DNA from: an uncultured Bdellovibrionales bacterium | Lineage (GTDB): Bacteria; Patescibacteriota; Minisyncoccia; Moranbacterales; UBA1568 | Direction of reading: 5' to 3' | Length of the DNA stretch: 64,000 nucleotides | Assembly: GCA_964384235.1 (NCBI GenBank) | Contig: CAYLJX010000003.1 | Location: 72,389 to 136,388 of the forward strand | Shown here: positions 1 through 64,000 of the stretch, in pieces | Numbering within the stretch: the stretch's first letter is position 1 | Layout: each line of letters begins with the position of its first letter | Notes under the pieces: generated by a model | What the model saw: the letters and a program-made list of their open reading frames with translations, nothing else | The model's database searches: none | Told to the model about the DNA's origin: nothing | Made by a program: the position numbers and the translations under genes

Positions 1-1068
1 ACCCGGCATCACCATCTCGGTGCCCTCCGGGAGTTCCACTTCGCCGGTCACGTCCGTGGTGCGGATGTAGAACTGCGGCTTGTAGCCCTTGAAGAACGGA
101 GTGTGGCGACCACCTTCTTCCTTGGAGAGAATATAGACCTCGCCTTCGAATTCGGTGTGCGGAGTGATGGAGCCCGGCTTGGCGAGTACCTGACCGCGCT
201 CGACGTCTTCCTTCTTGATACCGCGGATGAGGAGACCGGCGTTGTCACCAGCCTGACCACGGTCGAGCTGCTTGTTGAACATCTCGATACCGGTGACGAC
301 CGTCTTGGCCGTATCGCGGATACCGACGATTTCGACTTCTTCGTTGATGTTGACGACACCGCGCTCGATGCGACCGGTCACGACGGTACCGCGACCTTCG
401 ATCGAGAAGATGTCTTCGATCGGCATGAGGAAGTTCTTGTCGGTGTCACGGACCGGCTCGGGGATCTTTTCGTCGAGAGCCGCGATGAGGTCGAGGATCG
501 GCTTGGCCGCTTCCTCGTCGGCCGTCTTGGCCTCGAGGGCCTTGAGCGCGCTGCCGCGGATCACGGCGGCGTTGTCACCGTCGAATTCGTACTTGGAAAG
601 GAGTTCGCGGACTTCGGCCTCGACGAGCTCGACGAGTTCCGGGTCGTCCACCATGTCCACCTTGTTGAGGAAGACCACGATGTTCGGTACACCGACCTGG
701 CGGGCCAGGAGGATGTGTTCGCGGGTCTGCGGCATCGGGCCGTCGGTCGCGGACACCACGAGGATCGCACCGTCCATCTGGGCGGCACCGGTGATCATAT
801 TCTTGATATAGTCGGCGTGTCCGGGACAGTCGACGTGCGCGTAGTGGCGGGCGTCGGACTCGTACTCGCAGTGCGAGGTGGAAATGGTGATACCGCGCTC
901 GCGCTCCTCCGGAGCCTTGTCGATCTCATCCACGCCCTTCTCCTTGGCCAGACCCTTGAGGGACAGCACGTGGAGGATGGAGGCGGTGAGAGTGGTCTTG
1001 CCGTGGTCAACGTGGCCGATGGTGCCGACGTTCACGTGCGGCTTGGTTCGCTGAAATTGCTCTGCCAT
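1..1068 (-). CDS. tuf: Elongation factor Tu, 3'-partial at the window edge (C-terminal ~40 aa missing)
   Basis: Reverse-strand translation starts [29 protein letters not shown] with G-domain motifs; ATG at 1066-1068; the + strand ORF 103..1080 is its antisense shadow. Confidence 0.95.
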
Positions 1069-1287
1069 ACCTTTTGGTGAGAGACGACCGACGCTAATGC
1101 GCCGGGTATCCACGCTCTCCTAAAAAAATTATTTAATTATGATTCTGGTTTTCCTTCCGGGACTTTTTAAGAGAATACGAAAAAAGCCCTGGAAAAAGCA
1201 TCAGTAGTATCCTATCAGCGCGCGGAAATCCTGTCAAGTGTCGGAAAAGAATCAGGAGTAGAGAATCAGGAATCAAGAATGAATCGC

Positions 1288-1336
1288 ACATAAAAACAGG
1301 AAACCCACCAAGTGCAGGAGGGTCTCCTGTGGTGGG
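1288..1336 (-). terminator. Rho-independent terminator downstream of the membrane-protein gene
   Basis: GC-rich hairpin cccacc..caggagggtctcctg..ggtggg at 1304-1336, followed on the minus strand by a T-rich run. Confidence 0.55.
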
Positions 1337-1894
1337 TCAAAGGATACTGAGCACGGCGATTCCTGCATTCAGGATCAGTGCCGCCCAAGGCACGACGGTG
1401 TTAGCAAAGTCGCGCTTGGACGCACCGTAGATTGCCATGAAGCACGTGCCGACGGTACAAAGCCAAAGCCAGAGAGTCTGCGGCTGAGGTGTGCTCCAGT
1501 AATCCACCATGAGCGGAACACATGAAACGTACATCGCCACGAGATAGGCGAAAATGGCGATTTGAGCACTCAGTGTGAGCCACAGAACTGTCGCTATCCC
1601 ACAGAGCACAAGTGATGCGGTCTCCGTCCATCCCCAATGCCACGGACTCTTGCTGAGCGCGATGGCGATAAGGATACAGATCGATGCCACCGCCCAACCA
1701 AGCTGGATATATGGTTTCTTGTTTCCGGCCTTATAAACGAGGGCCAGTCCCAGAAAGTCCAGCACGAAGATCATGAGCCACGTAGCGACGTTCTGCGGGA
1801 TATTCTCCCGATACACTGTCCAGGCGAAGTAGGTCGGCAGAAGAAAACCCAGCCACCCACTCGCAATTGCCGTTCTTTCGCGAATTTGGTTCAC
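1337..1894 (-). CDS. Polytopic membrane protein (~6 TM), unknown function, inserted between tuf and fusA
   Basis: 185-aa ORF dominated by hydrophobic helices, flanked by its own terminators on both sides. Confidence 0.65.
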   Translation of the reverse strand: MNQIRERTAIASGWLGFLLPTYFAWTVYRENIPQNVATWLMIFVLDFLGLALVYKAGNKKPYIQLGWAVASICILIAIALSKSPWHWGWTETASLVLCGIATVLWLTLSAQIAIFAYLVAMYVSCVPLMVDYWSTPQPQTLWLWLCTVGTCFMAIYGASKRDFANTVVPWAALILNAGIAVLSIL

Positions 1895-1965
1895 GTCAGC
1901 CCCCTACAGGTTGTTGAAGATCAGATCACAACAGGATTATTGTGACTACAGATAATAGCATAAAT

Positions 1966-2004
1966 CAAAGAAAAAGTCAAAACCAGCCGTTTCCGGCTGG
2001 TTTT
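1966..2004 (-). terminator. Hairpin terminator downstream of fusA
   Basis: aaccagccg-tttc-cggctggtt hairpin with flanking A/T runs, immediately after the fusA stop at 2042. Confidence 0.55.
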
Positions 2005-2041
2005 ATACATGATACACAATACGAGATACAAGATACCGGTG

Positions 2042-4135
<2,094 letters not shown>

Positions 4136-4159
4136 ATTTTTTACTGTTGAAAATTTAAT

Positions 4160-4253
4160 CCGTTAACGAGTTCGCGCGTTAACGCGTTACCGAAAAAGCA
4201 AACAGGTTGCTCCCCTAAGAAAAACAACCCGTTAACACGTTAACCCGTTAACA
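4160..4253. repeat. Array of five CGTTAAC (palindromic GTTAAC) motifs in the rpsG-fusA spacer
   Basis: GTTAAC at 4162, 4178, 4231, 4239 and 4247, plus a near-copy GTTACC at 4186; the 133-nt spacer is unusually long for this junction. Confidence 0.6.
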
Positions 4254-4268
4254 TGCTTGTAAATTCTT

Positions 4269-4736
4269 TTAGGCAAAATGCGCGAAAGCCTTGTTGGCTT
4301 CGGCCATGCGGTGAGTTTCCTCGCGCTTCTTCATGGCGGTACCGATCTTGTTGGAGGCATCGATCAGTTCGTCGGCGAGCTTCTCGGCCATCGGCTTGCC
4401 CTTGCGCTTGCGGCAGGCGTCGCGGATCCATCGCATGGCGAGCACCTGGCGGCGCTCACCGGAGACCGGGACCGGCACCTGGTAGTTGGCACCACCGACG
4501 CGGCGGGACTTGAGCTGGAGGAGAGGCGAAACGTTCTTGATGGCCTGTTCGAAAGTATTGAGGCCGCCCTTCTTGGTGCGCTCGTGGATGATCTCGAAAG
4601 AGTCATGGATGATCTTTTCGGCGACGCTCTTCTTGCCGTTCCACATGATCATCCCGACGAAATGCCCGACCAACGGATTGCCATAGACGGCATCCGGTTT
4701 CCATTCACGCTGATAATTCCGCTTTCTTCGTGGCAT
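4269..4736 (-). CDS. rpsG: 30S ribosomal protein S7
   Basis: 155 aa; MPRRKRNYQREWKPDAVYGNPLV...GGANYQVPV, canonical S7. Confidence 0.97.
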   Translation of the reverse strand: MPRRKRNYQREWKPDAVYGNPLVGHFVGMIMWNGKKSVAEKIIHDSFEIIHERTKKGGLNTFEQAIKNVSPLLQLKSRRVGGANYQVPVPVSGERRQVLAMRWIRDACRKRKGKPMAEKLADELIDASNKIGTAMKKREETHRMAEANKAFAHFA

Positions 4737-4748
4737 AGTTCAAAATCC

Positions 4749-5186
4749 TTAATCCTTCTTCTTCTCCTTTTTCGCACCGTACTTGCTGCGGCTCTGCTTG
4801 CGCTGCACACCGGCAGCGTCGAAAATACCGCGGACGATGTGATAGCGCACACCCGGGAGGTCCTTCACGCGGCCGCCACGGATCATAACGATGGAGTGCT
4901 CCTGGAGGTTATGTCCCTCGCCAGGGATATACGCGGTTACTTCCATGCCGTTGGTGAGGCGCACGCGGGCGATCTTGCGGAGCGCGGAGTTCGGCTTCTT
5001 GGGAGTGGTGGTCGAGACCTTGAGGCAGACGCCGCGCTTGAACGGGCTGTCGTGGAAAGTGTTGCGGTTCTTGACCGTGTTGATGGAATAGAGCATGGCC
5101 GGCGACTTGGATTTCCTGGTGCCGGTCTTGCGGGGACGCTTGATGAGCTGGTTGATGGTAGCCACAGTACGGGATGTAGACAGCAA
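4749..5186 (-). CDS. rpsL: 30S ribosomal protein S12 (true start may be the internal GTG just before TINQLIK)
   Basis: ..[13 protein letters not shown]...[33 protein letters not shown], canonical S12. Confidence 0.95.
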
Positions 5187-5256
5187 AATTAAAAAGGCGT
5201 ACAGCCATTCGTAGAAGCAGTGTATCGCAAGAGAAAAAGGCTGTCAAGCGCCTCTC

Positions 5257-5979
5257 CTAGAGCGTGAAGCGCAGGAAGAGACTCAAGACGAAGTTGATGA
5301 ACGAACTTATCGGGCCGGAGAAGAAGAAAATGATGAAGATAAGGAAGAAGAGGCCGTACTGTTCCAGGAGAAACATCGTCTCCTGACGTATGGGAACCAG
5401 GGCGAAAAGGAGCTTGGAACCGTCGAGTGGCGGCACGGGAAGGACGTTGAAACAGGCGAGAATGACGTTCCAGAAAATGATGAGAAGCAGAAGCCCGAAG
5501 AAGATCCCCGAGAGCGATCCGGAAATGGCCTCCGCCAAAAGATTGAAACGATCCAAAAACTCACCGTGTCCGCCGATCACGCCGATGAAACGGTTGAGAA
5601 TATCGGTTTTTGCCAAAAGCGTGAGCGGGAGCATCTTGGCCAAGAGCGCCGCGATGAACGCCAGGATGATATTGGAGAGCGGTCCGGCGAGCGCCACAAA
5701 AGTCGGTCCCCACTTCTGGTTGCGCAGATTGTACGGGTTGTACGGCACCGGCTTGGCCCAGCCGAAGGCGAACCCGGTCGTCACGAAGAGAAGCACCGGC
5801 AGAATGACCGACCCGAAGGGGTCGATATGCTTCATCGGATTGAGATTGAGACGGCCGGCGTACTTGGCCGTCAGATCGCCGAGCCACAGCGCCACCACGC
5901 CGTGAGACACTTCGTGGATGATGACGGAATAGATGAGCGTCAGGAGATAGAATCCGACGAGGACGAGTTCGTTGGTCAT
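5257..5979 (-). CDS. Site-2 protease family (peptidase M50) membrane metalloprotease
   Basis: HEVSHG zinc-binding motif in a TM helix plus the NLLPVPPLDGS motif; polytopic membrane protein. Confidence 0.8.
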   Translation of the reverse strand: MTNELVLVGFYLLTLIYSVIIHEVSHGVVALWLGDLTAKYAGRLNLNPMKHIDPFGSVILPVLLFVTTGFAFGWAKPVPYNPYNLRNQKWGPTFVALAGPLSNIILAFIAALLAKMLPLTLLAKTDILNRFIGVIGGHGEFLDRFNLLAEAISGSLSGIFFGLLLLIIFWNVILACFNVLPVPPLDGSKLLFALVPIRQETMFLLEQYGLFFLIFIIFFFSGPISSFINFVLSLFLRFTL

Positions 5980-6052
5980 ACCAGACAGGAATTAGGCGTT
6001 AGGAAGTAAGACTTCGGTAAGAGACAAAAGACGGAGTGCTATCGGACGGGGG

Positions 6053-6081
6053 TTGCCAAAAGCATCATAGCATGATACACT
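6053..6081 (+). promoter_or_regulatory. Putative sigma70-type promoter for rpmB
   Basis: TTGCCA, a 17-nt spacer, then TACACT, about 75 nt upstream of the rpmB ATG. Confidence 0.35.
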
Positions 6082-6156
6082 CTCCCTTGCTATCCGGAAT
6101 CGGATTTTTTCCTATTGCCTAATCCTCCTAATTCCTATTTCCTAACCTCCTAGCAT

Positions 6157-6333
6157 ATGAGCCGAACTTGCGATCTCACCGGCCGCGGCACCCGTACCGG
6201 CAACTCCCGCAGCCACTCCAACATCGCCTCGCGCCGCACCTTCAAGGTGAACGTGCAAACCAAGCGTCTCGGCGGCATGAAGGTCAAACTCTCGACCAAG
6301 GCGCTGCGCACTTTGGCCAAATCCGCGAAATAA
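6157..6333 (+). CDS. rpmB: 50S ribosomal protein L28 (58 aa; below the ORF-track length cutoff)
   Basis: Manual translation MSRTCDLTGRGTRTGNSRSHSNIASRRTFKVNVQTKRLGGMKVKLSTKALRTLAKSAK matches the L28 family pattern; TAA stop at 6331-6333. Confidence 0.88.
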   Translation: MSRTCDLTGRGTRTGNSRSHSNIASRRTFKVNVQTKRLGGMKVKLSTKALRTLAKSAK

Positions 6334-6335
6334 CT

Positions 6336-6364
6336 AAAAACCGCTCCCTCGGGAGCGGTTTTTA
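6336..6364 (+). terminator. Rho-independent terminator of rpmB
   Basis: aaaaaccgctccc-tc-gggagcggttttt: a perfect 8-bp GC-rich stem followed by a T-run. Confidence 0.8.
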
Positions 6365-6370
6365 GATTCC

Positions 6371-6443
6371 TGTCGGGGTGCCGGGAATTGAACCCGGTCT
6401 ACATCCACCCCATGGACGCGTACTGCCGGTATACTACACCCCG
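6371..6443 (-). tRNA. tRNA-Pro (anticodon GGG)
   Basis: The reverse complement folds as a cloverleaf: acceptor CGGGGTG/CACCCCG, D-arm GTAT..GTAC, anticodon stem CGTCC/GGATG with loop ATGGGGT (GGG anticodon), T-arm CCGGG-TTCAATT-CCCGG. Confidence 0.8.
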
Positions 6444-6479
6444 ATATATTTCGAAAGCAGTTTTTAGCCTAGCAATTTT

Positions 6480-6520
6480 TTTGAGAAATGTAAAAGGGCA
6501 AGACTTGTGGCCTTGCCCTC
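6480..6520 (-). terminator. Hairpin downstream of the small ORF 6543..6761
   Basis: agggcaag..cttgccct 8-bp stem with a T-containing tail on the minus strand. Confidence 0.35.
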
Positions 6521-6542
6521 ACTATCGCGAGCTTTGCCCGCG

Positions 6543-6761
6543 CTACCCGTTCTGGGTGTCATCCGGCTCCACATGGTATTTGTACCCATGCTGACCAGGA
6601 AGCTTCATCCCCACGATATTCTTGTGATGTTCGAGGTCGTGGATACTCACCACTACCGGTTGAGATACTCCTCTGGGCGACTTCTTACGTCGACCAGGAG
6701 AATTGGCCAGATCTTCGTTATCCGGCCAGCCCAGACCACCTTCGCTGCTTCCGTCTTCCAT
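6543..6761 (-). CDS. Small hypothetical protein (72 aa)
   Basis: A GGGGG run sits 9 nt upstream of the ATG and a hairpin follows the stop; the region is lower in GC and I recognise no family. Confidence 0.3.
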   Translation of the reverse strand: MEDGSSEGGLGWPDNEDLANSPGRRKKSPRGVSQPVVVSIHDLEHHKNIVGMKLPGQHGYKYHVEPDDTQNG

Positions 6762-7159
6762 GATTGACTACCCCCGAAAGATCACTTCTTGGAACGGAAC
6801 TGCCCTTTCTTTGCTGCCTTGGAAAGCTCTTCTTGCGCCGTACGAGCACACCCACGCCGCCGGGCATTCGTACAACAATGTCCTTCGAAAACATGACTGC
6901 ATTGCGGGTCACTCTCGCAACCCCGCGGTTGCTGTTGGAAAAACGCTATCTTTGCCGATGTTTTGGAATCGGTCATTTTTTCACCCCTACTTTGTTAAAT
7001 CAACTAAACAAAAACCCCGGAAGCACATACCGGAGTTATCCTGAACATGCACCCGACTTGATTGTCGCGAGCCCCCTTGTAAGCTTTTAAGGCTTTTTTG
7101 AAGGATACTCTTGATGCACTTGCATACCTTACCTGATTTTTCTTGTTTTGTCAAGACAC

Positions 7160-7190
7160 AATAAAAAGGCTTTTTCAAGCCTTTTTATTG
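7160..7190 (-). terminator. ndk terminator
   Basis: aaaaaggcttt-ttca-aagccttttt symmetric hairpin flanked by A/T runs, immediately after the ndk stop. Confidence 0.7.
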
Positions 7191-7210
7191 GATTCCTTTG
7201 AAGTTTTTCT

Positions 7211-7816
7211 CTACTCGAGAATTCCGTCAAGATTGACATCGTACAGAATCTGCTCCTGCACCAGGCGGTATTTCACGATTTCCTTTTCATCGAACCAGAT
7301 GGCGATCTCGCGCTTTCCGTCATCGGTATTGTCGGAGCAATGGATGAGATTGCGGACGGCACGGTTGTCGAGACTGGTGAGTTCGTACGAATCGATGGTG
7401 AGGTCGCCGCGGATGGTGCCGACATCCGAGGTGGTCGGTTCGGTGCCGCCGACGAGTTTCTTGACGATGGCGACCGACTGGTTGCCCTCCACTACCATGG
7501 CGAGCACCGGTCCGGACGTGAAGTACTTCACGATCGTATCGATGATGCCCTTACCGTATTCCTTCGGTTCCTTCTCGACCGGCAGTCCGAGCGCCTTGCG
7601 ATCATCGATGATGCGCTGACCCTTGGTCTCGTACCACTCATCGGTCTTCTGGTAGTGCTCCCAGCACTGCTCGGCCGTCGGGACGAGGAATTTCACCGCC
7701 GAAACTTTCAGTCCCGTGCGCTCGATGCGACCGATGATCTCGCCCATAAGCGAACGCTGCACGCCGTCCGGCTTGATAATGACGAGGGTCTGCTCTTTTC
7801 GTGGATGTTCCGCCAT
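7211..7816 (-). CDS. ndk: Nucleoside diphosphate kinase with a C-terminal extension
   Basis: LVIIKPDGVQRSLMGEIIGRIERTGLKV... NDK fold; 201 aa is longer than the usual ~140 aa. Confidence 0.88.
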   Translation of the reverse strand: MAEHPRKEQTLVIIKPDGVQRSLMGEIIGRIERTGLKVSAVKFLVPTAEQCWEHYQKTDEWYETKGQRIIDDRKALGLPVEKEPKEYGKGIIDTIVKYFTSGPVLAMVVEGNQSVAIVKKLVGGTEPTTSDVGTIRGDLTIDSYELTSLDNRAVRNLIHCSDNTDDGKREIAIWFDEKEIVKYRLVQEQILYDVNLDGILE

Positions 7817-7937
7817 AGCTGTATGTTACGATTACCTTCTAAAGAAAATATGTCACAGATATATCAAAAACGCAAGGGTTTTCGTTCCGAAGCATATCAG
7901 AACGAGTATACCTCCATTTTGTTTTTTTATCAAGACT

Positions 7938-8783
7938 TCACCGCACGAGCACGCAGCCTTGCAATTCCTCCGTGCAGCGGTACTCGATGTCACCGGACTG
8001 GTCGGTGCGCAGGATTCTGACCCCGTGTTTCTCCAACCGCTCGAGCACGTCCGGTGCCGGATGACCGTAACGGTTCTCCCCGACCGAGATGATCGCTTCT
8101 TTGGGCCGGACTAGGTCGAGAAACATATCGCTCGTCGAATACTTGGATCCGTGGTGTGCCGCCTTGAGCACGGTGACCGGCTGCTCATCTAGGAGGAACG
8201 TCTCTTCCTTTGGCAGATCCCCGGTCAGAAGAAAGCTCGTCTTTCCGAAAACGAATCGTGCGACGATGCTCCCCTCGTTCGTCTCTTTCATCTCTGTCGG
8301 CAGCGGCGAAAGCGGATACTCCACCATGAATTCCCCTCCTTCCGGAAGCGCGATCCTCGATCCCCTGAAGACGATGCTCCGGGAGACGTGTTTCTGCTCG
8401 AGCGCCTCGCGCCACAAGACGAAATCGTCCGTCTTGCTCTCCGCTCCGGTCTCCAGCACCGTCCCTATCCCGTACGTCCGGGCGAGCGCCGCAAGTCCCC
8501 CGATATGGTCGGCATCCGGATGCGTCGCGATCACCGCCTCGATCGAGCGGTCCCAGAACGGCACATGCCGGCCCAACCGGGAAAGGAGTTCTCTCCCCTC
8601 CCGGCCACCGTCGATGAGCACTTCGGTCGACCCTTGGCGGATGAGGATCGCATCGCCCTGACCCACGTCAAGAAAAACCACATGCGTCACGCCCCGATCG
8701 CGCCACACGGACCACACCAGAACACTCGCGACAAACAGTGCGAGCGCGATGAGAGAAATCCTAAACCAATGTTTCCTCTTCAT
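7938..8783 (-). CDS. comEC: ComEC/Rec2 C-terminal metallo-beta-lactamase domain protein with an N-terminal TM anchor
   Basis: VVFLDVGQGDAILIRQGSTEVLIDGG...HPDADHIGG..TGDL..AAHHGS MBL motifs; start taken at MKRKHWFRISL (8783). Confidence 0.8.
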   Translation of the reverse strand: MKRKHWFRISLIALALFVASVLVWSVWRDRGVTHVVFLDVGQGDAILIRQGSTEVLIDGGREGRELLSRLGRHVPFWDRSIEAVIATHPDADHIGGLAALARTYGIGTVLETGAESKTDDFVLWREALEQKHVSRSIVFRGSRIALPEGGEFMVEYPLSPLPTEMKETNEGSIVARFVFGKTSFLLTGDLPKEETFLLDEQPVTVLKAAHHGSKYSTSDMFLDLVRPKEAIISVGENRYGHPAPDVLERLEKHGVRILRTDQSGDIEYRCTEELQGCVLVR

Positions 8784-10251
8784 AGAGTTTTCGTTTACGA
8801 AACGTTTCGAGCCGCCAGACGACAAACAGAAGTAACACATACCACGACACCACTGCCCACAGGCCGAATGATTCCGTCGTCACGGACGCTCCCGGCCACC
8901 CGGCTATCCGTTCCGCCATCCTCGTCATCGCCGTGAGCACTCCCCATGCCGGCGCCATGAGGAAGACATGCAAGACGTCCGGCAACATCCACGAGAGAAG
9001 CGCTCCCGCAAACGACAGTCCCATTGCCACAGGTACGAGAGGGAGGAACAGGGCGTTGGCCAGGAGCACGTACGGGGAAAACATATGAAAGGAAAACAGG
9101 ATGACCGGCAGAACGAAGAGCTCGACGACCGCCGTCAGGTACGCGATTTCCACGAATCCTTTCCCGGGAAAATCTTTCGGAAAGACGAGTGGTTGCCACG
9201 ATGCCGCGAAAATGATCGCGAGCGTCGCGAGAAAAGAAAGCTGGAAACCGACGTCATAGCGAAGGAGAAGCGGATTGAAAAGAAGCATCATCACCAAGAC
9301 CAGAAGAAGCGCCCGGGATGCTCCGGTCAATCGCCCGAATTGAAAGATCAGAAACGTCAGGAATGCCATGGTACCTGCCCGTACCGCCGAAGCCGGCGCT
9401 CCGATCATGAGGACGAAGAGTACGATACCGATCGCAGCGCAGAGGGTCGCATACCTTCGCCACAGGCCGAGCGCAATGAGAAACCACAGGAGTCCCGACG
9501 CGATGAGCGCGATATTGTACCCGGACACCGCCACGACGTGCGTGAGACCGATCCGCGTGAACGCCTCCTGGAGCGAACGCGGTAGACGATCGTCCCCGCC
9601 GACCAAGAGACCCGCCGAGAGTCCTGCTTCCGGCTGCGAGAGATTCTCGGCGAGCATCCGCTCCAAAAGATGCTTGGGAGCGAAGAGTCCCTGCACGATC
9701 CGGGTACGAGCATCTCCCGGCAGGGACTGTGCCTCGCCTTTCTTGCACACGTATCCGATCCCATCCTTGGCCAGGAACATGCGGTAGTCGAAATCATCGG
9801 AAAAATTTTTCGGCAGTTCCAATGTACAGGAAAAACGATACCGATCCCCGGCCCGGATATCCTTGGCCCGGGACGCCTGCCAGAGGATTTTTTCCTCGGG
9901 ACAGAGTTCCGTCTCACAATGTTCTGCACGCAGGATGACCTCTTGATAGAAACTCTTCACCTCCGGATCGTTCACTACTCGGACCTCCCCGAAAACGGAC
10001 TTTGCCTGGAGATGCTCTTCGGCGAAACGTTCCCGTACATCGAGGCTCCGCCACGCGCCTGCCAGGAAACAAACGGAAACTATCAGTACGAACAGTCCCA
10101 CGGGACGGGAGAACGAGAGTGTCAGCGCCAAGGCAAACGCCGAAAAGACCAACGCGAAGACAAAAACATCAAACGCAAAAAAGGAGCCGTATCCGACTCC
10201 TCCCACGAAACCGATTCCTCCCCACCAGAACAGCCATTCTTTCGTCAGCAT
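8761..10251 (-). CDS. comEC: ComEC/Rec2 N-terminal competence (DNA-uptake channel) domain protein
   Basis: Polytopic membrane protein with the competence-domain signature ..LTHVVAVSGYNIALIA..; overlaps the MBL-part ORF in another frame. Confidence 0.8.
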   Translation of the reverse strand: MLTKEWLFWWGGIGFVGGVGYGSFFAFDVFVFALVFSAFALALTLSFSRPVGLFVLIVSVCFLAGAWRSLDVRERFAEEHLQAKSVFGEVRVVNDPEVKSFYQEVILRAEHCETELCPEEKILWQASRAKDIRAGDRYRFSCTLELPKNFSDDFDYRMFLAKDGIGYVCKKGEAQSLPGDARTRIVQGLFAPKHLLERMLAENLSQPEAGLSAGLLVGGDDRLPRSLQEAFTRIGLTHVVAVSGYNIALIASGLLWFLIALGLWRRYATLCAAIGIVLFVLMIGAPASAVRAGTMAFLTFLIFQFGRLTGASRALLLVLVMMLLFNPLLLRYDVGFQLSFLATLAIIFAASWQPLVFPKDFPGKGFVEIAYLTAVVELFVLPVILFSFHMFSPYVLLANALFLPLVPVAMGLSFAGALLSWMLPDVLHVFLMAPAWGVLTAMTRMAERIAGWPGASVTTESFGLWAVVSWYVLLLFVVWRLETFRKRKLYEEETLV

Positions 10252-10260
10252 ATCCTTTCG

Positions 10261-10482
10261 TCAATCCGGAATCTCCACCTTTTTGTTTCTTCCTGTCTTT
10301 CCTGAAACTATCCTGACAAGGCTTTGCGCGACATCGAAGTGTTTTGCCAAAAGCTTCACCAATTGTTCGTTAGCCTTGCCATCCGTCGGTGCGGACGTGA
10401 GCCGGACGCGGTACTCCTGCTCCCCGATTTTTTCGATTGCATTTTTCGAGGAACGCGGAACGACTTTCACGGCAATGATCAT
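10261..10482 (-). CDS. DUF167 (YggU/UPF0235) family protein
   Basis: IAVKVVPRSSKNAIE...VRLTSAPTDGKANEQLVKLLAKHF...IVSGKTGRNK family pattern. Confidence 0.8.
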   Translation of the reverse strand: MIIAVKVVPRSSKNAIEKIGEQEYRVRLTSAPTDGKANEQLVKLLAKHFDVAQSLVRIVSGKTGRNKKVEIPD

Positions 10483-10487
10483 ATTCT

Positions 10488-10934
10488 TTACTCCAGCGTC
10501 TCGATGGCTTTCTTGAAACTCTTGATGCTGCCGAAGGACTTGTACACGCTTGCGAAGCGGATATAGGCCACCTCGTCGGCTTCTTTGAGTTTTTCCATGA
10601 CGAGGCTGCCGATCTCGCGGCTCGCGATTTCGCTCACACGCTTCTCGTGGAGCGCGTACTCGATCTCGCCCATGATCCGTTCGGTCTTTTCCTCGGCGTT
10701 GGGGCGTTTCACGAAGGCGCGCCGCAGTCCCGCCTCGATCTTGCCACGGTCATACTCTTCTTTGCGGCCGTCTTTCTTGACCACGAGCAAGTGGAAAATC
10801 TCCACTTCCTCATAGGTGGAGAAACGGGCCTGGCACTTCTCACACTCGCGGCGGCGGCGGATAGCCCGCCCCTCCTGTGTCTCGCGCGAGTCGACGACCT
10901 TGGTATCCTCGAAATTGCAGAAGGGACAGCGCAT
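10488..10934 (-). CDS. nrdR: Transcriptional repressor NrdR
   Basis: MRCPFCNFEDTKVVDSRETQEGRAIRRRRECEKCQARFSTYE zinc ribbon plus an ATP-cone domain. Confidence 0.9.
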   Translation of the reverse strand: MRCPFCNFEDTKVVDSRETQEGRAIRRRRECEKCQARFSTYEEVEIFHLLVVKKDGRKEEYDRGKIEAGLRRAFVKRPNAEEKTERIMGEIEYALHEKRVSEIASREIGSLVMEKLKEADEVAYIRFASVYKSFGSIKSFKKAIETLE

Positions 10935-10938
10935 AGGA

Positions 10939-10980
10939 GCAGCTTTTTAGCTTTTAGCTTCAATAGCTTTTTAGAGCTTA
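10939..10980 (-). promoter_or_regulatory. AAGCU-repeat 5' leader motif upstream of nrdR (similar blocks lie upstream of rpsU and rpsF)
   Basis: The mRNA strand reads AAAAGCUAUUGAAGCUAAAAGCUAAAAAGCUG immediately before the ATG; matching blocks at 16366-16403 and 27981-28020. Confidence 0.4.
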
Positions 10981-11092
10981 TCCATACTCTATATGACCGG
11001 CTGGTCTTGTCAAGAAAAGAAACCAAGCCGCCCAGCATTGCCGGACGGCTTGTCGATTGACCAAACGATCGAGTAGCTCCTAGAGAAATTCT

Positions 11093-11584
11093 TCAGACAG
11101 TCTCGGCTCGGGACGGATCCACGAGCTCGGACTCGTAACTGAAAGCTCTCTTGAGATCGAGAGCTGCCGGCTTGTCGAGGTAATTCCGGAAGCACTTTTC
11201 TTCCATCCGTTGTTCTTCAGATGAAGTACGCCTTCCGGTGAAATCGAACTTGTACAAATGATCGATAAGCCCCTTCGTCATCTCCCATTCTTCCGGAGGC
11301 AAATCGATGATGACCGAGATACACTGACAATATCCATGCCAGCCGTCATAGATGACGGAATAGACGTATACGCCGCCTCGGGTCACATCCCCTTCAGAAC
11401 AGAGACGATACACTTCGTACTCCATGGCTTCTCGTTCGAGATAACCCGATCGGCCACCATCCTTCTGGCGTACGGCGAGTTCCCGATACAGACGCCGCTT
11501 CCTCGACAGATGCCCCTTGAGAGACTGGAGAATCCGAGGGCCATCCCGCCCAGATTGAAGATACAACTTCACCACTTGCATCAC
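11093..11584 (-). CDS. Hypothetical protein
   Basis: 163-aa ORF with protein-like composition; no family recognised. Confidence 0.45.
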   Translation of the reverse strand: MMQVVKLYLQSGRDGPRILQSLKGHLSRKRRLYRELAVRQKDGGRSGYLEREAMEYEVYRLCSEGDVTRGGVYVYSVIYDGWHGYCQCISVIIDLPPEEWEMTKGLIDHLYKFDFTGRRTSSEEQRMEEKCFRNYLDKPAALDLKRAFSYESELVDPSRAETV

Positions 11585-11747
11585 ATGCCCCCTTTCCTGT
11601 TGTTAAGCCGTCCGAAAGCGGACAGCACACTCTAGCATACGACCGACAAACTTGTCTACAACAAAATAACGGGTATTCGACCGCAGGGCAAGCCCTGCAC
11701 CCGAATCTCCCGCGGCAAGCCGCGGGGTATTGACCCGATTTTACCGT

Positions 11748-11805
11748 CACTCCGCTCGGAAACGAAAGTGAACTTTCGTTTCGCTCGCTACGTTTGGTAA
11801 TAAAA
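11748..11805. repeat. Intergenic repeat family A, copy 1 (hairpin gaaacgaaag-tgaa-ctttcgtttc followed by GCTCGCTACGTTTGGTAATAAAA)
   Basis: Near-identical copies at 45887-45942 (same orientation) and 25081-25128 (reverse complement). Confidence 0.7.
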
Positions 11806-11889
11806 TCCGCCACAAAGGCGGATCTATGAAAATCTGCGAGATTGAATGTGAGGATTTAAAATTCTGAGTGCAGTTCGAGGAAGAGTCGA

Positions 11890-11960
11890 GGAGTGAAGTA
11901 AGCCGTACTGATGCAAGTACGGCGTCGAGCACCGGAAACTCTGACAAAGAAATGCGCCAG
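11890..11960. repeat. Intergenic repeat family C, copy 1 (hairpin GCCGTAC-tgatgcaa-GTACGGC followed by GTCGAGCACCGGAA...ACAAAGAAATG)
   Basis: A second copy at 30345-30414 is about 85% identical; both lie just 3' of minus-strand genes. Confidence 0.7.
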
Positions 11961-11974
11961 AATTTGAAATCCGT

Positions 11975-13207
11975 CTACTTTTTCATCTTCCGACGAATGA
12001 AGGCTGGAATCTCCAGGTCTTCTTCCTCCACCAGTTCCTTGGTCTCATGACGGACGGGAGCGGTGCGCGGCTGGATCTTCTCCTCGATGATCATGACCGG
12101 CTGCTCGATCTTGCGCGTGGGGAACACGATCTCTTCTTCCGGTTCCTCTTCGGGAAGCGTTTCTTCGGCTTCTTCGCGGGTGACGGAAAGGCGCGGCTTG
12201 GCGGCGGGTGTCACGCGGTTGGTGATGAGACCCAAGGAAGGCTCCTTGCGGGCGACATCGAAACCGGTCGCCACCACCGTGATCTGGATCTCACCCTTGC
12301 GGATCGTCTCGTCCATGACCGCGCCGAAGATGACTTTGGCATTGGGATCGATGTTTTCGGTGATGATATTGGCCGCTTCGTTGATCTCGAGCATGGCGAG
12401 GTCGCTCGAACCGGAAATATTGAAGAGCACGCCCTTGGCGCCGTCGATCGAAAGCTCGAGAAGCGGGCTGTTGATGGCGGCCTTGGCAGCTTCGGCGGCC
12501 CGGTTCTCACCGGAGGCGATACCGATACCCATGAGGGCGCTTCCGGAGTCTTCCATGATGGCGCGCACGTCAGCGAAGTCGACGTTCACGATACCGGGCT
12601 TGGTGATGAGGTCGGAGATACCCTGTACGCCCTGACGCAGCACGTCGTCGACGATGCGGAAGGCGTTCACGAGCGTCATCTTGCGGTCGATGATGGAGAG
12701 CAGCTTGTCATTAGGGATGGTGATGAGCGTGTCGACGCGGTCCTTGAGATTTTCGAGGGCCTCCTCGGCGATGGCACGCCGCTGCGATCCTTCGAAGGTG
12801 AACGGCTTGGTCACGACACCGACCGTGAGTGCGCCGAGTTCCTTGGCGGTCTCCGCGACGATCGGCGCGGCACCGGAACCGGTCCCGCCACCGAGACCGC
12901 AGGCGACAAACACCATGTCGGCCCCCTTGAGGACTTCCTGGATCTCATCACGGTTCTCCTCGGCCGCCTGGCGACCGATCTCCGGATTCATCCCGGCCCC
13001 GAGACCCTTGGTCAGGTTCTTGCCGATGTGCACTTTCTCCTGTGCCTTGGAATGATGCAGAGCCTGCGCATCGGTATTGATAGCGACGAACTCCACCCCC
13101 TTGATTTTGGCATCGATCATCCGGGAAATAGCGTTGTTTCCGGATCCCCCAACGCCCACGACTTTGATCTTGGCAAAGGTCTCGATATCGGGCTTGATTT
13201 CAGCCAT
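11975..13207 (-). CDS. ftsZ: Cell division protein FtsZ
   Basis: [26 protein letters not shown]...[10 protein letters not shown] tubulin signature; start taken at the MAEIK Met. Confidence 0.95.
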
Positions 13208-13364
13208 ATGAGTGAAATGAGAAAAAATGATTCGTATGAAAAAACCCAAATCCGGAATTTCCTTGAAGCTCACTCTATCATACCAAAAGAAAGGGTGTCA
13301 AGAAAGTCCCTGCAGGAAACTGAGGGCGGAAAAAAGTTCTTTTTTTGTTTCTTTTGAGCTGTTT

Positions 13365-14621
13365 CTACGGCAGAAAACGCTTGGACCAGTGACGCACCTT
13401 ATCGAAAACGTCCTGCACTCCTTCCGGCATACCGGTCCACATCCTGTTCGGAACGAAACCCTTCTTCGTACTGTTCTGCTGCGCCAGAAGGACCAATCCG
13501 ACCGCCGTCGCGAATTGCGGGTTATCCACCTGGTCGAGGATACCGCCGAGAGCCTTCGGATATCCGACCTGAGCCGGCAACCGCAGGGTCTTCTTGGCAA
13601 GGTCGATCGTCCCAGGAAGAAGCGCTCCGCCGCCGGTGAGCACCGTACCGCCCGGAAGGAGTCCTTCGCGTCCGATGCTCTTGAGCTCGCCGTTCACGAA
13701 CGTGAAGATTTCCTCAAGGCGCGCCTCGATGATCTCGGCCACATGGCGTCGTGAGACCAATCCTTCCTCCTGCGAATCGAACATGCCGAGATCGATCTCA
13801 TCTTTCTTGTTGATCTCTTCGGGGAGAGCCGATCCATACTGGAGCTTGACCGCCTCGGCCACCTCGATCGACGTCCGCAATCCGATGGCGATGTCGTTGG
13901 TGATATGTCCGGCGCCGACGGGCAGGACGGAAAGATGCAGCAGGTCGCTGTCTTCGAACACCGCGAGTGATGTCGTGCTGCCGCCGATATTGATGAGCAC
14001 CACGCCGAGTTCCTTCTGCTTCCCGGAAAGGACGGCCTCCGCCGACGCAAGCGGTTCCACGACGAAACTCTCCGCACTCGTCCCGGCCGTCTCCAGCGTC
14101 CGGGTGATGTTCTTGAGATGAGATGTGCTCCCGCTGATGACCAGAGCGTTCATCTCGAGGCGCACCCCGCGCATCCCCAAGGGATTCTTGATATTCTTCT
14201 GGTCATCGAGACGATAGTCCTTCGGGATGACATGGATGATCTCGCGGTTGAGCGGCATGGTGAGGCGCGCCTGCACTTCTTCCAGGACACGCGTCATATC
14301 ATCCTCTGCTACCTCGCCGTCCGCCCGACCGACGGCCACCACCCCGAGGGCGTCCTGGCAGGCGATCTCCGTTCCCGAAACGCTCACCGTCACGCTCTCG
14401 GCCGGATGCCCCGCCATGCGTTCCGCGTGTTCGAGTGCGGCGTTGACCGACTTGGCCACCGCCTCGGTATCAACGACCGTTCCACGGCGGATACCGGCCG
14501 AAGGAACGACGCCGACCCCGACGACGCGAAGCGGCTCCTCGGGAGAAACCTCCTGGGCGATGATGGCACGCACATCGGAAGAACCGATATCGAGTCCGAC
14601 GTAGTAAAGCCCTTTGGACAT
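13365..14621 (-). CDS. ftsA: Cell division protein FtsA
   Basis: MSKGLYYVGLDIGSSDVRAIIAQ... actin-like ATPase, located upstream of ftsZ. Confidence 0.9.
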   Translation of the reverse strand: MSKGLYYVGLDIGSSDVRAIIAQEVSPEEPLRVVGVGVVPSAGIRRGTVVDTEAVAKSVNAALEHAERMAGHPAESVTVSVSGTEIACQDALGVVAVGRADGEVAEDDMTRVLEEVQARLTMPLNREIIHVIPKDYRLDDQKNIKNPLGMRGVRLEMNALVISGSTSHLKNITRTLETAGTSAESFVVEPLASAEAVLSGKQKELGVVLINIGGSTTSLAVFEDSDLLHLSVLPVGAGHITNDIAIGLRTSIEVAEAVKLQYGSALPEEINKKDEIDLGMFDSQEEGLVSRRHVAEIIEARLEEIFTFVNGELKSIGREGLLPGGTVLTGGGALLPGTIDLAKKTLRLPAQVGYPKALGGILDQVDNPQFATAVGLVLLAQQNSTKKGFVPNRMWTGMPEGVQDVFDKVRHWSKRFLP

Positions 14622-14730
14622 ACGAGATTGAAAGCGCTATTGCAAAAAGGAAACCAGGAGCTTCAAGGACGAAGCTCTGTAGTCCTTATTATACCCCGAA
14701 AGGTTTTTGCTGCAAAGCGGATCCCGTCCT

Positions 14731-15084
14731 TTACAGGGCTATGAGATATGGCGAGAAGATGATGAGACCGATGATCAGGGCGGCGATCGAAGTCAGAAGG
14801 ACTGCTCCCGCCATCATATCCTTGATGACCTTGGCATAAGGATGGACGCGCGGCTTGAGGATATCCATCACCCGTTCCAGGGCCGTGTTCACGAGTTCCA
14901 GCGAAAGCACCCCCACGATGGCGAAGATGAGTATCGCCCGCTCCCCCGCCGAAAGCGGCAAGACGATCATCAATATCCCGACGATCGCGGCCACCACGCA
15001 TTCGATCTGGAAATTCCGCTCCCGACGAAGCGCGAACAGGATTCCCTTGAACGCGTACCGGAAACTCTTCACGATGCGACTCAT
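14731..15084 (-). CDS. dgkA: Diacylglycerol kinase (DgkA family)
   Basis: 117-aa protein with 3 TM helices, RNFQIE..NTALE family pattern. Confidence 0.75.
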   Translation of the reverse strand: MSRIVKSFRYAFKGILFALRRERNFQIECVVAAIVGILMIVLPLSAGERAILIFAIVGVLSLELVNTALERVMDILKPRVHPYAKVIKDMMAGAVLLTSIAALIIGLIIFSPYLIAL

Positions 15085-15095
15085 ATTCGATACTG

Positions 15096-15560
15096 CTAGT
15101 GTTTGTTTTTTTTCATCATCTCCGACGTGACGGTATCCTGGATTCCGAACATCTCGTCACTGTGATCGAACCCGAGGAGGTGAAGCACGCCATGGGAGAA
15201 GATATATGCCATCTCGTGTTCGGCAGTCACCTCGTCTTCCTCGGCGGCCGAGAGGATATAATCGGTGCAGAAAATGAGGTCTCCGAGGAAGATCTCATCC
15301 TCCTTGTTTGCTTCCAGTATAGCGGTATTCTCGAATTCTCCAAAAGACAGGATGTCCGTCACGGTATCCTTTCCGCGGTACTGCGCATTGAGGGCGCGGA
15401 TTTTTTCTTCCGTCACGGACACCGCGTTCACGGACACCTTTTTCTTGGCCAGGAGCCCCGGCAAACCGGCCTGCTCGCATGTTTTCAGAGCGATGGTCCG
15501 CAGGAAATCCTCCTCGAAAGGAGTCGGGGCTTCGGGCGTGAAAGACAGGACTACCCGCAT
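15096..15560 (-). CDS. ybeY: Endoribonuclease YbeY (rRNA maturation factor)
   Basis: C-terminal HGVLHLLGFDH metal-binding motif. Confidence 0.85.
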   Translation of the reverse strand: MRVVLSFTPEAPTPFEEDFLRTIALKTCEQAGLPGLLAKKKVSVNAVSVTEEKIRALNAQYRGKDTVTDILSFGEFENTAILEANKEDEIFLGDLIFCTDYILSAAEEDEVTAEHEMAYIFSHGVLHLLGFDHSDEMFGIQDTVTSEMMKKNKH

Positions 15561-15563
15561 ACC

Positions 15564-16016
15564 CTATGACAGGAGACTCTCCACGACGGCGCGCACCTCG
15601 TCACCGGTCGCACGACCCGTGACTTTCTTCATCGCGGCTCCCATCACCTTGCCCATGTCTCCTTTCGATGTCGCGCCGGTTTCCTTGATCGTTTCTTCCA
15701 CGATCGCACGCAGTTCCGCTTCCGGCATGCTCGCCGGAAGATACCCTGACAGGAGTTCCAGCTCGGCCTGTTCCTGCGCTGCCAGATCCTCCCGTCCTCC
15801 GGCCCGGTACTGCTCGATGCTGTCCTTCCGCTGCTTGACCATCCGGCGGATCACCTCGACGATTTCCTCGTCAGAAAACTCGGCCGCCGGCTTGCGCTTA
15901 TCGATGGCCGCATTTTTCACGGCGCTCTGAAGAAGACGGAGCGTATCACGCCTCGCCGTATCACCCGACTTCATGGCTTCCTTTAGCTGGTCCCCGATGG
16001 TTTGGAAGAGAGACAT
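15564..16016 (-). CDS. GatB/YqeY domain protein
   Basis: The whole protein is a YqeY-like helical domain (MSLFQTIGDQLKEAMKSGD..). Confidence 0.75.
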   Translation of the reverse strand: MSLFQTIGDQLKEAMKSGDTARRDTLRLLQSAVKNAAIDKRKPAAEFSDEEIVEVIRRMVKQRKDSIEQYRAGGREDLAAQEQAELELLSGYLPASMPEAELRAIVEETIKETGATSKGDMGKVMGAAMKKVTGRATGDEVRAVVESLLS

Positions 16017-16092
16017 AACGTGGAAGAGTTATTGTTTTATAATCGCATAGCTCCACCAAAGACGATGAAACTATGCAGACAAGAAAACAAAT

Positions 16093-16347
16093 TTAGCGAT
16101 TCAATTTCTTCTTGATGTCGCGGAGCGCCTCATCATCGAACTTGCCCATCTTCTTCAGACGGTCGATTTCCTTGCGGATCTTCACTTTGTAGAGGGCTTC
16201 GGAGCGACGCTTGTCACGGCTCTGTTCTTCGGCACGGAAACGCAGTTTGCGGACGCGCTTCAAGACGCCGCTCTGCTGCACGCGGCGCGAAAAACGCCGA
16301 ATGAGACTTTCAGCGGTTTCCCGTTCCTTTCGTTTTACCTGGATCAT
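16093..16347 (-). CDS. rpsU: 30S ribosomal protein S21
   Basis: MIQVKRKERETAESLIRRFSRRVQQSGVLKRVRK..; AAAGGAGG Shine-Dalgarno upstream. Confidence 0.9.
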   Translation of the reverse strand: MIQVKRKERETAESLIRRFSRRVQQSGVLKRVRKLRFRAEEQSRDKRRSEALYKVKIRKEIDRLKKMGKFDDEALRDIKKKLNR

Positions 16348-16441
16348 AGAAAAACCTCCTTTCTCAAGCTAGCTTGTAGCTTCTTAGCTTTTAGCTTTCA
16401 AGAAAACCAAGAGCAAAGAAACCGCAAACGTAAAACTTCTA

Positions 16442-16795
16442 TCAATTAATGGGATGAATATTCTCCGAGAGTCTCGCCCCACCGATGAGATGTAGGTGGA
16501 GATGTGGAATCTCCTGCCCGCCATCTCTTCCGACCCGAAATAAGAGCTTATACCCTTTTTCGGAAATTTTCAAGTCCCGGGCGATATCGCGGGCCACGAG
16601 GAACATCTTCCCGACGATCCGCTCATCCCCGTCCGCCATCTCGGCGATCGAGACGATCAGCTTTTTCGGAACGATGAGAACATGGACCGGAGCGATCGGA
16701 TGGATGTCATGGAACGCCATCAGCTCGTCATCCTCGTAAAGGAATTCCTTCGGAATCTCACGGTCACGGATTTTTTCGAAGACGGTCTTTTCCAT
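16442..16795 (-). CDS. HIT-family (histidine triad) hydrolase
   Basis: C-terminal HLHLHLIGG histidine-triad motif. Confidence 0.85.
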   Translation of the reverse strand: MEKTVFEKIRDREIPKEFLYEDDELMAFHDIHPIAPVHVLIVPKKLIVSIAEMADGDERIVGKMFLVARDIARDLKISEKGYKLLFRVGRDGGQEIPHLHLHLIGGARLSENIHPIN

Positions 16796-16804
16796 ACATG
16801 ATCG

Positions 16805-18295
16805 TTACATGGACTCCTCATCAGTGATTTTCGCGATAGGAGGCAAGGTACCGAGCGCCTGATTGCTCTTCAGGATCTTTTTCACCGCATCCACGAGTCT
16901 CGCCTGGGTCACGGTTTCCTGCGTGCCGGACACCATGTCCTTGACGATGACCGTCTCGTCGAGCGCCTCTTTCTGACCGATGATGAGCGTGATCTCGACA
17001 CCGAGACGGTTGGCGACACGAAGCTGCGATTTGAGACTGCCGCGACCGAAGCTCTCCGCGATGAGGATACCGTTCTTCTCGAGTTCCGAGAACAGCTTGA
17101 GACTCTTCTTCTTGGCCATGTCGCCGAGCTGCGCGAGGAAGACGCGGGCCTTCGGCTGCTCGTAGGGCTTCACCTGGGTGCGCTTCATTTCCAACACGAT
17201 GCGGTCGAGGCCGAGACCGAAACCGATGGCCGACGTCGCCTCCCCACCCATCGACTCCACCAGGCGGTCATAACGGCCGCCGCCGCCGAGCGAGTAGCTT
17301 TTGCCTTCCTTGTCGGAAGAGCGGATCTCAAACACCGTCCGGGTGTAATAGTCGAGACCGCGCACCAGACGGGTATTGATGGAATACGGAAGCTCCAGCT
17401 CGTCGAGATACTCGAGGAGCCGCTTGAAATGCTCGCGTGATTCCGGATCGAGATAGTCCAGGGACTGCGGCGCGTGAGCGGTGAGCTGGATGCACTTGTC
17501 TTCCTTACAGTCGAGGATGCGCATCGGGTTGCTCGTCAGGCGCTCGCGGCAGTTCTGACAGAGCTTGTGCTTCTGCGATTCGAGATACCGCACCAGGGCC
17601 TTCTCATAGTCGCGCCTCGTCTCCGGCATACCGATGGAGTTCACCTGGAACTCGATGTTCTTGAGCCCCAGAGACTGCACCACGCGGTAGGCGAGCTGGA
17701 TGGTCTGGGCGTCGAGTACCGGGTCGCTCTCCCCGAACATGTCGAAGTTGGCCTGCCAGAATTCGCGGTATCGACCCTCCTGCGGACGGTCATAGCGGTA
17801 GACCGGTCCCATCGAAAAGAGGCGTACCGGCTTGGGCAGGACTCCCATGCCGTGCTCGATGAAAGCACGGGCGATGCTTGCGGTGAACTCCGGACGGAGC
17901 GCCACCTTGTCGCCGCCTCGGGTCGTGAAGAGGTACATCTCCTTGTCCACGATGTCCGTCCCCTCTCCCACCGAACGGGTGAAGAGATGCGCGTATTCGA
18001 CGAGCGGCGTATCGATCCGCTGAAAACCGTACTCGGTCGAGGCATGGGTGAGCACCTTGCGCACCCGCTCCCAGTACGGCTGCTCGTCCGGCAGGATGTC
18101 GCGCATCCCACGAAGCGCCTGGAGAAGCATCTCTTCCTGACTGGCCTGCGGCGTCGCGACCTTTTTGGCGATGGCACGCTTGGTCGAAAGCGTTTCGGTC
18201 TTCTTGCCGGAAGGTTTCTTCGAGACGGTCTTTTTCGCCGACTTCTCCTTCGCCTTCACGACTGCCTTGCTATTGGAAGCTTTTTTCTGAGCCAT
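16805..18295 (-). CDS. hisS: Histidyl-tRNA synthetase with a Lys-rich ~55-aa N-terminal extension (alternative start at 18130)
   Basis: ..LRGMRDILPDEQPYW.. class II aaRS motifs and a C-terminal anticodon-binding domain; the N-terminus reads MAQKKASNSKAVVKAKEKSAKKTVSKKPSGKK. Confidence 0.9.
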   Translation of the reverse strand: MAQKKASNSKAVVKAKEKSAKKTVSKKPSGKKTETLSTKRAIAKKVATPQASQEEMLLQALRGMRDILPDEQPYWERVRKVLTHASTEYGFQRIDTPLVEYAHLFTRSVGEGTDIVDKEMYLFTTRGGDKVALRPEFTASIARAFIEHGMGVLPKPVRLFSMGPVYRYDRPQEGRYREFWQANFDMFGESDPVLDAQTIQLAYRVVQSLGLKNIEFQVNSIGMPETRRDYEKALVRYLESQKHKLCQNCRERLTSNPMRILDCKEDKCIQLTAHAPQSLDYLDPESREHFKRLLEYLDELELPYSINTRLVRGLDYYTRTVFEIRSSDKEGKSYSLGGGGRYDRLVESMGGEATSAIGFGLGLDRIVLEMKRTQVKPYEQPKARVFLAQLGDMAKKKSLKLFSELEKNGILIAESFGRGSLKSQLRVANRLGVEITLIIGQKEALDETVIVKDMVSGTQETVTQARLVDAVKKILKSNQALGTLPPIAKITDEESM

Positions 18296-18313
18296 ACGAT
18301 CTCATGAAAAGTA

Positions 18314-19018
18314 TTAATAAATCGAGAACCGACCGACCGGCCACGCCCGCAGCAATACTCGTCCGATAATCTTGTCCTCCTTGATCGGACCGATGGCCCG
18401 CGAGTCATAGCTGAACATCCGGTTGTCTCCCATCATGAAGTATTCGTTCTCTCCCAGCTTCATCTTCGGCATATCCTGAGTCAGGATATTCGGAGAGAGA
18501 TAGGCACTCTCATCGAGCACGAAACCGTCCGGATGGATATCGTTCGTGATGATCACCTTGCCGCGCCGGATCTCCACCGTCTCACCGGGAAGCCCGATGA
18601 CGCGCTTGATGAAATACTGCTCCGGATTCTTGGGATAGTGGAACACGGCGACCTCCTGGCGTCCGATAGTCTTGAACGGCTTGACGACGAACCCCCTGGT
18701 ATCGCCGAGTGACACGTCCGTCTGCTTGTAACCGAACTCGCTGATCACCAGGTATTCGCCGTCCTCGAAGTTCGGCTCCATGCTCGATCCCTGGACAAAA
18801 AACGGCTGGAACAAAAAGACCCGAACCGGTATAATGATGACTACGGCCAAGAGAAAAACCTTGACCATCTCCATGAGCAGACCTCCGATGCCCAGATAGG
18901 CCGGCTCCTCCTCAGGCTGCGAGAAATTGTGCGGGTACTCTCCCATATTTTCCCTCCATATTACGCTAAAAACAGGCAAAAACACTTGCATTGTAACAGA
19001 TTTTTGATGCCAAAGCAA
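18314..19018 (-). CDS. lepB: Signal peptidase I
   Basis: TM anchor followed by GSSMEPNFEDGEYLVISEF (catalytic Ser box) and a GDNR..SYDSR box. Confidence 0.85.
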   Translation of the reverse strand: MLWHQKSVTMQVFLPVFSVIWRENMGEYPHNFSQPEEEPAYLGIGGLLMEMVKVFLLAVVIIIPVRVFLFQPFFVQGSSMEPNFEDGEYLVISEFGYKQTDVSLGDTRGFVVKPFKTIGRQEVAVFHYPKNPEQYFIKRVIGLPGETVEIRRGKVIITNDIHPDGFVLDESAYLSPNILTQDMPKMKLGENEYFMMGDNRMFSYDSRAIGPIKEDKIIGRVLLRAWPVGRFSIY

Positions 19019-19058
19019 GGGTGTCCTCCGCCTGAAAAAACCTTCTTTCTCGCCTCAT

Positions 19059-20672
19059 ATGGACAGCCTCCGCAGAATCCCACCCCAAAGAGCCCAGCGA
19101 GGCAAAGAAAAGCCGAAACCGAGACGTTTCGCTCTTCCTCCGAAGGAATCATTGCCGTATCCTCCTGAGATTCCCGCTCCGAAATCCGAACCCTCGAAAC
19201 GGTCCGTGTCCCGCTTTTTCCGGGTCGCATTTTTGTCCCTGTTTTTCGCTTTTCTCGGCGTCGCGCTCCTCGCCGGCCTCTTCATCGTCTTCAAAGGGTT
19301 TTCCATCGGAAAAAAGATCTCTGTCGTCAACGACAACGCCCCTTCCCTCCTCTCCCAGATCAAAAGCCTGACGACGACCTGGCTCACCGATACGCGTGTA
19401 CCCCTTCGAGGCGAAGAAGGCGGCCGCATCAACATCCTCCTCCTCGGCCGGGCCGGCGAACACTACCCCGGCAGAAATCTCACCGATACCGTCATGGTGA
19501 TGAGCATCGACACCGAGACCAAGAAGGTCGCGCTTCTCTCATTGCCGCGCGACCTCTACGTGCCCATCGCCGACACCGCCCTCTACACCAAACTGAACTC
19601 CGTCTACCAGTACGGCCTCGGCAACCAGGACGGACCGGAGACGATCCGTGGCACCATCGAGGAAGTGACCGGGCTTCCGCTTCACTACTTCGCCATCCTC
19701 GATTTCGACGGTTTCGAACAGGCGGTCGATGCCATCGGCGGCATCTCAGTGGACGTCGTACGCGATTTCTACGATCCACGCTACCCGGGCAAGAACTACA
19801 GCTACGAGACCTTTGAGATCAAGAAGGGCTGGCAGGAGCTCGATGGCAAGACAGCACTCAAATATGTGCGCGAACGTCACAACGATCCGGAGGGAGACTT
19901 CGGCCGTGCCAAACGCCAGCAGCAGGTGATCCAGGCCATCAAGGAAAAAGCGTTCTCGACCGGGACATTCCTCAACGTCTTCGCCCTCAACCGGCTCCTC
20001 GACACGCTTGGTGAAAACGTCATGACCGACATGACGCTCGACGAAATGCAAAGTTTCCTCGAACTGACGAAAACGCTCGATACCCGGAATGTCACCTCGT
20101 TCGTCGTCGATGCCTGGAAACGTGACAGTCTGCTCCGTGTCTCGCACCTGGAGCTTGGCGGCGTACGTGCCTTCATCCTCGTACCGCGCACCGGCAACTG
20201 GAGCGAGATCCATGACGTCGCGCAAAGTATCTTCTCGCTCGACGAGCTGAAGAAACGCCGCGAACGGATCGCTTCCGAAGAGCCTTCTCTCCTGGTCCTG
20301 GCGAGCCCCGACGCCCTCGCCGCCGCACAGAAATTCGCCCGCCTCGCCAAGGACGAGAGGGGTTTCCAAGAGACCGCCGTACGGACAGTGAAAGCGTTGG
20401 CTGAAACGCCGGAAAAGAGTATCATAAGAGACGACACAGGTCTCGGGAAGCCCTACAGTCTCGATGAGCTCCTGAAAAAGTTTCCTCTGGAGAAAAGCGA
20501 TACGCTCCCCTACGATGTTCCCGCCGGTATCCATCCCGATTTCGTCGTCGTCTTCGGCCAAGACCTCCGGGACGCTCTCGACTTCGATGAGACGGCCTCC
20601 GACGAGACGGTCCTCCAAAACGACAACGATTTCTCCGAACCCCTGACTCCGCAGGAAAAGAAGAAGCGTTAA
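19059..20672 (+). CDS. LytR/CpsA/Psr (LCP) family cell-envelope phosphotransferase
   Basis: N-terminal TM anchor, then INILLLGRAGEHYPGRNLTDTVMVMSIDTETKKVALLSLPRDLYVPI and ALKYVRERH LCP signatures. Confidence 0.85.
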   Translation: MDSLRRIPPQRAQRGKEKPKPRRFALPPKESLPYPPEIPAPKSEPSKRSVSRFFRVAFLSLFFAFLGVALLAGLFIVFKGFSIGKKISVVNDNAPSLLSQIKSLTTTWLTDTRVPLRGEEGGRINILLLGRAGEHYPGRNLTDTVMVMSIDTETKKVALLSLPRDLYVPIADTALYTKLNSVYQYGLGNQDGPETIRGTIEEVTGLPLHYFAILDFDGFEQAVDAIGGISVDVVRDFYDPRYPGKNYSYETFEIKKGWQELDGKTALKYVRERHNDPEGDFGRAKRQQQVIQAIKEKAFSTGTFLNVFALNRLLDTLGENVMTDMTLDEMQSFLELTKTLDTRNVTSFVVDAWKRDSLLRVSHLELGGVRAFILVPRTGNWSEIHDVAQSIFSLDELKKRRERIASEEPSLLVLASPDALAAAQKFARLAKDERGFQETAVRTVKALAETPEKSIIRDDTGLGKPYSLDELLKKFPLEKSDTLPYDVPAGIHPDFVVVFGQDLRDALDFDETASDETVLQNDNDFSEPLTPQEKKKR

Positions 20673-20870
20673 CCCGTATTCAATCGTTCAGTATCAGAAG
20701 TAATTTTTTTCCGACTCGCCAAACTCGAACGCTCTTTCGGTTCCCAAAAAAGTCCGCCCCCGGTCAACGGCGGAGAAGCCGACTTTTTTGAACCGAAAGG
20801 CCTTCTCGGACAGTGCCGAGTTCGGCGAAAAAATTCTTCTGACACTGAACGTTAACTCCCTCAGTCTCAT

Positions 20871-21425
20871 ATGAAACTCATCATCGGTCTCGGCAATCCC
20901 GGCAAAGAATACGAAACCACCCGACACAACGCGGGGTTCTTGGCATTGGATTTTCTAGGAAAGGAATGGGGTTTCAACGATTTCCGCGAGGAAAAGAACT
21001 TTCAAAGCGAGATAGCGACTGGAACACGAGACGGGGAGAAGATCCTCCTCGTGAAGCCTCTCGTCTTCATGAACCATTCCGGCGAGGCCGTACAGAAGAT
21101 CCTCGCCTACTACAAGCTCACCCCCGCCGACATCGCCATCCTCCACGACGATCTCGACATCGCGCCGGGCGAGATCCGTCTCACTGATTCGTCGCGCGCT
21201 GCCGGACACAACGGCGTCCAGGACATCATCGACCGCCTCGGCACACAGGACTTCTTCCGCATCCGCATCGGCATCGGCCGGCCGACAGAGACACTCGGCG
21301 CCTGCATACCATCACATGATTACGTCCTCCAGAAATTCTCTTCGGAAGAACTGAACAACCTTGAGAAACTCTTTCCAAGAATACAAGACGAGATTCTTCG
21401 ATGGCTTGGAAAGTCAGATACGTAG
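20871..21425 (+). CDS. pth: Peptidyl-tRNA hydrolase
   Basis: MKLIIGLGNPGKEYETTRHNAGF...HNGVQDI. Confidence 0.9.
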   Translation: MKLIIGLGNPGKEYETTRHNAGFLALDFLGKEWGFNDFREEKNFQSEIATGTRDGEKILLVKPLVFMNHSGEAVQKILAYYKLTPADIAILHDDLDIAPGEIRLTDSSRAAGHNGVQDIIDRLGTQDFFRIRIGIGRPTETLGACIPSHDYVLQKFSSEELNNLEKLFPRIQDEILRWLGKSDT

Positions 21426-21490
21426 ATTGCTAAAAGAATTTTTTTCGCACAAAAAAACTCCCGTAACAGGGAGTTTTTGTTTCAAGTCTT

Positions 21491-21596
21491 GGATTTCCGC
21501 CCTGTAGCCGACGAAGCGCTGAAAAATCAGTACTTCATACATTTCAGCCAAAAAAGGCTAGGAGGGATGCCTTTCTTCGCCCTGGGACGGAAATCC
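21491..21596. ncRNA. Candidate small structured RNA between the pth and rplY terminators (orientation unknown)
   Basis: A ~13-bp terminal helix (ggatttccgccctg / ctgggacggaaatcc) encloses two internal hairpins (gctgaaa/tttcagc and aaaggc/gccttt); terminators flank both sides and there is no ORF. Confidence 0.3.
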
Positions 21597-21702
21597 AAAA
21601 CCTGAATTTCAAAGAAGTTCCAGTATAGCAAAAAATCTGATTCTTGTCAAGAGACAAAAGAAAACCCCGACTTTCATCGGGGTCTGGAATCTTTGAGAAA
21701 TA

Positions 21703-22368
21703 CTATTTCTTCTCTTCCGCAGGGGCTTCGGCGGGGGTTTCCTTGACAACACCTTCCACCTTGGTCACGTCGGCTTCCACCTTCTCAGAGAGGGCCTCGA
21801 GTTCGGCCTGGGTGCGGGGCGCTTCGACGAGCGCGACCACCGTGTCGGCCTCGGCGAGGATTTCCACCTTGTCGGACACCTTCAGGTCCTTCACCTTAAG
21901 CTGGTCATCGAACGTCTTGAGCAAGGAGAGATCGATCTCGATCGAGTGCGGGAGATCGGCCGGGAGACACTTCACGACGACTTCCTCGAGCGGATGCACC
22001 AGGACACCGCCCAGTTCGCGGACCGCCGGCGCCTCGCCGACGAATTCGAGCGGCACGTGCGCTTCGAGCTTCTCATTCATGCGCACCTGGAAAAAATCAA
22101 TGTGCGAGAAACGGTTGGAGAGCGGGTCAAGCTGCACCTCATGTACCAGGACATTGGCTTTCTTACCGCCTTCGAGCTGGAGCTCGATGATGCTCGATTC
22201 TCCGGCCTTGGCATACGTTTTGGAGAACTCGAGGTAGTTCACCCAGAGAATCTCCGGCGTGATGCCGTGTCCGTACATGACCGCCGGGATGAGCCCGTTC
22301 TTGCGGGACGTTTCCAGGTCCTTCTTGGCCTTCTCGCGCTTCTTTACTGCCAGTGTGAATTCCGCCAT
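21703..22368 (-). CDS. rplY: 50S ribosomal protein L25 / general stress protein Ctc
   Basis: MAEFTLAVKKREKAKKDLETSRKNGLIPAVMYGHG... with an acidic C-terminal tail; start taken at the MAEFTL Met (22368), discarding the N-terminal junk of the longer ORF. Confidence 0.85.
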   Translation of the reverse strand: MAEFTLAVKKREKAKKDLETSRKNGLIPAVMYGHGITPEILWVNYLEFSKTYAKAGESSIIELQLEGGKKANVLVHEVQLDPLSNRFSHIDFFQVRMNEKLEAHVPLEFVGEAPAVRELGGVLVHPLEEVVVKCLPADLPHSIEIDLSLLKTFDDQLKVKDLKVSDKVEILAEADTVVALVEAPRTQAELEALSEKVEADVTKVEGVVKETPAEAPAEEKK

Positions 22369-22382
22369 AACTTTCAGTTCAA

Positions 22383-22703
22383 TTATATTAATGCTTCCAC
22401 GCCGCCCTGATAATTCTTGAGAAACTGGTGCACTTCGAGCACCTGGTCCGACGAGATCGCCTCGCCCTGGAACGCTCCCCTCGCCTCGCTGCTCTCCAGA
22501 TCGGTGAGTACCCCGACGCTCATGGCACCGAGCTGCCCGAGCGAAACCGAGACCAGGGTCGACACGCGGCACCCCTCGCACGTCAGGTGGAGCGTGGTGC
22601 GCTTGTCGTCCTCGTCCAGGACGAGCATCTTGACCGGCCGGTACTTCTTGTTGCAGACCGGACAGCGGATGAGAGGCTGGATGTTTTCCAACGGCATTTT
22701 CAT
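22383..22703 (-). CDS. Hypothetical small protein with a CxxC...CxxC zinc-ribbon-like motif
   Basis: CPVCNKKY ... CEGC pairing; 106 aa. Confidence 0.45.
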   Translation of the reverse strand: MKMPLENIQPLIRCPVCNKKYRPVKMLVLDEDDKRTTLHLTCEGCRVSTLVSVSLGQLGAMSVGVLTDLESSEARGAFQGEAISSDQVLEVHQFLKNYQGGVEALI

Positions 22704-23014
22704 GTACGTAGTCTATCAAAAATGCCCCAAGGGGGAAACTTTTGAGTACAAGCAGTGTATCAGAAAGCCTTTTTCCGGTCAAGAAAGGACAAAAAGAACG
22801 GGTGCCTCCGAGTTCCGGAAAGCACCCTCCTGCAGTTTTGTCCCCGACGCAGTCACGGGCAGCATCCTCCTTCGGTCTATCTCACGACAGTCCTTGACTT
22901 CCGAGGTGACGGAAAGACTGTAGCAAAGAGAAGCGGAAAGTGTCAATACGAAAAAGAGCTGACACGCGTCAGCTCTTTATACGTAATACAAAATACGTGA
23001 TACCGGATACGGCG

Positions 23015-25128
<2,114 letters not shown>

Positions 25129-25151
25129 GGTAAAAACGAGATGCAATCTCG

Positions 25152-25553
25152 TTACTCGGTATCGCTTTGCAAAAGATGTCTGAAAGAAAATTCGATGAGG
25201 AGTACTGCCGCCAGAAGAAGGAGACTGTCCCACCAGGTGAGGATGCGTCCATACTGGAACGCTGCGACAAGCACCAGATACAACGCGATGAGAAAGGCCT
25301 GCCGAAACGCCCCACCCAAGTGATGGGCCGCGCTGTGCTCGCCGAGACCCTTGCGATACATCCAGGTCATCATGAGTGTGAGAAACCCGATGAGCGTCGC
25401 GAACAGACTGACGAAAAAGAGTCCTACGCCCACGGTACTCGCCTGTTCCGGATCAAGCGCGAAGACTATCCCGAGCCAAGCCGAAAGAGCCAAGAGCGTA
25501 AACAACCGGATTCCCCACAAATACCCCGCGAGAGACATAGTCGAAAAATTCAA
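25152..25553 (-). CDS. Hypothetical membrane protein (4 TM)
   Basis: Hydrophobic 133-aa ORF. Confidence 0.5.
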   Translation of the reverse strand: MNFSTMSLAGYLWGIRLFTLLALSAWLGIVFALDPEQASTVGVGLFFVSLFATLIGFLTLMMTWMYRKGLGEHSAAHHLGGAFRQAFLIALYLVLVAAFQYGRILTWWDSLLLLAAVLLIEFSFRHLLQSDTE

Positions 25554-25672
25554 AAAAGACTCTTCTTTTTCTCAAGCCTCCATACCCTATTTTAGCCTTT
25601 TTTCAGAAAAAGAGCAACCTAAAAAAGTAGCCAATTTATGCTTTGAATGAGAGAAAAATCGTAAGGACAGAT

Positions 25673-25795
25673 CTCCTTTTTCGGAGTCTTGAAGATCCGA
25701 AAGCGGGCATGGTTCCGCCGAAGAGGCGGAGAGCGAAGGAGCTTCAGGAGTGAGGTTGCACGCCGGGCAACCGAGCGACTCCGAAAAGGGAGGCT
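25673..25795. ncRNA. Structured RNA element E, copy 1 (~120 nt)
   Basis: Terminal helix ccuuuuucggaguc / gacuccgaaaaggg plus internal stems CCGCC/GGCGG, GAAG/CUUC and GGUUGC/GCAACC; copy 2 at 49926-50047 carries compensatory stem changes. Confidence 0.5.
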
Positions 25796-25904
25796 GGCCG
25801 GCGATATGAACTACCCGTCCGTATCCGAGAACCGTACGGCGAGGAAAGAGAAACAAAGAGCGGAAAGGAAAAGAAAAACCGGCATTCAAAGCCGGTTTTT
25901 CTCA

Positions 25905-26462
25905 TTAGGCTCGAGAGACGTACGTGCCTTTTTCGGTGTTGATGATGAGGCTGTCTCCGGTCTTGATGAAGAGAGGCGTCGTCACCTGGAGACCAGTTTC
26001 GAGCGTCACCACCTTGTCCCCGCCCGAGGCCGTGTCGCCCTTGATGCCGGGAGGCGCATCGGTCACCTTGAGCGTCACCTTGACTGGGATCTCGACGTTG
26101 ATCGGCTGGCCATCGAAGTTGAGCACGGTCACTTCCGTCCCCTCGACGAGGTAGTCAGCGATATGGCCGAGCACGTTCTTGGAAAGCGAGAACTGGTCGT
26201 AGTCTTCCTGATCCATGAACTGATAGTCATCGCCCTCATGGTAGAGGTACTGGGCTTGGGATTTGACGATCTCCGTCTCCTCGACCTTGTCGGCCCCTTG
26301 GAACGTGTGGTCGATGATACCGCCCGTGAGGAGGTTCTTGAGCTTGGTCCGAAGCACCGCGCCGGCCCGCCCCATCTTGGAATGCTGGTAGTCCATGACG
26401 AGGTACGGCTCGCCGTTAAAAAGGATGCGCTTGCCGGTTTTTATTTCAGTGAGAGTCAACAT
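25905..26462 (-). CDS. efp: Elongation factor P
   Basis: MLTLTEIKTGKRILFNGEPYLVMDYQHSKMGRAGAVLRTKLKNL. Confidence 0.95.
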   Translation of the reverse strand: MLTLTEIKTGKRILFNGEPYLVMDYQHSKMGRAGAVLRTKLKNLLTGGIIDHTFQGADKVEETEIVKSQAQYLYHEGDDYQFMDQEDYDQFSLSKNVLGHIADYLVEGTEVTVLNFDGQPINVEIPVKVTLKVTDAPPGIKGDTASGGDKVVTLETGLQVTTPLFIKTGDSLIINTEKGTYVSRA

Positions 26463-26465
26463 ACT

Positions 26466-26660
26466 TTAGCGGACAAGATAAGGAATCAATGCCATGTAAC
26501 GGGCGCGCTTGATGGCGTTCGCGAGGTGGCGCTGCTCCGTAGCGGAGAGACCGTAACGCTTCGGCGGATAGATTTTTCCCTGTGAGTTGAGGAACTTGCG
26601 CAGAAAATACGCGTCCTTGTAGTCGACTTTCTGCAGTTTTTTGGTCATCGCTGCTTCCAT
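26466..26660 (-). CDS. rpsR: 30S ribosomal protein S18
   Basis: [49 protein letters not shown]. Confidence 0.9.
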
Positions 26661-26730
26661 AGGTTATATGAATGAGGAATTAGGAATAATGAGTTACGTG
26701 GCTATGACTTTTGTCTTTTGGATGAGATGC

Positions 26731-26815
26731 GAGGAAACGCCGAGCACCGAACCGAGGCGTATAGGGAAATACGGCGAGGGAGGCGCGGAGGCGATTGACA
26801 AAGCAGCTCGCCAAA
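26731..26815. repeat. Structured repeat element D, copy 1 (ssb-rpsR spacer)
   Basis: GACGCCGAGCACCGAACCGAG..hairpin..GAGGGAGG..GCGCC AAAAA; about 75% identical to copy 2 with compensatory hairpin changes (CGUAU/AUACG versus ACGUAC/GUACGU). Confidence 0.55.
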
Positions 26816-26830
26816 AACGAAAGTCAGAGC

Positions 26831-27328
26831 TTAAAAAGGGACATCTTCGATCTTAATTTCCTCCTTTTCATCATCGAGATTGATGGTCGGGATCTCTTCT
26901 TCGACCGGGGCGCTCTTCTGTGCCGCGGCTCCTGCGCCTGCTCCGGCTGCTGCCGGCGCGGCGCTCCGAGCTCCCTGGTACCCGCCCTGACCCGAGCCTT
27001 GGGCGCGATTGCCGAGCTGCATGTTCTCGCCGACGATTTCCGTCACGGAACGTTCGGTGCCGTCCTTGGCCGTGTACTTTCTCGTCTGGAGACGTCCTTC
27101 GACGAAGCATTCCTGACCCTTGGTGAGGTACTGCCCGGCGATTTCCGCGAGCCGTCCCCAGAGCACGACGTTGTGGAACTCGGTGCGTTCCTGGCGCGTG
27201 CCACCCTTGTCCGTCCAGAAGCTGTTGGTTGCCATGGAGAACGACGCGACCGACTGCCCGCCCGGCGTGGTACGGATCTCCGGATCCCTCGTGAGCCGCC
27301 CGACGATGATCGCTTTGTTGACGTTCAT
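26831..27328 (-). CDS. ssb: Single-stranded DNA-binding protein
   Basis: MNVNKAIIVGRLTRDPEIRTTPGGQSVASFSMATN..OB fold, Gly-rich linker, acidic DDEKEEIKIEDVPF tail. Confidence 0.9.
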   Translation of the reverse strand: MNVNKAIIVGRLTRDPEIRTTPGGQSVASFSMATNSFWTDKGGTRQERTEFHNVVLWGRLAEIAGQYLTKGQECFVEGRLQTRKYTAKDGTERSVTEIVGENMQLGNRAQGSGQGGYQGARSAAPAAAGAGAGAAAQKSAPVEEEIPTINLDDEKEEIKIEDVPF

Positions 27329-27382
27329 AACACTTGGTGAGATAAAGGTTGATTAAGAAAAATTTCATTTTTTGGATGCTAT

Positions 27383-27472
27383 CCGAGGAGACGCCGAGCA
27401 CCGAACCGAGACGTACACATCGGTACGTTGAGGGAGGAGCGCAGGCAGTCGACAAAGGAGAGCGCCAAAAAA
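27383..27472. repeat. Structured repeat element D, copy 2 (rpsF-ssb spacer)
   Basis: See copy 1; on the + strand it contains TCGACA-N17-ATAAAT. Confidence 0.55.
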
Positions 27473-27479
27473 TAAATTT

Positions 27480-27977
27480 TTAAATGTCCAACTTCTCCTT
27501 GAGCTGCTGATCGATCTGTTCCTGGGAAACCGGCTTAACCTCTTCCTTGGGAGCGACCGGGGCCTGCGGCATCGGACGCACCGCACCGCGGCGCTCGTAG
27601 CGGCCGCTCCGAACCTCCGTGCGCGGACGTTCCACACGCTCGATCGGTTTGAGCTCAGGCAGGTCGTCGGCCCGCACCACGATGAAACGCAGCACGTCGG
27701 CATTGAGCTGAAGGGCGCGGTTGATCGTGGTAAGCGGATGGATTTCCGTCTCAACTTCCTTCTCATCGGCGTCCGGCAGCGTAAACCGGCGGGCGATATA
27801 GGTCCCGCGCACCTCTTTCTTCACCGGGTAGGCGAGCTTGCGCTTCTCCTCGGTCTGCGGCGGGAGAAATGTTCCGCCGTTCGACACCACGGTCTGCTCC
27901 ACGCCTTCGCGGATACCCGGAAGCGAAGCTTCCTTGGACTCTCCCACGAGATAAAACAATTCGTATTCTACAGCCAT
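27480..27977 (-). CDS. rpsF: 30S ribosomal protein S6
   Basis: MAVEYELFYLVGESKEASLPGIREGVEQ...; start taken at the MAVEY Met (27977). Confidence 0.9.
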   Translation of the reverse strand: MAVEYELFYLVGESKEASLPGIREGVEQTVVSNGGTFLPPQTEEKRKLAYPVKKEVRGTYIARRFTLPDADEKEVETEIHPLTTINRALQLNADVLRFIVVRADDLPELKPIERVERPRTEVRSGRYERRGAVRPMPQAPVAPKEEVKPVSQEQIDQQLKEKLDI

Positions 27978-28182
27978 ATGACAGCTTCTAGCTTTCAGCT
28001 TCGTCAGCTTCTTAGCTTTATTAAAAAGTAAAAACCTGCCAACGAAGAAAATCTGCATCCGGCAGGATGATGCCGCTTCTATCCCTTCGATACACTCAGG
28101 GCGGAAGCCGCGTCGGACTTTCTCGGTTGTTTGCAGAGTCTATCACAGACTCTCCTTATTGGCAAGGGCCCTTTCTTGCGAC

Positions 28183-29400
28183 CTATTGCACACCGAGTCC
28201 CATCGGTGCGGCAGGCGGAGTGGTATCCCCGCCTCCACCGCTTGATGCAATAGTGATGGCGGTGCCGTTCGTGTTGCAGCTGTTGTTGTCGTCGCAGACG
28301 TACAGGTAGGCCGTGGATCCGTCGGAGAACGTTCCGGCATTCACGGTCGCGGTGATGCTCCCCGTACTCCAGACGGTCGGCTTCTGGTATTCACGCACCG
28401 TCGAGGCGGCATACGTGCTCGCGTTCCCCAACACGACACGGTTGAGACCATAGCTCAGGTAGACGTCGGCGAAGTAGCGGCGGTTGTTCGTACTGCGGGT
28501 ACGCGCATAGCCGCCGGCCGAGTCGACGACCAAACCGCCCTGTACTCCGCCGGCCAACACCGCCGTGATACCGACATAGGAATGATCGTACTGCTCCTGA
28601 TTGCGTGCCAGACTGCCGTCATTGACAAGGTCGAACCAGCCCGTCACATCGGAGTCGTCCCAGCGTGCCATGAACTCCTGCTTGATCCAGGCCTGCGTCG
28701 GGTACAGCTCGCAGCCAGACTCCCAGCAATAGATGAAGGGACCGTTGCCGTTGTTGTCCGGCCAGTCCATCGCCCGCGCACCGCAGCCGTATGGCGGTCC
28801 CGGAGTGATCTCGTCCGCATAACCATGCTGTCCCACGCCGGTGGTCGCCGAATCCCAAACCGTGCTCCCATAGCTCGTATAGAACGTGCAGCCTGAGAAG
28901 GGGGACGGTCCTGCCGTAAAAAGGTAGGTCTTAAAGTTGTTGTCGTCCCCGAACACCCAGTTCGGATGCACCCGATAGTAGAACGACATGAGCGTATAGA
29001 ATGGGTACCCGCTCGGGGTGGGTCTGTTCTTATCGATATTCACCCCGTTCGACGGGTTATCGGTATTGAGATGGACCCCGGTCAGATACTTGGTAATCCG
29101 GGGATGCGGCATCGCCACGCCGCCCACCCCTGTCGAATACGCCATATCATACGGGGCGCCGAGAGCCGTCGGACCGTACGAAGTCCACGGGGAGGACGCC
29201 AGACTCGAATACTGACCCTGATCGAACGCCACGGGAATGGCATTGGCACCGACCCCAAACCCCGAACCGCTTACCGTCACTGATCCGCCGTGCGACCAGG
29301 TACCACTCGTATTGCTAATACTCGGCGCAGCAGAAACTATGGACGGAAAAAGAACTACGGCAATGGTCAGGATGAACAGAAATGGGAGCGAATGTTTCAT
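28183..29400 (-). CDS. Secreted jelly-roll (ConA/LamG-like?) protein, paralog 1
   Basis: Signal peptide MKHSLPFLFILTIAVVLFPSIVSA; ends ...SSGGGGDTTPPAAPMGLGVQ*; related to the downstream paralog. Confidence 0.65.
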   Translation of the reverse strand: MKHSLPFLFILTIAVVLFPSIVSAAPSISNTSGTWSHGGSVTVSGSGFGVGANAIPVAFDQGQYSSLASSPWTSYGPTALGAPYDMAYSTGVGGVAMPHPRITKYLTGVHLNTDNPSNGVNIDKNRPTPSGYPFYTLMSFYYRVHPNWVFGDDNNFKTYLFTAGPSPFSGCTFYTSYGSTVWDSATTGVGQHGYADEITPGPPYGCGARAMDWPDNNGNGPFIYCWESGCELYPTQAWIKQEFMARWDDSDVTGWFDLVNDGSLARNQEQYDHSYVGITAVLAGGVQGGLVVDSAGGYARTRSTNNRRYFADVYLSYGLNRVVLGNASTYAASTVREYQKPTVWSTGSITATVNAGTFSDGSTAYLYVCDDNNSCNTNGTAITIASSGGGGDTTPPAAPMGLGVQ

Positions 29401-29404
29401 ACCG

Positions 29405-30271
29405 TCATTGTACACTAAGCCCCGTCGGCGCGGCAGGCGGAATAGTATCAGACCCGCCCTGCGTCATCGTACCGGCTGACAGAGAACCGGCACCACCTGT
29501 TCCGGTATCCGTATAGATCTCAAAGTCGTCCCAATACAGGTAGTTGACTGCATCGTGAGCACAGCAGCCTTCCGATGCACTCCAGTTCGATCCCATTAAA
29601 AACGTCGTCCAACTGGGCGTATATGAGTAAAAACCGGACTGCGTCAGGGTATAACCAGTAACCTCTTTCTGAAGAACGTCGTCTTCCCAGAGGCGGATAA
29701 TCCCATTGGAGGCATGTTCATATATGTAGACTTCTATTTTATGCCAAGCACGGTCTCCGGCGTGAGAAATATCTCCCCAATAAGTTCCCAGCCATACTTC
29801 ACTGCTCGTGTTATATCCGGAAAACGCCCCTGTAATAGCCCCGTCTATGGGGTTGTTGTCGACCTGCAGATCAAGAAAAGTGGCTGAGTTTCCGAATCTG
29901 GCAATCTTCGGTCCTGTGCCTCCGTTCAGGCTTGCGTCGCGACGAATCCAAAAGCGGTACATGACCTCATTCGTATAAGACGCCATATCATTGAGTACCA
30001 TTGCGGTCTGGGTTCCAACTCCTGCCGAATTACCATCGCTTTCCCAGTTGCAGCGCGCCATATAGCTTCCGGAACGAGTCCCGGCCAATCCATCCGCGGC
30101 CGTCGTGACTGCGGAGCACTTCTCGTTTGGCGCATCCTGCGACCAGAGATTCGTGTTCCCCGATTCCCAGCCGTCATAGAACACCCGGCCGGCAGCGGAA
30201 GCGTCACTCGCGACAAGAAAACCGATGACAAGCGACAGGAGAAATTGCACTGAGAACAAGGATCGAGTCAT
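29405..30271 (-). CDS. Secreted jelly-roll (ConA/LamG-like?) protein, paralog 2
   Basis: Signal peptide ..LLSLVIGFLVASDASA; ends ...GGSDTIPPAAPTGLSVQ*. Confidence 0.65.
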   Translation of the reverse strand: MTRSLFSVQFLLSLVIGFLVASDASAAGRVFYDGWESGNTNLWSQDAPNEKCSAVTTAADGLAGTRSGSYMARCNWESDGNSAGVGTQTAMVLNDMASYTNEVMYRFWIRRDASLNGGTGPKIARFGNSATFLDLQVDNNPIDGAITGAFSGYNTSSEVWLGTYWGDISHAGDRAWHKIEVYIYEHASNGIIRLWEDDVLQKEVTGYTLTQSGFYSYTPSWTTFLMGSNWSASEGCCAHDAVNYLYWDDFEIYTDTGTGGAGSLSAGTMTQGGSDTIPPAAPTGLSVQ

Positions 30272-30344
30272 ATTAAAACTTCATTCTCCCTACAATTATA
30301 TACAGGACGTACGTCTTTGAGCACAGTTTGAGGCGCAAGCAAGG

Positions 30345-30414
30345 AGCGGAGTAAGCCGTACTGATGCAAGTACGGCGTCAAGCACCGGAGCTTGTAACAA
30401 AGAAATGTGCCAAA
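30345..30414. repeat. Intergenic repeat family C, copy 2
   Basis: gagtaagccgtactgatgcaagtacggcgtcaagcaccggag...acaaagaaatgtgcca. Confidence 0.65.
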
Positions 30415-30424
30415 GATGTAGTCC

Positions 30425-31735
30425 CTACAGGAGTTCCTTGTAGTGATCCGCCCAGTAAAGGATGCCGTTGATATAGGGCGCGTAGCTCGTGCCGAGGTAA
30501 GCGGCGGCGGCTTTCTTCCAAGCGCTCCGGTTCCCCTGGTCGACGCCGGGGACCTTGTCGAGCTTGAGGGCCATCGCCATCACGCCGTCGGTCAGGTTCC
30601 ACGGGCTCGGCGGACGATGTCCCGTAGCCGAAGCGACGGCGGACTTGTAGGCGTTCCAGGTGTCCGGCATAAACTGCGCGACGCCCATCGCTCCCCCGGT
30701 CCCGGTATAGCCGCGCGGATTGCATGACACCTTCTGTTTCTTGTAATCGATACCGAGCTCCTTGGTGATCCCCTTGAAAAGGTCGCGGCGCCACTGAAAA
30801 GTCTGCCAGGACCGCTTGGAGAGTTTTCCGGACTTGTAGTTTTTCTCCGCACCAGCCTCCACTTCTGCGTAGGTGCAACCACCCACATTAGCCCCGAGGT
30901 TGGTCTCCATCTTGAGCACGCCGAAGAGGAACCCTTTCGGTACGCCGGTTGCCTTGCTCGCGAACTCCACCGCCTCCTTGATATCCTTGGCGTTGTAGGA
31001 CTTGCCCAAGAGCTTGGCCAAATCGCCCTGCAATTCGTTGAGCTCGCGGTTCAGGCGGTTGATATCCGCCTGCTGCTCGTTGATATCGGACTGGGTTTCC
31101 GTTTTCTCCGAAGTCAGGATCGCCTTCTGTTTGTTCTTGAGAGCGATGAGTTCCTCATGGTCTTTCTTCACGTCTTCGAGAGAGACCTTCTCATCGGCCA
31201 CCCGGGCCTTCACGCTGGCAATCCCGCGCACCACCTCCTGCATCTTCTCCTGGGTCGAAAAGAGACTGTCGTTGTCCTGGAGAAAATCACCATCTTCCGA
31301 GAACATCACCTTGGCAAAGGGGACGTCCGTCGCGAAGTACATTTCCTGAAGAAGTTTTTTCAGGACCTCGCGTTCCAGCTTAAGCTGAAGTTCCAGGGTG
31401 GCGATTTCTTGTTCCTTCTGATCGATGGTCTGCTCGGTCGAAGTGAGGAGCACGAGCGTCTTCTGGATCACCTGCTGCGTCGAGGAGAGCGAAGAATTGA
31501 TCTGGCTCAGGTCCTGTTCCAGAGCTGTCTTCTTCTTGGTCGCGTCCTTGATCTTCTTCTCAAGCTTCTCGATGTCGTCCTGGATCTCATCCGCATCCTC
31601 TTCCGCAGACGCCAAACCGGCCCCGATCGGAGAAAGGACAAGCGGCGCAGCAATCACAAGACTCCCGAACAGGGTGAGCGCAAAGAAAAATCGTTTTTGT
31701 TTTGAGACAAAACCCATAGGGTTCCAGTATATCAC
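30425..31735 (-). CDS. Secreted coiled-coil protein with a C-terminal lytic transglycosylase (MltB/SLT_2-like) domain
   Basis: Signal/TM anchor, a long EnvC-like coiled coil, then ..GAMGVAQFMPDTW.., the MltB-family signature. Confidence 0.75.
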   Translation of the reverse strand: MIYWNPMGFVSKQKRFFFALTLFGSLVIAAPLVLSPIGAGLASAEEDADEIQDDIEKLEKKIKDATKKKTALEQDLSQINSSLSSTQQVIQKTLVLLTSTEQTIDQKEQEIATLELQLKLEREVLKKLLQEMYFATDVPFAKVMFSEDGDFLQDNDSLFSTQEKMQEVVRGIASVKARVADEKVSLEDVKKDHEELIALKNKQKAILTSEKTETQSDINEQQADINRLNRELNELQGDLAKLLGKSYNAKDIKEAVEFASKATGVPKGFLFGVLKMETNLGANVGGCTYAEVEAGAEKNYKSGKLSKRSWQTFQWRRDLFKGITKELGIDYKKQKVSCNPRGYTGTGGAMGVAQFMPDTWNAYKSAVASATGHRPPSPWNLTDGVMAMALKLDKVPGVDQGNRSAWKKAAAAYLGTSYAPYINGILYWADHYKELL

Positions 31736-31786
31736 AGGCCTTTTTTCAAGCCTTTTTCAGGATTTTTCCCTGGTCTTTCTCTGGTA

Positions 31787-31815
31787 TTGACAACTTTTCA
31801 CGTTTGATGGATACT
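31787..31815 (+). promoter_or_regulatory. Putative promoter of the +-strand gene 31936..32538
   Basis: TTGACA, a 17-nt spacer, then GATACT; AGGGAAG Shine-Dalgarno before the ATG. Confidence 0.35.
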
Positions 31816-31935
31816 GGGGCGGTTGGTCATGTTACCCAATCCGACGCTTGGACACGATTCAAGGAAAGATTTCGTAGTATGATCACCCCTCTTTTTTTGT
31901 AGTTCCTTCAACAACGATCAGAGATAGGGAAGAAC

Positions 31936-32538
31936 ATGCGAGCACAACTCGATGCAGCACCTACAAACGAACAGCCGAAAAGGCATTTCATTTTCACCTG
32001 CTTCGATAATCGAATCGACGGCATCGTCCAACAAGAAGTCGAGAAAATCCGCTCCGCGGGAGGAATCATCGTCGAGAAATGCATCAACCGGCTGCCGGGG
32101 GGTGTTCATCTTCTGACGGAAAAAACCTGCCGAAACGCGTTTTACTATTCTCTTTCCACGCTTAGCGACGAGGGCATTGCCGGAATCGATGTATTCCATG
32201 TATGGCCACACACCGTCTGCAAGTTCTGCGGTATCCACCATAAGGAGAAGATCGGGACTGGAGTACAAAGCGATCTTCGTTTCCATCTCCGGAGCGCTGA
32301 AAAAATACACTCCGGAGCGCACGCACACTTCGCAACTCTTCCGATCGGTGAGCAGCCCGAGCTTGATGTCAGAATCATCCTCACCATCGATCAGAAGATC
32401 GTCACCATCGAAGAGGCCAACGAGCTTCTCCTAACCATCCCTCCTCACCACGGCCACGGTCATCCTTGCTGTCGGCCGGATGGAAAGGCCTCAATGTTCT
32501 GTTCCACTCCGAACGGCGGGGCAATCGGTCGTTTCTGA
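31936..32538 (+). CDS. Hypothetical protein with beta-carbonic-anhydrase-like motifs (possibly degenerate)
   Basis: HFIFTCFDNRID (CxDxR-like) and VWPHTVCKFCG (HxxC-like); a lone +-strand gene in a minus-strand block with lower GC. Confidence 0.4.
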   Translation: MRAQLDAAPTNEQPKRHFIFTCFDNRIDGIVQQEVEKIRSAGGIIVEKCINRLPGGVHLLTEKTCRNAFYYSLSTLSDEGIAGIDVFHVWPHTVCKFCGIHHKEKIGTGVQSDLRFHLRSAEKIHSGAHAHFATLPIGEQPELDVRIILTIDQKIVTIEEANELLLTIPPHHGHGHPCCRPDGKASMFCSTPNGGAIGRF

Positions 32539-32636
32539 TCGCGCACAGCAACCAGGCAACGTCCACAAGAAAAGGCGGCCCCTCCCGGGACCGCCTTCTT
32601 TTTTACTGTTTTCTCTTTGCTCTCTTTCCTTTCCCT

Positions 32637-33674
32637 TTACTCCCCTTCACCAGTGGAGATACTCATTTCTTTGGAAGCCTTCATGATTCCCTTCTCTATC
32701 TCCTTGGCCACCTTCGGGTTTTCCTTGAGAAAGGTCTTGGCGCTCTCGCGGCCGGCCCCGAGCTTCACGTCACCGTAGAGGAACGAGTTGCCGGATTTCT
32801 TGAGCACCTCGTACTTGACGCCCGTATCGAGGAGATCGCCCGCGAGCGAGATGCCTTCGTTGTACATGATGTCGAACTCTGCCGTCTTGAAAGGCGGGGC
32901 GACCTTGTTCTTGACCACCTTGGCTTTGACGCGGTTTCCCACCACTTCCTCACCCTTCTTGATCTGGGCGCTCCGGCGCACCTCGAGACGCACCGACGAG
33001 TAGAACTTGAGTGCCTGACCGCCAGTCGTCGTCTCGGGATTGCCGAACATGACACCGATCTTCATGCGGATCTGGTTGATGAAAATCACGACCACATTGG
33101 AACGGGCGATGATAGCGGTGAGCTTGCGCAGGGCCTGCGACATGAGGCGGGCCTGCCGACCGACATGGGTGTCGCCCATCTCGCCTTCGATCTCGGCCTT
33201 GGGGACAAGCGCCGCTACCGAGTCCACTACGATCACGTCCACCATGTTGGAACGTACGAGGGTCTCCACGATATCGAGCGCCTGCTCTCCCGAGTCCGGC
33301 TGCGAGATGAGGAGGTCGTTGATATTGACGCCGATGCGCTTGGCATATTCGGGATCGAGAGCGTGCTCCGCGTCGACGAAGGCCGCCACTCCGCCCGCCT
33401 TCTGGGCGTTTGCCACGATATGGAGGGTGAGCGTCGTCTTGCCGGAGGATTCCGGTCCGTAGATCTCGACGATGCGGCCGCGCGGCACCCCGCCGATACC
33501 GAAGGCGATGTCGAGCGAGACCGATCCGGTCGGAATCACCTCCACATCCACCTTGCGCACGTCGCCGAGCTTCATCATCATCCCCTCGCCGAACTTCTCC
33601 TGGATAGTAGAGAGGACACTGTCGATCTTCTTCTTGTCGTCCCCGTTCTTTTCGGACTTGGTTGCCTTCGCCAT
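32637..33674 (-). CDS. recA: Recombinase RecA
   Basis: [20 protein letters not shown]...[12 protein letters not shown]. Confidence 0.97.
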
Positions 33675-33746
33675 AGTATTCCGTTCATTAAAACTTATAC
33701 TGGTGTTTACTTCACTTACATACTAACATACACAGAGAAATCCTGT

Positions 33747-34727
33747 CTAGGGTTGTCTCCCATCTTTAGTGAATATCACGTCCTGTATCGCTCCTTTCTT
33801 TTCGGAAAGTGCCTTTGTTTCGCCATCGTTGAACTGGACAAGTGTCCGGCTACCGTCCTCCGACCCTATCTTGATCGTCTCTCCTGCCTCGAATGTCTTC
33901 TTGTCCTTGATCGGAAGGCTGCCACTGAATACCGTCACACCGTCCGCTTCGACCGTGATGCGCGCCGGTTTCTCCCGGGCTTCCACCACGATACGGAATT
34001 TCTCCTTGACTTCGCTCGGGGTTCCCGTGTTCTCTTGCGGCTTTTCGGGAATATACTTGGTCTCCACGGAAAGCGTCTCTCGTTTCTTCTTGTCGAAACG
34101 GTTGATGGCGACGACCGTGATACTGTTCAGTCCCGGCTGAAGGATGAGTTTTTCCGAGAACTCCCCTTCGCTTCCCACGAACACCGGCTGATCGTTGATG
34201 GAAAGCCGCACTCCCTTGTCGGTTTTCCCTTTGACCGTCACATCGCTCGTCTCGATCTGCGCGCCGCTCTGCGGTTCGAGGATGACAAGGCGCGGCGCGG
34301 CGGCGAAACTCTGGAACTCACGATAGAGATAAATGAAGGCTGAAGAGACCGAGAGCACGATAAGCACCATCACGACGGAGCGCGGCGTGATGACGACCGA
34401 AGAGATATCGAACCGCTTGGGATCGTTCGATCGGGACTCCTCATGCCCGAGATTGGCCCGGATATTCCGCTCCCGTTCGTAGAGCCTGATGAAGGCGTTC
34501 TCCTCGAGATTGAAGTAGCGCGCGTAGCTCCGCAGGAATCCGCGGACATAGACATCCGCGGGCAGTTTGTCATACTGTCCGTTTTCGAGATACTCGAGGT
34601 ATTTCGCCTGGATCTTGGTCGCCTTGGCGACATCCGTCAGACTGAGACGCAGGTCGCTTCGGAGCTTGCGAAGTTTCTCTCCGAGCGTCAGCGACGCGAC
34701 TTTCTTTCGTGTAAAACCTGAATCCAT
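33747..34727 (-). CDS. rodZ: RodZ-like cytoskeleton protein (HTH_XRE + TM + DUF4115)
   Basis: LGEKLRKLRSDLRLSLTDVAKATKIQAKYLEYLE HTH, a single TM helix, then a beta-rich C-terminal domain. Confidence 0.7.
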   Translation of the reverse strand: MDSGFTRKKVASLTLGEKLRKLRSDLRLSLTDVAKATKIQAKYLEYLENGQYDKLPADVYVRGFLRSYARYFNLEENAFIRLYERERNIRANLGHEESRSNDPKRFDISSVVITPRSVVMVLIVLSVSSAFIYLYREFQSFAAAPRLVILEPQSGAQIETSDVTVKGKTDKGVRLSINDQPVFVGSEGEFSEKLILQPGLNSITVVAINRFDKKKRETLSVETKYIPEKPQENTGTPSEVKEKFRIVVEAREKPARITVEADGVTVFSGSLPIKDKKTFEAGETIKIGSEDGSRTLVQFNDGETKALSEKKGAIQDVIFTKDGRQP

Positions 34728-34736
34728 ACCCCCTTG

Positions 34737-37112
34737 TTACAGTTGCCATTTATCGCGGTCCTGCTGCTCGGTCACATGCGCGTCATCGTACTTTTCCGCA
34801 TCTTCCACATGCACGGGCGGTTTGCCGACGAGCACCTGCTTCTTGCCGTCTATCATCCCGACGATGCCGTTTTCTTCCATAAGGTGCATGAGACGCGCCG
34901 CCCGCGGATACCCGATACCGAGCGCCGTCTGAAGGGAAGTCGTCGACGCCTTTCCGCTCTGGACGATGATTTCCTTGGCCCGCTCATACATGTCGTCCTG
35001 CTCTGCCCCGTTGTCCACCGCATCAAGCGCCGCGGTGATATCGTCTTTTTCCTCGTCGCCGCCGAAGTCTTCTCCGATCTCGTCCTCACCGAGCTCTTCC
35101 TTCTGCGTGCGCCAGAACGCCGTCACGCGCTTCACTTCGTCATCGGAAGCAAAGACACCCTGGAGACGCTTCATCTCGGTGCCTTCAGCCGGAGCATAAA
35201 GCATATCGCCGTTTCCGAGGAGTTTCTCCGCTCCGCCGCTGTCGAGAATCGTACGCGAATCGATCTGGGTCGTCACCTGGAAAGCGACACGGGTCGGAAT
35301 GTTGGCCTTGATGAGGCCGGTGAGTACCTCGACGCTCGGCCGCTGCGTCGCGAGAACGAGGTGGATACCGATAGCGCGCGACATCTGCGCGAGGCGGATG
35401 ACGAGGGACTCCACTTCCTTGCCATGAGCTACCATGAGATCGGCCATCTCGTCGATGACGATGACGATGTACGGGAGGTTCTCGAGACGCTCTTCACGGA
35501 CGCGACCGGTCTCTTCATCGACGATGGTCTTACGCTCACCTTGGGCCAACCGCTCCCGGTAGGAGAGGAGGTCACGGGCATGCACCGATTCGAGTACCTT
35601 GTAGCGGCGTTCCATCTCCCCGACCGCCCAACGCAGGGTATTGACCACCTTTTTGTTTTCCACGATGACATCGGTCTTGAGATGCGGGATGCCTTTGTAC
35701 ACGGAGAGTTCGACGCGCTTCGGATCGACGAGGATGAGCTTGAGGTCTTCCGGAGAGTTCTGATAGAGGAGCGAGAGGAGGAGCGTGTTGATACAGACGC
35801 TCTTGCCGGAACCGGTACGTCCCGCGATAAGGAGGTGCGGCATCTTGCGCAGGTCGGCGAGGACGTGCTTGCCCGCGACATCCTGACCAAGGACGAGCGT
35901 AAGATCGGATTTGCGTTCCTTGAATTCCTTGCTCTCGAGGATGGCCTTAAGGCGCACCGTCGCGACGGACTTGTTGGGCACCTCGATACCGACGAGCGAC
36001 TGTCCCGGGATGGGAGCCTCGATACGGATCGACTGCGCCGCGAGCGCGAGCGCGAGGTCGTTACTGAGCGCGGTGATGCGTGAAAGCTTGACGCCGAAGG
36101 CCGGACGGAACGTGTACTGCGTCACGGTCGGACCGACCCGCACCTCACCCGGCTCCACCTGGATGCCGAAATACTTGAGCGTGTTCTGGATGACGTGCTT
36201 GTTACGCTCGGTGTCGCCTCCCACTCCCTGACCGGTTGTCGATTCCAGGAGATCCACCGAGGGAAGTTCCCAACGATAGGTCCTGCGGGGACGGCGCTTG
36301 CGCGGCTGCATGTAGACCGGCACATCCACCGTCTCGTCATCGGATGCCTCCTCCGCCTCTTCCGGCTTCGCATCCTCCCGGAACTCGATACTCCTGATAT
36401 TGTTCGCTTCCAGATCGTTCACCTTGCTCTCCTCGAGACTGGCTTGTTCCGTCGTGGCCGCTTCCGGAGTGAGCGCCGTAGCACGCACACCCTCCTCGAC
36501 GGAAGTAAGTGTCGGGGTTTCTTCTCCTTCTGTTTTTTCCTCCCCTACGGAACGCCGCTTGAGTTTCTCCTGCAGGCGCTCGAAAAAGTGCATGAGCGAG
36601 ACATTGAAGGCGGCGATCATGCCGATCGCAAAAAGCGCCAAAAGGATAAGCGTCGCCGCCACTCGCCCGGTGAAACCAAACAGTATCGAAGCGAACCCGA
36701 AACCGATGTATCCCCCGCCCTCACCGGCTCGCGCCACCTTGAGGAGCTCCTTGGTCGTGTCGCCCGTGTAGAGATGCAGGAGCCCGAGCACCGAAAAGAA
36801 CGCAAGGAGGAGACCGACGAACTTCACCGCATCAGCGAGCGTCGTCGTGCGGCGCTTGAGAAACATCACACCGGACACCAGAAGAAGGAGCGGGAAGAGC
36901 CACTTGCCATACCCTAAGAGCGCTCCGGAACCGGCGTCCAACCACTCGCCCAATGTTCCCGCCGTTTCAAAGAACGCCAGAAGAAACAGGAGCGCGAACA
37001 CGAACAAAAAAACCGCCGCGATGCTCCGTTTCGCGTCGCTGTGGAGAATATCCTCAAACTGGAAGCCGGATTCCTCCTCCGGCTCCTCGACTTTGCTTTT
37101 CTTCCGTCCCAT
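34737..37112 (-). CDS. ftsK: DNA translocase FtsK/SpoIIIE
   Basis: N-terminal TMs, linker, then HLLIAGRTGSGKSVCINTLLLSL..DEMADLM motor and a C-terminal gamma domain. Confidence 0.95.
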   Translation of the reverse strand: MGRKKSKVEEPEEESGFQFEDILHSDAKRSIAAVFLFVFALLFLLAFFETAGTLGEWLDAGSGALLGYGKWLFPLLLLVSGVMFLKRRTTTLADAVKFVGLLLAFFSVLGLLHLYTGDTTKELLKVARAGEGGGYIGFGFASILFGFTGRVAATLILLALFAIGMIAAFNVSLMHFFERLQEKLKRRSVGEEKTEGEETPTLTSVEEGVRATALTPEAATTEQASLEESKVNDLEANNIRSIEFREDAKPEEAEEASDDETVDVPVYMQPRKRRPRRTYRWELPSVDLLESTTGQGVGGDTERNKHVIQNTLKYFGIQVEPGEVRVGPTVTQYTFRPAFGVKLSRITALSNDLALALAAQSIRIEAPIPGQSLVGIEVPNKSVATVRLKAILESKEFKERKSDLTLVLGQDVAGKHVLADLRKMPHLLIAGRTGSGKSVCINTLLLSLLYQNSPEDLKLILVDPKRVELSVYKGIPHLKTDVIVENKKVVNTLRWAVGEMERRYKVLESVHARDLLSYRERLAQGERKTIVDEETGRVREERLENLPYIVIVIDEMADLMVAHGKEVESLVIRLAQMSRAIGIHLVLATQRPSVEVLTGLIKANIPTRVAFQVTTQIDSRTILDSGGAEKLLGNGDMLYAPAEGTEMKRLQGVFASDDEVKRVTAFWRTQKEELGEDEIGEDFGGDEEKDDITAALDAVDNGAEQDDMYERAKEIIVQSGKASTTSLQTALGIGYPRAARLMHLMEENGIVGMIDGKKQVLVGKPPVHVEDAEKYDDAHVTEQQDRDKWQL

Positions 37113-37149
37113 ATGAAACCATTATATCACACGAAAGAATGCCTTTTCA

Positions 37150-37186
37150 AAACAAAAACACCCTCGATGAGAGGGTGTTTTTGAAA
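37150..37186 (-). terminator. rpoC terminator
   Basis: aaaaacaccctc-gatga-gagggtgttttt. Confidence 0.7.
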
Positions 37187-37197
37187 GAGAAGTCTCT

Positions 37198-40100
37198 CTA
37201 TGCCTTTTCGCTCTCAAGGCCGCGGTAGCCGGTACCGGCGGGGATGAGACGTCCGATGATGACGTTCTCCTTGAGACCGCGCAAGCGGTCTTCCTTGCCG
37301 GAGACGGCGGCGTTGATGAGGACGCGGGCGGTCTCCATGAAGGACGCGGCGGAGAGGAACGATTCGGTCGAGAGGGCCACCTTGGTGATCCCGAGAACCA
37401 TCGACTCGCCGGTCGCTTCCGTGCCCTTCTTGGCGCGGGCCTCTTCGTTGGCTTCCTCGAACTGGTCGCGCTCGACGACGTCGCCGGGGAGGAGCATGGT
37501 GTTGCCCGGATCGAGGACGCGGATGCGGGAGAGCATCTGGCGGATGATGACTTCGATGTGCTTGTCGTTGATGCCTTCACCCTGGCTCGCGTAGATCTCC
37601 TCGATCTCGCGGATGATGTAGCGGTGCACCGCTTCCTGGCCCATCACCTCGTAGAGTTTCTTCAGGTCGATGTGACCTTCGGAAAGGATGGAACCGACAC
37701 CGACGAGATCACCTTCCTTGACTTTGAGCGCGACGTTCTGCGGCACCTGGTACTCGTGCTCGGTCTTCTTGTTGTCGACCACCTTGATCTTGACGACCTT
37801 GGCGGAATCCTTGGCGATGGAGGTCACCTGTCCGTCCACCTCGGAGAGGATGGCTTCGGTCTTCGGATTACGGGCCTCGAAAATCTCTTCGACACGAGGC
37901 AAACCCTGAGTGATATCGGAACCGGCCACACCACCGATATGGAACGTACGCATGGTGAGCTGTGTACCCGGTTCACCGATGGCCTGCGCGGCGACGACAC
38001 CGACGGAGGCGCCGAGCTCGACCAAGGCATTGCGACCGAGGTCGACACCGTAACAGATGCGGCAGACACCGCGGCGGGACTTGCAGGTGACGAGGGTGCG
38101 GATCTTGACTCTGGTGACGCTCTTGTCGTTCTCAATGGCCTTGGCTTCTTCCTTGGTGATGAGCGTGCCCTTCTTGACGAGGGTTTCCTTGGCTTCGTTC
38201 TTGACGGCTTCGACGGTGACACGACCCTCGACACGGGCGGCAAAGCTTGCGCCGATGGCGTCGGAATCCTCACGGTAGAGGTAGGCACCTTCGGTATCGG
38301 CACAGTCCTCGTCGCGGACGATGATGTCCTGGGCCACGTCGACAAGACGGCGGGTGAGATAACCGGCGGTCGCGGTACGGAGCGCGGTATCCGCCATACC
38401 CTTGCGGGCGCCGTGGGTCGAGATGAAGTACTCGAGAACGTTGAAGCCTTCCTTGAAGGAGCTCTTGACCGGGAGCTCGATGGTCTCTCCGGTCGGTCCG
38501 GCCATGAGACCCTTCATACCGGTCATCTGCACGACGACGGATTCGGAACCACGGGCCTTGGAATAGACCATGGAGTAGACCGGGCCTTCCTTGTCGAGCG
38601 TCTCACGCACCGCATCGGTGATCTTGTTCTTGGTGTCGTTCCAGATCTCGATGACGCGGTTCTTGCGCTCGTCGTTGGTGAGGAGACCCATGTTGTACTG
38701 ATTCTTCACCTCGGCGACATGACCTTCGGCTTCGACGATGAGTTCCTGCTTGACCGACGGCACGACGAGGTCGTCCATGCCCCAGCTGAGACCGGACTTG
38801 GAAACGGAACGGAAGGCGAGGTCCTTGAGCCGGTCGGCGAAGCGGGCGGCTTCGTCCTGACCACGGGTCGTGAGGATGCGACTCATGAGGACGCGGAGGT
38901 TCTTCTTGACCATCTCCTCGTTCACGAAGCGCAGGTCTTCCGGAAGGATGTCATTGAGGAGGATACGACCGACGGACGTCTCGATGAGCGTACCCTGGTA
39001 GGAGAGCTTGATCGCGACGTTGACATCGACGAGTCCGTTCTGGTAGGCGAGGATGGCTTCGTCCATGGTACCGAACGCCTTCCCCTGTCCCTTGCCTTCC
39101 GGTTTGATGTGGGTGAGATAGTAGGCACCGAGCACCATGTCGAGACGCGCCGACACGATCGGTTCGCCCGAGGCAGGCTTCAAGAGGTTCTTGGACGAGA
39201 GCATGATGTTGGCGCTCTCTTCGCGGGCCTGATCGGTGAGCGGCACGTGGACGGCCATCTGGTCACCGTCGAAGTCGGCGTTGAAGGCCTCACACACCAT
39301 CGGGTGGAGACGGATGGCCTTGCCTTCGATGAGGACCGGCTGGAACGCCTGTATGGAGAGACGGTGGAGGGTCGGGGCGCGGTTGAGGAGCACGTAGTGG
39401 TGCTCGATGATCTCGTCGAGGATCTCATAAGCCTCTTCGGTCTCGGCATCGACCATGCGGCCGGCGGTGCGGACGTTGTGGGCGTGCTCCTTCTCGATGA
39501 GCTTGTTGATGATGAAGGGCTTGAAGAGTTCGAGGGCCATCTTCTTCGGGAGACCACACTGATGCAGCTTGAGCTTGGGACCCACGACGATCACGGAACG
39601 ACCGGAGTAGTCCACGCGCTTGCCGAGGAGGTTCTGGCGGAAACGACCCTGCTTGCCCTTGAGGGCGTCGGCGAGGGAACGGAGCGCCCGGCGCTGACCG
39701 GTCGACGCGGCGGTCGAGGCCTGGCCGCGACGGGCCGAGTTGTCGAAGAGGGCGTCCACTGCTTCCTGGAGCATGCGCTTCTCGTTTCTCGTGATGACTT
39801 CCGGCGCACCGATAGCCATCAGTTTCTTGAGACGGTTGTTGCGGTTGATGATGCGGCGGTAGAGGTCGTTCAAGTCAGAGGTCGCGAAACGTCCACCGTC
39901 GAGAGCCACCATCGGACGAAGGTCCGGCGGAATGACCGGTACGGCAGTCGGGAGCATCCACTCGAGACGAAGACTGGCCTTCTCGAAGCCTTGGTAGACC
40001 TTGAGACGCTGGAGGAGCTTCTTCTGGTCGAGCGATTCGCTCTCGGTGAGCTCCTCGCGGAGCTTCTCGAGCTGCGCCTTGATATCGATCTTCTCGAGGA

Positions 40101-40788
40101 TCTTGCGGATGGCCTCGGCACCGATGCCGGCGGTAAAGATCTGCCCGAAGCGCGAGGAGAGGTTGAAGTACTCCACTTCCGAGAGGATCTGGTAGGGACG
40201 GAGGTTCTTGATCTCTTCCTTGGTGCCACGATACTGGTCCTTGAGCTCCTCGAGGAGTTTCTCGGTGACTTTCTCGTTCTTCTCACCGGCCTTCACTTCC
40301 TTCTGCTTGCCCTTGTATTCCTTTTCGAGGGATTCGAGAGACTGGACCTTCAGCTCCTCGTTGACATCCATGATGATGTACGAGGAGAAGTAGATGACGC
40401 GCTCGAGCTCCTGCGGCGAGATGCCGAGGACGAGACCGATCTTGCTCGGCACGCCGCGGAGGAACCAGATGTGCGATACCGGTGTGGCGAGCTTGATATG
40501 GCCCATGCGCTCGCGACGGACGATGGCACGGGTCACTTCGACGCCGCACTTGTCGCAGACGATGCCCTGATAGCGGATGCGCTTGTACTTGCCGCAGTAG
40601 CACTCCCAGTCCTTGGAAGGACCGAAGATCTTCTCACAGAAGAGACCGTCCGGCTCGTAGCGCTGGGTGCGGTAGTTGATGGTTTCCGGCTTGGTGACTT
40701 CGCCGTGGGACCACTCCATGATCTGGTCGGGGCTCGCGAGGGTGAGTTTCACGCTGTCGAAGTCGCTCACTTTCGTAATGTTTTCCAT
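37198..40788 (-). CDS. rpoC: DNA-directed RNA polymerase subunit beta' (compact, 1196 aa)
   Basis: CxxC..CxxC zinc finger, NADFDGD catalytic loop. Confidence 0.97.
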
Positions 40789-40883
40789 ATGATTTGACTA
40801 ACAACTTACAACTGACGACTTACAACAGATGCATCTGTTCAGTTTTCTTGGTTGTCGGTTGTTCGTTGTTCGTTGTTAGTTGA

Positions 40884-44288
<3,405 letters not shown>

Positions 44289-44717
44289 AAAAAGACACTC
44301 ATATGCGCACTCCTTGCTTCAGGCGAAGACGAAACAAGTAGGGCCGATGAGATGAGCGGATTAATCTATTTGATTGTGGAGGAAGCGTGTCTCTTCTCCA
44401 TTCCCAATGAAAAATTTTGGAAACTAAGGGAATTTTTCTTGACCTTCCCGCTTCACCCGTATTTGAAGGCGAGAAAGTCGGTTTTTTTCATTCTTCGATA
44501 AGACTTTAGGATCACTCCGAGTCCTGTCGAAGAGTCAAAAGAAGCAAAATCGATTGTACCAGCGCAAAAAATTTCTGTCAAATGAAAACCAAAAAATGGC
44601 TCTAAAAAGCCGCTACGTCAAAAATGTCTGTTCGTTTGAAAGCGAAGCACATGCAAGGAAATACTTTTTCTTCTTTTCCTTAAAGAAGCGTCGCGAAAGT
44701 TGGAAACTCGGGAAGAA

Positions 44718-44993
44718 CTATTTGAGAGACACACCGAAAGTATACACCTTCTGGACCGTTTCGGCAATACGCCTGGAAGTGGAGAACTCCGGCAAGTCGG
44801 ACATCACTTGGAAATCAGTGATATCTTCCGCTTTCAATCCCTGCTCCCGCAGCACCTCATCGATCGCCTCGAACAGTTTCTTCCCCATATCGCGCGACTC
44901 GGGCCACTCCTTGCTCGCTACTTCCTTGCTCTCATGAAAAAGTGAGAGTTTTGATTTTTCTTTTCCAACGGTGAGTTCAAATACGTACGTCAT
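44718..44993 (-). CDS. Small protein resembling the N-terminal half of TsaB/YeaZ (truncated or degenerate)
   Basis: ..KEWPESRDMGKKLFEAIDEVLREQGLKAEDITDF.. parallels the TsaB N-terminal block, but the GPGSFTG loop is absent. Confidence 0.35.
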   Translation of the reverse strand: MTYVFELTVGKEKSKLSLFHESKEVASKEWPESRDMGKKLFEAIDEVLREQGLKAEDITDFQVMSDLPEFSTSRRIAETVQKVYTFGVSLK

Positions 44994-44999
44994 AGAAAA

Positions 45000-45770
45000 T
45001 CATTTCAAACGTTTCCAATCGAAATTCCACGGGTCGGTCTTGCGGCCGGGAGCGATGTCGGTGTGACCGACGACATGCTTGATCGGATACTGTTTCTTGA
45101 GGGAAGCAATGAGCGCGTTCACGGCCGTGTACTCTGCATCGGTATACTTCCCCTCCATCGTGTTCATGAGCTCGATACCGATGGAGAAATCATTGACATT
45201 GGTGCGGCCGTCCGGCATCTTGCTCGTCCCGGCATGATAGGCGACGTTTTGGTCCGCGACCAGACGGTAGACTCCCCCCTCGCGATCGATGAGGTAGTGG
45301 GCGCTCACGCCGTATTCCTTGTACTCGTCGATGAGTTTCGATACGGAGTACGGGTCGCCGCCAAGGGCGTTGTACGACGAGTGCAGCACCACCGTGTCGA
45401 TGCTCCGTGCTTTCTTGGGTACCGAGTATCCGAAGCCCACCAGGCGATCTACAATCGTGAAACTACTGTCTTTCGTCTCCGTCTTCGCGGGTTCGGGAGC
45501 AGGAGTCGGAGCTATTGAAGGAGTCGGCTCTGACACTTTCTCCTTTACCGACACGTCCAGCTTCTTGGGTACTTCCCTATTTTCAGAGGAAGCCTTTTCT
45601 TCCTCTTGAGGACTCACCGCCTCCTGCGGCACTTCTTCCTGCTTCGGTTCTGCGATCACCGGATTGGCATACGTCTGCGTCTTCGCCTTATCCTTCTGGA
45701 CAAAGAAAAAAACTCCTCCTCCCCCGAGAAGCACCACGACCAATACACCAAAAAATATCCCCTTGTTCAT
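45000..45770 (-). CDS. N-acetylmuramoyl-L-alanine amidase (Amidase_2/PGRP fold) with an N-terminal TM anchor
   Basis: ..VVLHSSYNALGG..AHYLIDREGGVYRLV..AYHAG...VGHTDIAPGRKTDP. Confidence 0.85.
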   Translation of the reverse strand: MNKGIFFGVLVVVLLGGGGVFFFVQKDKAKTQTYANPVIAEPKQEEVPQEAVSPQEEEKASSENREVPKKLDVSVKEKVSEPTPSIAPTPAPEPAKTETKDSSFTIVDRLVGFGYSVPKKARSIDTVVLHSSYNALGGDPYSVSKLIDEYKEYGVSAHYLIDREGGVYRLVADQNVAYHAGTSKMPDGRTNVNDFSIGIELMNTMEGKYTDAEYTAVNALIASLKKQYPIKHVVGHTDIAPGRKTDPWNFDWKRLK

Positions 45771-45886
45771 GATTTGTATTATACCACCCTCCTTTCTTTG
45801 TCATCCCCGCGGAGGCGGGGATCCAGGCATCACCAATGTTCAATATCCTTTTTACTAAGGTTAGTGGAACCTACCTGCCGGTAGAC

Positions 45887-45942
45887 AGGAAAACGAAAGC
45901 AAATTTTCATTTCACTCGCTACGCGTTGGGTAATAAAAAAAA
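45887..45942. repeat. Intergenic repeat family A, copy 2
   Basis: ggaaaacgaaagcaaattttcatttcactcgctacgcgttgggtaataaaaaaaaa. Confidence 0.6.
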
Positions 45943-45995
45943 ACGGCCCCCGACTTGTCATACTGACCAAGCCAGAGGCCTTCATGGACGTTGCC

Positions 45996-47039
45996 CTACT
46001 TCTTGACGAATCCCGTGCGCCTGTAATGTCCCTCAATGAGGCTTTCGACATCAACCCCTGCCCCCCTCAATATCTCGAGATGACTACGAAGATAGTGACG
46101 CACCGGGGTGCCGAGCCGTTGCCTGGCAATCCGATCAGCGAAGTACACGAACTCGAGTGAGTTCAGCAGATTACGCACCGTCTGCTCCGCACTCTCCTCT
46201 GTCAGCTTTTCCAGCGGCTCTGCCAGACCGAGGTCAACGAGCAACTGCCACACCCGCGCCACACTTTCATACTTGTGCTTCAGTTCTTCCACGGCCGGCG
46301 GCAAGATCTCGGTAAACAACATTCCGAAGTTCATACTGGTGCCGAGAACCTCCCTGATCCGCTCGAACGCCTCCAACGCACGAAAGGCCTCTTGCTGTTC
46401 AGTCTTGTACTGATTGACAAACTTCATTGCTCGGGCCTGCAGACTCATGTTCTCTCCCAGCTCGTCCGGAGGTGGCATAGGAATCTTGTCTCCCGGCTCG
46501 CCTAGAAGCGGCATGAGGATCTTGAACGCAGCTTCTACTGACTCCCCCTCCTTCTGCTTCACCGCCGCCGCCTTAACCTGGTCGGGCGTAGCATCACCGG
46601 TAAGATACCGGCAGAGAAGGTTCGAGTCGGCCACATGATATCCCTTTCCATGCGACCAATCTTTGTAGACCTCGCCGTCGATAATCACATAAACACCCTC
46701 AGCACTACACTGACCGATTCGGCCATCCGGAGCAATCCAGAGCTCATAGTCTTTGACGTAGAACTTCCCTTCGGAATCTTGGAAGACACCAAGGGGCAGG
46801 CCGACCCAGATGAGAAACTTTCCGTGTCGATCCGTCAGTCGGACCGTCACGAAAACGACACCGGGTTTGTCGGGATGTATCGTGAAGTAGTGTGTCTGCT
46901 CTCCCAGGGCCAGGCTCGTCGGAACAGTTGTTGCCTGTAATACGATCGCATCAGAACTCCCAGGTTTTGTTGAAACGACGATACCCTCACCGGATTGAGC
47001 ATGGTTGGGCCCCACAAACAATACCTTGTTCGGTAACAT
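45996..47039 (-). CDS. Hypothetical protein (347 aa)
   Basis: Long ORF with protein-like composition and no recognised domain. Confidence 0.55.
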   Translation of the reverse strand: MLPNKVLFVGPNHAQSGEGIVVSTKPGSSDAIVLQATTVPTSLALGEQTHYFTIHPDKPGVVFVTVRLTDRHGKFLIWVGLPLGVFQDSEGKFYVKDYELWIAPDGRIGQCSAEGVYVIIDGEVYKDWSHGKGYHVADSNLLCRYLTGDATPDQVKAAAVKQKEGESVEAAFKILMPLLGEPGDKIPMPPPDELGENMSLQARAMKFVNQYKTEQQEAFRALEAFERIREVLGTSMNFGMLFTEILPPAVEELKHKYESVARVWQLLVDLGLAEPLEKLTEESAEQTVRNLLNSLEFVYFADRIARQRLGTPVRHYLRSHLEILRGAGVDVESLIEGHYRRTGFVKK

Positions 47040-47273
47040 GACGCTTTACTCCTTCCTTGAAAGGAACGATCGGTACCCGCGGCGCGGTATACCTCAGCAA
47101 TATCCTCTCCCATTGCCGTACAGGGAGGCTTGTTCCAAGCAAAAAATCCACTTGGAACACAGCTTTTCATTATACACCAATTTCATCGTCACGTCAATAC
47201 CGGTCGAACATCAGAAAACCCACCTTGGGAGCGGGTTTTGTTACGCTGTGATGACTCTTCGGCAAGCTCAGAG

Positions 47274-47519
47274 TCACTTTTTCTTTTTGCCTCCGAGGAG
47301 CAGCGCGGCGGCGGCACCGAGAGCGGCACCGATACCGGCCGAGATCATGGCGGCCTTTTCCGGATTCTTCTTCACGAAGTCTTCGGTCTGCTTGAGCATC
47401 GTATCGACATGCTTCTTCATCTTGACGAGTTCCATCTCCGCCTGCTTCCGGCTCTTCTCGAGATTCTTCATCACCGTTTCTTTCACTTCTTCGACAGTCG
47501 TCTTCTTCTTGCTGGCCAT
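47274..47519 (-). CDS. ElaB/YqjD-like (DUF883) small protein with a C-terminal Gly-zipper TM
   Basis: Helical N-terminus plus ..AAMISAGIGAALGAAAALLLGGKKKK tail. Confidence 0.55.
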   Translation of the reverse strand: MASKKKTTVEEVKETVMKNLEKSRKQAEMELVKMKKHVDTMLKQTEDFVKKNPEKAAMISAGIGAALGAAAALLLGGKKKK

Positions 47520-47536
47520 ATCTTTGATTTGTTTAA

Positions 47537-47863
47537 TTACTTACGAGTAAACATATACAGTACGAGACTGAGGAGCAAAATGACAATCCCCATGAGCGCC
47601 TCACCCGCGCCCGGCATCTGTAGGATGGCCGAGAACAGCCGCGAGAGTCCGACCAGGAGAAACGCGATCCCAAGAAACGCGAGGAACACAATGAACGCCT
47701 GTTTCGCGAGACGTGAGGCGATCGCCTGCACCGCCTCCTCGATGCTCTCCACGGCTCCGCTCACGAACGACTGGATGCTCCCGAAGATACCGTCGAGGAG
47801 ATACGAGATCCAGAGGTGACCGTTCTCGGTCTTGCGTGTCCGGGTTGTCTTTTTCTCTTCCAT
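47537..47863 (-). CDS. YqjE-like (DUF1469 / holin-superfamily-III-like) membrane protein
   Basis: Two TM helices; adjacent to the YqjD-like gene as in the yqjDEK arrangement. Confidence 0.5.
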   Translation of the reverse strand: MEEKKTTRTRKTENGHLWISYLLDGIFGSIQSFVSGAVESIEEAVQAIASRLAKQAFIVFLAFLGIAFLLVGLSRLFSAILQMPGAGEALMGIVILLLSLVLYMFTRK

Positions 47864-47985
47864 GGATGTTGGTTTTTCCTCTGTAAAAAATTATACCACG
47901 TCTCCTCTGTTCCGCAATCTTGCAATCATCTTATTTCCCGTGCTATCAAACAACTCAGGAGGCTTATCTTTTTTTCCAGGTTGAC

Positions 47986-49887
47986 ATGAAACGCCTCCTC
48001 CTCGTGATACTTTTTGACAGTCTCTTTCTTCCTCTTCCGGTTCTGGCGGACACCGTCCCTACCATCATCATAAGCGAGGTCCAGACGAGCGGTGCGTCGA
48101 GCGATGACGAATTCATCGAGCTCTACAATCCCGGGAGCAGCACGGTGAATCTCAGCGACTACGCCCTCCGTCGCAAAACCAAGGGTGACACGAGCGCCCT
48201 GGGCACCTCCGTCAAATCCTTTTCCTCAAGCGATACCATCGGGGCGAAGGAGTATTTCCTCTGGGCCAATTCCAAGAGCGTCTTCAAGGACTTGGCCGAC
48301 GCGACGACCACGGCGAGCCTCACCGATGACAACAGTCTCGCTCTCGTAGGCAAGAATAACGTGATAGTCGACACGGTCACGTACGGCTCGGGACACGCCG
48401 CGCCGTTCTCCCCGACCGTCTCGTCCAATCCTGACAAGAAACAGTCGCTCGTCCGCGACCTTGATACGCTCGAGTGGCAAAAATCCTCGGCACCGACCCC
48501 GACAAACGGTCTCGGCGTGACGTACGAGGAACCGACCCCTTCGACTCCTTCGACGGGCTCAGGGCAAGCAGGCTCAGGGCAAGTAGGCTCGGGATCTTCG
48601 ACTCCTACCACTTCTTCGGCCGTCCGTCTCAACGAACTTCTCCCCAACCCCAAGGAGAAAGGCGAGAAAAACGAGTACATCGAACTCTACAATAGCGGGA
48701 GCGACGAAGTCTCACTCGCCAACTGGACCCTCCGTGACGCATCCAAGACCGGCAAGTACGTTTTTCCCTCAACGTCATCCATCGCCGGCCACGGCTACCT
48801 CGTCATCACGCGCGAGACGTCCGGCCTCTCGCTCAACAATTCCGACGAGACTGTTTCCCTCTTCGATGCGAGCGGCACCCTCGTCTCTTCCGTCCGCTAC
48901 GACAAGACCAAGGAAAACATCTCGCTCAATTACTCCGAAAAAGGATGGCGCGGGAGCAAGTTCCTCACGCCCGGCGCGGAGAACATCCTAAATTCTCTCC
49001 CCGACACCAAGGAGCGCATCCCCAAGAAAGGCTATGCCAAGATGCCCGTGGAATTCCACGCCAAAGGCAAGGACAAAGACGGCGACAAACTCAAGTACAC
49101 CTGGGACTTCGGCGACGGACACAAGAGTTACAAACGAGACACCGCCCATACCTACAAGAAGAAAGGCAAGTACACGATCCGTCTCACCGTGACCGACGGT
49201 TCGGAGGACACTGTCGAGACCAAGAAGATCAAGATCGAGAAATACGAATATCCCGATCTCAAGATCACGACCCTCTCACCGAACCCCGCCGGAAGCGACA
49301 CGGAAAACGAGTGGATCGTCATCGAAAACAAAGGCAAGAAAAAAGTGAATCTCAAGGATTTCGCCATCGCGACCGGCTGGAAATCCCTCGCGAACCACCC
49401 TATCCGAAGCGACCTGGTCATCAAGCCAGGGAAAACCCTCAAGCTTTCACGGAAAGACGCGCTCTTCACCCTTCCCAACAAGCAGGGCAAGATAGAACTC
49501 CGTGCCCCCGACGGTAAGACACTCCAGAAGGTCAAGTACCAACTCGCCGCGTCCGTGAAAGAGAATACCGTCTATCACAAGGAAAAGAATCTTCCGTGGG
49601 CCTGGAAACAGGTTGAGAATGTTTCCTCTCCTCAAAATGCTCCCTCCCTCACGGCGAAGAAAGAAACTTCATCCCCCGCTCCAGAAAAAAAAGAAGAGGC
49701 TCAGCAAACAAAGAAAGAAGAGGTTCAACCGGAAACCTCTCCGACAGAACAACCTTCTATCCCTCCGACTGAAACAGCACCGACCCTTCCCATCGAACAG
49801 GAACAACCTTCTTCCTTTACTCACATTCTGGAAACAATTTTCTCATCTCTAAACGGACTCTTAAACAGACTGTTCGGTGTTCAGTAA
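47986..49887 (+). CDS. Secreted multidomain protein: three lamin-tail domains (LTD), a PKD domain and a C-terminal low-complexity tail
   Basis: Signal peptide MKRLLLVILFDSLFLPLPVLA; repeated ISEV..DEFIELYN / NEYIELYN / NEWIVIEN LTD signatures; WDFGDGHKSY..YTIRLTVTDG PKD motif. Confidence 0.8.
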   Translation: MKRLLLVILFDSLFLPLPVLADTVPTIIISEVQTSGASSDDEFIELYNPGSSTVNLSDYALRRKTKGDTSALGTSVKSFSSSDTIGAKEYFLWANSKSVFKDLADATTTASLTDDNSLALVGKNNVIVDTVTYGSGHAAPFSPTVSSNPDKKQSLVRDLDTLEWQKSSAPTPTNGLGVTYEEPTPSTPSTGSGQAGSGQVGSGSSTPTTSSAVRLNELLPNPKEKGEKNEYIELYNSGSDEVSLANWTLRDASKTGKYVFPSTSSIAGHGYLVITRETSGLSLNNSDETVSLFDASGTLVSSVRYDKTKENISLNYSEKGWRGSKFLTPGAENILNSLPDTKERIPKKGYAKMPVEFHAKGKDKDGDKLKYTWDFGDGHKSYKRDTAHTYKKKGKYTIRLTVTDGSEDTVETKKIKIEKYEYPDLKITTLSPNPAGSDTENEWIVIENKGKKKVNLKDFAIATGWKSLANHPIRSDLVIKPGKTLKLSRKDALFTLPNKQGKIELRAPDGKTLQKVKYQLAASVKENTVYHKEKNLPWAWKQVENVSSPQNAPSLTAKKETSSPAPEKKEEAQQTKKEEVQPETSPTEQPSIPPTETAPTLPIEQEQPSSFTHILETIFSSLNGLLNRLFGVQ

Positions 49888-49925
49888 AAAAGCTACGAAC
49901 CTTTCCTTTCGAACGGAAGGCAAAG

Positions 49926-50047
49926 ATCCCTTTTCGGAGTCTTGAAGATCCGGAAGCGGGCATGGTTCCGACTGACAAGGAGGAGAGCGAAGGAGCTTCA
50001 GGAGGGAGCCCGTACGCCGGACGGGCGAGCGACTCCGAAAAGGGAGG
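49926..50047. ncRNA. Structured RNA element E, copy 2
   Basis: ~85% identical to copy 1, with GGUUGC/GCAACC replaced by GCCCGU/ACGGGC (both pair). Confidence 0.5.
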
Positions 50048-50142
50048 CTTTGCCGGGAGAGAGAATAAAGCACTAGAAAACTTTTCGTAAAAAACAAACG
50101 CCCGGAAGAAGACTTCTCTTCCGAGCGATACAACAGTGCGAC

Positions 50143-50655
50143 TCACTTGAAATGCAGCATGAACCGACCAGCGGGGATCTCCAACGTTTGTACCAGACTG
50201 CGGCGAAACCGACGCTTATCGATACACTGCTCCGGCACCGGTTGACCGTCGATGACGCCGTGAGGACAAGACTCGTCGGGTCTGATCTCCTCGCCGTTTA
50301 TACGATAGTCGATATCGCCTACCCGCGTAACGGTGACGCTTTCAGGAGACAACGTCGCCACGACGATTGAAGCCGATAGCCGCGCTTCCGGATACGCCTC
50401 GAACACCTGTTCGGCACCGGCCTCAAGAAACCACAGGTTGACACGCCTCGTGATCACATCCACCAGCACCTTCCCGGCAAGATGCGAGCTGAAAAGAAAA
50501 ACTCCTTGGATGACTTCAGCCAGATCCTTGCCGCTGACCCTCCCCCGTACGGAAGTGACATTTTTTGGCCACGCCTTCGGATCAGTCGTTTCGATGGCGA
50601 CAATCACCCCCGGCCACGCGGTGACCGAAAACTCTTTCTTCCGTCTTCCTGCCAT
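50143..50655 (-). CDS. Hypothetical protein with weak PP2C-phosphatase-like similarity (short)
   Basis: ..SASIVVATLSPESVTVTRVGDIDYRI.. resembles the PP2C TAVVALI..VANVGDSRA block; the N-terminal PP2C motifs are absent. Confidence 0.35.
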   Translation of the reverse strand: MAGRRKKEFSVTAWPGVIVAIETTDPKAWPKNVTSVRGRVSGKDLAEVIQGVFLFSSHLAGKVLVDVITRRVNLWFLEAGAEQVFEAYPEARLSASIVVATLSPESVTVTRVGDIDYRINGEEIRPDESCPHGVIDGQPVPEQCIDKRRFRRSLVQTLEIPAGRFMLHFK

Positions 50656-50767
50656 AGCCCCTCCTAAAAGGTTATCAGATTGTTCAAGAACGTTGCTGAC
50701 CCCTTCTCAGAGGACTTGTTATCCTAGCATCAGAACATGGTTTTGTCACTCCTATAGGGAGCAAAAA

Positions 50768-50805
50768 AAACAGAAGGGTCACGGGTGCAGAATCGCACCG
50801 GTGAC
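50768..50805 (-). terminator. Terminator of gene 50837..51238
   Basis: 13-bp palindrome gggtcacgggtgc-agaatc-gcaccggtgaccc followed by a U8 run on the minus strand. Confidence 0.7.
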
Positions 50806-50836
50806 CCTCGGATACGGAAGAGCCGCTGAAAGCGCC

Positions 50837-51238
50837 TCATAGCACCTCTCCGTCAAAGTGATACTTGATATGTTTCGCTCCGATGTCCGCGGCGAACTCC
50901 CGGATTTTCGTACGAAGCTTCTCGTAGGCTTCGGCGGGTACCGATCTCCCCACCTTCACCTGAAGCTCGTCAAAAACAGGCAACCAGACCGCGAAGAGCT
51001 CATCGGACTCGAAGTACGGCAAAGGAACGAACCACAGAAACTTCTTTTCCTCGGCCACGAACCAGTGCTCGCCCTCCGGATCCTCTGGATCACCGTTTCT
51101 CCAATATTCCGCCGTGAGCCTCCTCTTGAAATACGAACCAAGGATCTCGGCGACAGCCCGATTGAAACGGGCAAGTGTTTGATACATTTCTACTGCCCCG
51201 CCTTCGGGATCGGAAACCTGAATACTGGACATGACCAC
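50837..51238 (-). CDS. Hypothetical protein (133 aa), first gene of the accessory island
   Basis: Protein-like ORF with its own strong terminator. Confidence 0.5.
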   Translation of the reverse strand: MVMSSIQVSDPEGGAVEMYQTLARFNRAVAEILGSYFKRRLTAEYWRNGDPEDPEGEHWFVAEEKKFLWFVPLPYFESDELFAVWLPVFDELQVKVGRSVPAEAYEKLRTKIREFAADIGAKHIKYHFDGEVL

Positions 51239-51451
51239 CTCCTCACTCTTTTGTTGAAAAAACTTCCCCCATCCCCTGACGCTGCAGAAGACTCTCCATC
51301 CTATACCAGAAACGCTTTTTTGTCACGTCATAACAACAAAAGACCTGAAAAACCAGGTCTTTTCTTTAGAGCTCTTTCAGCCACCACGTTCGCACCTGGT
51401 TCGAATCCCGCGATCCCGAATTCATGGAGGTCATTCGCCAGATCCGGACGA

Positions 51452-51640
51452 TCAAAGCCATGGTGGAGGAGGCGGCTCATAGGGAGGCTCTCCCGGTTTC
51501 GGCGCTTTGTGAGACAAGAGCCAGAAGAGGTTCAGGAGCTCGAGGTACCGGCCCTTCGCCTCGGCGAAAGAAAGCACTTCGTCATAGTCCGCTTCCATTC
51601 TCGCACGGAAGCGGTCGATTGTCTCATCGGTGATCTGCAT
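51452..51640 (-). CDS. Small hypothetical protein (62 aa) with a Pro-rich tail
   Basis: Helical composition; no Shine-Dalgarno sequence seen. Confidence 0.25.
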   Translation of the reverse strand: MQITDETIDRFRARMEADYDEVLSFAEAKGRYLELLNLFWLLSHKAPKPGEPPYEPPPPPWL

Positions 51641-51830
51641 GCAACCAGAGTGCCATGCGCTGCAAACTCAGTCATGACGGGGGAATGTGCCAAGTCCGCA
51701 CACTCAGTAACCGGTGGTCCATAACGCCCTCGCAGCACCCTACATAAAGAGCGATTGGGCGGTCCGTACCGAACCAAACGTCGAACTTTCTAGGCGTGAG
51801 CCAGCGAAACTGGCCTGAGGCACTCATTCG

Positions 51831-52610
51831 TCAAGTCTTGGGGTATTCCGCATTGCACTCTTGCCGCAGGCGAGCACGTTCCGTGTCTTGGACCGGCCGC
51901 TCAATAGTGCTTCGAAGCGTCGCACGCATCCATGCACCCGGACCGAAGAGCTGTGATGGACTGGAACAGGAAATCGGAAGGCGCACACCTCGTACGACGC
52001 CGTCCTCGGCTATGAACTGGAGATCGCCAAGCTGGCCACGGCTTTCTTCTACGTTAAGAACCTCCGGTCGACCAACTATGACATAGCCGGGAGGAGCATC
52101 AAAAGCCACCACGTCTGATTGCGAGTGCCCCCCTCCACCTACGCCTGCTCCCTCGCATCTCACTTGGTTTCGAACCTCTTGTGTCTTGCGATCTTGAAAA
52201 CGAGCTACGGAGCCAGCAAGGCACTCTGCGATCTTGGCGTTTCGGTGTTCAGCAGCGTGCTGAGCCTCTTTTGCAGCGTCGAAGACTGCGTAGCCAAGGA
52301 CACATACGCCACCGAAGATGAGCACGAAGGCACCCATCTTCACGCCCCAGTGCTCTTTGCCAAAGAAGAGCCATGCCAGGAGACCGACTATGCATGCCAG
52401 CAGTGCCAAGACCCCAAGGGGTGTTTTGATCGCTGCTTCGAAGACTCTCGGGAACTGCTCAACAAGTGTTTGCAACATCCATTCCTCCCGATATCGAACT
52501 CGATCGATGACGTTCTGGTGCGCATCGCGAAATGTTTCCAATCGTGGCAATGTGCCGCCTAGGCGCGACTCGCTTCCCACGACAGAGCGCATAGCCAGCG
52601 ATTGCGACAC
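51831..52610 (-). CDS. Hypothetical 2-TM membrane protein downstream of SGNH-like paralog 1
   Basis: ..LGVLALLACIVGLLAWLFFGKEHWGVKMGAFVLIFGGVCVLGYAVF.. TM hairpin. Confidence 0.4.
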   Translation of the reverse strand: MSQSLAMRSVVGSESRLGGTLPRLETFRDAHQNVIDRVRYREEWMLQTLVEQFPRVFEAAIKTPLGVLALLACIVGLLAWLFFGKEHWGVKMGAFVLIFGGVCVLGYAVFDAAKEAQHAAEHRNAKIAECLAGSVARFQDRKTQEVRNQVRCEGAGVGGGGHSQSDVVAFDAPPGYVIVGRPEVLNVEESRGQLGDLQFIAEDGVVRGVRLPISCSSPSQLFGPGAWMRATLRSTIERPVQDTERARLRQECNAEYPKT

Positions 52611-52679
52611 TCATCCCGACCTCACAAGGAAGCATCGGTGCAGTGCGCCACGCGATCACTGATCTGTTTGGGCGACGTC

Positions 52680-53489
52680 TCACACTGCGATCGCGAGTTC
52701 CTTCAAGGTGTCGATCCAGCGTTCATTCACGATCCGCTGGAATCCCTCTCTCGTTGGGTGGAGCTCGTTGTCCCAGTCTTCGAGGTAGTTCGGGGAAACA
52801 AGACATCCGCGTGAATTGACCAAGTAGATTCGTTTGCCCGGATCCGCAAACTGCGAAAACTCCTCGGCGAGGCGGTCGATGAGGATGCGACAGATCTTCC
52901 GGCGGAGATCGGGGTCGTTCGGAACCTGTCGTTCGTCCATGGCCGGAGCGAGCCACGGCCCCGTTATCTTCAACGTCTCAAGTTTGAAGCCCCGTCCATC
53001 CGGGATGGGATAGTCGTAGGAGTGGAGGATGACGGCCGGGTGAAGCCCCTGTTTTCCGGCGGCACGCCAGACTTGATGGGTCATGGCGCCAAGGGCGGTA
53101 CCCAGTCGTCCCATCAGGGCATCCATCGCCGCCTCCTCGATACAGTCTTCCGGCGTTTGCGCTTTGGAGCAATTCCTTTTCAGCCCAAGCCCGTAATCGA
53201 CCGCATCGTTTCCTGCACCACCGATTCGGACAAACGAATAGTAGGGCATGTTCTCTGGTCGCAGTTCCCAAGCGAACTGTTTCGCGTACCTGCCGAAGAC
53301 GTACTCCTCCAGCTTGGCGCCGATGTACCCGAGCGACTGGATCTGACGATACGGATCCTGGACGCGCGGATGGGTCGCAATCGCGTAGAGGAGGTTGCTC
53401 TTCGGATACCAGAACCAGGAGTCTCCGATTGCCAGAAGTGCGGGAAATTCGCCGGGAAGCCACTGCTCGCCGGGCGCATAGATTTTCAT
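52680..53489 (-). CDS. GDSW-motif SGNH-hydrolase-like protein, paralog 1
   Basis: LLAIGDSWFWY (block I Ser), GGAGND (block III), WDNELHP (block V His); paralogous to 62572..63420. Confidence 0.65.
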   Translation of the reverse strand: MKIYAPGEQWLPGEFPALLAIGDSWFWYPKSNLLYAIATHPRVQDPYRQIQSLGYIGAKLEEYVFGRYAKQFAWELRPENMPYYSFVRIGGAGNDAVDYGLGLKRNCSKAQTPEDCIEEAAMDALMGRLGTALGAMTHQVWRAAGKQGLHPAVILHSYDYPIPDGRGFKLETLKITGPWLAPAMDERQVPNDPDLRRKICRILIDRLAEEFSQFADPGKRIYLVNSRGCLVSPNYLEDWDNELHPTREGFQRIVNERWIDTLKELAIAV

Positions 53490-53664
53490 GCTGGTCTTCA
53501 GACTCTTTGGATCGTCAGCGATCCAGTCTTTCCGTGATTCTTCGGCGGCTTTTGCATGCTTGCGTCCCTCTAGCGTAGTAACAGACGGTTAGTGACGGTA
53601 ACCAAGGTACTTCACTGATCCCCGCCGAACCGACGACGACAAAAGGGGTTGTAAGTCAACCACG

Positions 53665-55068
53665 TCACTTTGAAGTCAATCCCGCTTCCGTCATGAACTT
53701 GACGATCCGGGCCGCTGTGAGTGCTTCGTTGTAACCAAGCCTATCCTGAAACCGATTGAAGCCTTGGACGTGAATGCCGATAACCGCCCCGTCTGATAGA
53801 TCAAAAATTGGGCTGCCCGAGTTTCCGCCAGACGTGTTGGCCTTGTGCACGAACATTCCCTCATCAGTGACCTTTTTTCCCCCAGTAAAGCCACCTGAGA
53901 GCCGCTTGAACGGAAACTGGGGCGCCAACTTGTCGGGTGTTCTGAAGAACTCCACTTGTTCCGCAACGGTCATATCGTCGGGAGGTCCCGGATAGCCCAT
54001 GACCGCCACAATCATGTTCCCGGCGTATGCAGCATTAGGTCTTTCCGCAAGCGTGAGGCTTTTCGGAAACTGCTGATCGGTCGAAGTAAGGAGTATGGCC
54101 ATGTCATCTCGAGAACCTTTAGGCACTGCGTGGACTGCATTCAGAAAATATGAACGCTCCTTGTTGGGCTCCTCGCAAGCATTGTCCTTACCCAATGGGT
54201 ACTCGACGTCAAAATAGACCTTCGCTCCAGGGCGAATCTTCCAAAGATTCTTCTGTTCATCATACTGAGCAATACTTTTGAGCACGTGTAGGTTTGTAAT
54301 CAGATGATTCGATCCCACGACGAAGCCTGATCCTGCTGGACGATCGTCAAGCATTATCAGACCTACGCTTCTCCCGGCCCGAACGAGTGCGTCTTTATGA
54401 GATGAAATTGTCTTACTCCACTCCAATGGGTCTTTGGGCGCCCAGAGTTGCTCCTTGCAGACAAGGAAATAGGGATTTGAGAGCGCTGCAAACGACTCAG
54501 CAACAGCCGGCGATATTCCCTTAATCTGACCCAAAACAAATTCTCGTGCCCGTTGCTTCGTTGAAATTGCCGTGTTGATAGCGGAGAGCGCCACATTGTT
54601 GGCTGGCGTCTTCGGCTCGACGGCGTTAAGCTGCGCCAGCTCTACCTGCAACTGATCGATCTCCGATTCGATTACAGCGAGTAGCGCTTGTCTCTGCGCG
54701 GGACTTTGTTGTTCCAGCGATTCTTCCAAAGACTGAGGCGTCACGGTCCCGGAACGCGATGCCGGTGTCTTCGACAGATCACCGTTGGAACCAACGAGTG
54801 GTGCGCCAGGCAGCTTTCGAGGAATCGACTGGCTGACTAGTCGAAGTTCCACATCGCTTATTTCGCGGGCACGACTAACGGATTCCACGGTGGCGCGCCT
54901 GAGGGCGTCGCCTAAGAGGTCGCCAAAGAGATCTCCCGCTTGGACGCTCGACGTTCCTAAGGCAATCGAGCACAGTAGCAGTAGACCTTTCTCAAACCTA
55001 GGACGATTGATGTTGCGATTCATTTCGGTGGCCGGCGCGCAGCTAGTTTGTTCGTACCCGTTTTTCAT
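53665..55068 (-). CDS. Secreted trypsin-like (S1, chymotrypsin-fold) serine protease with an N-terminal coiled-coil region
   Basis: Signal peptide; ..GSGFVVGSNHLITNLHV.. (His), ..DMAILL.. (Asp), ..GNSGSPIFD.. (Ser). Confidence 0.8.
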   Translation of the reverse strand: MKNGYEQTSCAPATEMNRNINRPRFEKGLLLLCSIALGTSSVQAGDLFGDLLGDALRRATVESVSRAREISDVELRLVSQSIPRKLPGAPLVGSNGDLSKTPASRSGTVTPQSLEESLEQQSPAQRQALLAVIESEIDQLQVELAQLNAVEPKTPANNVALSAINTAISTKQRAREFVLGQIKGISPAVAESFAALSNPYFLVCKEQLWAPKDPLEWSKTISSHKDALVRAGRSVGLIMLDDRPAGSGFVVGSNHLITNLHVLKSIAQYDEQKNLWKIRPGAKVYFDVEYPLGKDNACEEPNKERSYFLNAVHAVPKGSRDDMAILLTSTDQQFPKSLTLAERPNAAYAGNMIVAVMGYPGPPDDMTVAEQVEFFRTPDKLAPQFPFKRLSGGFTGGKKVTDEGMFVHKANTSGGNSGSPIFDLSDGAVIGIHVQGFNRFQDRLGYNEALTAARIVKFMTEAGLTSK

Positions 55069-55105
55069 GAAGGCATCTTGCGCACCCTGTCGCTAATGCG
55101 GGGAC

Positions 55106-56239
55106 CTAGTCCAATGGAATACGTTTGAAGTGCGTTTCGGCAATCGCAACGCCGACGTTTTTGATAGTCCCCGCGCTGTCGCCCTCTGTCACACGATACA
55201 TTGCGACTATCCCACCAGCGGCATATAGCCGGTCACTTCGCCAGATGCTAGTCGTCTTGAGGGAAGAACCGCCCTTGGAGAGCACTTTGAGCGTGAGAGA
55301 CCGCCCCGATGCCACCTTTAGGTGTTGATCAACAACTTCCCCCACAAGGACGGAAAGCAGCAGTGGCTTTTTCGTTGCAGCGTCGACAGTTGTGAGGCGG
55401 GTTGCAAAATCGTCCACTTGTTTGATGAGTGCGTCAGCCTTCTCCTTCTTGTTCTTGTCAGCGCTCGCGGCGACGAGCGCACTGCGACGCACGAGCAGCG
55501 CCTCGAGGTTCTTCCTAAAATCCGATGTAATCTTCCCAGAAATGATGCCATCCACGGTACCCGTCGGGTACAGAACTTTTGCTTTGAGCTTGAATACGAC
55601 ATAGTCAAACAGCAACTCGTCAGGAACCGCTGCGTCCCCGAACGCCAAACTCTTATCGGTCCGCACAATCTGAGTCAATTGTGCCGCTTGCATCAGAACT
55701 GCTCCTAGCGTGACAATTGGAAGAGGGCCCTCCGGTATAGCTTCTAGTTTGACTTTGCCCAATAGCGATTCCACCCCCCTTGCGGTGCGTTCGAGCGTCG
55801 CTTTCTCGTCCCAGTAAAGCAACAATGCCACTCGATCCGTGTCAGTCATCAGGACACATGTCGCTTCGCAGTCTTTCTCGACCGCTGTCGCAATTTGGGC
55901 CGCCACCTGCGCAAACGACTCTGCTGCTCGAGCACTGACGTGGAACTTGTCGCGCTCACTGGCTTCTATCGTGAGTGATCCTTTCTTGCCAAATCCGTCT
56001 GGCAGTGCCGGATACTCGTTCTTGATTAAGGAAGCCTGTGCTTCCAATAGGTCGCTCTCGGCCTTGATCAAGGCCTTCTTGTCATTTAGGTCGTCGATGG
56101 CTGCTTGATGCGGATTTACTTGGTCCGCTGCACTACTTGCCACCGGGAAGACAACGAAGAAGACTAGAAGAAGATTCTTCGGCCAGGTTTCCAATACCCA
56201 CCTTGCCCCAGTTGCAAACACAGTTGGACAGTTCTTCAT
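55106..56239 (-). CDS. Secreted hypothetical protein (377 aa)
   Basis: Signal peptide ..LLLVFFVVFPVASSAADQ; no recognised domain. Confidence 0.55.
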   Translation of the reverse strand: MKNCPTVFATGARWVLETWPKNLLLVFFVVFPVASSAADQVNPHQAAIDDLNDKKALIKAESDLLEAQASLIKNEYPALPDGFGKKGSLTIEASERDKFHVSARAAESFAQVAAQIATAVEKDCEATCVLMTDTDRVALLLYWDEKATLERTARGVESLLGKVKLEAIPEGPLPIVTLGAVLMQAAQLTQIVRTDKSLAFGDAAVPDELLFDYVVFKLKAKVLYPTGTVDGIISGKITSDFRKNLEALLVRRSALVAASADKNKKEKADALIKQVDDFATRLTTVDAATKKPLLLSVLVGEVVDQHLKVASGRSLTLKVLSKGGSSLKTTSIWRSDRLYAAGGIVAMYRVTEGDSAGTIKNVGVAIAETHFKRIPLD

Positions 56240-56607
56240 TTCTTCCGCCTCCCCAATTCGCGCGAAATGACACTATTGGTTGTGCCATTTTCTGCATAGG
56301 CGGCAATATCCCAGGCGTCAACCTGACGGCATGACAACCGTCGGCCTATGCCATGCGATCTATTGACGCCGGATGTACTCGAAGCGTATGAGACTTCGAT
56401 ACCTGCATGGGCACGCACCGAGCGTTCTCCGCAGCAGAGTTTCGCGACAGTGCCCGATGCTGTGCGCGTGGCGTGAAGGCGTTGGGTGAGGGCATGGGAG
56501 TACTGAGCGAGGGGTCGAAAGTCAATCCGCGGACGCCTGTTCTGTCAACGTCATGAAAAGAAAAGAGGGCGAGCAATGTCACTTTCTCGCCTCCTTGAGA
56601 TCCACTT

Positions 56608-57174
56608 TCACACCATCCCTCGCTCCGCCAGACTCACCACGTCCGTCCCCGCCACCACGAAGTGATCGAGGACCTTCACATCGACAAGTCCAAGCGCCTG
56701 CTTCAAGGCACTCGTCAGCAGCTCATCCGCCCGGCTCGGTTCGGAAACGCCAGAAGGATGGTTGTGGGCGAAGATGAGAGCGGCAGCGTTGTGCCGGAGG
56801 GCCCGCTTGACGATCTCCCTTGGATACACCGACGTCTGGCTCAAGGTGCCTCGGAAGAGTTCTTCCGAAGCGATGAGGCGGTTCTGGGCATCCAAGAAGA
56901 GCGTGAGGAACGACTCGTACTCCTGAGCAACGAAATATGCCAGGAGGTAGCGCTTCACGTGCTCCGGCGAGGTGAGGAGGATCTCCTCTCGCCGCAGGTC
57001 TTCGTAGAGGAGCCGCGTGACCAACTCCTTGGCGACCTGAAGTCGCCGCTGTGCGCTCGTCCTCGCTTCGCCCGCAAAGAGCGGCACGAGACTTCCCTGA
57101 TACAACTTCTCTGCCGCCTTCGCCCCTATGAGCCTCTCCAGCAACTCGCGGTCGCTGGCCTTCTGCATGTCCAT
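56608..57174 (-). CDS. radC: RadC-like JAB-domain protein
   Basis: N-terminal helix-hairpin-helix-like region and C-terminal ..[16 protein letters not shown].. JAMM motif. Confidence 0.85.
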
Positions 57175-57311
57175 GGCAATGGTCTCCTTCTAGAGTAAAG
57201 AACCAATTCCATCGTCATGCATGCGGCATCTCTCGCGTAGGCTTGGAAACGTGCCAAGCTGACACGTTCTCCCGTCTCCGCCCAGGAGCGTCTCTCCCCT
57301 ACCGTGGGAAG

Positions 57312-58505
57312 ATGGACTTCTCTCACGATATCGCGCTCTTCGCCCGGACCAATGCCAGGCGAAGCTTCCAGCCCTTCGGCCTCCGTCAGGCCGACCGCCT
57401 GTTTCACCTGTATGCCATAGGGAAGACGGGAACGGGCAAGTCGACCCTCCTCGAGACGCTCGCCCTTCAGGACATGCGCGCGGGCCGCGGATTGGCCGTC
57501 ATCGATCCCCATGGCGACTTGGTGCTACGCCTCAAGAAGGCGATGCCGCCCTCGCGCCGAGACGATCTGCTTTTCTTCGACGTCCCGGATGTCTCCCAAG
57601 CCTTCGGCTACAACCCGCTGCGCAAGGTGCGGCCCGACAAGATTCCCCTGGCCGCCTCGGGACTCCTGGAGGCCTTCAAGAAGCTCTGGACGGATGCCTG
57701 GGGCGTACGCATGGAGCATGTCCTGCGCAATGCTCTCTTCGCGCTCCTCGAATACGGAGAGGCGACCCTTCCGGACATCCTTCGCCTCATGACGGACAAC
57801 GCCTTCCGATACCGCGTGTCAGCGACGCTCACCAACGAACAGGTGAAGGCCTTCTGGCAGAACGAGTTCCCCAAGTACCACCCTCGCTACCGCCAGGAGA
57901 GCATCGCTCCCATCCAGAACAAGGTCGGCGCCTTCCTGGCCGATCCCAGGCTCTACCGGATCTTCACGGCTCCTCCCGTCGATCTGCGTTTCCGCAGAGT
58001 CATGGACGAGGGGAAGATCCTCCTCGTCAATCTCTCCAAGGGACAACTCGGCGAAGACAGCGCCTCGCTCCTCGGGGCTCTCCTCGTCACGACGCTCTCC
58101 TTGGCGGCCTTCTCCCGGGCGGATATGCCGGAAGCGGAGCGGAAGCCTTTCTTCATCTTCGTCGACGAATTTCAGTCGTTCACGACCCTTTCGGTGGCCG
58201 GGATGATCTCGGAATTGCGTAAGTACAACGTGGGGCTCGTCCTCGCCAACCAGCACCTCCACCAGCTCGAGCCCGATGTCCGGCACGCGGTCCTGGGGAA
58301 CGTGGGAACGCTCGTCGTCTTCCGGGTCGGCCCTGAGGATGCCCGCTTCCTCGCCCATGAGTTCGAGGGAAGCTTCTCGCCCTTCGACCTCATGAGCCTC
58401 GCCAACCATGACATCTACCTTCGCCTCATAATCGACGGGACTCCCAGCCCGCCCTTCAGCGCGACCACCATCAAGCCAGATGATCTTGATCGCTTGAGGA
58501 TGTGA
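57312..58505 (+). CDS. TrwB/TraD (type IV coupling protein)-like P-loop ATPase of the FtsK-HerA superfamily, soluble form
   Basis: Walker A YAIGKTGTGKSTLLETL followed by VIDPHGD (compare TrwB GATGTGKSVLL...VIVDPNGD); Walker B FFIFVDEFQSF; ..VGLVLANQHLHQL.. sensor; no N-terminal TMs. Confidence 0.75.
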   Translation: MDFSHDIALFARTNARRSFQPFGLRQADRLFHLYAIGKTGTGKSTLLETLALQDMRAGRGLAVIDPHGDLVLRLKKAMPPSRRDDLLFFDVPDVSQAFGYNPLRKVRPDKIPLAASGLLEAFKKLWTDAWGVRMEHVLRNALFALLEYGEATLPDILRLMTDNAFRYRVSATLTNEQVKAFWQNEFPKYHPRYRQESIAPIQNKVGAFLADPRLYRIFTAPPVDLRFRRVMDEGKILLVNLSKGQLGEDSASLLGALLVTTLSLAAFSRADMPEAERKPFFIFVDEFQSFTTLSVAGMISELRKYNVGLVLANQHLHQLEPDVRHAVLGNVGTLVVFRVGPEDARFLAHEFEGSFSPFDLMSLANHDIYLRLIIDGTPSPPFSATTIKPDDLDRLRM

Positions 58506-58551
58506 GGCGCATACTCTCATGCGCTTTCCATAGGTTTCAGAGGGGGGGGAC

Positions 58552-59064
58552 ATGGGACACGCCAAGCCGACGGAGATCTTGTCGCACTGGAACACCCGCG
58601 TCGACGGCATGCAGCAGTCGTCCCACGAGTTTTACGGAGCGGTCGAACGCACCCTCGATACGCATAGTCTCAAGGACTACAAGACAGAGCGCGTGAACAT
58701 CTCGGAAGGCGGCATCTTCTCCTCGAAGCGCGAGTACCTCCAGGTGCGCCGCGCCGACATCGTCTTCCACATCTGCGCTGCGCCGTATGGCAACGGCTTC
58801 TTCCTCTCCTGGTGGCTCGGACGGATCGAGTCGGGCTTCTGGGCCTGGATCTCCGACATTCCGGTGATCGGCATGCTCGCGCAGAATTTCTTGAAACCCC
58901 TCACCTACTACAAGCTCGACACCGCCGCGATGTTCCAAGGCGTGGTCCATTCCGTCGTCCTCGAAGTCCTCGACGGCCTGACGACGGAGAAGGGCATCCG
59001 GGCGCTGGCTGAGAGCGAACGGAGGCCCGTCATGCGCGACTTCTTCGCCCGCCTCGGAGGCTAA
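58552..59064 (+). CDS. Hypothetical protein (170 aa) between the two ATPases
   Basis: Protein-like ORF with one Trp-rich hydrophobic segment. Confidence 0.45.
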   Translation: MGHAKPTEILSHWNTRVDGMQQSSHEFYGAVERTLDTHSLKDYKTERVNISEGGIFSSKREYLQVRRADIVFHICAAPYGNGFFLSWWLGRIESGFWAWISDIPVIGMLAQNFLKPLTYYKLDTAAMFQGVVHSVVLEVLDGLTTEKGIRALAESERRPVMRDFFARLGG

Positions 59065-59079
59065 CGCCGGTCTCCGAGC

Positions 59080-62000
59080 ATGTCCGGCCTCTCGCCTGCG
59101 GAAATCATCACCACGAGCTTCTATGCGTGGGAGGTACGCGGGCGCGGGTGGCAGGTAGCGGACTATCCCGTCTGCCTTGAGCCGCCGTTTCGGCATTGCT
59201 TCGTCCTGCCCGATCTCGTCGCGGAAACGAAGCCGATCGATGACGGAAAACGGCCGACGTTCCTCAGTTCCGTGGTCGAGGGCCTGCGGAGCGCCTTCGC
59301 GCTCGACGCCACCCCTGCGCCCGAGCCCGCCCCACCGTACGAGGAACCAGCCCCCTATCCGGCACTTGCGTCCGGACCGCTCACCGCGTTTTGCGTGACG
59401 GTGCCGATGGATCACAAGAGCCATCCGGAAACGACAATCCGCCTTCTCGTCGCGCTGTCGACCTGCTGCTTCCCCGTGTCCCTCGAACTCATCGGCTGCG
59501 AAGGCCAGGTCATCATCCAACTGGTCTGCGCCGACACCGACCAGGCGCATGTGGCCGCGCAGTGCCTCGCCTACCTTCCCGACGCTGCGGTCATCGAAAC
59601 CGAGGACCTCCTTGCGAGCGTCTGGGATCGACGGCGGGAGCACGCCGTCGTCGATTTCGGGCTCTCTCAGGAATTCTTTCTGCCGTTTGATGGACTGAAG
59701 AGCCAGAAGCTCGACCCGTACCTCTCCCTTGTTCCCTCCCTCGCCAGGGCGGATCGAGACGAGGCGATCCTCCTACAGGTCCTCTTCCAAGGCGTCCAGA
59801 ATCCGTGGGGCAAGGCTATCCGCGACGCCCTCGATGATGGCCAGGGCGGTTCTGTGTTCGCGGACGCCCCAGCATTTCCCCGGCTGGCCGATGAGAAGCT
59901 GAAGACCTCCCTCTTTGCCGTCTCGGTCCGTGTCGCCGCACAGGCACAGGAGGCGGAACGAGCGTGGCACTTGGCCCGTTCGACCGGCGCCTTTTTCCTC
60001 CAATTGGGCCGACCCGGAGCCAATGAACTCCTCCCGCTTGAGAACGACGGCTACCGAGAGGATCTTCATGTCGAAGCCATCCTCACGCGGCAGTCGTACC
60101 GCCTTGGGATGATCCTCTCGGCCGACGAGTTGGCGGCGCTCGCCCATCTTCCCGATGCCGCGGTCCGTCATCCGTCCCTCACGCGGGAGGAGCGGCGGAC
60201 GAAGCCTCTTCCCGTCGAAGCCTCCGGACATCCCCATGTCCTCGGCGAAAACCAGCACCGCGGGAAGATGTCCGTCGCGTCGCTCAGTGATGGGCAGCGG
60301 CTCCAGCACACCTGGATAGTCGGCGCCTCCGGGACGGGAAAGTCGACGCTTCTCCTGAACCTCATCACTGAGGACATTCGGCTCGGTCATGGTGTCGCGG
60401 TGCTGGATCCGCACGGCGACCTGATCGACGACATCTTGGCGCGGGTGCCAGACAGCCGCACGAGCGATGTCATCGTCTTCGACCCGAGCGATACTGAGTG
60501 GCCCATCGGATTCAATATCTTCTCAGCCGGAAGCGAGGGCGAGCGGGCGCTCTTGGCTGCCGATCTCGTCGGGATCTTCCGGCGGTTCTCGACATCTTGG
60601 GGCGACACCATGAGCGCGGTGCTCGGGAACGCGGTCCTCGCGATCCTCGAGCACCCGCAGGGTGGGACGCTGCTCGACCTCAGGCGGCTCCTCGTCGATG
60701 AGCGCTTCCGCCGCGCGTACCTGGAGGACGTGGCGGACGAGGAGGTCGCCTTCTTCTGGTCGCGCGAGTACCCCGTGATCGGCTCACGTTCGATCGGCCC
60801 GATCCTGACCCGGCTTGACACCTTCCTGCGGCCCAAGGTCATTCGGCATATCGTCGGACAGCCGGATGGGAAGCTCCATTTCTCCGACGTCATGGCGTCG
60901 AAGCGCATCTTTCTCGCGAAGCTCTCCCATGGCCTCATCGGCGAGGAGAATGCCTACCTCCTCGGCAGCCTCATCGTGGGAAAGTTTCTCGGACTCGCGC
61001 TCGCGCGGCAGCAGCTCGCGAAGGATGAACGCGCCGCCTTCTTCCTGTATGCCGACGAGTTTCAGCACTTCCTCACGCCCTCCATGGAAACGCTGCTCAC
61101 GGCGGCGCGAAAGTACGCGCTTGGGGCAACGCTCGCCCATCAGACGATGGCGCAGCTCCGGGACTCGCCCAAGGTGGAAGGCGCGCTTCTCGGCAACGCC
61201 TACACGCGCATCGTCTTCCGAACCGGGGAAAGCGATGCGCGGCAGCTGGCCGAGGGGTTTTCCTTCTTTGAGGGGCGCGACATCCACGGTCTGGGACGGG
61301 GCGAGGCGATCGCCCGGCTCGGATCGAGCGGAAATGACTTCAACCTGAAAACGCTGCCGCTCCCCGGCGTGCCGCCTGGGGCGGAGGAGCGGCGCTCCCA
61401 GATCATCTTCCGCTCGCGCGAGCGCTACGGGACGCCGATCGAAGCGCTGCGGGCGCTCCTCGGGGCACGGTACAGAGCAAGCGAGGAACCGGCCGAAGCG
61501 AAGCCGAGGCCGCCGCTCGAGGAGGCACCGCCCGCGCTCTCGGGTGCGGGAGAGCCGATCGCCGCTTCCTGTGAGACACCACGGGCAAGCGTTCCGGAAC
61601 CAAAGACCGGTGAGCAACTGATGGCGCGCCGGGTACCGATCAATGTCGCAGCGGTCACCCCGGGACGGGGCGGGCAGGAGCACAAATACCTCCAGCACCT
61701 CGTGAAACGCTTGGCCGAAGAGCGCGGTTTCCGCGCCACGATTGAAGAGGCCGCGGGAGATGGCCGGGCAGACGTGGTACTGAGCAAGAGTACGCAGCGA
61801 ATCGCCTGCGAGATCTCAGTGACGACGGACCATATCCACGAGGAAGAGAACTTGAGGAAGTGCCTCGCGGCCGGATTCGAACAGATCGTCTTTGTCGTAC
61901 CCGACCGGAAACGAAGGGAGAAACTGAAAGGACATTTTCAGGAGATTGCCGGAATCGACTCGTTGGCGGTGATATCGACGGAGGAGATCGTCGCGTACCT

Positions 62001-62160
62001 CGACGGGCTGGATACCGGATCGGCCGTGGCCGAATCGACCGTGCGAGGCTACAAGGTGAAAGTCACGCGGCAGACGGTCTCGCCAGAGGAGCTGGCCGGA
62101 AGGCGCTCGGCCATCGCCGAGGTGATCGCCCGGTCGCTCCTCAAACACAAGGACGTTTGA
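59080..62160 (+). CDS. Large TrwB/HerA-like ATPase fused to an unknown N-terminal domain and a C-terminal Hjc/restriction-endonuclease-like (PD-(D/E)xK fold) domain
   Basis: Walker A WIVGASGTGKSTLLLNL..VLDPHGD, Walker B FFLYADEFQHF, paralogous to 57312..58505; the C-terminus ..LVKRLAEERGFRATIE..GDGRADVVL..RIACEISVT resembles the Hjc ..KGFAVVR..PDIIA..IEVKS pattern. Confidence 0.75.
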   Translation: MSGLSPAEIITTSFYAWEVRGRGWQVADYPVCLEPPFRHCFVLPDLVAETKPIDDGKRPTFLSSVVEGLRSAFALDATPAPEPAPPYEEPAPYPALASGPLTAFCVTVPMDHKSHPETTIRLLVALSTCCFPVSLELIGCEGQVIIQLVCADTDQAHVAAQCLAYLPDAAVIETEDLLASVWDRRREHAVVDFGLSQEFFLPFDGLKSQKLDPYLSLVPSLARADRDEAILLQVLFQGVQNPWGKAIRDALDDGQGGSVFADAPAFPRLADEKLKTSLFAVSVRVAAQAQEAERAWHLARSTGAFFLQLGRPGANELLPLENDGYREDLHVEAILTRQSYRLGMILSADELAALAHLPDAAVRHPSLTREERRTKPLPVEASGHPHVLGENQHRGKMSVASLSDGQRLQHTWIVGASGTGKSTLLLNLITEDIRLGHGVAVLDPHGDLIDDILARVPDSRTSDVIVFDPSDTEWPIGFNIFSAGSEGERALLAADLVGIFRRFSTSWGDTMSAVLGNAVLAILEHPQGGTLLDLRRLLVDERFRRAYLEDVADEEVAFFWSREYPVIGSRSIGPILTRLDTFLRPKVIRHIVGQPDGKLHFSDVMASKRIFLAKLSHGLIGEENAYLLGSLIVGKFLGLALARQQLAKDERAAFFLYADEFQHFLTPSMETLLTAARKYALGATLAHQTMAQLRDSPKVEGALLGNAYTRIVFRTGESDARQLAEGFSFFEGRDIHGLGRGEAIARLGSSGNDFNLKTLPLPGVPPGAEERRSQIIFRSRERYGTPIEALRALLGARYRASEEPAEAKPRPPLEEAPPALSGAGEPIAASCETPRASVPEPKTGEQLMARRVPINVAAVTPGRGGQEHKYLQHLVKRLAEERGFRATIEEAAGDGRADVVLSKSTQRIACEISVTTDHIHEEENLRKCLAAGFEQIVFVVPDRKRREKLKGHFQEIAGIDSLAVISTEEIVAYLDGLDTGSAVAESTVRGYKVKVTRQTVSPEELAGRRSAIAEVIARSLLKHKDV

Positions 62161-62571
62161 TAGCGACTCGCGGATCGGACGGCTGGCAAAGAAGTTTCAT
62201 TGAAGATCCTTTCTCTCGCATTGACGGGCACTGCGTCTTTGGCAGGACGGGCAGTGGCCAATGTCTTGGCCGCCATTGCCGCTCAGATCCATCAAGCAGA
62301 ACGGCACAGTCCCGCCTCGAGGAGCTATGTGCGTGATCTTTCGGTACTACAACGAAGGATCCGTTACCTCCACGTTGGCGCCGCTTGCTGCCAGCACTGC
62401 CCAAGAAGCGTGAATCCCATGGCAGGCGACAACGGTCCGTCAAGTTCGAAAGCATTTTTTATAGACCACGATCGTTTCCTGTTCAATAGATCGAATGCCA
62501 GATACCACAAGGCATGCGAGAGCCATATGCTGTTCGTCCAACAGCCTCGGCGTTCATTGGAAGGTCCGCCC

Positions 62572-63420
62572 ATGCCGCAAGCCATCGTCCTTACGCCGTC
62601 GCAACTGGAAAATCCCGACCTCGGGCAACCGCATCGGTGGGAGTTCTTCGACCGACATTACCTGGCCGAAGGAGATTCGTGGTTCACTTTGGCAGCGCTC
62701 CCCGGCGGAAACCTTCTCCAGGAGCTGCATCTACAGCGATCGTCACTGGTTATCAATACCGCCTCCCCGGGAGACACGCTCTCCCATATCGTCGAATGGC
62801 GCCAAAACCGCCCGTTTGTAAAGCTACTGTCCGAACGCAAGTTTGCACAAAAATGGGATGGGGTGCTCCTGAGCGCGGGCGGCAATGACCTCATTGATGC
62901 CGCAATTTCTCGAGACGGCATCCTCCGCCGTCCGAGCCCGACGGCAACCACCGCAGGTGAGTGCATTCACGATGAGAATCTTGAATTATTGAAACGCCAT
63001 CTGTCGTTCCATCTTGAACAGATCATAGAACTCCGCGACGCTCGGAAGAGCCCCAACCAGGGCATACCGGTCTTTCTCCACACGTACGACTATCCCACTG
63101 CGAGGCCGGCGCCCGCGAAGCTCGTTGGCGTGGTAGGCGTTTCCGGACCGTGGCTGCATCGCGCGTACACAGAACACCATATCCCCGATGCATTATGGTC
63201 ACCTTTGACAGAGCATCTGATCGACTGGCTGGCCAGATTGCTTCAGGAACTGAAGCTTCCAAATGTAACCGTTATCGATACGAGAGGGACACTCGAGCGA
63301 GCTGCTGCGGGAACAACTGGAGACAGCGGTGACTGGCTCAACGAGATCCATGCGAATCAAGGCGGCCGGAAGAAGCTTGCGAAACGGTGGGCGCAGGACT
63401 TGCATCGCATTGTCGGATAG
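62572..63420 (+). CDS. GDSW-motif SGNH-hydrolase-like protein, paralog 2
   Basis: YLAEGDSWFT, SAGGNDL, HTYDYP, GPWL, WLNEIHAN, parallel to paralog 1; start taken at MPQAIV with a GGAAGG Shine-Dalgarno. Confidence 0.65.
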   Translation: MPQAIVLTPSQLENPDLGQPHRWEFFDRHYLAEGDSWFTLAALPGGNLLQELHLQRSSLVINTASPGDTLSHIVEWRQNRPFVKLLSERKFAQKWDGVLLSAGGNDLIDAAISRDGILRRPSPTATTAGECIHDENLELLKRHLSFHLEQIIELRDARKSPNQGIPVFLHTYDYPTARPAPAKLVGVVGVSGPWLHRAYTEHHIPDALWSPLTEHLIDWLARLLQELKLPNVTVIDTRGTLERAAAGTTGDSGDWLNEIHANQGGRKKLAKRWAQDLHRIVG

Positions 63421-63462
63421 AAGCAGCCTTTCGGGGCGAATCGACACGCGTGCGATTAGAGG

Positions 63463-63945
63463 TTGGAAGAGGAAGTCGATATGACAGAAGACGATCACAA
63501 ACGCGAGCGTGAATCGTTTGCGGCCATCATCGAGAGTCTTGAGAAATCAGTGAGGGCACACCGTACAGGCATAGATGGCTGGCTGTACAACGGCGGGACC
63601 GTCGTTACCCTGGTCTTGATGGCGACCGTCTCGATTCTGTCCGGGAAAATCTTCCCGACGGACACGTTTGCAGAATGGATGGCACCAATGCTTTCGGCGA
63701 CGGCGGGCCTGGTCGTCGCGCTCGAACGGTCATTGGGATTTGGGCAACGTTGGCGGTTTCACACCGAGATGAAAGCAGGCTATGTCACTGTGATTGACAT
63801 GATCCAGTTCTACTTTGCGCTTCCTCAGGATGAGCTAGAACAACGTGCCAAGCTCCGTGTGGAAATTTGGCAGTCATTGAACGCATTGCGCAGTCGTGAA
63901 TCGGCTATACCCAACTCCGGTGGAGCCGTATCCGGTGGAGCCTGA
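63463..63945 (+). CDS. Small 2-TM protein with SLATT/DUF4231-like architecture
   Basis: N-terminal helix, TM hairpin (VVTLVLMATVSILSG / MLSATAGLVVALE), then ..FGQRWRFHTEMKAGY.. helix typical of SLATT effectors; inference only. Confidence 0.4.
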   Translation: MEEEVDMTEDDHKRERESFAAIIESLEKSVRAHRTGIDGWLYNGGTVVTLVLMATVSILSGKIFPTDTFAEWMAPMLSATAGLVVALERSLGFGQRWRFHTEMKAGYVTVIDMIQFYFALPQDELEQRAKLRVEIWQSLNALRSRESAIPNSGGAVSGGA

Positions 63946-64000
63946 TCTCTTGACCCAGAACAACGCACCTCAAAGCGGTTCGTGGAACTGCATGCGTTGG

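Follow-up and report, generated by a model that had tools for sequence, protein, structure and literature searches.

The question raised by this locus is what a pair of similar, structured sequences is doing between the genes of a bacterium. CPR/Patescibacteria genomes are about 1 Mb in size and are usually described as streamlined and repeat-poor, and to our knowledge almost nothing is known of their non-coding RNAs. Here we focus on a 64,000-nt stretch of DNA (the window), whose host is a Candidatus Moranbacteria bacterium of the CPR according to its EF-P and its gene order. The sequence in question, element E, represents a structured non-coding repeat family that is real and had not been catalogued before. 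The repeats are about 135-150 nt long; at least three copies were observed, and we infer that there are more. The window itself is ordinary housekeeping DNA. Pfam identifies fusA, comEC, nrdR, ftsA, hisS, lepB, a LytR-family gene, gyrB, efp and ssb, together with an amidase, RadC and ATPases like type IV coupling proteins. The genes pth, rplY, rpsR, rpsF, recA, ftsK and rpoC were placed by the gene order common to annotated relatives, and rpoB by its size and position.

A first-pass annotation had described two copies of about 120 nt with about 85% identity. Pairwise alignment, a repeat scan and hand segmentation, in which each base pair of both copies was checked, find the two copies where they had been placed, with the similarity beginning a few bases beyond the limits first given. 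The size had been underestimated, because an outer helix, P0, enlarges the element to about 135 nt. Between the ends of the inner terminal helix, P1, 16 of 119 positions differ, which corresponds to about 87% identity and agrees with the earlier figure. The longest exact stretch common to copies 1 and 2 is 24 nt at most. A core of about 95 nt, all junctions and loops included, is the same in both save for one base in the small GA/GG loop of P2 (A/G) and one in J2/3 (U/G). Copy 2 is unchanged in sequence in an independent assembly (L021), and a 3' tail, GGAGAGAGAA, follows both it and a third copy that lies on another contig. Element E is known from these three sequences, one of them partial.

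Both copies fold on the plus strand into the outer helix P0 (6-7 bp), the 15-bp helix P1 and a three-way junction. From the outside in, the order is P0, a small internal loop, P1, UUGAAGA, the P2 arm, G(U/G)GA, P3, GAGC and the return strands of P1 and P0 (Table 1). The terminal helix proposed in the first-pass annotation is real and amounts to the 15 bp of P1, UCCUUUUUCGGAGUC / GACUCCGAAAAGGGA, in which the pair 25677/25788 changes from U.G in copy 1 to C-G in copy 2. Within the P2 arm lie an internal loop that does not vary, GGGCAUGG / AGCGAAGGA, and a tip that does, P2b, rebuilt by 5 of the 16 differences between the copies; in copy 2 it consists of six standard pairs and a tandem G.A/A.G. 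The shared GAAG-GAG-CUUC that had been singled out within this arm is present but is one of two or three mutually exclusive local pairings, and because the P2 region is invariant no single inner pairing can be chosen. The P3 stems are just as first described, with four of the six pairs changed on both sides and all of them able to pair. These double changes make up 8 of the 16 differences and keep Watson-Crick pairing. The P3 loop is conserved as claimed but is 7 nt long: the G/A that had been counted as its last position is the first base of the 3' arm and covaries with C/U. P0 also differs and yet pairs, being GGACAG/CUGGCC in copy 1 and GGCAAAG/CUUUGCC in copy 2. P0, the P2b tip and P3 thus vary between the copies in sequence and length while pairing is kept. 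Two further ideas about the fold were dropped. A pseudoknot of the ACGCCGG loop with the 3' flank would use a CCGGCG that is there in copy 1 and not in copies 2 and 3, and the idea that P0 is the stem of an older terminator hairpin that element E had entered is not supported, copies 2 and 3 having the same P0 and tail.

Table 1. Positions, strands and defining details of element E, its segments and the neighbouring signals in the window.
Feature	Position	Strand	Details
Copy 1, whole unit (P0 to P0)	25665..25799	+	covariance model R1 score 170 bits
Copy 1, P0 5' arm	25665..25670	+	GGACAG; pairs with 25794-25799 (CUGGCC); one A x G mismatch; present in MFE fold
Copy 1, P1 5' arm	25674..25688	+	15 bp with 25777-25791
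J1/2	25689..25695	+	UUGAAGA; unchanged between copies
Copy 1, P2 arm	25696..25749	+	UCC-GA-AAGC / GCUU-CA-GGA
Copy 1, P2b tip	25713-25731	+	7 bp; loop GAAGA
Copy 1, P3 hairpin	25754..25772	+	GGUUGC / GCAACC; invariant loop ACGCCGG at 25760-25766
J3/1	25773..25776	+	GAGC; invariant
Copy 1, return strands	25777..25799	+	P1 3' arm 25777-25791, GG bulge, P0 3' arm 25794-25799
Copy 2, whole unit (P0 to P0)	49919..50054	+	R1 score 175 bits; P0 GGCAAAG/CUUUGCC, 7 bp, perfect
Copy 2, P2b tip	49966..49985	+	UUCC-GA-CU / AG-GA-GGAG; loop GACA
Copy 2, P3 hairpin	50008..50026	+	GCCCGU / ACGGGC; loop ACGCCGG at 50014-50020
3' tail of copy 2	50055..50066	+	GGGAGAGAGAAU; common to copy 3 (UGGAGAGAGAAG); absent from copy 1
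Promoter of small membrane-protein gene	25584..25612	-	TTGCTC-N17-TAAAAT; read from sequence
efp intrinsic terminator	25871..25903	-	72 nt from 3' end of copy 1; A-run and T-run on opposite sides
Intrinsic terminator of 170-aa gene	50099..50127	-	45 nt from 3' end of copy 2; no + strand T-run

The folding energies are -68.1 kcal/mol for copy 1 and -70.2 kcal/mol for copy 2, with z-scores against dinucleotide shuffles of -4.5 and -6.1, respectively. With the copies aligned to the common fold, 98.5% of cells are paired as long as the partners stay in register; sliding them by 1-3 columns lowers this to 59% or less. A shuffle test of the covariation is weak with only two full sequences, and the observed value was reached in 39 of 500 shuffles. 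Both the folding energies and the imperfect pairs point to the plus strand. On the complement the energies are -54.2 and -61.6 kcal/mol, an advantage of 9-14 kcal/mol for the plus strand. Read on the opposite strand, the U.G in P1 of copy 1 and the one at the base of P2b in both full copies turn into A x C, and the tandem G.A of copy 2 becomes pyrimidine mismatches; the P2b hairpin of copy 2 is worth -6.3 kcal/mol on the plus strand and -1.6 on the complement. The partial copy 3 is ambiguous as to the folding strand. Selection would therefore appear to act on the single-stranded fold of the plus strand, as RNA or, less likely, as ssDNA; for a dispersed repeat, no constraint other than this would be visible. 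What had been proposed at the outset, a non-coding multi-stem structure with compensatory changes in several copies, holds, now with at least three copies.

Could the similarity instead be that of a conserved domain of a true protein-coding gene, or of a short peptide gene? Open reading frames (ORFs) of 90-109 aa do span both copies on the minus strand, and a very basic 33-aa ORF (MNYPSVSENRTARKEKQRAERKRKTGIQSRFFSL, 25806-25907, plus strand) starts 11 nt past a GGAGG at the 3' end of copy 1. The overlapping ORFs had already been taken to do no more than translate the repeat, and they are indeed artefacts of translation: a 1-nt indel in P2b shifts the reading frame, so that the two copies lie in different frames, and homologous proteins were not found. 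The 100-aa overlapping ORF matched nothing among 5.8 billion proteins, not even itself. This search was meant also to catch spuriously called ORFs on other copies, and since no protein matches the ORF, itself included, no gene caller had called it. The 33-aa ORF, which extends into the efp terminator and has no counterpart in copies 2 and 3, is probably fortuitous. A coding origin is thus extremely improbable and is rejected as far as the tools used allow.

Among known RNAs, element E found no place either. Rfam 15, with 4227 models that include riboswitches, ribozymes, 5S, SRP, 6S, Y RNA-like, HEARO and IS605-associated RNAs, gave no match in the whole window at the gathering score. At E <= 10, in the two regions, nothing matched the plus strand of copy 1 or copy 2; the overlaps consisted of the neighbouring terminators and a 13.8-bit chance match on the minus strand. 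The comparison with Rfam, which the first-pass annotation had proposed as a check, thus yields no catalogued family that fits. The riboswitch-like role that it had thought conceivable finds no footing, because downstream of copies 1 and 2 there is no gene in the same orientation. What comes next is, in each case, a terminator and the 3' end of a convergent gene, and copy 3 is set apart from its neighbour, a DUF4349 gene, by that gene's own promoter, TTGCTT-N17-TAGAAT. For the same reason a cis-regulatory leader was rejected, copy 3 lying upstream of the DUF4349 promoter and outside its UTR. A riboswitch conserved across taxa was dismissed as well, with no true matches in GTDB representatives or JGI metagenomes and with sister loci that do not carry the element. 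A retron msr-msd does not agree with the neighbours (efp, the small membrane protein, the LTD/PKD protein, the 170-aa protein and DUF4349), none of which is a reverse transcriptase.

The fold nonetheless has the look of certain ribozymes. As in the multi-copy hammerhead and twister ribozymes, a three-way junction is closed by a helix formed from the ends, the junction core is invariant, the stems covary, and many copies occur without a fixed gene. Element E might accordingly be a complex-folded catalytic or ligand-binding RNA, a new class of self-cleaving ribozyme or an orphan aptamer carried on a repeat, whose active site would be built from the invariant junction nucleotides, with variation confined to the helices. 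Some 45 unpaired nucleotides do not vary among the copies, whereas three helices have been rebuilt. The fold is highly stable, and a multi-copy, gene-independent distribution is typical of small ribozymes. However, the hammerhead core CUGAUGA / GAA / H is not matched by the junction strands, which read UUGAAGA / G(U/G)GA / GAGC, and a hammerhead was rejected on this ground and for want of an Rfam hammerhead match. Nor does element E match any Rfam ribozyme model: those for hammerhead, twister, twister-sister, pistol, hatchet and HDV-like ribozymes, and those for aptamers, gave nothing at E <= 10. The invariance may also reflect recent copying, since P1 and P2 are invariant too, and because no homologues were found in other taxa the conservation cannot be calibrated. 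In its riboswitch form the proposal again lacks a downstream gene. We consider a catalytic or ligand-binding RNA improbable.

The history of the family is better seen from related assemblies. The exact sequences of window proteins led to contigs of this species in about a dozen further samples. Copy 3 sits on another contig of the same species, adjoining DUF4349, which brings the total to three, spread over two contigs; the DUF4349 gene is recorded on a separate contig of up to 183 kb, in a collection with NCBI assemblies among its contents. The copy is seen from P2b to its 3' end on a contig (L041) from one of the two ENA assemblies that also hold the hybrid scaffolds described below, and it lies just upstream of the DUF4349 promoter, which is a perfect example of the lineage type. 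Its P3 is of the copy 1 type, its P2b is distinct again, and its P0 and tail are of the copy 2 type (3' strand of P1 and P0, GACUCCGAAAAGGAAGACUUUGCC; tail, UGGAGAGAGAAG). Since copy 3 mixes the P3 of copy 1 with the P0 and tail of copy 2, the family is a mosaic of modules. Two ENA scaffolds follow copy 1 up to window base 25789 and then continue into a different flank toward the DUF4349 gene, so that copy 1 supplies the body and copy 3 the tail. This hybrid junction at 25789 was seen in L033, L034 and L039 (ERZ28615168 scaffold_6349; ERZ15185866 NODE_15006) and unites the gyrB/small-gene side of copy 1 with the DUF4349 side of copy 3. Its P0/P1 pairing is poorer than that of copy 1 in the window, and it is either a chimera that the repeat gave rise to or a true product of recombination between copies. 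DUF4349 also has a hairpin followed by a T-run that lies after its -10 box and ahead of its start codon (L038 ~60-100; L046 ~800-835). This hairpin is kept, with stem changes, in a species without element E, and may serve as an attenuator or terminate the atp operon.

Another kind of evidence comes from where short-read assemblies break. Logan contigs are short-read assemblies of public sequencing runs, built with what we take to be k = 31. Those from independent runs stop at fixed bases inside copy 2 (at 49959, 3/3, and at 50020, 3/3), inside copy 1 (at 25697, 2/2) and at one identical base of copy 3 (6/6). Since exact matches between copies 1 and 2 do not exceed 24 nt, the breaks would reflect further copies, closer to each of the known ones. 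One observation does not fully fit the k-mer reasoning: on the right side of copy 1 the contig ends scatter over 12 nt (25763-25775). In practical terms, element E repeatedly breaks or mis-joins metagenomic assemblies of its host organism.

Outside this species the picture is quite different. The gene order rpsF-ssb-rpsR-efp-small gene-gyrB is found in the window and in four sister species with 82-86% EF-P identity (L002, L004, L013 and L047). In these four, the gap between efp and the small gene measures 142-166 nt and holds no element, as compared with 366 nt in the window. In L046, with 72% DUF4349 identity, the atpC-DUF4349 gap is 74 nt and again holds none. In sister species with 72-86% identity of the flanking proteins, two of the three sites are thus short and empty. 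Searches further afield gave no additional members. A pattern for the 5' half found nothing in GTDB representatives (185,579 species), JGI metagenomes or IMG/VR; a relaxed three-block version gave five matches in GTDB, all by chance and in unrelated taxa, and a pattern for the 3' half gave nine matches in JGI metagenomes, again all by chance. Three more blocks found nothing in IMG/VR, and neither did blastn in collections of phages and plasmids. Applied to each batch of relatives' loci, nhmmer returned the known copies and truncated ends only, as did model R1 on the window and ten loci. An 11.8-bit R1 match in L004 was set aside as a different RNA, downstream of pth. A search of the literature on structured RNAs or MITEs in CPR/Patescibacteria gave nothing relevant. 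So far, the family is known from one species-level Moranbacteria lineage.

The places that the copies occupy bear on how they might be transcribed. Copy 1 lies between two minus-strand genes, one for a 128-aa membrane protein (followed by gyrB) on one side and efp on the other. Copy 2 lies 31 nt past the stop codon of a co-oriented gene for an LTD/PKD surface protein and faces a convergent gene of 170 aa. No co-oriented ORF was found after either, and the orientation of element E with respect to neighbouring genes is inconsistent. The possibility that the genes flanking the copies are paralogous was rejected, the 128-aa protein beside copy 1 and the 131-aa protein beside copy 2 being unrelated. 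A usable terminator for the plus strand is found at copy 1 only: the efp terminator is bordered by an A-run and, on its far side, by a T-run and could therefore act in both directions. Neither a promoter scan nor inspection by eye revealed a sigma-70-type promoter beside any copy on either strand. The neighbouring genes carry clear promoters of the form TTGCTT-N17-TAnAAT, and the counterparts of the small membrane-protein gene promoter in sister species read TTGCTT-N17-TATACT, TAGAAT or TACAAT. The unknown genes beside copy 2 have no match in Pfam, PHROGs or NCBIfam. They belong to a run of minus-strand genes (50143-53489) that stops at copy 2 and has been conserved in other contigs from this species. 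In this run the 269-, 215-, 131- and 170-aa genes are without a match in Pfam, PHROGs and NCBIfam, and the 62- and 50-aa genes are without a recorded Pfam match.

The main rival to a dispersed repeat is that the copies are sibling trans-acting small RNAs, each its own gene. The ACGCCGG loop, UUGAAGA, GGGCAUGG, AGCGAAGGA and several AGGAG-like runs would then serve as seeds or bind proteins, leaving the stems free to covary. In this respect element E resembles Qrr1-5, LhrC1-5 and the csRNAs, which also occur as several paralogues of about 100-150 nt per genome, with conserved single-stranded motifs, variable stems and a narrow taxonomic range. The G.U pairs of both full copies and the tandem G.A of copy 2 all fall on one strand, the better-folding one, and the loops are invariant while the stems vary. 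Copy 1 has genes of the opposite strand on both sides and would therefore need transcription of its own; the hairpin with A and T runs 72 nt downstream could end such a transcript, since it might terminate both ways. The same genome holds other small structured RNAs with covariation, and lineage-specific gain of sRNA genes is common. However, Qrr, LhrC and csRNA genes have clear promoters and Rho-independent terminators, whereas element E has neither consistently. A promoter is absent upstream of every copy even though TTGCTT-N17-TAnAAT is easily seen at the neighbours, and copy 2 is without a plus-strand terminator. The fold, with its 22-bp closing helix and multi-loop core, is far more elaborate than those of the sibling sRNAs. 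P1 and P2 (22 bp) are invariant as well while P3 is replaced, which fits the recent spread of subfamilies better than a long divergence, and the assembly breaks point to near-identical extra copies. We consider sibling small RNAs less likely than the repeat, yet the strongest of its rivals.

We return to the dispersed repeat. The copies sit at unlinked loci, and for a dispersed sequence that is absent from the sister sites a mobile or selfish repeat is at least as likely as a housekeeping ncRNA. Like a MITE, element E has terminal inverted repeats, P1 (15 bp) and P0 (6-7 bp), formed from its own ends, and three dispersed copies with empty sites in relatives at two of them. No direct repeat is visible at the borders of the copies, which are not sharp, and the empty sites are too diverged for a base-by-base alignment. 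The window holds no transposase, integrase or reverse transcriptase in its 64 kb. Elsewhere in it, two large ATPases like TrwB/type IV coupling proteins (57243-62160, plus strand) adjoin RadC and may form with it a DNA-uptake or conjugation-like module, of a kind common in CPR genomes.

If the element does move, the folded strand could be read as DNA. Element E would then be recognised as folded ssDNA in the manner of an IS200/IS605 PATE, a REPIN or attC, and be moved by a trans-acting HUH or tyrosine enzyme encoded elsewhere in the genome. Its presence varies between species, its copies are mosaic, and enzymes that recognise ssDNA need just such a structure on one strand; DNA, too, tolerates G.T and tandem G.A pairs. 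Yet tnpA, tnpB, RAYT and integron integrase genes are all missing from the 64-kb window, and no Rfam match to IS605-associated RNAs was found. The ends pair with each other around a three-way junction, whereas PATEs and REPINs have a separate hairpin at each end or form one long hairpin. Unlike attC, the element has no R''/R' boxes (GTTRRRY). Recognition as ssDNA is thus unlikely.

The closest relatives in kind are ERIC, the Correia/NEMIS elements of Neisseria and the pneumococcal RUP and BOX repeats. Element E is alike in its size of about 100-150 nt, in ends that pair into a long imperfect palindrome and in its intergenic dispersal in either orientation to the flanking genes. It also shares with them a very similar core with mosaic subfamilies, an occupancy of sites that varies among related genomes and the lack of coding capacity. 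Where such repeats act at all, they do so as RNA structures on read-through transcripts. The likeness does not extend to the sequence itself, where no similarity exists. The interior of element E is a three-way junction with invariant loops and compensatory stems, in contrast to the simple long hairpin of the ERIC type. No target-site duplication was found, whereas that of Correia is TA, and the host differs as well in having a reduced CPR genome.

Taken together, our leading reading, held tentatively and at somewhat less than even confidence, is that element E is a structured intergenic repeat, ERIC/MITE-like and restricted to its lineage, which has spread recently and acts as RNA. It rests on the unlinked recent insertions, narrow range, near-identical core, mosaic subfamilies, mixed orientation and lack of a promoter. 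Several findings pull the other way. There is no definable target-site duplication, the ends are blurred, and the tail is found in copies 2 and 3 only. No enzyme for mobility lies in the 64-kb window, and copy 1 has no co-oriented upstream gene from which its plus strand could be transcribed. The invariant junctions and loops with covarying stems resemble a complex functional RNA more than a typical MITE, and just three sequences are available, one of them partial. As to mechanism, because there is no recognisable promoter of its own, the element may be transcribed by read-through from neighbouring genes. The 22-bp closing helix and the three-way junction would then act on the host transcript as a module for 3'-end protection, processing or termination. 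A 3'-end/processing module of this sort, built around the closing helix and acting on read-through transcripts, is the mechanism that we favour, with the same reserve. Candidates for the means of spread are trans-mobilisation, as for a MITE, and recombination between copies.

A bolder possibility would place element E in a new class of complex-folded RNAs, as a ribozyme that cleaves or mobilises itself or as a scaffold that recruits proteins, multiplying in a reduced CPR genome. We think this improbable. If it were true, the invariant 45-nt core of junctions and loops would be the functional site, and the swappable P0, P2b and P3 would mark subfamilies or specificity. In a CPR bacterium the element would in any case be an active selfish element or a newly evolved regulator, either of which would be a rarity in the group.

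Element E is not the only structured sequence here. A separate structured RNA, about 115 nt long, follows directly on pth and the pth terminator (21487-21600, plus strand) and is found in the same place in three Moranbacteria species (also L004 15003-14872 and L002 about 14575-14460, both on the minus strand). It has a long closing helix, two hairpins, an invariant strand (UUCAUACAUUUCA) and an invariant loop (UAGGAGGGAU). Across the three sequences 15 pairs show compensatory changes, and Rfam has no match to it; it looks like a genuine, conserved, unannotated ncRNA. A two-copy structured repeat at 11865-11959 and 30318-30412 (plus strand; 95 nt, 81% identical) belongs to a different family from element E and has an invariant hairpin, GCCGUACUGAUGCAAGUACGGC, and a consensus fold with eight pairs changed on both sides. 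Since the window holds at least two more unannotated, covarying structured RNAs, this lineage may be promising ground in the search for new RNA families. Direct repeats of 114 nt with 76% identity (26709-26822 and 27363-27476) lie in the intergenic spacers around ssb in the rpsF-ssb-rpsR cluster, and the repeat scan found a further pair of 43 nt with 81% identity at 28185-28227 and 29407-29449.

Follow-up and report, generated by a model that had tools for sequence, protein, structure and literature searches.

The rpsF-ssb-rpsR operon and its spacers

The window (the whole 64-kb stretch of DNA that we analyzed) carries the minus-strand genes rpsF, ssb, rpsR and efp, in that order (Table 1); orthologous loci give Pfam matches to S6, SSB, S18 and EF-P. 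The best named relatives of the SSB and FtsZ proteins belong to Candidatus Moranbacteria (Patescibacteria). An imperfect hairpin lies in each spacer flanking ssb: W2 between the rpsF stop codon (27480-27482) and ssb, and W1 between the ssb stop codon and rpsR.

An earlier note on this DNA had reported two related elements at these places, and three comparisons bore this out. The 21-mer core GACGCCGAGCACCGAACCGAG has two matches in the window, an exact one at 27390 and one with a single mismatch at 26736, while two core matches occurred in none of 100 shuffles of the window. A repeat search paired 26709-26822 with 27363-27476 at 76% ungapped identity, and a MAFFT alignment of W1 and W2 gave 84% column identity over approximately 110 nt. 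The location of the elements was as described, but both are longer than had been claimed (Table 1). The common 3' end of the two copies is CGCCAAAAA, and W1 has CTCGCC instead of GCGCC.

Table 1. Features of the window discussed in the text.
Feature	Positions	Strand	Remarks
rpsF (ribosomal protein S6)	27480-27977	minus	Pfam Ribosomal_S6 on orthologs
ssb (single-stranded DNA-binding protein)	26831-27328	minus	
rpsR (ribosomal protein S18)	26466-26660	minus	Pfam S18 on orthologous loci
efp	25905-26462	minus	follows rpsR; Pfam EF-P on orthologous loci
W1, copy 1 of the earlier note	26700-26833	plus	imperfect hairpin; plus is the purine-rich strand, antisense to the operon
W2, copy 2 of the earlier note	about 27366-27477	plus	hairpin with a T6/A6 stem at its base
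W3, divergent family member	11860-11969	plus	62.7 bits, E = 3.5e-16
W4, divergent family member	30313-30422	plus	55.8 bits, E = 4e-14
rpsF promoter and structured leader	about 27977-28165	minus	candidate for operon autoregulation; not in the repeat family

W1 and W2 each fold into one long interrupted hairpin. That of W1 extends to the ssb stop codon and has a free energy of -57.5 kcal/mol on the plus strand (z = -6.9) compared with -42.8 kcal/mol on the minus strand (z = -4.7). For W2, the plus-strand fold has a z score of -5.45. The compensation that had been noticed in the terminal hairpin (CGUAU/AUACG versus ACGUAC/GUACGU) is real. On the other hand, the proposed outer stem GGCGC/GCGCC is not the pairing. 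What pairs instead is GG-A-UG+NNN.../...NNN+CGCC, in which an A is bulged and one pair is a U.G wobble; this outer stem differs between W1 and W2 by three compensatory changes (GAGAUGC/GCAGCUC versus GCUAUCC/GGAGAGC).

No terminator was called at W1 or W2 in a terminator scan, and both hairpins are followed by an A-run rather than a U-run. The earlier note had also pointed to TCGACA-N17-ATAAAT on the plus strand of W2. A promoter scan did find such a sequence, TCGACA-N18-TAAATT, which matches the consensus at 9 of 12 positions, is directed out of W2 and is not seen in the other copies. The resemblance to a promoter is probably fortuitous since the family described below conserves GACAAAG as a loop motif and the other copies lack a -10 box. 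A small peptide encoded by both copies (the "PSTEPR" frame) was considered and rejected: hairpins of 18 and 19 nt shift the frame, and the start codon is not conserved.

W1 and W2 belong to a dispersed family

A covariance model was built from eight copies (W1, W2 and copies from relatives) and used to search the window with filters off. Four copies were found: W1 (matched at 26714-26823, 110.5 bits), W2 (113 bits) and two divergent members, W3 and W4; nothing else scored below E = 0.1. W3 begins 5 nt past the ftsZ stop codon (11975-11977), ahead of the ftsZ terminator (approximately 11797-11822, minus strand). W4 begins 2 nt past the stop codon of a murein-hydrolase-like gene (436 aa; 30425-31735, minus strand) and ends 41 nt ahead of the next gene start (30271). 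An orthologous copy of W4 is present in L139, one of the sequences outside the window (all designated L and a number here), at 2907-3016. We rejected a gene duplication as the origin of the W3/W4 pair: ftsZ and the murein hydrolase gene are not paralogs. In three independent assemblies of short reads from the window's own strain, the contigs break at one identical base inside W3, which is how a repeat behaves. With within-pair identities of 76% and 81%, the window copies are old and give no sign of a recent burst.

Outside the window, the model matched L089, L126, L128, L132, L134, L136, L139 and L141. W1 and W2 form a D subfamily with L089a, L126a, L128, L132 and L134. In L089 (Candidatus Yonathbacteria) a full element with a nearly identical D core lies between sufB and the following gene, and a second, more divergent copy lies behind a sigma-factor gene. 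Five more independent loci (L126, L128, L132, L134 and L136) came from a scan of metagenomes; L126 also has a more divergent copy between a glycosyltransferase gene and a GH57-like gene. There are thus several copies per sequence: four in 64 kb (window), two in 14 kb (L126) and two in 8 kb (L089). The genes that flank the copies are unrelated to one another (ftsZ, murein hydrolase, sufB, the sigma factor gene rpoD, secY-adk, a cca-like gene and a glycosyl hydrolase gene), and every copy is preceded by a stop codon and followed by the next gene or a terminator. Some are damaged: the L136/L141 copy has an 8-nt deletion, and that of L134 lacks the 3' basal part.

A genome-collection scan with the 19-mer CGCCGAGCACCGAACCGAG gave at least 120 matches, nearly all of them by chance in high-G+C genomes; among the matches listed only L089 is a true element. 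Viral contigs contained no match to the D core and a single, chance match (L146) to one basal pattern. With a looser basal pattern there were 42 matches in viral contigs, and only L183 scored with the model, weakly (27 bits).

The whole window had no Rfam 15 match to the elements at the gathering score, and nothing relevant was found at E ≤ 10 over 26400-28200, nor in a search of the relatives L001 and L003. The S6:S18 (rpsF) leader, with whose Rfam model the earlier note had suggested a comparison, was not among the matches even at E ≤ 10. A search of the literature on repeats, MITEs or structured RNAs in Patescibacteria/CPR also returned nothing relevant. On the basis of these Rfam and literature searches, the family is previously undescribed, within a known category of bacterial repeats.

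Modular anatomy and compensatory change

Members of the family are imperfect palindromes of approximately 110-130 nt. In each, a single long hairpin is built from four parts, namely an outer stem that is specific to the copy, a basal module that is conserved, a middle stem that covaries and an inner module that varies. The basal module, common to all members, combines GG-A-UG... and ...CGCC with a 3-bp stem and an internal loop, GAGGAA/GACAAA. On the 5' side the sequence is (U)GG-A-UG, three variable pairs, UGC or UUC, and GAGG(A/C)(A/G); on the 3' side it is (G/A)AC(A/G)AA, GCA or GAA, three variable pairs, and CGCC(A)A. The A is bulged, the U.G wobble is present in 9 of 13 copies, and UGC/GCA exchanges with UUC/GAA in compensatory fashion. 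The middle stem has 6 bp and shows three to four pair types per column pair.

The inner module exists in several versions. In the D subfamily, 2-bp steps alternate with purine loops that never vary, GAGCACCGAACCGAG opposite GAGGGAGGAGCG, to form an irregular helix (GA[GC]A[CC]GAA[CC]GAG opposite UGA[GG]GA[GG]A[GC]GCA). W3 and W4 have the same loops with the 2-bp steps flipped (GA[GG]A[GU]GAA[GU].. opposite ..[GC]A[CC]GGAA), while L089b and L126b have plain stems of 9-12 bp instead. The cap is nearly always a CGUAC-loop-GUACG hairpin. By-eye comparison with the K-turn, hammerhead, hairpin ribozyme and sarcin-ricin motifs gave no resemblance that held.

Beyond the conserved part, the stem runs for a further 8-20 bp of copy-specific sequence, usually to the stop codon. 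An origin of these outer stems by inverted duplication of the upstream coding end was rejected, as trustworthy pairs end at the stop codon or close to it. Neither fixed termini nor target-site duplications, the marks of a strict MITE, could be defined, the hairpin running into copy-specific flanks; filled and empty sites were not alignable, and no common end or direct duplication was recognizable.

In the alignment of 13 copies, 93.6% of cells were paired, and in 20 of 31 pairs both partners had changed. Because the copies had been aligned to the model, these counts are somewhat inflated; the stems checked by hand agree with them. The covariation score was 0.556, compared with 0.176 for shuffled alignments (none of 500 reached 0.556) and 0.12 or less for slid controls. 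W1 and W2 are therefore genuinely structured, selected elements whose pairing is maintained by compensatory change. The earlier note had viewed them as conserved structured RNAs within the operon: structure, selection and covariation stand, and the operon-specific regulatory role does not. Against that role it had set a scenario of many unrelated loci without covariation; we found the many unrelated loci, but with covariation.

Evidence that the purine-rich strand carries the better-preserved fold

At 10 of the 11 Patescibacteria loci, the exception being L126b, the two flanking genes both have the purine-rich strand as their antisense strand. This strand is also the more stable one, by 3-24 kcal/mol, in all 11 intact copies. 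Wobble pairs point the same way. Read on the purine strand, G.U outnumbers A.C by 23 to 8 in the consensus helices and by 16 to 2 in the copy-specific outer stems (both of these A.C being in the sense-oriented copy), or 39 to 10 overall. If deamination were biased towards the exposed sense strand, the asymmetry should be the reverse of that observed, so that selection for the fold of the purine strand is the simpler interpretation. The assignment of the preserved fold to the purine-rich strand is only moderately established, since G.U counts taken from each strand's own minimum free energy structure (25 versus 21) are not discriminating and part of the energy advantage comes from loop bonuses for purines.

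These data bear on two readings in which the elements act as RNA. One possibility is that they act in cis on the mRNA and serve the host. As intercistronic or 3'-UTR signals, bound or cut by a trans-acting protein, they would take part in RNase III-like processing, mRNA stabilization, protein-assisted termination or translational decoupling, and they would have been recruited more than once behind housekeeping genes of high expression. Their placement would suit this role: the element always lies 0-20 nt past a stop codon and, at six loci, 12-53 nt ahead of the next start codon. The sense strand folds too (-30 to -43 kcal/mol), a U-run comes after the hairpin on the gene strand of L126a and L132 as in an intrinsic terminator, and the strong covariation and invariant loops are in keeping with function. 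However, both the wobble count and the energies favor the strand that is absent from the mRNA. On the mRNA the conserved loops consist of pyrimidines only, which is unusual for protein-binding RNA motifs, L126b has the opposite orientation, and the terminator-like U-run is confined to L126a and L132, W1 and W2 having none. Close relatives also lack the element at the same essential genes (see below). This is the main rival to our preferred explanation, weakened by the strand evidence and by dispensability in close relatives, and we regard it as unlikely but plausible.

A second possibility is that transcription runs along the purine strand, convergent with the upstream gene, and that the elements are small-RNA genes or parts of antisense transcripts: a structured sRNA, a regulator of the 3' end of the upstream gene, or a terminator or insulator against antisense transcription. 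This would account for a fold preserved on the purine strand and for purine-rich conserved loops, which are typical of functional RNAs, and in L126a and L132 a U-run follows the hairpin on this strand as well. On the other hand, a promoter scan found no conserved or convincing promoter for the purine strand, the only match being the one that points out of W2, and the W1 and W2 hairpins are followed by A-runs where U-runs would be expected. Antisense genes in the tight spacers of an essential operon would moreover cause transcriptional interference, and presence among close relatives is patchy. We consider this reading doubtful.

Copies are gained and lost between close relatives

We retrieved the same operon from relatives by means of their SSB homologs. 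L003-L005 (79% SSB identity) have spacers of only 20 nt (rpsF-ssb) and 23 nt (ssb-rpsR). In L001 (84%) these are 27 nt and 108 nt, the latter of unrelated sequence; in L002 (81%) they hold an unrelated structured insert of 150 nt and 94 nt of unrelated sequence, respectively. L142 (83%) has an rpsF-ssb spacer of 37 nt, and its contig stops 71 nt past ssb. L136 and L141 (87%) have unrelated sequence and no W2 between rpsF and ssb but do carry the W1 ortholog with the 8-nt deletion. The earlier note had suggested looking for the element in the rpsF-ssb-rpsR spacers of relatives; it is absent from L001, L003 and L142, and partly absent from L139/L140 and L136/L141.

In L139 and L140, the DNA that begins upstream of rpsF and ends exactly at the ssb stop codon is 99.1% identical to that of the window, and W2 is identical in full. 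Beyond the ssb stop codon W1 is absent, and there follow a 28-nt ssb-rpsR spacer and divergent rpsR and efp genes. In L139 the break in homology coincides with the edge of W1.

The same pattern was seen elsewhere. The site 3' of ftsZ is empty in L143, L144 and L145, whose FtsZ proteins are 97%, 89% and 88% identical; it consists there of the stop codon, 16 nt, a simple terminator and a promoter, with no W3. Approximately 64 kb of sequence from the closer Moranbacteria relatives L001-L004 and L143-L145 contained no match to the model, as compared with four in the window. Copies have therefore been gained and lost between close relatives, at unrelated housekeeping loci.

Between the window and L136, W1 is approximately 97% identical while the adjoining ssb DNA is 85% identical. 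Taken with the covariation and with purine loops that do not vary, this conservation of W1 above its coding neighbor would also fit an RNA of benefit to the host, such as the cis-acting mRNA element considered above.

The rpsF leader and S6:S18 control

Regulation of the rpsF operon through binding of S6:S18 to a structured leader is a known precedent, and the earlier note had tied W1 and W2 to such autoregulation. Sites for S6:S18 (or SSB) specific to this operon would explain why two copies occupy both of its spacers. However, the spacers of relatives are short or of unrelated sequence, the same family lies behind many unrelated genes, and both copies are located downstream of rpsF and not in its leader. 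These observations and the lack of an Rfam match make the explanation hardly credible. W1 and W2 appear to be neither a conserved nor an S6:S18-specific control device but passengers of the operon. They may still have a generic role as processing sites of the mRNA.

A separate conserved leader lies upstream of rpsF (Table 1). It begins at a promoter, TTGCCA-17-TAGACT (28165-28137, minus strand), and contains a conserved single-stranded block, ACAACNGAGAAAGUCCGACG, a covarying hairpin, and an attenuator- or terminator-like hairpin with a U-run. This arrangement is kept in the window, L001, L002, L003 and L136, and 11 of its 26 predicted pairs are compensatory in these five lineages. Like W1 and W2, it had no Rfam match at E ≤ 10 over 26400-28200. 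The leader is the better candidate for S6:S18 control.

Comparison with known repeats and structured elements

Enterobacterial genomes contain ERIC/IRU elements, which are intergenic imperfect palindromes of 127 bp, and comparable repeats include BOX and RUP of pneumococcus and Correia/NEMIS of Neisseria. The family described here resembles them in size (palindromes of approximately 110-130 nt), in its position in (predicted) transcribed spacers or just behind genes, in a very uneven copy number between related genomes, in the lack of an internal transposase and in hairpins that are, judging from position, co-transcribed. BOX is also modular, as are the basal and inner parts here. In contrast, a sequence relationship to these repeats is not known and was not detected here, and our family has a strong 10:1 orientation bias. 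Correia and RUP have defined terminal inverted repeats and TA duplications, neither of which could be defined here, and the invariant purine internal loops, covarying stems and streamlined Patescibacteria host also distinguish the family from ERIC-type elements.

REP/BIME sequences with their RAYT proteins (Y1 HUH) and the end hairpins of IS200/IS605 are similar in being strand-specific hairpins with conserved bulges or mismatches. REPs, too, are extragenic and occur as many dispersed copies, often where genes end. They are recognized as single strands, and a similar recognition by protein may be supposed for our family. On the other hand, REPs are 20-40 nt long, clustered, and marked by a GTAG-type 5' tetranucleotide, while the present elements are single hairpins of approximately 110 nt without this motif, and no RAYT or TnpA gene was found among the ten window ORFs scanned.

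The attC sites of integrons, such as the Vibrio cholerae VCR, share further features. They are imperfect palindromes of 57-141 nt directly behind ORF stop codons, in which structure is conserved more than sequence, and they have extrahelical bases and a variable terminal structure; our elements are of similar size and also have a conserved extrahelical base. In attC the recombinogenic folded strand is antisense to the ORFs, as is the better-preserved fold here. It could be speculated that the elements are attC or other tyrosine-recombinase sites marking gene cassettes; however, this is very improbable. The R''/R' core sites are absent, no RYYYAAC...GTTRRRY pair being found on either strand of 11 copies. 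The neighbors (rpsF, ssb, rpsR, ftsZ and secY) are core, essential genes in conserved synteny and do not form a cassette array, and no intI integrase was encoded by the ten ORFs scanned, which are part of the window's ORFs.

The S6:S18 leader is alike in being a structured RNA associated with the rpsF-ssb-rpsR operon; it differs in lying in the 5' UTR, whereas the elements come after rpsF and ssb and occur at unrelated genes as well.

A family of dispersed palindromic repeats

Our preferred explanation, which we hold to be somewhat better than an even prospect, is that W1 and W2 are interspersed palindromic repeats of the REP, ERIC or attC kind and are passengers of the operon. They are best read as dispersed repeats because they are present in multiple copies at unrelated loci, are patchily distributed and have compensatory pairing. 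A family of this kind would colonize short intergenic spacers directly behind stop codons in some lineages of Patescibacteria. The element would be maintained or spread as a folded single strand (ssDNA or antisense RNA) recognized by a protein, by analogy with the recognition of REP hairpins by RAYT transposases and of attC sites by integron integrases. A Pfam scan of the ten window ORFs found no transposase, recombinase or reverse transcriptase.

A possible reason for the orientation bias is that the very stable purine strand, with its Shine-Dalgarno-like GGAGG runs, would be poorly tolerated on the mRNA. In the rpsF-ssb-rpsR operon, the position of the copies suggests that they are co-transcribed and would place a hairpin of -30 to -43 kcal/mol between cistrons. 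Such a structure could hold up exonucleases, be processed by an enzyme of the RNase III type or cause partial pausing.

Three features are unusual and leave room for a more novel mechanism: the fold on the antisense strand, the purine loops that do not vary and the modular build of the inner part. Rather than passive repeats, the elements could represent a new class of strand-specific structured nucleic-acid module, with the conserved basal module (bulged A, U.G wobble and GAGGAA/GACAAA loop), the invariant loops and swappable inner modules, on the strand antisense to essential genes. An undescribed system of Patescibacteria for single-strand-specific mobilization or recombination might use it as a substrate; alternatively, it might be an antisense RNA, protein-binding or catalytic, placed where housekeeping genes end (3'). 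We consider this rather unlikely.

Implications

Patescibacteria (CPR) genomes are regarded as highly streamlined, yet a structured repeat occurs approximately every 16 kb in the window, and members of the family lie inside essential operons or loci (rpsF-ssb-rpsR, ftsZ, secY and sufB). The core is almost identical in one Moranbacteria-like and one Yonathbacteria genome. If the family is mobile, this would imply an unrecognized mobile-DNA system and exchange between distant CPR lineages. The repeats also coincide with a recombination breakpoint (the ssb stop codon in L139) and with assembly breaks, which makes them relevant to binning and strain analysis.

If, on the other hand, the elements are functional RNAs, they would constitute a lineage-specific layer of post-transcriptional control in organisms that seemingly make little use of Shine-Dalgarno sites. 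Annotation of the family would keep its members from being mistaken for operon-specific riboregulators, and it directs attention to the conserved rpsF leader.

Promoter and candidate leader of rpsF

Upstream of rpsF we found a promoter and a structured leader that are also present in four relatives carrying the rpsF-ssb-rpsR operon. The promoter is conserved as TTGCCA-17-TAGACT/TAGGCT, with TG, in the window and in all four relatives. The leader contains ACAACNGAGAAAGUCCGACG as an invariant block and two covarying hairpins, the second of them terminator-like and with a U-run; compensatory changes were found in 11 of the leader's 26 predicted pairs. A comparison with Rfam returned no match to this leader, which is a candidate S6:S18 attenuator or, alternatively, a candidate ribosomal-protein leader of a new type. 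In the window, no recognisable Shine-Dalgarno sequence was seen upstream of the starts of rpsF, ssb, rpsR, efp or gene 30271, and A/U-rich leaders precede all five.

Features of the window and of related loci (L-numbers)
Feature	Locus	Positions	Strand	Remarks
rpsF promoter and structured leader	window	27978-28165	minus	kept in L001, L002, L003, L136
the same in relatives	L001	3265-3469
	L002	2640-2822
	L003	3305-3485
	L136	85-293
Second repeat pair (structured), unrelated to family D	window	25640-25810; 49900-50065		copies 86% identical
Structured insert, 150 nt	L002	3318-3467		rpsF-ssb spacer
15-nt fragment TTGACAAAGTAGCTC	L136	700-715	sense	immediately 3' of rpsF stop
	L141	175-190	sense	immediately 3' of rpsF stop
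Two weak relatives of family D	L183	356-461; 2700-2805	sense	IMG/VR contig IMGVR_UViG_3300014815_000009
Two ORFs, 420 and 1026 aa	window	57243-62160		TrwB_AAD_bind, type IV secretion coupling-protein domains

Other repeats and possible mobile-element signatures

The second repeat pair of the window has a closing stem of 14 bp, CCUUUUCGGAGUC/GACUCCGAAAAGG, and an inner hairpin that differs with compensation between the copies (GGUUGC/GCAACC versus GCCCGU/ACGGGC). One copy is bordered by the efp terminator and a gene for a membrane protein, and the other is flanked by convergent genes. Neither copy was matched by Rfam or by our model of family D, the dispersed hairpin repeat of about 110 nt.

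In the viral collection, the only matches to family D were the pair on L183. These are weak (27 bits) and more A+T-rich, and they lie directly upstream of RHS/YD-repeat-like genes on a contig labelled viral. Around the two coupling-protein ORFs of the window, G+C is 0.63-0.65, well above the window average of about 0.56, and this stretch possibly represents an integrated region of conjugative or T4SS-like type.

Contig ends

The Logan contigs L190, L191 and L192, assembled independently from one strain, all stop at the identical base, 68 nt past the ftsZ stop (window ~11907), within the terminal hairpin of the ftsZ-associated family-D copy. This shared end suggests that further near-identical copies are present elsewhere in the genome. 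In L141 (940-1045), the orthologue of W1, the family-D copy in the ssb-rpsR spacer, is joined directly to the 3' half of rpsR, leaving the gene without its first half. As coverage of this contig is ~2x, the join may reflect either a misassembly or a variant with a deletion. Contig L142 ends, shortly past ssb, in (TAAACCC)n telomere-like repeats (1190-1226), probably an assembly chimera.

Breakpoint and inserts in the operon spacers

The 99.1% identity between the window and the relatives L139 and L140 ends exactly at the ssb stop codon (L139 6495-6530, window 26831), at the edge of W1. Beyond it they diverge from the window, with rpsR ~80% identical and a different spacer, and L139 has an extra 118-nt rpsR-efp spacer. 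The ssb stop is thus a recombination breakpoint.

The insert in L002 differs from family D and has a closing stem of 20 bp, CCCGGTAGTGAAACTTCGAC/GTCGAAGTTCTACTACCGGG (-47.9 kcal/mol, z -4.8); the spacers of this operon seem to have been colonised repeatedly by different palindromic elements. The short fragment in L136 and L141 matches TTGACAAAGCAGCTC, the 3' basal sequence of W1, with its orientation reversed, and may be left over from another copy or from a rearrangement.

Follow-up and report, generated by a model that had tools for sequence, protein, structure and literature searches.

The window, that is, the whole 64,000-nt stretch of DNA analysed here, contains two adjacent minus-strand genes, here called SGNH1 and TM1, which are situated on the left edge of a mobile island of about 22 kb (Table 1). 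The left edge of this island was located by comparison with independent metagenome contigs, which match the window at 99.9-100% identity as far as positions 51361-51369 and then continue in at least two other contexts. A perfect hairpin with an 11-bp stem (AAAAGACCTGG-TTTT-TCAGGTCTTTT) abuts and partly overlaps the junction. It is followed by the remnant of a large serine recombinase gene; this stretch is identical to the 3'-terminal ~88 codons of a gene for 588 aa, of which contigs L011 and L014 contain an intact copy. A serine recombinase gene also resides at the far end of the island. Scans of the island edge for tRNAs and Rfam families returned nothing; a tRNA-like GGTTCGAATCC string at the junction does not represent a tRNA gene. 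The idea that L011 is the circularised island, with its left and right ends joined, was discarded as well, as no match to the right end was detectable.

Table 1. Features at the left end, in the core and on the opposite arm of the island (window coordinates).
Feature	Position	Strand	Basis
Perfect 11-bp stem hairpin	51338..51363	-	abuts, partly overlaps junction
Left junction of mobile island	51361..51369		comparison with independent metagenome contigs
Large serine recombinase remnant	51369..51633	+	identity to last ~88 codons of 588-aa gene
TM1, probably 215 aa, two-helix TM hairpin and 4-Cys beta-sandwich domain	51831..52478	-	homologues, model
SGNH1-TM1 intergenic spacer, 201 nt	52479..52679	-	probable TM1 start
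SGNH1, 269-aa SGNH/GDSL-fold serine esterase	52680..53489	-	homologues, motif alignment, AF2, Foldseek
Terminator-like hairpin	53647..53661	-	directly after peptidase stop codon; consensus scan only
Trypsin-like serine peptidase, 467 aa	53665..55068	-	Trypsin_2, E 4.7e-14
p377, 377-aa protein with signal-peptide-like N-terminus	55106..56239	-	sequence
Island core between two arms	56608..62160		profile searches, contig comparison
RadC	56608-57174	-	
TrwB/TraD-like ATPase	57243/57312-58505	+	
170-aa protein	58552-59064	+	
1026-aa TrwB-like ATPase with C-terminal extension	59080-62160	+	
SGNH2, 282-aa SGNH1 paralogue	62572..63420	+	in-window tblastn, homologues
TM2, 154-aa two-TM protein, divergent SLATT-like	63481..63945	+	profile matches

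The SGNH1 reading frame is present as initially annotated and encodes the motif set GDSWFW, GxxGA, GGAGND, HSYDYP, GPWL and DWDNELHP, which includes the Ser, Asn and His blocks recognized earlier (GDSWF, GGAGND and NELHP). The AF2 model of the protein (pLDDT 90.5, pTM 0.88) was compared with the PDB using Foldseek. The top 50 matches were almost all SGNH or GDSL-type esterases or acyltransferases (probability 1.0), with GDSL esterases and PAF-AH scoring at E-values of 5e-7 to 1e-4. Alignment of 34 family sequences including SGNH2 revealed that residues G22-D23-S24-W25 of block I, G57 of block II and G93-N94-D95 of block III, both of which contribute to the oxyanion hole, and H244 of block V, embedded in W239-x-N241-E242-x-H244, are invariant. 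The sole departure is at position His-3, where the SGNH1 family and SGNH2 carry an invariant Asn (NExH, that is NELH or NEIH) rather than the canonical Asp, meaning that the triad acid of the DxxH motif usual in the SGNH/GDSL superfamily is absent from both. Distant relatives in Rhizobium and Mesorhizobium retain DELH/DEIH, and a fusion protein of Geminocystis has NELH. Since dyad-type SGNH enzymes exist, Asn at this position is by itself no argument for inactivity. The SGNH fold and the invariant Ser, Gly, Asn and His blocks thus suggest that SGNH1 is probably catalytically competent, as had been proposed.

The SGNH1 family additionally shares a Cys-x8-Cys motif, and no signal peptide is apparent from the SGNH1 sequence. 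Searches of SGNH1 against Pfam and NCBIfam yielded nothing significant and no GDSL match, while precomputed PF13472 matches exist for some homologues. The database holds at least 384 homologues (E-values down to 1e-184), and a collection of species-representative genomes contains 358 stretches that encode relatives. The family is compact (~270 aa), belongs mostly to Betaproteobacteria and occurs as a solitary gene in varied contexts, e.g. in Thauera, Cognatazoarcus and MAG loci.

The longest open reading frame of TM1 (51831..52610, minus strand) was found as initially annotated; it starts with GTG and encodes 259 aa, while gene callers place the start at 52592 (253 aa). The distance of 69 nt to SGNH1 reported previously applies to this longest frame. 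However, the true start is probably the ATG at position 52478, which is preceded by a GGGAGG Shine-Dalgarno sequence at a distance of 5 nt; all four full-length homologues begin at the equivalent ATG, and the N-terminal extension is unconserved. With this start, TM1 comprises 215 aa and the gap to SGNH1 widens to 201 nt. Within this spacer, a consensus scan predicted no terminator-like site on the minus strand. TM1 is composed of a short N-terminal tail, a tight transmembrane hairpin, a long helix and a 4-Cys beta-sandwich domain, which makes up the C-terminal half of the protein and is marked by the motifs VRCEGAG..G.G and PISCSSPSQxFGPGAWM. The structural model (pLDDT 84.8) bears out the tight hairpin noted before, with helices H20-39 and H45-94 (215-aa numbering) connected by a 5-residue loop. 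Foldseek retrieved no significant PDB match for TM1, and the scattered matches to H-type lectins or Ig-like folds were too weak (best E 0.035) for an assignment.

All four cysteines are invariant in the 12 TM1 homologues, and in seven of these the 4-Cys domain is furnished with a signal peptide (P0126-P0132), for which reason the corresponding 120-aa domain of TM1 is predicted to face the periplasm. TM1 does not resemble a pore former. It matched nothing significant in Pfam and NCBIfam, and specifically neither SLATT nor DUF4231 (Pfam at E-values up to 5; NCBIfam). No relatives of the TM1 family were found in the viral contig collection, and tblastn searches of plasmids with TM1 and TM2 yielded no match. 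As homologues and structure models are available for both, SGNH1 and TM1 are real genes and not chance open reading frames.

On the same strand, 175 nt upstream of SGNH1, lies the gene of the 467-aa trypsin-like peptidase, which forms a conserved pair with p377; in the related island L179 each is about 70% identical. As p377 does, the peptidase has an N-terminus that reads as signal-peptide-like (..GLLLLCSIALGTSSVQA|GD), whereas SGNH1 has none, suggesting that these two proteins and SGNH1 reside in different compartments. A profile search found no sensor domain in the peptidase. The terminator-like hairpin following the stop codon of its gene suggests that SGNH1 is not necessarily part of the peptidase transcript.

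The initial annotation further described a mirrored arrangement on the opposite arm. Indeed, a second SGNH gene followed by a two-TM protein gene is present. SGNH2 shares 27% identity with SGNH1 across 266 aa (E 1e-13), and its reading frame is open upstream to 62200, with the homologues setting the start at MPQAIV. The SGNH2 family is the larger one, with at least 880 homologues of about 283 aa, and SGNH2 scores 22.8 bits against PF13472, for which the threshold is 32.9. TM2 begins 60 nt after SGNH2 on the same strand. However, the mirror image does not extend to the membrane proteins, as TM1 and TM2 are not homologous to each other. TM2 matches SLATT_4 over nearly its full length (E 1.2e-4), albeit with 21.9 bits at a cut-off of 55. 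Within the TM2 family, 36 of 56 members match SLATT_4 and 33 match SLATT_1 (E<=0.01), while Pfam DUF4231 is hit by four. From these sub-threshold matches, TM2 resembles a divergent SLATT-like protein and is the only membrane protein of the two modules that resembles a known 2-TM effector family; it is unlinked to SGNH2 relatives elsewhere. SLATT proteins (SMODS and SLOG associating 2TM effector) are predicted pore formers of the membrane that operate in conflict systems, and their usual partners are reportedly SMODS, SLOG or TIR nucleotide-signalling genes. None of these was found among the genes of the island, and literature searches for SLATT together with SGNH or GDSL brought up no relevant work. 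The presence of a second SGNH paralogue and a second two-TM protein in one island is left as chance when the genes are regarded as independent cargo.

Recurrence of the two gene pairs was assessed at 79 genome and 80 metagenome loci that carry relatives of SGNH1 or SGNH2. Using tblastn and family HMMs, homologues of TM1 or TM2 were detected within +/-4 kb at none of these loci, and homologues of the 467-aa peptidase (tryp467) or p377 were likewise not found in their vicinity. The neighbourhoods are heterogeneous: the genes immediately downstream in 139 loci belong to 75 unrelated Pfam families, the commonest of which appears five times, and the commonest upstream family accounts for 5 of 137. 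No neighbour cluster extends to more than 8 of about 150 loci, and small same-strand two-TM neighbours are not enriched (2/139 downstream versus 3/137 upstream). Inspection of the TM1 family gave the same picture. One homologue (L015) stands alone and another (L182) follows an unrelated DUF7379 alpha/beta-hydrolase, in both cases with no SGNH gene. In one population (contig L014), SGNH1 is interrupted by a nonsense codon (W179*) and TM1 is intact and identical; that is, SGNH1 is dispensable while TM1 stays intact. The related island L179 lacks TM1 and retains only a 5'-truncated SGNH remnant elsewhere in the island. Thus, the pair of hydrolase and membrane effector envisaged by the initial annotation, for which co-occurrence of both families in other genomes was expected, is not borne out.

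As SGNH1 and TM1 occur side by side nowhere but in this mobile island, the most likely reading, to which we assign a probability of roughly 0.6, is that both are ordinary accessory genes carried independently as cargo, not a co-evolving two-component system. According to this interpretation, it would be by chance that the left arm ends with these two genes. In every contig with this island, p377, the peptidase, SGNH1 and TM1 nevertheless follow one another in the same order, and no terminator is predicted between the latter two, so that co-transcription and a local functional link may exist. In addition, of the three independent contexts in which TM1 is found, two have a serine hydrolase gene as the immediate upstream neighbour in the same orientation, namely SGNH1 here and the alpha/beta-hydrolase in L182.

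The alternative that SGNH1-TM1 and SGNH2-TM2 each constitute a two-gene module, e.g. an abortive infection or toxin unit whose esterase would sense or license a partner that disrupts the membrane, or vice versa, draws on the same-strand adjacency on both island arms, on the SLATT-like character of TM2 with its predicted pore-forming capacity, and on the mad8-like ATPases, which are defence-like genes carried by the island. Moreover, a 69%-identical relative of SGNH2 resides in a TIR/nSTAND/SLOG island, in front of a different, three-TM protein. We nonetheless consider this alternative improbable: neither pairing recurs in the roughly 160 loci of both SGNH families, TM1 and TM2 are unrelated, the conserved part of TM1 is a secreted-type beta domain rather than a pore former, SGNH1 can be lost by mutation with TM1 unchanged, and PADLOC models match none of the four proteins.

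A connection with proteolysis could be considered as well. Distant members of the SGNH subfamily, which share the motifs GDSWF, GGND, HxYxYP, GPWL and (D/N)E(L/I)H with SGNH1, are fused to Trypsin_2 in Geminocystis and to caspase C14 in Rhizobium and Sinorhizobium. The caspase fusion was verified in loci L184 and L192; further candidates are annotated as caspase family proteins, and Rhizobium and Sinorhizobium make up 9 of 20 plasmid matches. In Mesorhizobium the SGNH gene is located directly downstream of a gene for a Trypsin_2-EEP protein, and in Paraburkholderia it lies near a CHAT protease gene. At several such loci, the next genes encode wall hydrolases of the GH19, GH46, amidase or M15 type, which have no signal peptides. 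[quoted passage not shown] 2025, PMC12642450), and pairs of nucleases and proteases are also on record (PMC12799240). The main text of the former preprint makes no mention of SGNH (Evans et al. 2025, PMC12642450).

By analogy, p377, the peptidase, SGNH1 and perhaps TM1 might form an operon encoding a death or defence unit gated by proteolysis, the esterase being activated by the peptidase. The close same-strand position of the peptidase gene and the fusions and neighbourhoods of the distant members are consistent with this possibility, which we regard as improbable for several reasons. The proteins probably occupy different compartments, a terminator-like hairpin separates the genes, the peptidase has no fused sensor domain, and comparison with the peptidase domains of the fusion proteins revealed no specific kinship, as only the catalytic motifs match. 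No peptidase is among the 25 commonest upstream families (137 loci) and none is recurrent downstream (139 loci). Finally, the related island keeps p377 and the peptidase, with its SGNH remnant truncated and displaced. A broader proposal, marginally less unlikely in our view, is that the subfamily with GDSWF, GGND, HxYDYP, GPWL and (D/N)ExH might be an unrecognised class of envelope-directed death or defence effectors, recruited time and again by trypsin, caspase and CHAT peptidases in the company of wall hydrolases without signal peptides, with peptidase-SGNH1(-TM1) and SGNH2-SLATT as working versions. If real, the peptidase linkage would mean that the protease-gated effectors, of which more and more are being described, also include an esterase.

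It is very unlikely that SGNH1 and TM1 represent an effector-immunity pair, that is, an antibacterial toxin with lipase or esterase activity that is delivered by a specialised secretion system, and an immunity protein facing the periplasm. SGNH1 indeed lacks a signal peptide, the putatively extracytoplasmic TM1 domain with its conserved cysteines is encoded immediately downstream, the TM1 homologue in L182 follows another lipase-like hydrolase gene, and one relative of SGNH1 is flanked by a class-3 lipase and an M28 peptidase, while another comes after a type I secretion operon. However, the 139 loci share no conserved downstream gene and many homologues are placed between housekeeping genes, no vgrG, hcp, PAAR-type or other delivery gene was present in the neighbourhoods examined, and it would be unusual for a single immunity family to act on hydrolases of two unrelated folds. 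A lysis cassette, in which a small holin-like two-TM protein would release a wall- or membrane-active esterase devoid of a signal peptide, is the least probable alternative: both modules have a small two-TM protein downstream and distant SGNH members cluster with enzymes of the endolysin type (M15_3, GH19, amidase) that have no signal peptides, but the linkage is not conserved, a 120-aa periplasmic domain is atypical of holins, the viral contigs yielded no TM1 relatives, and no other phage lysis genes accompany SGNH1/TM1 or SGNH2/TM2.

Taken together, we favour the view that SGNH1 and TM1 are independent cargo. SGNH1 would be a soluble enzyme, either an esterase or a deacylase, in which Ser24 serves as nucleophile, Gly57 and Asn94 form the oxyanion hole, His244 is the base and Asn241 takes the place usual for Asp. 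As members of its family are single genes whose surroundings vary from locus to locus, it presumably works without a dedicated partner. Our best guess for its target is an acyl or acetyl ester of the cell envelope, e.g. on lipid or peptidoglycan, because distant subfamily members accompany peptidases and cell-wall hydrolases without signal peptides. TM1, a hairpin-anchored version of a 4-Cys beta-sandwich domain that is made elsewhere as a small secreted protein, would for this reason most likely sit in the inner membrane and present a putative binding domain to the periplasm. Thus, SGNH1-TM1 does not reveal a new two-component system, and mirrored gene order in one mobile island is weak evidence of a functional pair. 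Of note are two sizeable, entirely uncharacterised SGNH families (at least 384 and at least 880 database clusters) with distinctive motifs and Asn at the triad position, as well as a small orphan family of 4-Cys periplasmic domains and a divergent SLATT family, both devoid of annotation.

Several known systems invite comparison. TM2 resembles SLATT proteins in having two TM helices ahead of a conserved helical stretch, and sub-threshold SLATT_4 and SLATT_1 matches recur in most of its family, but the TM2 score stays far below the cut-off and TM1 has no SLATT similarity. The Tle-Tli systems of type VI secretion are pairs of a lipase effector and a periplasmic immunity protein, the effectors having GxSxG or PLD folds. 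SGNH1-TM1 likewise combines a signal-peptide-less esterase- or lipase-like enzyme with a small protein carrying a predicted extracytoplasmic domain, but differs in its SGNH fold and by the lack of delivery genes and of a conserved pairing. In protease-effector modules, a trypsin-like peptidase gene adjoins a hydrolase gene as it does here, and distant SGNH proteins are fused to trypsin or caspase; for the families in the window, the linkage is unconserved, and the peptidase is apparently secreted and without a sensor domain. SGNH1 itself compares with the SGNH/GDSL superfamily, exemplified by the GDSL esterase EstL5 of Geobacillus (7e16/8ik1), the alpha subunit of PAF acetylhydrolase Ib (1wab) and the peptidoglycan O-acetylesterase Ape1 (4k3u). 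SGNH1 has the fold in common with these enzymes (TM-score ~0.5 at 11-15% identity to solved structures) and possesses GDS of block I, Gly of block II, GxND of block III and His of block V, but is set apart by the additional invariant HxYDYP and GPWL motifs, Asn at His-3 and Cys-x8-Cys.

The initial annotation had described a hydrolase gene followed by a gene for a membrane protein, and a mirrored arrangement on the opposite arm of the island. Both open reading frames of the left arm are present as described and are genuine genes, designated SGNH1 and TM1. On the other arm, a paralogue of SGNH1 (SGNH2) precedes a protein with two hydrophobic helices (TM2), and this description was therefore accurate as well. 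The 69-nt gap between SGNH1 and TM1 holds for the longest ORF of TM1, but not for its most likely start, an ATG at 52478, which is preceded at a distance of 5 nt by a GGGAGG ribosome-binding site and would give a protein of 215 aa after a spacer of 201 nt. All full-length TM1 homologues (4/4) start at the equivalent MPxxLxEQFP, and their tblastn alignments with TM1 begin at this very residue.

Coordinates of the features (L-numbers denote fetched comparison loci; all other positions refer to the window)
Feature	Coordinates	Strand	Remarks
SGNH1, ORF	52680..53489	-	ATG start, 269 aa; GDSWF, GGAGND, DNELHP
SGNH1, Cys-x8-Cys	~53142-53171		residues 107 and 116
TM1, longest ORF	51831..52610	-	GTG start, 259 aa
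p377 and trypsin-like peptidase	53665-56239	-	counterpart L179:4641-7211
SGNH2	62572..63420	+	27% identity to SGNH1 over 266 residues (in-window tblastn, E 1e-13)
TM2	63481..63945	+	154 aa, two hydrophobic helices, after SGNH2
Serine recombinase, 3' stretch	51369-51633		identity to the gene in L011/L014
Junction hairpin region	51338-51369		perfect 11-bp hairpin next to the junction, in part overlapping it
TrwB/TraD-like ATPase pair	57243-62160	+
Backbone left of the island	23015-49887
SGNH1 with W179*	L014:2954-3763
SGNH1 remnant	L179:2846-3580
TM1 homologue after alpha/beta-hydrolase	L182:1-1582
SGNH2 relative	L180:8001-8852		island L180:1-12813
Peptidase-linked distant SGNH members	L183:1468-3456; L184:5722-7632; L188:2604-5735; L185:1438-6261; L192:5722-7638		tblastn against plasmids

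In the protein collection, 384 clusters are homologous to SGNH1, almost all of them unnamed and ~270 aa long. The Ser, Asn and His blocks, reported as retained in the initial annotation, are invariant in an alignment of 34 sequences, and catalytic competence is probable. Invariant positions comprise G22-D23-S24-W25, G57, G93-N94-D95, H156-x-Y158-D159-Y160, G177-x-W179 and W239-x-N241-E242-x-H244; position -3 relative to the catalytic His is occupied by an invariant Asn rather than Asp. Foldseek comparison of an AF2 model (pLDDT 90.5, pTM 0.88) with the PDB returned almost exclusively SGNH/GDSL enzymes, at a probability of 1.0, E-values of 5e-7 to 1e-4, a TM-score of ~0.5 and 11-15% identity; PatB, Ape1, PAF-AH Ib, lipases and the Geobacillus esterase EstL5 are among them. 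Judged by these motifs and structural matches, SGNH1 is an SGNH-fold hydrolase with a predicted intact nucleophile, oxyanion hole and base. Pfam and NCBIfam profiles yielded no match for SGNH1 and only sub-threshold matches for SGNH2; thus, the subfamily escapes curated profiles. An N-terminal signal sequence is absent from every SGNH1 family member, and the GDS block begins at residue 22. A Cys-x8-Cys pair is (nearly) invariant across the family although its proteins lack signal peptides; SGNH2 retains only the second Cys.

TM1 has 12 homologous clusters. Its AF2 model (pLDDT 84.8) starts with a short helix, after which two hydrophobic helices form a hairpin through a five-residue link, in line with the hairpin noted initially; a long helix, a beta-sandwich of ~100 residues and a C-terminal helix follow. 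The conserved portion of the family is the C-terminal domain, in which four cysteines are invariant and the motifs are VRCEGAG..G.G and PISCSSPSQxFGPGAWM. In seven of the 12 homologues (~150-195 aa) a signal-peptide-like N-terminus replaces the hairpin, which places this domain, by prediction, outside the cytoplasm. The proposed role as a membrane effector was not supported: no PDB structure matches the domain significantly (best E 0.035), Pfam and NCBIfam searches of TM1 gave no match, and the domain shows no likeness to known effectors of the pore-forming or SLATT type. A 60%-identical homologue (L015) has no SGNH gene nearby, and a 74%-identical one (L182) lies 68 nt after a DUF7379/Abhydrolase_8-type alpha/beta-hydrolase carrying ..VVAHSRGG.., which is not an SGNH protein. 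Of three independent contexts of TM1, two have a serine hydrolase directly upstream, and these two hydrolases differ in fold.

SGNH1 and TM1 had been proposed to form a hydrolase and membrane-effector pair, with co-occurrence of the two families as the suggested check. With each species represented by one genome, 358 stretches encoding relatives were found, almost all from Betaproteobacteria, and 79 loci with 4-kb flanks were kept; a metagenome scan with the SGNH2 family profile added 80 further loci. Across these loci, tblastn matched TM1 and TM2 only in copies of the same island, and family profile HMMs run against every ORF of at least 70 aa in all fetched loci had the same outcome. For both modules, the families therefore do not co-occur in these loci outside this island, which speaks against the proposed pair. 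SGNH1 homologues of 45-65% identity in Thauera sinica, Cognatazoarcus and several MAGs are solitary, with unrelated neighbours and no two-TM gene following. Clustering of neighbouring ORFs gave no family shared by more than 8 of ~150 loci, and among the largest clusters several occur solely in loci of Massilia and related Oxalobacteraceae, where they seem to reflect shared synteny. The nearest genes fall into 96 Pfam families upstream (n=137) and 75 downstream (n=139), the commonest, patatin upstream and TonB-dependent receptor downstream, occurring five times each. Small same-strand two-TM neighbours number 2/139 downstream versus 3/137 upstream.

Moreover, two variants within the island lineage break the SGNH1-TM1 pair. 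In one island population, a TGG-to-TAG change converts the invariant Trp179 of SGNH1 to a stop codon (W179*), while TM1 is 100% identical. The related island L179, whose RadC is 85% identical to that of the window, retains a 5'-truncated SGNH1 remnant (residues 76-269, 87% identical) without the GDS block, and TM1 is absent. The same-strand genes upstream of SGNH1, encoding a trypsin-like peptidase and a 377-aa protein (p377), both with signal-peptide-like N-termini, are kept in L179 at ~70% identity; over the same genome and metagenome loci, tblastn detected them only there and in copies of the island. The peptidase gene is followed by a terminator-like hairpin, and p377 and peptidase look like the true conserved unit of the left arm.

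Rightwards of 51361/51369, the window is matched at 99.9-100% identity by contigs from at least seven samples, which on the left diverge into two or more different contexts. Two of these contigs (L011 and L014) carry an intact gene for a 588-aa serine recombinase, whose 3' end is formed by the last 265 nt shared, and contigs reaching past the right end of the window continue for 10 kb to a 667-aa serine recombinase. The sharp left junction and these recombinases identify SGNH1 and TM1 as terminal cargo genes of a ~22-kb mobile island with a core of RadC and two TrwB/TraD-like ATPases. The ATPases are paralogous (38% identical over 357 aa), PADLOC mad8-like and separated by a 170-aa protein; on visual inspection, the 1026-aa ATPase ends in what looks like a PD-(D/E)xK nuclease. 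As the island has no other conjugation genes, the pair may be a defence or DNA-translocation module rather than a coupling protein. The backbone encodes GyrB, RecA, FtsK, a short RpoC (1196 aa), RpoB (1134 aa), an Amidase_2 protein and a lamin-tail/PKD protein. The RpoB and RpoC lengths are presumably not proteobacterial, and SGNH1/SGNH2 relatives are nearly all betaproteobacterial, which means that either the island was transferred between phyla or the contig is chimeric at 51361-51369.

In module 2, SGNH2 has 282 aa by homology, versus 388-406 aa for the longest ORF. The TM2 family (112 representative clusters) matches SLATT_4 (36/56 members) and SLATT_1 (33/56) in NCBIfam, always below the curated cut-offs; TM2 of the window reaches 21.9 bits where the cut-off is 55 and probably represents a divergent member of the SLATT proteins. 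SMODS, SLOG or TIR partners are absent from the island. Among the fetched loci, SGNH2 relatives elsewhere lack TM2 by tblastn and family HMMs. A 69%-identical relative (L180) resides within a TIR/nSTAND/SLOG island encoding an AAA protein and four TIR_2 proteins, three of which additionally carry nSTAND1, SLOG/LD_cluster2 or FGE-sulfatase, respectively, and precedes a 352-aa three-TM protein unrelated to TM2.

Searching plasmids with tblastn revealed distant SGNH members with 25-36% identity and the same motif set. In Geminocystis, such a protein is fused C-terminally to a Trypsin_2 domain (this fusion has neither Cys in the stretch matching Cys-x8-Cys); in Rhizobium and Sinorhizobium, members are fused N-terminally to a caspase (C14) domain, as verified for L184 and L192. 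Further matches in these two genera, which make up 9/20 plasmid records, are annotated as caspase family. A Mesorhizobium member lies directly downstream of a Trypsin_2-EEP protein, and in Paraburkholderia a CHAT protease precedes the SGNH member by ~1.4 kb. In several of these loci, wall hydrolases follow (GH19, GH46, amidase, MepA, YkuD-like or M15_3); the GH19, GH46, amidase, YkuD-like and M15_3 proteins whose N-terminus was read lack signal peptides. From the company of these relatives, an envelope-directed deacylase is a candidate function for SGNH1. The case for extending such protease linkage to the peptidase and SGNH1 of the window is weak, despite the fused or adjacent Trypsin_2, caspase and CHAT peptidases: the window peptidase is apparently secreted and SGNH1 cytoplasmic, its peptidase domain is not specifically related to those of the SGNH fusions, and the closer SGNH families show no recurrent peptidase linkage among 137 upstream and 139 downstream neighbours. 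Protease linkage thus stands as a rival, but unlikely, reading for the window.

Taken together, independent cargo is the best-supported reading. SGNH1 would be a solitary esterase that is probably active and belongs to an uncharacterised SGNH subfamily, and TM1 an unrelated, membrane-anchored periplasmic domain protein, the two presumably adjoining only at the edge of one mobile island. On this reading, SGNH1 is an enzyme of a known kind, and SGNH1 and TM1 do not constitute a new system. Among the distant relatives, fusion or proximity to peptidases resembles the protease-effector logic described for other effectors in a preprint whose main text makes no mention of SGNH proteins (PMC12642450), and these members could represent an undescribed protease-linked esterase effector.

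Follow-up and report, generated by a model that had tools for sequence, protein, structure and literature searches.

A conserved cassette of anchorless TrwB-like ATPases, p170 and RadC on serine-recombinase islands with a putative role in cytoplasmic DNA processing

The type IV coupling proteins (T4CPs) TrwB, TraD and VirD4 are the closest described relatives of the ATPase analyzed here. How such a protein can serve an element without a mating pore of its own is illustrated by CloDF13, in which the T4CP MobB acts in mobilization together with MobC, a restriction-endonuclease-like relaxase of the MOBC class. MobB requires its three-helix transmembrane domain (TMD), and deletion of the TMD abolishes the function of the T4CPs TrwB, MobB and PcfC (PMC7431656). 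T4CPs that have no TMD and work with a membrane partner, such as TraJ/TraI of pIP501, form a recognized class of their own (class iii of Llosa and Alkorta, as cited in PMC7431656). For Patescibacteria 5,713 orphan T4CP homologues were reported, which may be exapted; MOBC is the commonest relaxase class in this group, 39 relaxase genes lie close to a t4cp gene, a t4cp gene can be encoded far from virB4, and the t4cp homologue of Ca. S. epibionticum is not essential (PMC12102498).

To compare these systems with the locus in question we analyzed a window of 64,000 nucleotides, this being the whole stretch of DNA under study, and its ORF for a soluble P-loop ATPase of 397 amino acids (ATP1, plus strand), which runs from an ATG at 57,312 to a stop at 58,505. 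An alternative TTG start at 57,243 would contribute only 23 further non-hydrophobic residues and has a stop upstream of it, and gene callers report the same 397-residue product for four further contigs whose DNA is identical. All motifs quoted in the original prediction were located in this ORF. The Walker A motif GKTGTGKST (residues 37–45, nt 57,420–57,446), DPHGD (65–69, nt 57,504–57,518), the Walker B motif FVDEFQ (283–288, nt 58,158–58,175), ANQ, followed by HL (312–314, nt 58,245–58,253), and FRVG (337–340, nt 58,320–58,331) are invariant in 34 diverse relatives.

The predicted TrwB/TraD-like character of ATP1 was borne out. The Pfam profile TrwB_AAD_bind matches with E=8e-11 and 41.9 bits (gathering threshold 20.5) over profile positions 17–316 of 387, among solved structures TrwB is closest in sequence (1e9r/1gl6, E=1e-6), and hhalign of the family profile against TrwB of R388 yields a probability of 97.5% (E=6e-12). 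Judged from these alignments, the resemblance is well beyond chance. It comprises the P-loop domain, the same Walker A context (GxGKS…DPxGD), a Walker B motif followed by an AxQ sensor, and a helical insertion that corresponds to the all-alpha domain; the best sequence, profile and structural matches all fall to this group. In the AF2 model of the paralogue ATP2 described below, the insertion is a helical bundle of residues 486–592, through which ATP1 aligns with 38% identity.

What separates ATP1 from true coupling proteins is the anchor. With a Kyte-Doolittle window of 19 residues only the core strand preceding Walker B reaches a value of at least 1.5, the N-terminus is hydrophilic, and among 121 ATP1-like relatives in 165 loci not one carries a hydrophobic segment at its N-terminus. 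The absence noted in the original prediction is therefore real for ATP1, but it is not peculiar to it: the wider ATP1-like clade, approximately 5,900 clusters at 50% identity, is anchorless throughout, and the anchor is supplied by DUF8128 proteins. Further differences to TrwB, TraD and VirD4 are the presence of two paralogues, one of them fused to a DUF8128 and a nuclease-like domain, and the near absence from plasmids, as 61 out of 72,556 plasmids match the clade, none over the full length, and 59 of these are typed non-mobilizable.

These observations bear on the reading that ATP1 is a genuine conjugative T4CP, its relaxase and mating pore being encoded in another part of the island or genome. 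One might argue for it with the score above the Pfam gathering threshold, with the name that NCBI gives to relatives (‘type IV secretion system DNA-binding domain-containing protein’) and with the reported distance between t4cp and virB4 genes. We nevertheless regard it as very improbable. In addition to the missing TMD and the scarcity on plasmids, all NCBIfam T4CP models (TraD, CD1115 and others) stay far below their equivalog cut-offs, the best one with 35.2 bits compared to 366. Among the window ORFs subjected to Pfam scans there is no relaxase, VirB or other T4SS gene, and the 10-kb flanks of the cassette in 14 other loci have none. The original prediction had seen none either and had stated that such genes, adjacent beyond the window, would refute it; the 4.5 kb past the window end contain none.

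Membership of ATP1 in the HerA, FtsK or VirB4 families was considered and not adopted, since the matches are sub-threshold or weaker than those to TrwB. The HerA-like affinity proposed in the original prediction turned out to be weak: DUF87 scores 21.9 bits, under its gathering threshold of 23.2, and as Walker A begins at residue 37 there is no space for a HAS-barrel domain. HerA–NurA, SIR2-HerA and DUF4297-HerA systems do share with the locus a ring ATPase of the FtsK/HerA superfamily that is genetically coupled to a nuclease, often in a defense or mobile-element context, and HerA structures occur among the Foldseek matches of ATP2. In our case, however, the predicted nuclease is a fused PD-(D/E)xK domain and not NurA, SIR2 or DUF4297, and PADLOC HerA models reach only E values of about 3e-3. 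Pfam FtsK_SpoIIIE does not match ATP1 and gives 19.9 bits compared to a threshold of 24 for ATP2. The window also encodes a true FtsK (34,737 to 37,112), which obtains 211.8 bits with this profile.

The second ATPase, ATP2, is a paralogue of 1026 amino acids (59,080 to 62,160, plus strand) and carries, from its N- to its C-terminus, a DUF8128 domain, an ATPase of T4CP type and a domain of predicted Mrr-like PD-(D/E)xK fold; its whole AF2 model has a pLDDT of 85. The N-domain (residues 1–395, 59,080–60,264) contains no transmembrane segment, its N-terminus is not hydrophobic, and pLDDT values exceed 90 over residues 100–400. Precomputed matches to PF26449 (DUF8128) are faint on the ATP2 of the window and solid on its orthologues, and hhalign of the N-domain against membrane-anchored stand-alone DUF8128 proteins of Patescibacteria gives 99.3% (E=3e-20). 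The ATPase core with its all-alpha insertion (residues 396–800, 60,265–61,479) is 38% identical to ATP1 and carries Walker A at nt 60,322–60,348, DPHGD at 60,406–60,420 and Walker B at 61,048–61,065; Walker A, Walker B and sensor motifs are intact in both ATPases. It is matched by TrwB_AAD_bind (2e-10) and by T4SS-DNA_transf (8e-7, 28.7 bits compared to a gathering threshold of 20.1). A low-complexity linker (residues 801–862, 61,480–61,665), which is predicted to be disordered with pLDDT values of 31–45 and is variable in the alignment, leads to the C-terminal domain.

Structural comparison of ATP2 by Foldseek leads to TrwB (E=3e-14, TM-score of 0.64 normalized to the target) and to TrwK/VirB4 (E=1e-16). 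As in VirB4, an alpha/beta N-domain precedes the ATPase, and the best whole-chain matches are to TrwK (E of about 1e-16 over 800–880 columns), with whole-chain TM-scores of only about 0.3. The family profile matches pSK41 TrsE with 84% probability, but R388 TrwK weakly (29%, 75 columns), and TIGR00929 remains at 28 bits compared to 643. The idea that DUF8128 is the VirB4 N-domain or a TrsD homologue was not supported by profile searches: the DUF8128 profile finds no match in pSK41 TrsD/TrsE, R388 TrwK or PDB sequences and only the low-TM whole-chain alignments hint at such a relation.

The C-terminal domain of ATP2 (residues 863–1026, 61,666–62,160, plus strand) is modeled with a pLDDT of about 90 and an alpha-beta3-alpha-beta-alpha topology. 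Conserved residues are E889, D898 and E911-x-S913, plus H920, E921, N924 and K927. All sequence matches are weak or sub-threshold, namely Mrr_cat (E=0.0033, below the gathering threshold), PDDEXK_9 (0.043) and PDB entry 1y88 (0.12). Fold topology and these matches together suggest that the domain may be a nuclease. While doing so one must keep in mind that the motif reads E-I-S instead of ExK; with the canonical lysine of (D/E)xK replaced, the domain could bind DNA without cutting it.

Between both ATPase genes lies the gene of a protein of 170 amino acids (p170, 58,552 to 59,064, plus strand), which occurs immediately upstream of every full-length ATP2 in 16 distinct loci and appears to be its obligate partner. 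It has no match in Pfam, NCBIfam, PADLOC or PHROG; its family consists of 266 clusters, all of them unnamed or called ‘hypothetical protein’, with 30 invariant residues. Foldseek with the AF2 model (pLDDT 78) returns only weak START/DcrB-like matches, and no confident match in PDB or BFVD. The operon ATP1–p170–ATP2 is oriented divergently from radC (56,608 to 57,174, minus strand), which codes for a RadC-like JAB-domain protein of 188 amino acids (Pfam RadC 1.6e-43, NCBIfam RadC above cut-off). From the gene arrangement we presume promoters in the 137 bp between radC and ATP1 (57,175–57,311), where a scan for the sigma-70 consensus was empty and Rfam gave no match. A search around the cassette for promoters, terminators and oriT-like inverted repeats gave nothing above chance.

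The cassette was found again with 45–72% identity in Accumulibacter, Leptothrix and many metagenomes. Identities of ATP1, p170, ATP2 and RadC amount to 72, 67, 56 and 60% in locus L085 and to 63, 54, 51 and 55% in locus L169; a divergent radC beside ATP1 is present in these two and in L086 and L167/168, with 55–60% identity. By these sequence identities the four genes diverge together as one unit. The ATP1 gene lies within the flanks of three out of eight loci that were retrieved via ATP2 rather than via ATP1, hence it may be an optional or independently acting partner. These conserved partners, radC, p170 and the 1026-residue ATP2 with its nuclease-like domain, had been overlooked in the original prediction, as had the link to large serine recombinases.

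We propose, with moderate confidence, that ATP1 contributes one subunit to a conserved motor–nuclease module acting on DNA in the cytoplasm, which is encoded by radC and the divergent operon ATP1–p170–ATP2 on serine-recombinase integrative islands. The common direction of the three operon genes and their gaps of 46 nt (ATP1/p170) and 15 nt (p170/ATP2) are an argument for this module. As paralogues within a TrwB-like clade of their own, ATP1 and the core of ATP2 would form rings and pump DNA. DUF8128 could be the docking partner of such ATPases. In other lineages it either forms a membrane protein in its own right or is fused, transmembrane helix included, to the N-terminus of the ATPase; in ATP2 it would have lost its anchor. 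DNA that is threaded or tracked by the motor might then be delivered to the Mrr-like PD-(D/E)xK domain gained at the C-terminus of ATP2, with p170 as a putative obligate adaptor or regulator of ATP2 and RadC as a possible co-conserved accessory of DNA processing. A soluble mechanism of this kind implies that the complex acts on intracellular DNA and gates no secretion channel. As the tested T4CPs lose their function with the TMD, proteins that are all soluble are unlikely to engage a channel unaided.

In its most likely role, such a module would cleave or resect DNA when mobile elements and hosts are in conflict, and so exclude incoming DNA or defend against it; a close second would be that it processes the DNA of its own island once this has been excised. 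The original prediction had favored defense or DNA processing over conjugation. A role of this type is indeed more plausible than classical conjugation; the part on defense stays conditional, with the generic mad8 ATPase profile as the only PADLOC match. No other defense-system model matches, which according to the profile searches counts against the proposed module. MADS mad8 (PDLC04140) is the best PADLOC match of both ATPases (1.5e-18 and 3.4e-12). MADS is an operon of eight genes with methylase, specificity subunit and kinase, none of which occurs near the cassette. As HHpred/PDB alignments underlie the mad profiles, the match reflects a generic ATPase fold. Membership in MADS was rejected because only the mad8 profile matches and the other seven genes are absent.

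A further point concerns the island itself. Its left boundary lies at 51,361–51,369. To the right of it the DNA is 99.98–100% identical to loci L081–L084 over at least 17.1 kb; its left flank is found in three contexts that are unrelated. Identical island DNA in at least three contexts across metagenomes suggests recent mobility. A GGTTCGAATCC-like string, considered as a tRNA or att signature, is present at the boundary, but ARAGORN and Rfam find nothing there. Positions 51,369–51,633 (plus strand) are a remnant equal to the final 264 nt of the ORF that codes for the large serine recombinase in L081, L082 and L084. Large serine recombinases are also the commonest neighbors of the cassette: the combination Resolvase+Recombinase heads the list with 9 of the 134 proteins surveyed in 14 loci, and relaxase and T4SS families are absent from the top neighbor families of this set. 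Downstream of ATP2 a serine recombinase on the same strand is found in five loci, either directly (L171, L174), one gene away (L009, L172) or several genes away (L175), which points to a function intrinsic to the element and not to cargo.

The strong link to serine recombinases, sometimes in one string of genes, could also mean that the cassette serves to mobilize an integrative mobilizable element. In that case ATP1 and ATP2 would be coupling proteins encoded by the element and the PD-(D/E)xK domain of ATP2 a MOBC-type relaxase nicking an oriT; the serine recombinase would excise the island, which would then be passed to the T4SS of a co-resident conjugative element. RadC is common in integrative elements, and recent mobility of the island fits this reading. 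The locus is similar to CloDF13 MobB/MobC in pairing a T4CP-type ATPase with a DNA-cutting protein of PD-(D/E)xK type, which here is predicted, and TrwB remains the closest characterized relative. TMD-less T4CPs such as TraJ/TraI and, in Patescibacteria, the prevalence of MOBC among relaxases and the 39 relaxase genes close to t4cp speak for it as well (PMC7431656, PMC12102498). We consider this account unlikely. ATP1, p170 and ATP2 were searched for transmembrane segments, with none in any of them, no conserved membrane partner of the cassette was found, and MobB, TrwB and PcfC are inactive without their TMD. The pIP501 proteins resemble the family in that a soluble ATPase receives its membrane contact from another protein, as with the anchored DUF8128 proteins of Patescibacteria, but the DUF8128 domain in the window is itself anchorless and has no T4SS context. 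The few plasmid matches on non-mobilizable records, NCBIfam scores of about 35 compared to 366 bits and the lack of a conspicuous oriT-like inverted repeat around the cassette also stand against mobilization.

In Patescibacteria the membrane anchor is carried by the DUF8128 partner, which is encoded beside the ATP1-like ATPase. An N-terminal transmembrane segment is present in 28 out of 38 fused DUF8128-ATPases and in the stand-alone DUF8128 proteins. The exceptions among the fused forms are of the ATP2 type with roughly 1020 residues, which suggests that the anchor was lost as the nuclease domain was gained. Dozens of patescibacterial loci show the synteny SecDF–DUF8128(TM)–ATPase–TrmD–ComEC. 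As this pair is chromosomal, linked to housekeeping genes and membrane-anchored, the ancestral function of the family was presumably not defense.

From this synteny a membrane-proximal motor for DNA uptake or handling may be deduced for the patescibacterial homologues beside comEC, and the cassette could be a horizontally spread version that acts with RadC in transformation, recombination or repair. In some bacteria radC is induced in competence, and RadC recurs close to the ATPase in several lineages. The weak match to the NCBIfam model of the DNA-translocating ATPase CedD and the orphan T4CP homologues that may be exapted (PMC12102498) are in agreement with this reading. It is clearly improbable, however, as the cassette of the window has no membrane anchor, includes a predicted nuclease and resides on a mobile island instead of the housekeeping synteny, which was seen in Patescibacteria only; the t4cp homologue of Ca. 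S. epibionticum is dispensable, too (PMC12102498). The comEC gene of the window (8,761–10,251) has no ATPase or DUF8128-type neighbor.

For the proposed motor–nuclease module it is of importance that other ATP1-like genes adjoin stand-alone Cas4-like PDDEXK_1 nucleases and RadC, hence the link between motor and nuclease recurs. The unknown neighbors c16, c26 and c20 and the PDDEXK_1 nuclease c31 showed no relation to DUF8128. Taken together, the data point to a separate and very large clade with its own conserved partners, which are DUF8128, p170, RadC and PD-(D/E)xK nucleases. The most likely task of this conserved and uncharacterized cassette is to process cytoplasmic DNA, not to supply a secretion channel.

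Database labels on thousands of proteins of this clade imply conjugation, and the evidence reported here points elsewhere. Knowledge of the cassette's role would correct a widespread annotation, could account for the “orphan T4CPs” of Patescibacteria, and could add either a new defense or exclusion system or a device for transfer or maintenance of serine-recombinase islands. With three or four genes the cassette is compact and can directly be tested by heterologous expression. A more far-reaching version, which we put forward as speculative and rather unlikely in its entirety, is a channel-less machine derived from T4SS ATPases: a ring of ATP1 would dock on the DUF8128 domain of the nuclease-bearing ATP2 ring and, with p170 as sensor, capture mobile DNA that is entering or has been excised, e.g. 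linear ends or conjugative DNA led by a relaxase, pull it in and cleave it. This would constitute a new class of anti-plasmid, anti-phage or inter-element exclusion on serine-recombinase islands. If the idea is extended, the thousands of patescibacterial orphan T4CPs would have in DUF8128 the membrane or platform partner that has long been missing.

A phage origin of the cassette was rejected: the clade is nearly absent from viral contigs, 2.9 million of which contain ATP2 at full length only three times and p170 not at all, and a single PHROG, whose function is unknown, matches. The original prediction had further argued from neighboring hydrolase, nuclease and two-TM genes. The SGNH hydrolases and the two-TM gene proved to be specific to the island of the window and absent around the cassette elsewhere, and the trypsin-like and SLATT-like genes are presumably confined to this island as well. 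In favor of the proposed module, genes of restriction-modification, OLD/Gabija-like, SIR2, toxin-antitoxin and similar types abound in the neighborhoods.

The data place ATP1, the P-loop ATPase under study, in a distinct TrwB-like clade. Its gene (window 57312-58505, plus strand) is an intact open reading frame of 397 amino acids, and gene callers predicted the identical product on four further contigs with identical DNA. A possible alternative TTG start at 57243 lies after a stop codon and would add only 23 hydrophilic residues. The motifs GKTGTGKST (residues 37-45), DPHGD (65-69), FVDEFQ (283-288), ANQ(HL) (312-314) and FRVG (337-340), including all those quoted in the original prediction, are invariant across 34 aligned relatives from all sub-types of the family. 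The top Pfam family is TrwB_AAD_bind (E=8e-11, 41.9 bits vs a gathering threshold of 20.5, with 300 of the 387 profile positions covered). The only solved structures recovered by the sequence were TrwB and, weakly, DotL, and the family profile matched R388 TrwB with 97.5% probability (E=6e-12), compared to 84% for pSK41 VirB4, 41% for the pSK41 T4CP and 29% for R388 VirB4. The predicted likeness to TrwB is thereby borne out. The alternative label “HerA-like” is not, since the DUF87/HerA model scored below its Pfam cut-off, as did TraG-D_C and generic AAA models; memberships of HerA and FtsK were both considered and rejected.

ATP1 had also been proposed to be anchorless, and a Kyte-Doolittle scan agrees: there is no segment of transmembrane grade, and the sole window of at least 1.5 is the buried strand preceding Walker B. 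ATP1 lacks three hallmarks of coupling proteins: a membrane domain or membrane partner in a T4SS, a genetic link to a relaxase or T4SS, and a score at the curated thresholds (35 bits vs 366). Deletion of the transmembrane domain inactivates TrwB, MobB and PcfC (PMC7431656). The absence of relaxase and VirB genes noted in the original prediction holds for the scanned ORFs of the window, and no relaxase or mating-pore family was found in the 4.5 kb past its end or among the top families of cassette neighbours. A true conjugative coupling role for ATP1 is thus very improbable.

ATP1 heads a tightly spaced set of three genes read in one direction. Its stop codon at 58505 is followed by p170, a 170-residue protein (58552-59064, plus strand), and by ATP2, a paralogous ATPase of 1026 residues (59080-62160, plus strand); the gene of a RadC-like JAB protein (56608-57174) diverges from ATP1. 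ATP1, p170 and ATP2 all lack a membrane segment. ATP2 carries a second copy of the ATPase (38% identity to ATP1), matched by TrwB_AAD_bind (2e-10) and also by T4SS-DNA_transf (8e-7). An AlphaFold2 model of ATP2 (61 homologues in the input, mean pLDDT 85) resolves four parts: an alpha/beta N-domain (residues ~100-380), the ATPase with a helical insertion (~400-800), a disordered linker (802-862) and a compact C-domain of alpha-beta3-alpha-beta-alpha topology (865-977). Judged by sequence, the N-domain belongs to the DUF8128 family, for which we found no mention in the literature searched. This assignment is based on precomputed Pfam matches of ATP2 orthologues, and independently on an hhalign comparison with stand-alone DUF8128 members (99.3%, E=3e-20). 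Signals for VirB4 membership are mixed: TIGR00929 scored 28 bits vs a cut-off of 643, whole-chain Foldseek matches of ATP2 to TrwK reached E=1e-16 at TM-scores of ~0.3, and the DUF8128 profile did not match TrwK, TrsE or TrsD. The C-domain has the invariant residues E889, D898, E911, S913, H920, E921, N924 and K927, with E-I-S replacing the usual ExK motif, and weak sub-threshold matches to Mrr_cat (0.0033), PDDEXK_9 (0.043) and the PD-(D/E)xK protein AF1548. We interpret it as a domain of the restriction-endonuclease fold, Mrr-like and with putative nuclease activity. The p170 family comprises 266 clusters, none with a functional name or a Pfam domain, and has 30 invariant residues; neither PDB nor BFVD offered a convincing structural match for the moderately confident p170 model (pLDDT 78).

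The order radC, ATP1, p170, ATP2 also occurs in two Accumulibacter genomes, one Leptothrix genome and several metagenome contigs. Sequence identity drops in parallel across all four genes, with 72/67/56/60% for ATP1/p170/ATP2/RadC at one locus (L085) and 63/54/51/55% at another (L169). The p170 gene lies immediately upstream of full-length ATP2 in 16 out of 16 distinct loci. ATP1 is less constant: of eight loci retrieved via ATP2 rather than ATP1, two carry it next to the pair and one has it 2.4 kb off on the opposite strand; the available flanks of the remaining five lack it.

An exhaustive search of the wider clade returned 5,934 clusters of 50% identity at E<=1e-30 and 22,805 at E<=1e-3, comprising solo forms of ~400 residues, C-terminally extended and N-terminally extended forms. 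In Patescibacteria, the genes most similar to ATP1 (44-49% identity) come directly after one for a separate, ~430-residue DUF8128 protein with an N-terminal TM helix. This pair stands in a housekeeping synteny, SecD-SecF-…-DUF8128-ATPase-TrmD-ComEC, which points to a core function at the membrane, possibly one related to DNA, for the Patescibacteria “orphan T4CPs”. A previous survey counted 5,713 VirD4-like homologues in this group, only 148 of them near virB4, and its authors suggested exaptation (PMC12102498). A competence or repair-type role of the cassette, modelled on these homologues, is improbable. The fuller gene order is SecD-SecF-sigma-like-DUF8128-ATPase-TrmD-ComEC-ComEC(MBL) (loci L011-L052 and L119-L165, e.g. 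L027 5301-14886).

In Microgenomates DUF8128 and the ATPase are fused into a protein of ~780 residues with a strongly hydrophobic N-terminus. An N-terminal hydrophobic segment was found in 0 out of 121 short ATP1-like proteins vs 28 out of 38 fused forms, the remaining fused forms being of the ~1020-residue ATP2 type. The missing anchor is thus a trait of the whole clade, with membrane contact predicted to come from DUF8128. The window cassette is a derived form which lost the DUF8128 anchor and gained a putative nuclease domain.

Around ATP1-like genes of Acidobacteria lie a Cas4-like PDDEXK_1 nuclease, RadC, methylases and integrases, so that the link between motor, nuclease and RadC is seen repeatedly, in varying forms. 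The PDDEXK_1 nuclease and a ~300-residue protein without Pfam match (cluster c26) are divergently paired with Acidobacterial and other ATP1-like genes (L004 8142-9837; L096, L100, L104, L114, L116), and a second frequent, uncharacterised neighbour has ~250 residues (c16). RadC lies one to three genes from a T4CP-like ATPase in the unrelated lineages Microgenomates, Acidobacteria and Betaproteobacteria (L066, L068, L070, L073 and L077, e.g. L070 7596-11209; L004 7578-11164), which hints at a functional link. The clade is all but missing from plasmids, with matches in 61 of 72,556 records, none at full length and 59 typed non-mobilizable. Viral contigs rarely carry it either: three full-length ATP2 were found there, and p170 was not. 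The profile phrog_5156 (824 positions, unknown function) matches ATP1 (4e-50) and residues 271-794 of ATP2 (9e-57), thus a DUF8128-ATPase fusion exists in some (pro)phage genomes.

A Pfam scan of 134 cassette-flanking proteins from 14 loci found Resolvase+Recombinase most often (9 proteins), followed by HTH regulators; other neighbours are DNA methylases, OLD/Gabija-like ATPases, PDDEXK nucleases, toxin-antitoxin genes, SIR2 and similar. Two recombinase sub-families recur. The first lies upstream (L081, L170, L110, L009), always divergently paired with a ~480-residue protein without family match (cluster c20; L081 1026-2474, minus strand; L170 4028-5326; L009 7475-8926; L110 6228-7610). The second lies 3' of ATP2 in the same orientation: it follows immediately in L171 and L174, after one intervening gene in L009 and L172, and after several in L175. 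This tight link to serine recombinases, with CloDF13 MobB/MobC as a precedent, speaks for an IME-type mobilisation role, which we consider unlikely.

The window cassette itself resides on an island. From 51361-51369 to the window end, and for 4.5 kb or more past it, contigs from four other sequencing runs share the DNA at 99.98-100% identity (~100% in five assemblies), and to the left three unrelated contexts occur. In one of these a large serine recombinase ORF spans the junction, of which the window keeps only the last 264 nt; the shared part opens with these 264 nt, equal to the 3' end of the recombinase ORF in L081. A hairpin terminator (51335-51366) ends the window side of the boundary (region 51335-51633; in other loci, L081 2556-4322 and L083 1-1693). 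The boundary could be an active element's att junction, or else a join made in assembly where a repeat ends.

We favour a cytoplasmic DNA motor–nuclease as the putative function, at roughly even confidence, because ATP1, p170 and ATP2 are all soluble, anchor loss coincides with the gain of a putative nuclease, nucleases and RadC recur as neighbours, and the context is mobile and defence-rich. In the complex, ATP1 would probably dock on ATP2 by way of the DUF8128 platform, with p170 as a putative obligate adaptor. Defence or exclusion is slightly ahead of processing the island's own DNA. The original preference for defence or DNA processing over conjugation is thus shared, and the putative motor–nuclease represents an uncharacterised, widespread T4CP-like cassette that is readily testable. 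Both ATPases have mad8 as their best PADLOC match (1.5e-18 and 3.4e-12). Since the mad profiles were built from HHpred/PDB alignments, and the cassette has no accompanying genes for a methylase, specificity subunit or kinase, MADS membership was rejected.

Several neighbours cited in the original prediction, such as hydrolases and a 2-TM protein, are not conserved cassette partners, as they occur beside it only in the window island, and so do the trypsin-like and SLATT-like proteins described below. The two SGNH/GDSL-like hydrolases (52680-53489, minus; 62200-63420, plus) bracket the cassette, are 27% identical and both start with a GDSWF-type motif. Additional cargo genes lie at 53665-55068, 55106-56239 and 51831-52610 (all minus) and 63463-63945 (plus). 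The cargo includes a trypsin-like protease, which PADLOC matches only to the protease portion of RT-Protease (DRT-type) models, a 377-residue protein with a signal-like N-terminus, the 2-TM protein and a weak SLATT_4-like protein (E=1.4e-4, below cut-off); these four may form a separate conflict system. Window positions 1-44 kb are ordinary chromosome (EF-G, ComEC, FtsA, HisRS, GyrB, RecA, FtsK, RpoBC). In this part, including 37198-44288 (minus), 19059-20672 (plus) and the comEC gene at 8761-10251 (minus), short RpoB (1134 residues) and RpoC (1196 residues), a LytR_cpsA_psr protein and a ComEC whose MBL is encoded by its own gene look like those of a monoderm or Patescibacteria-like host.
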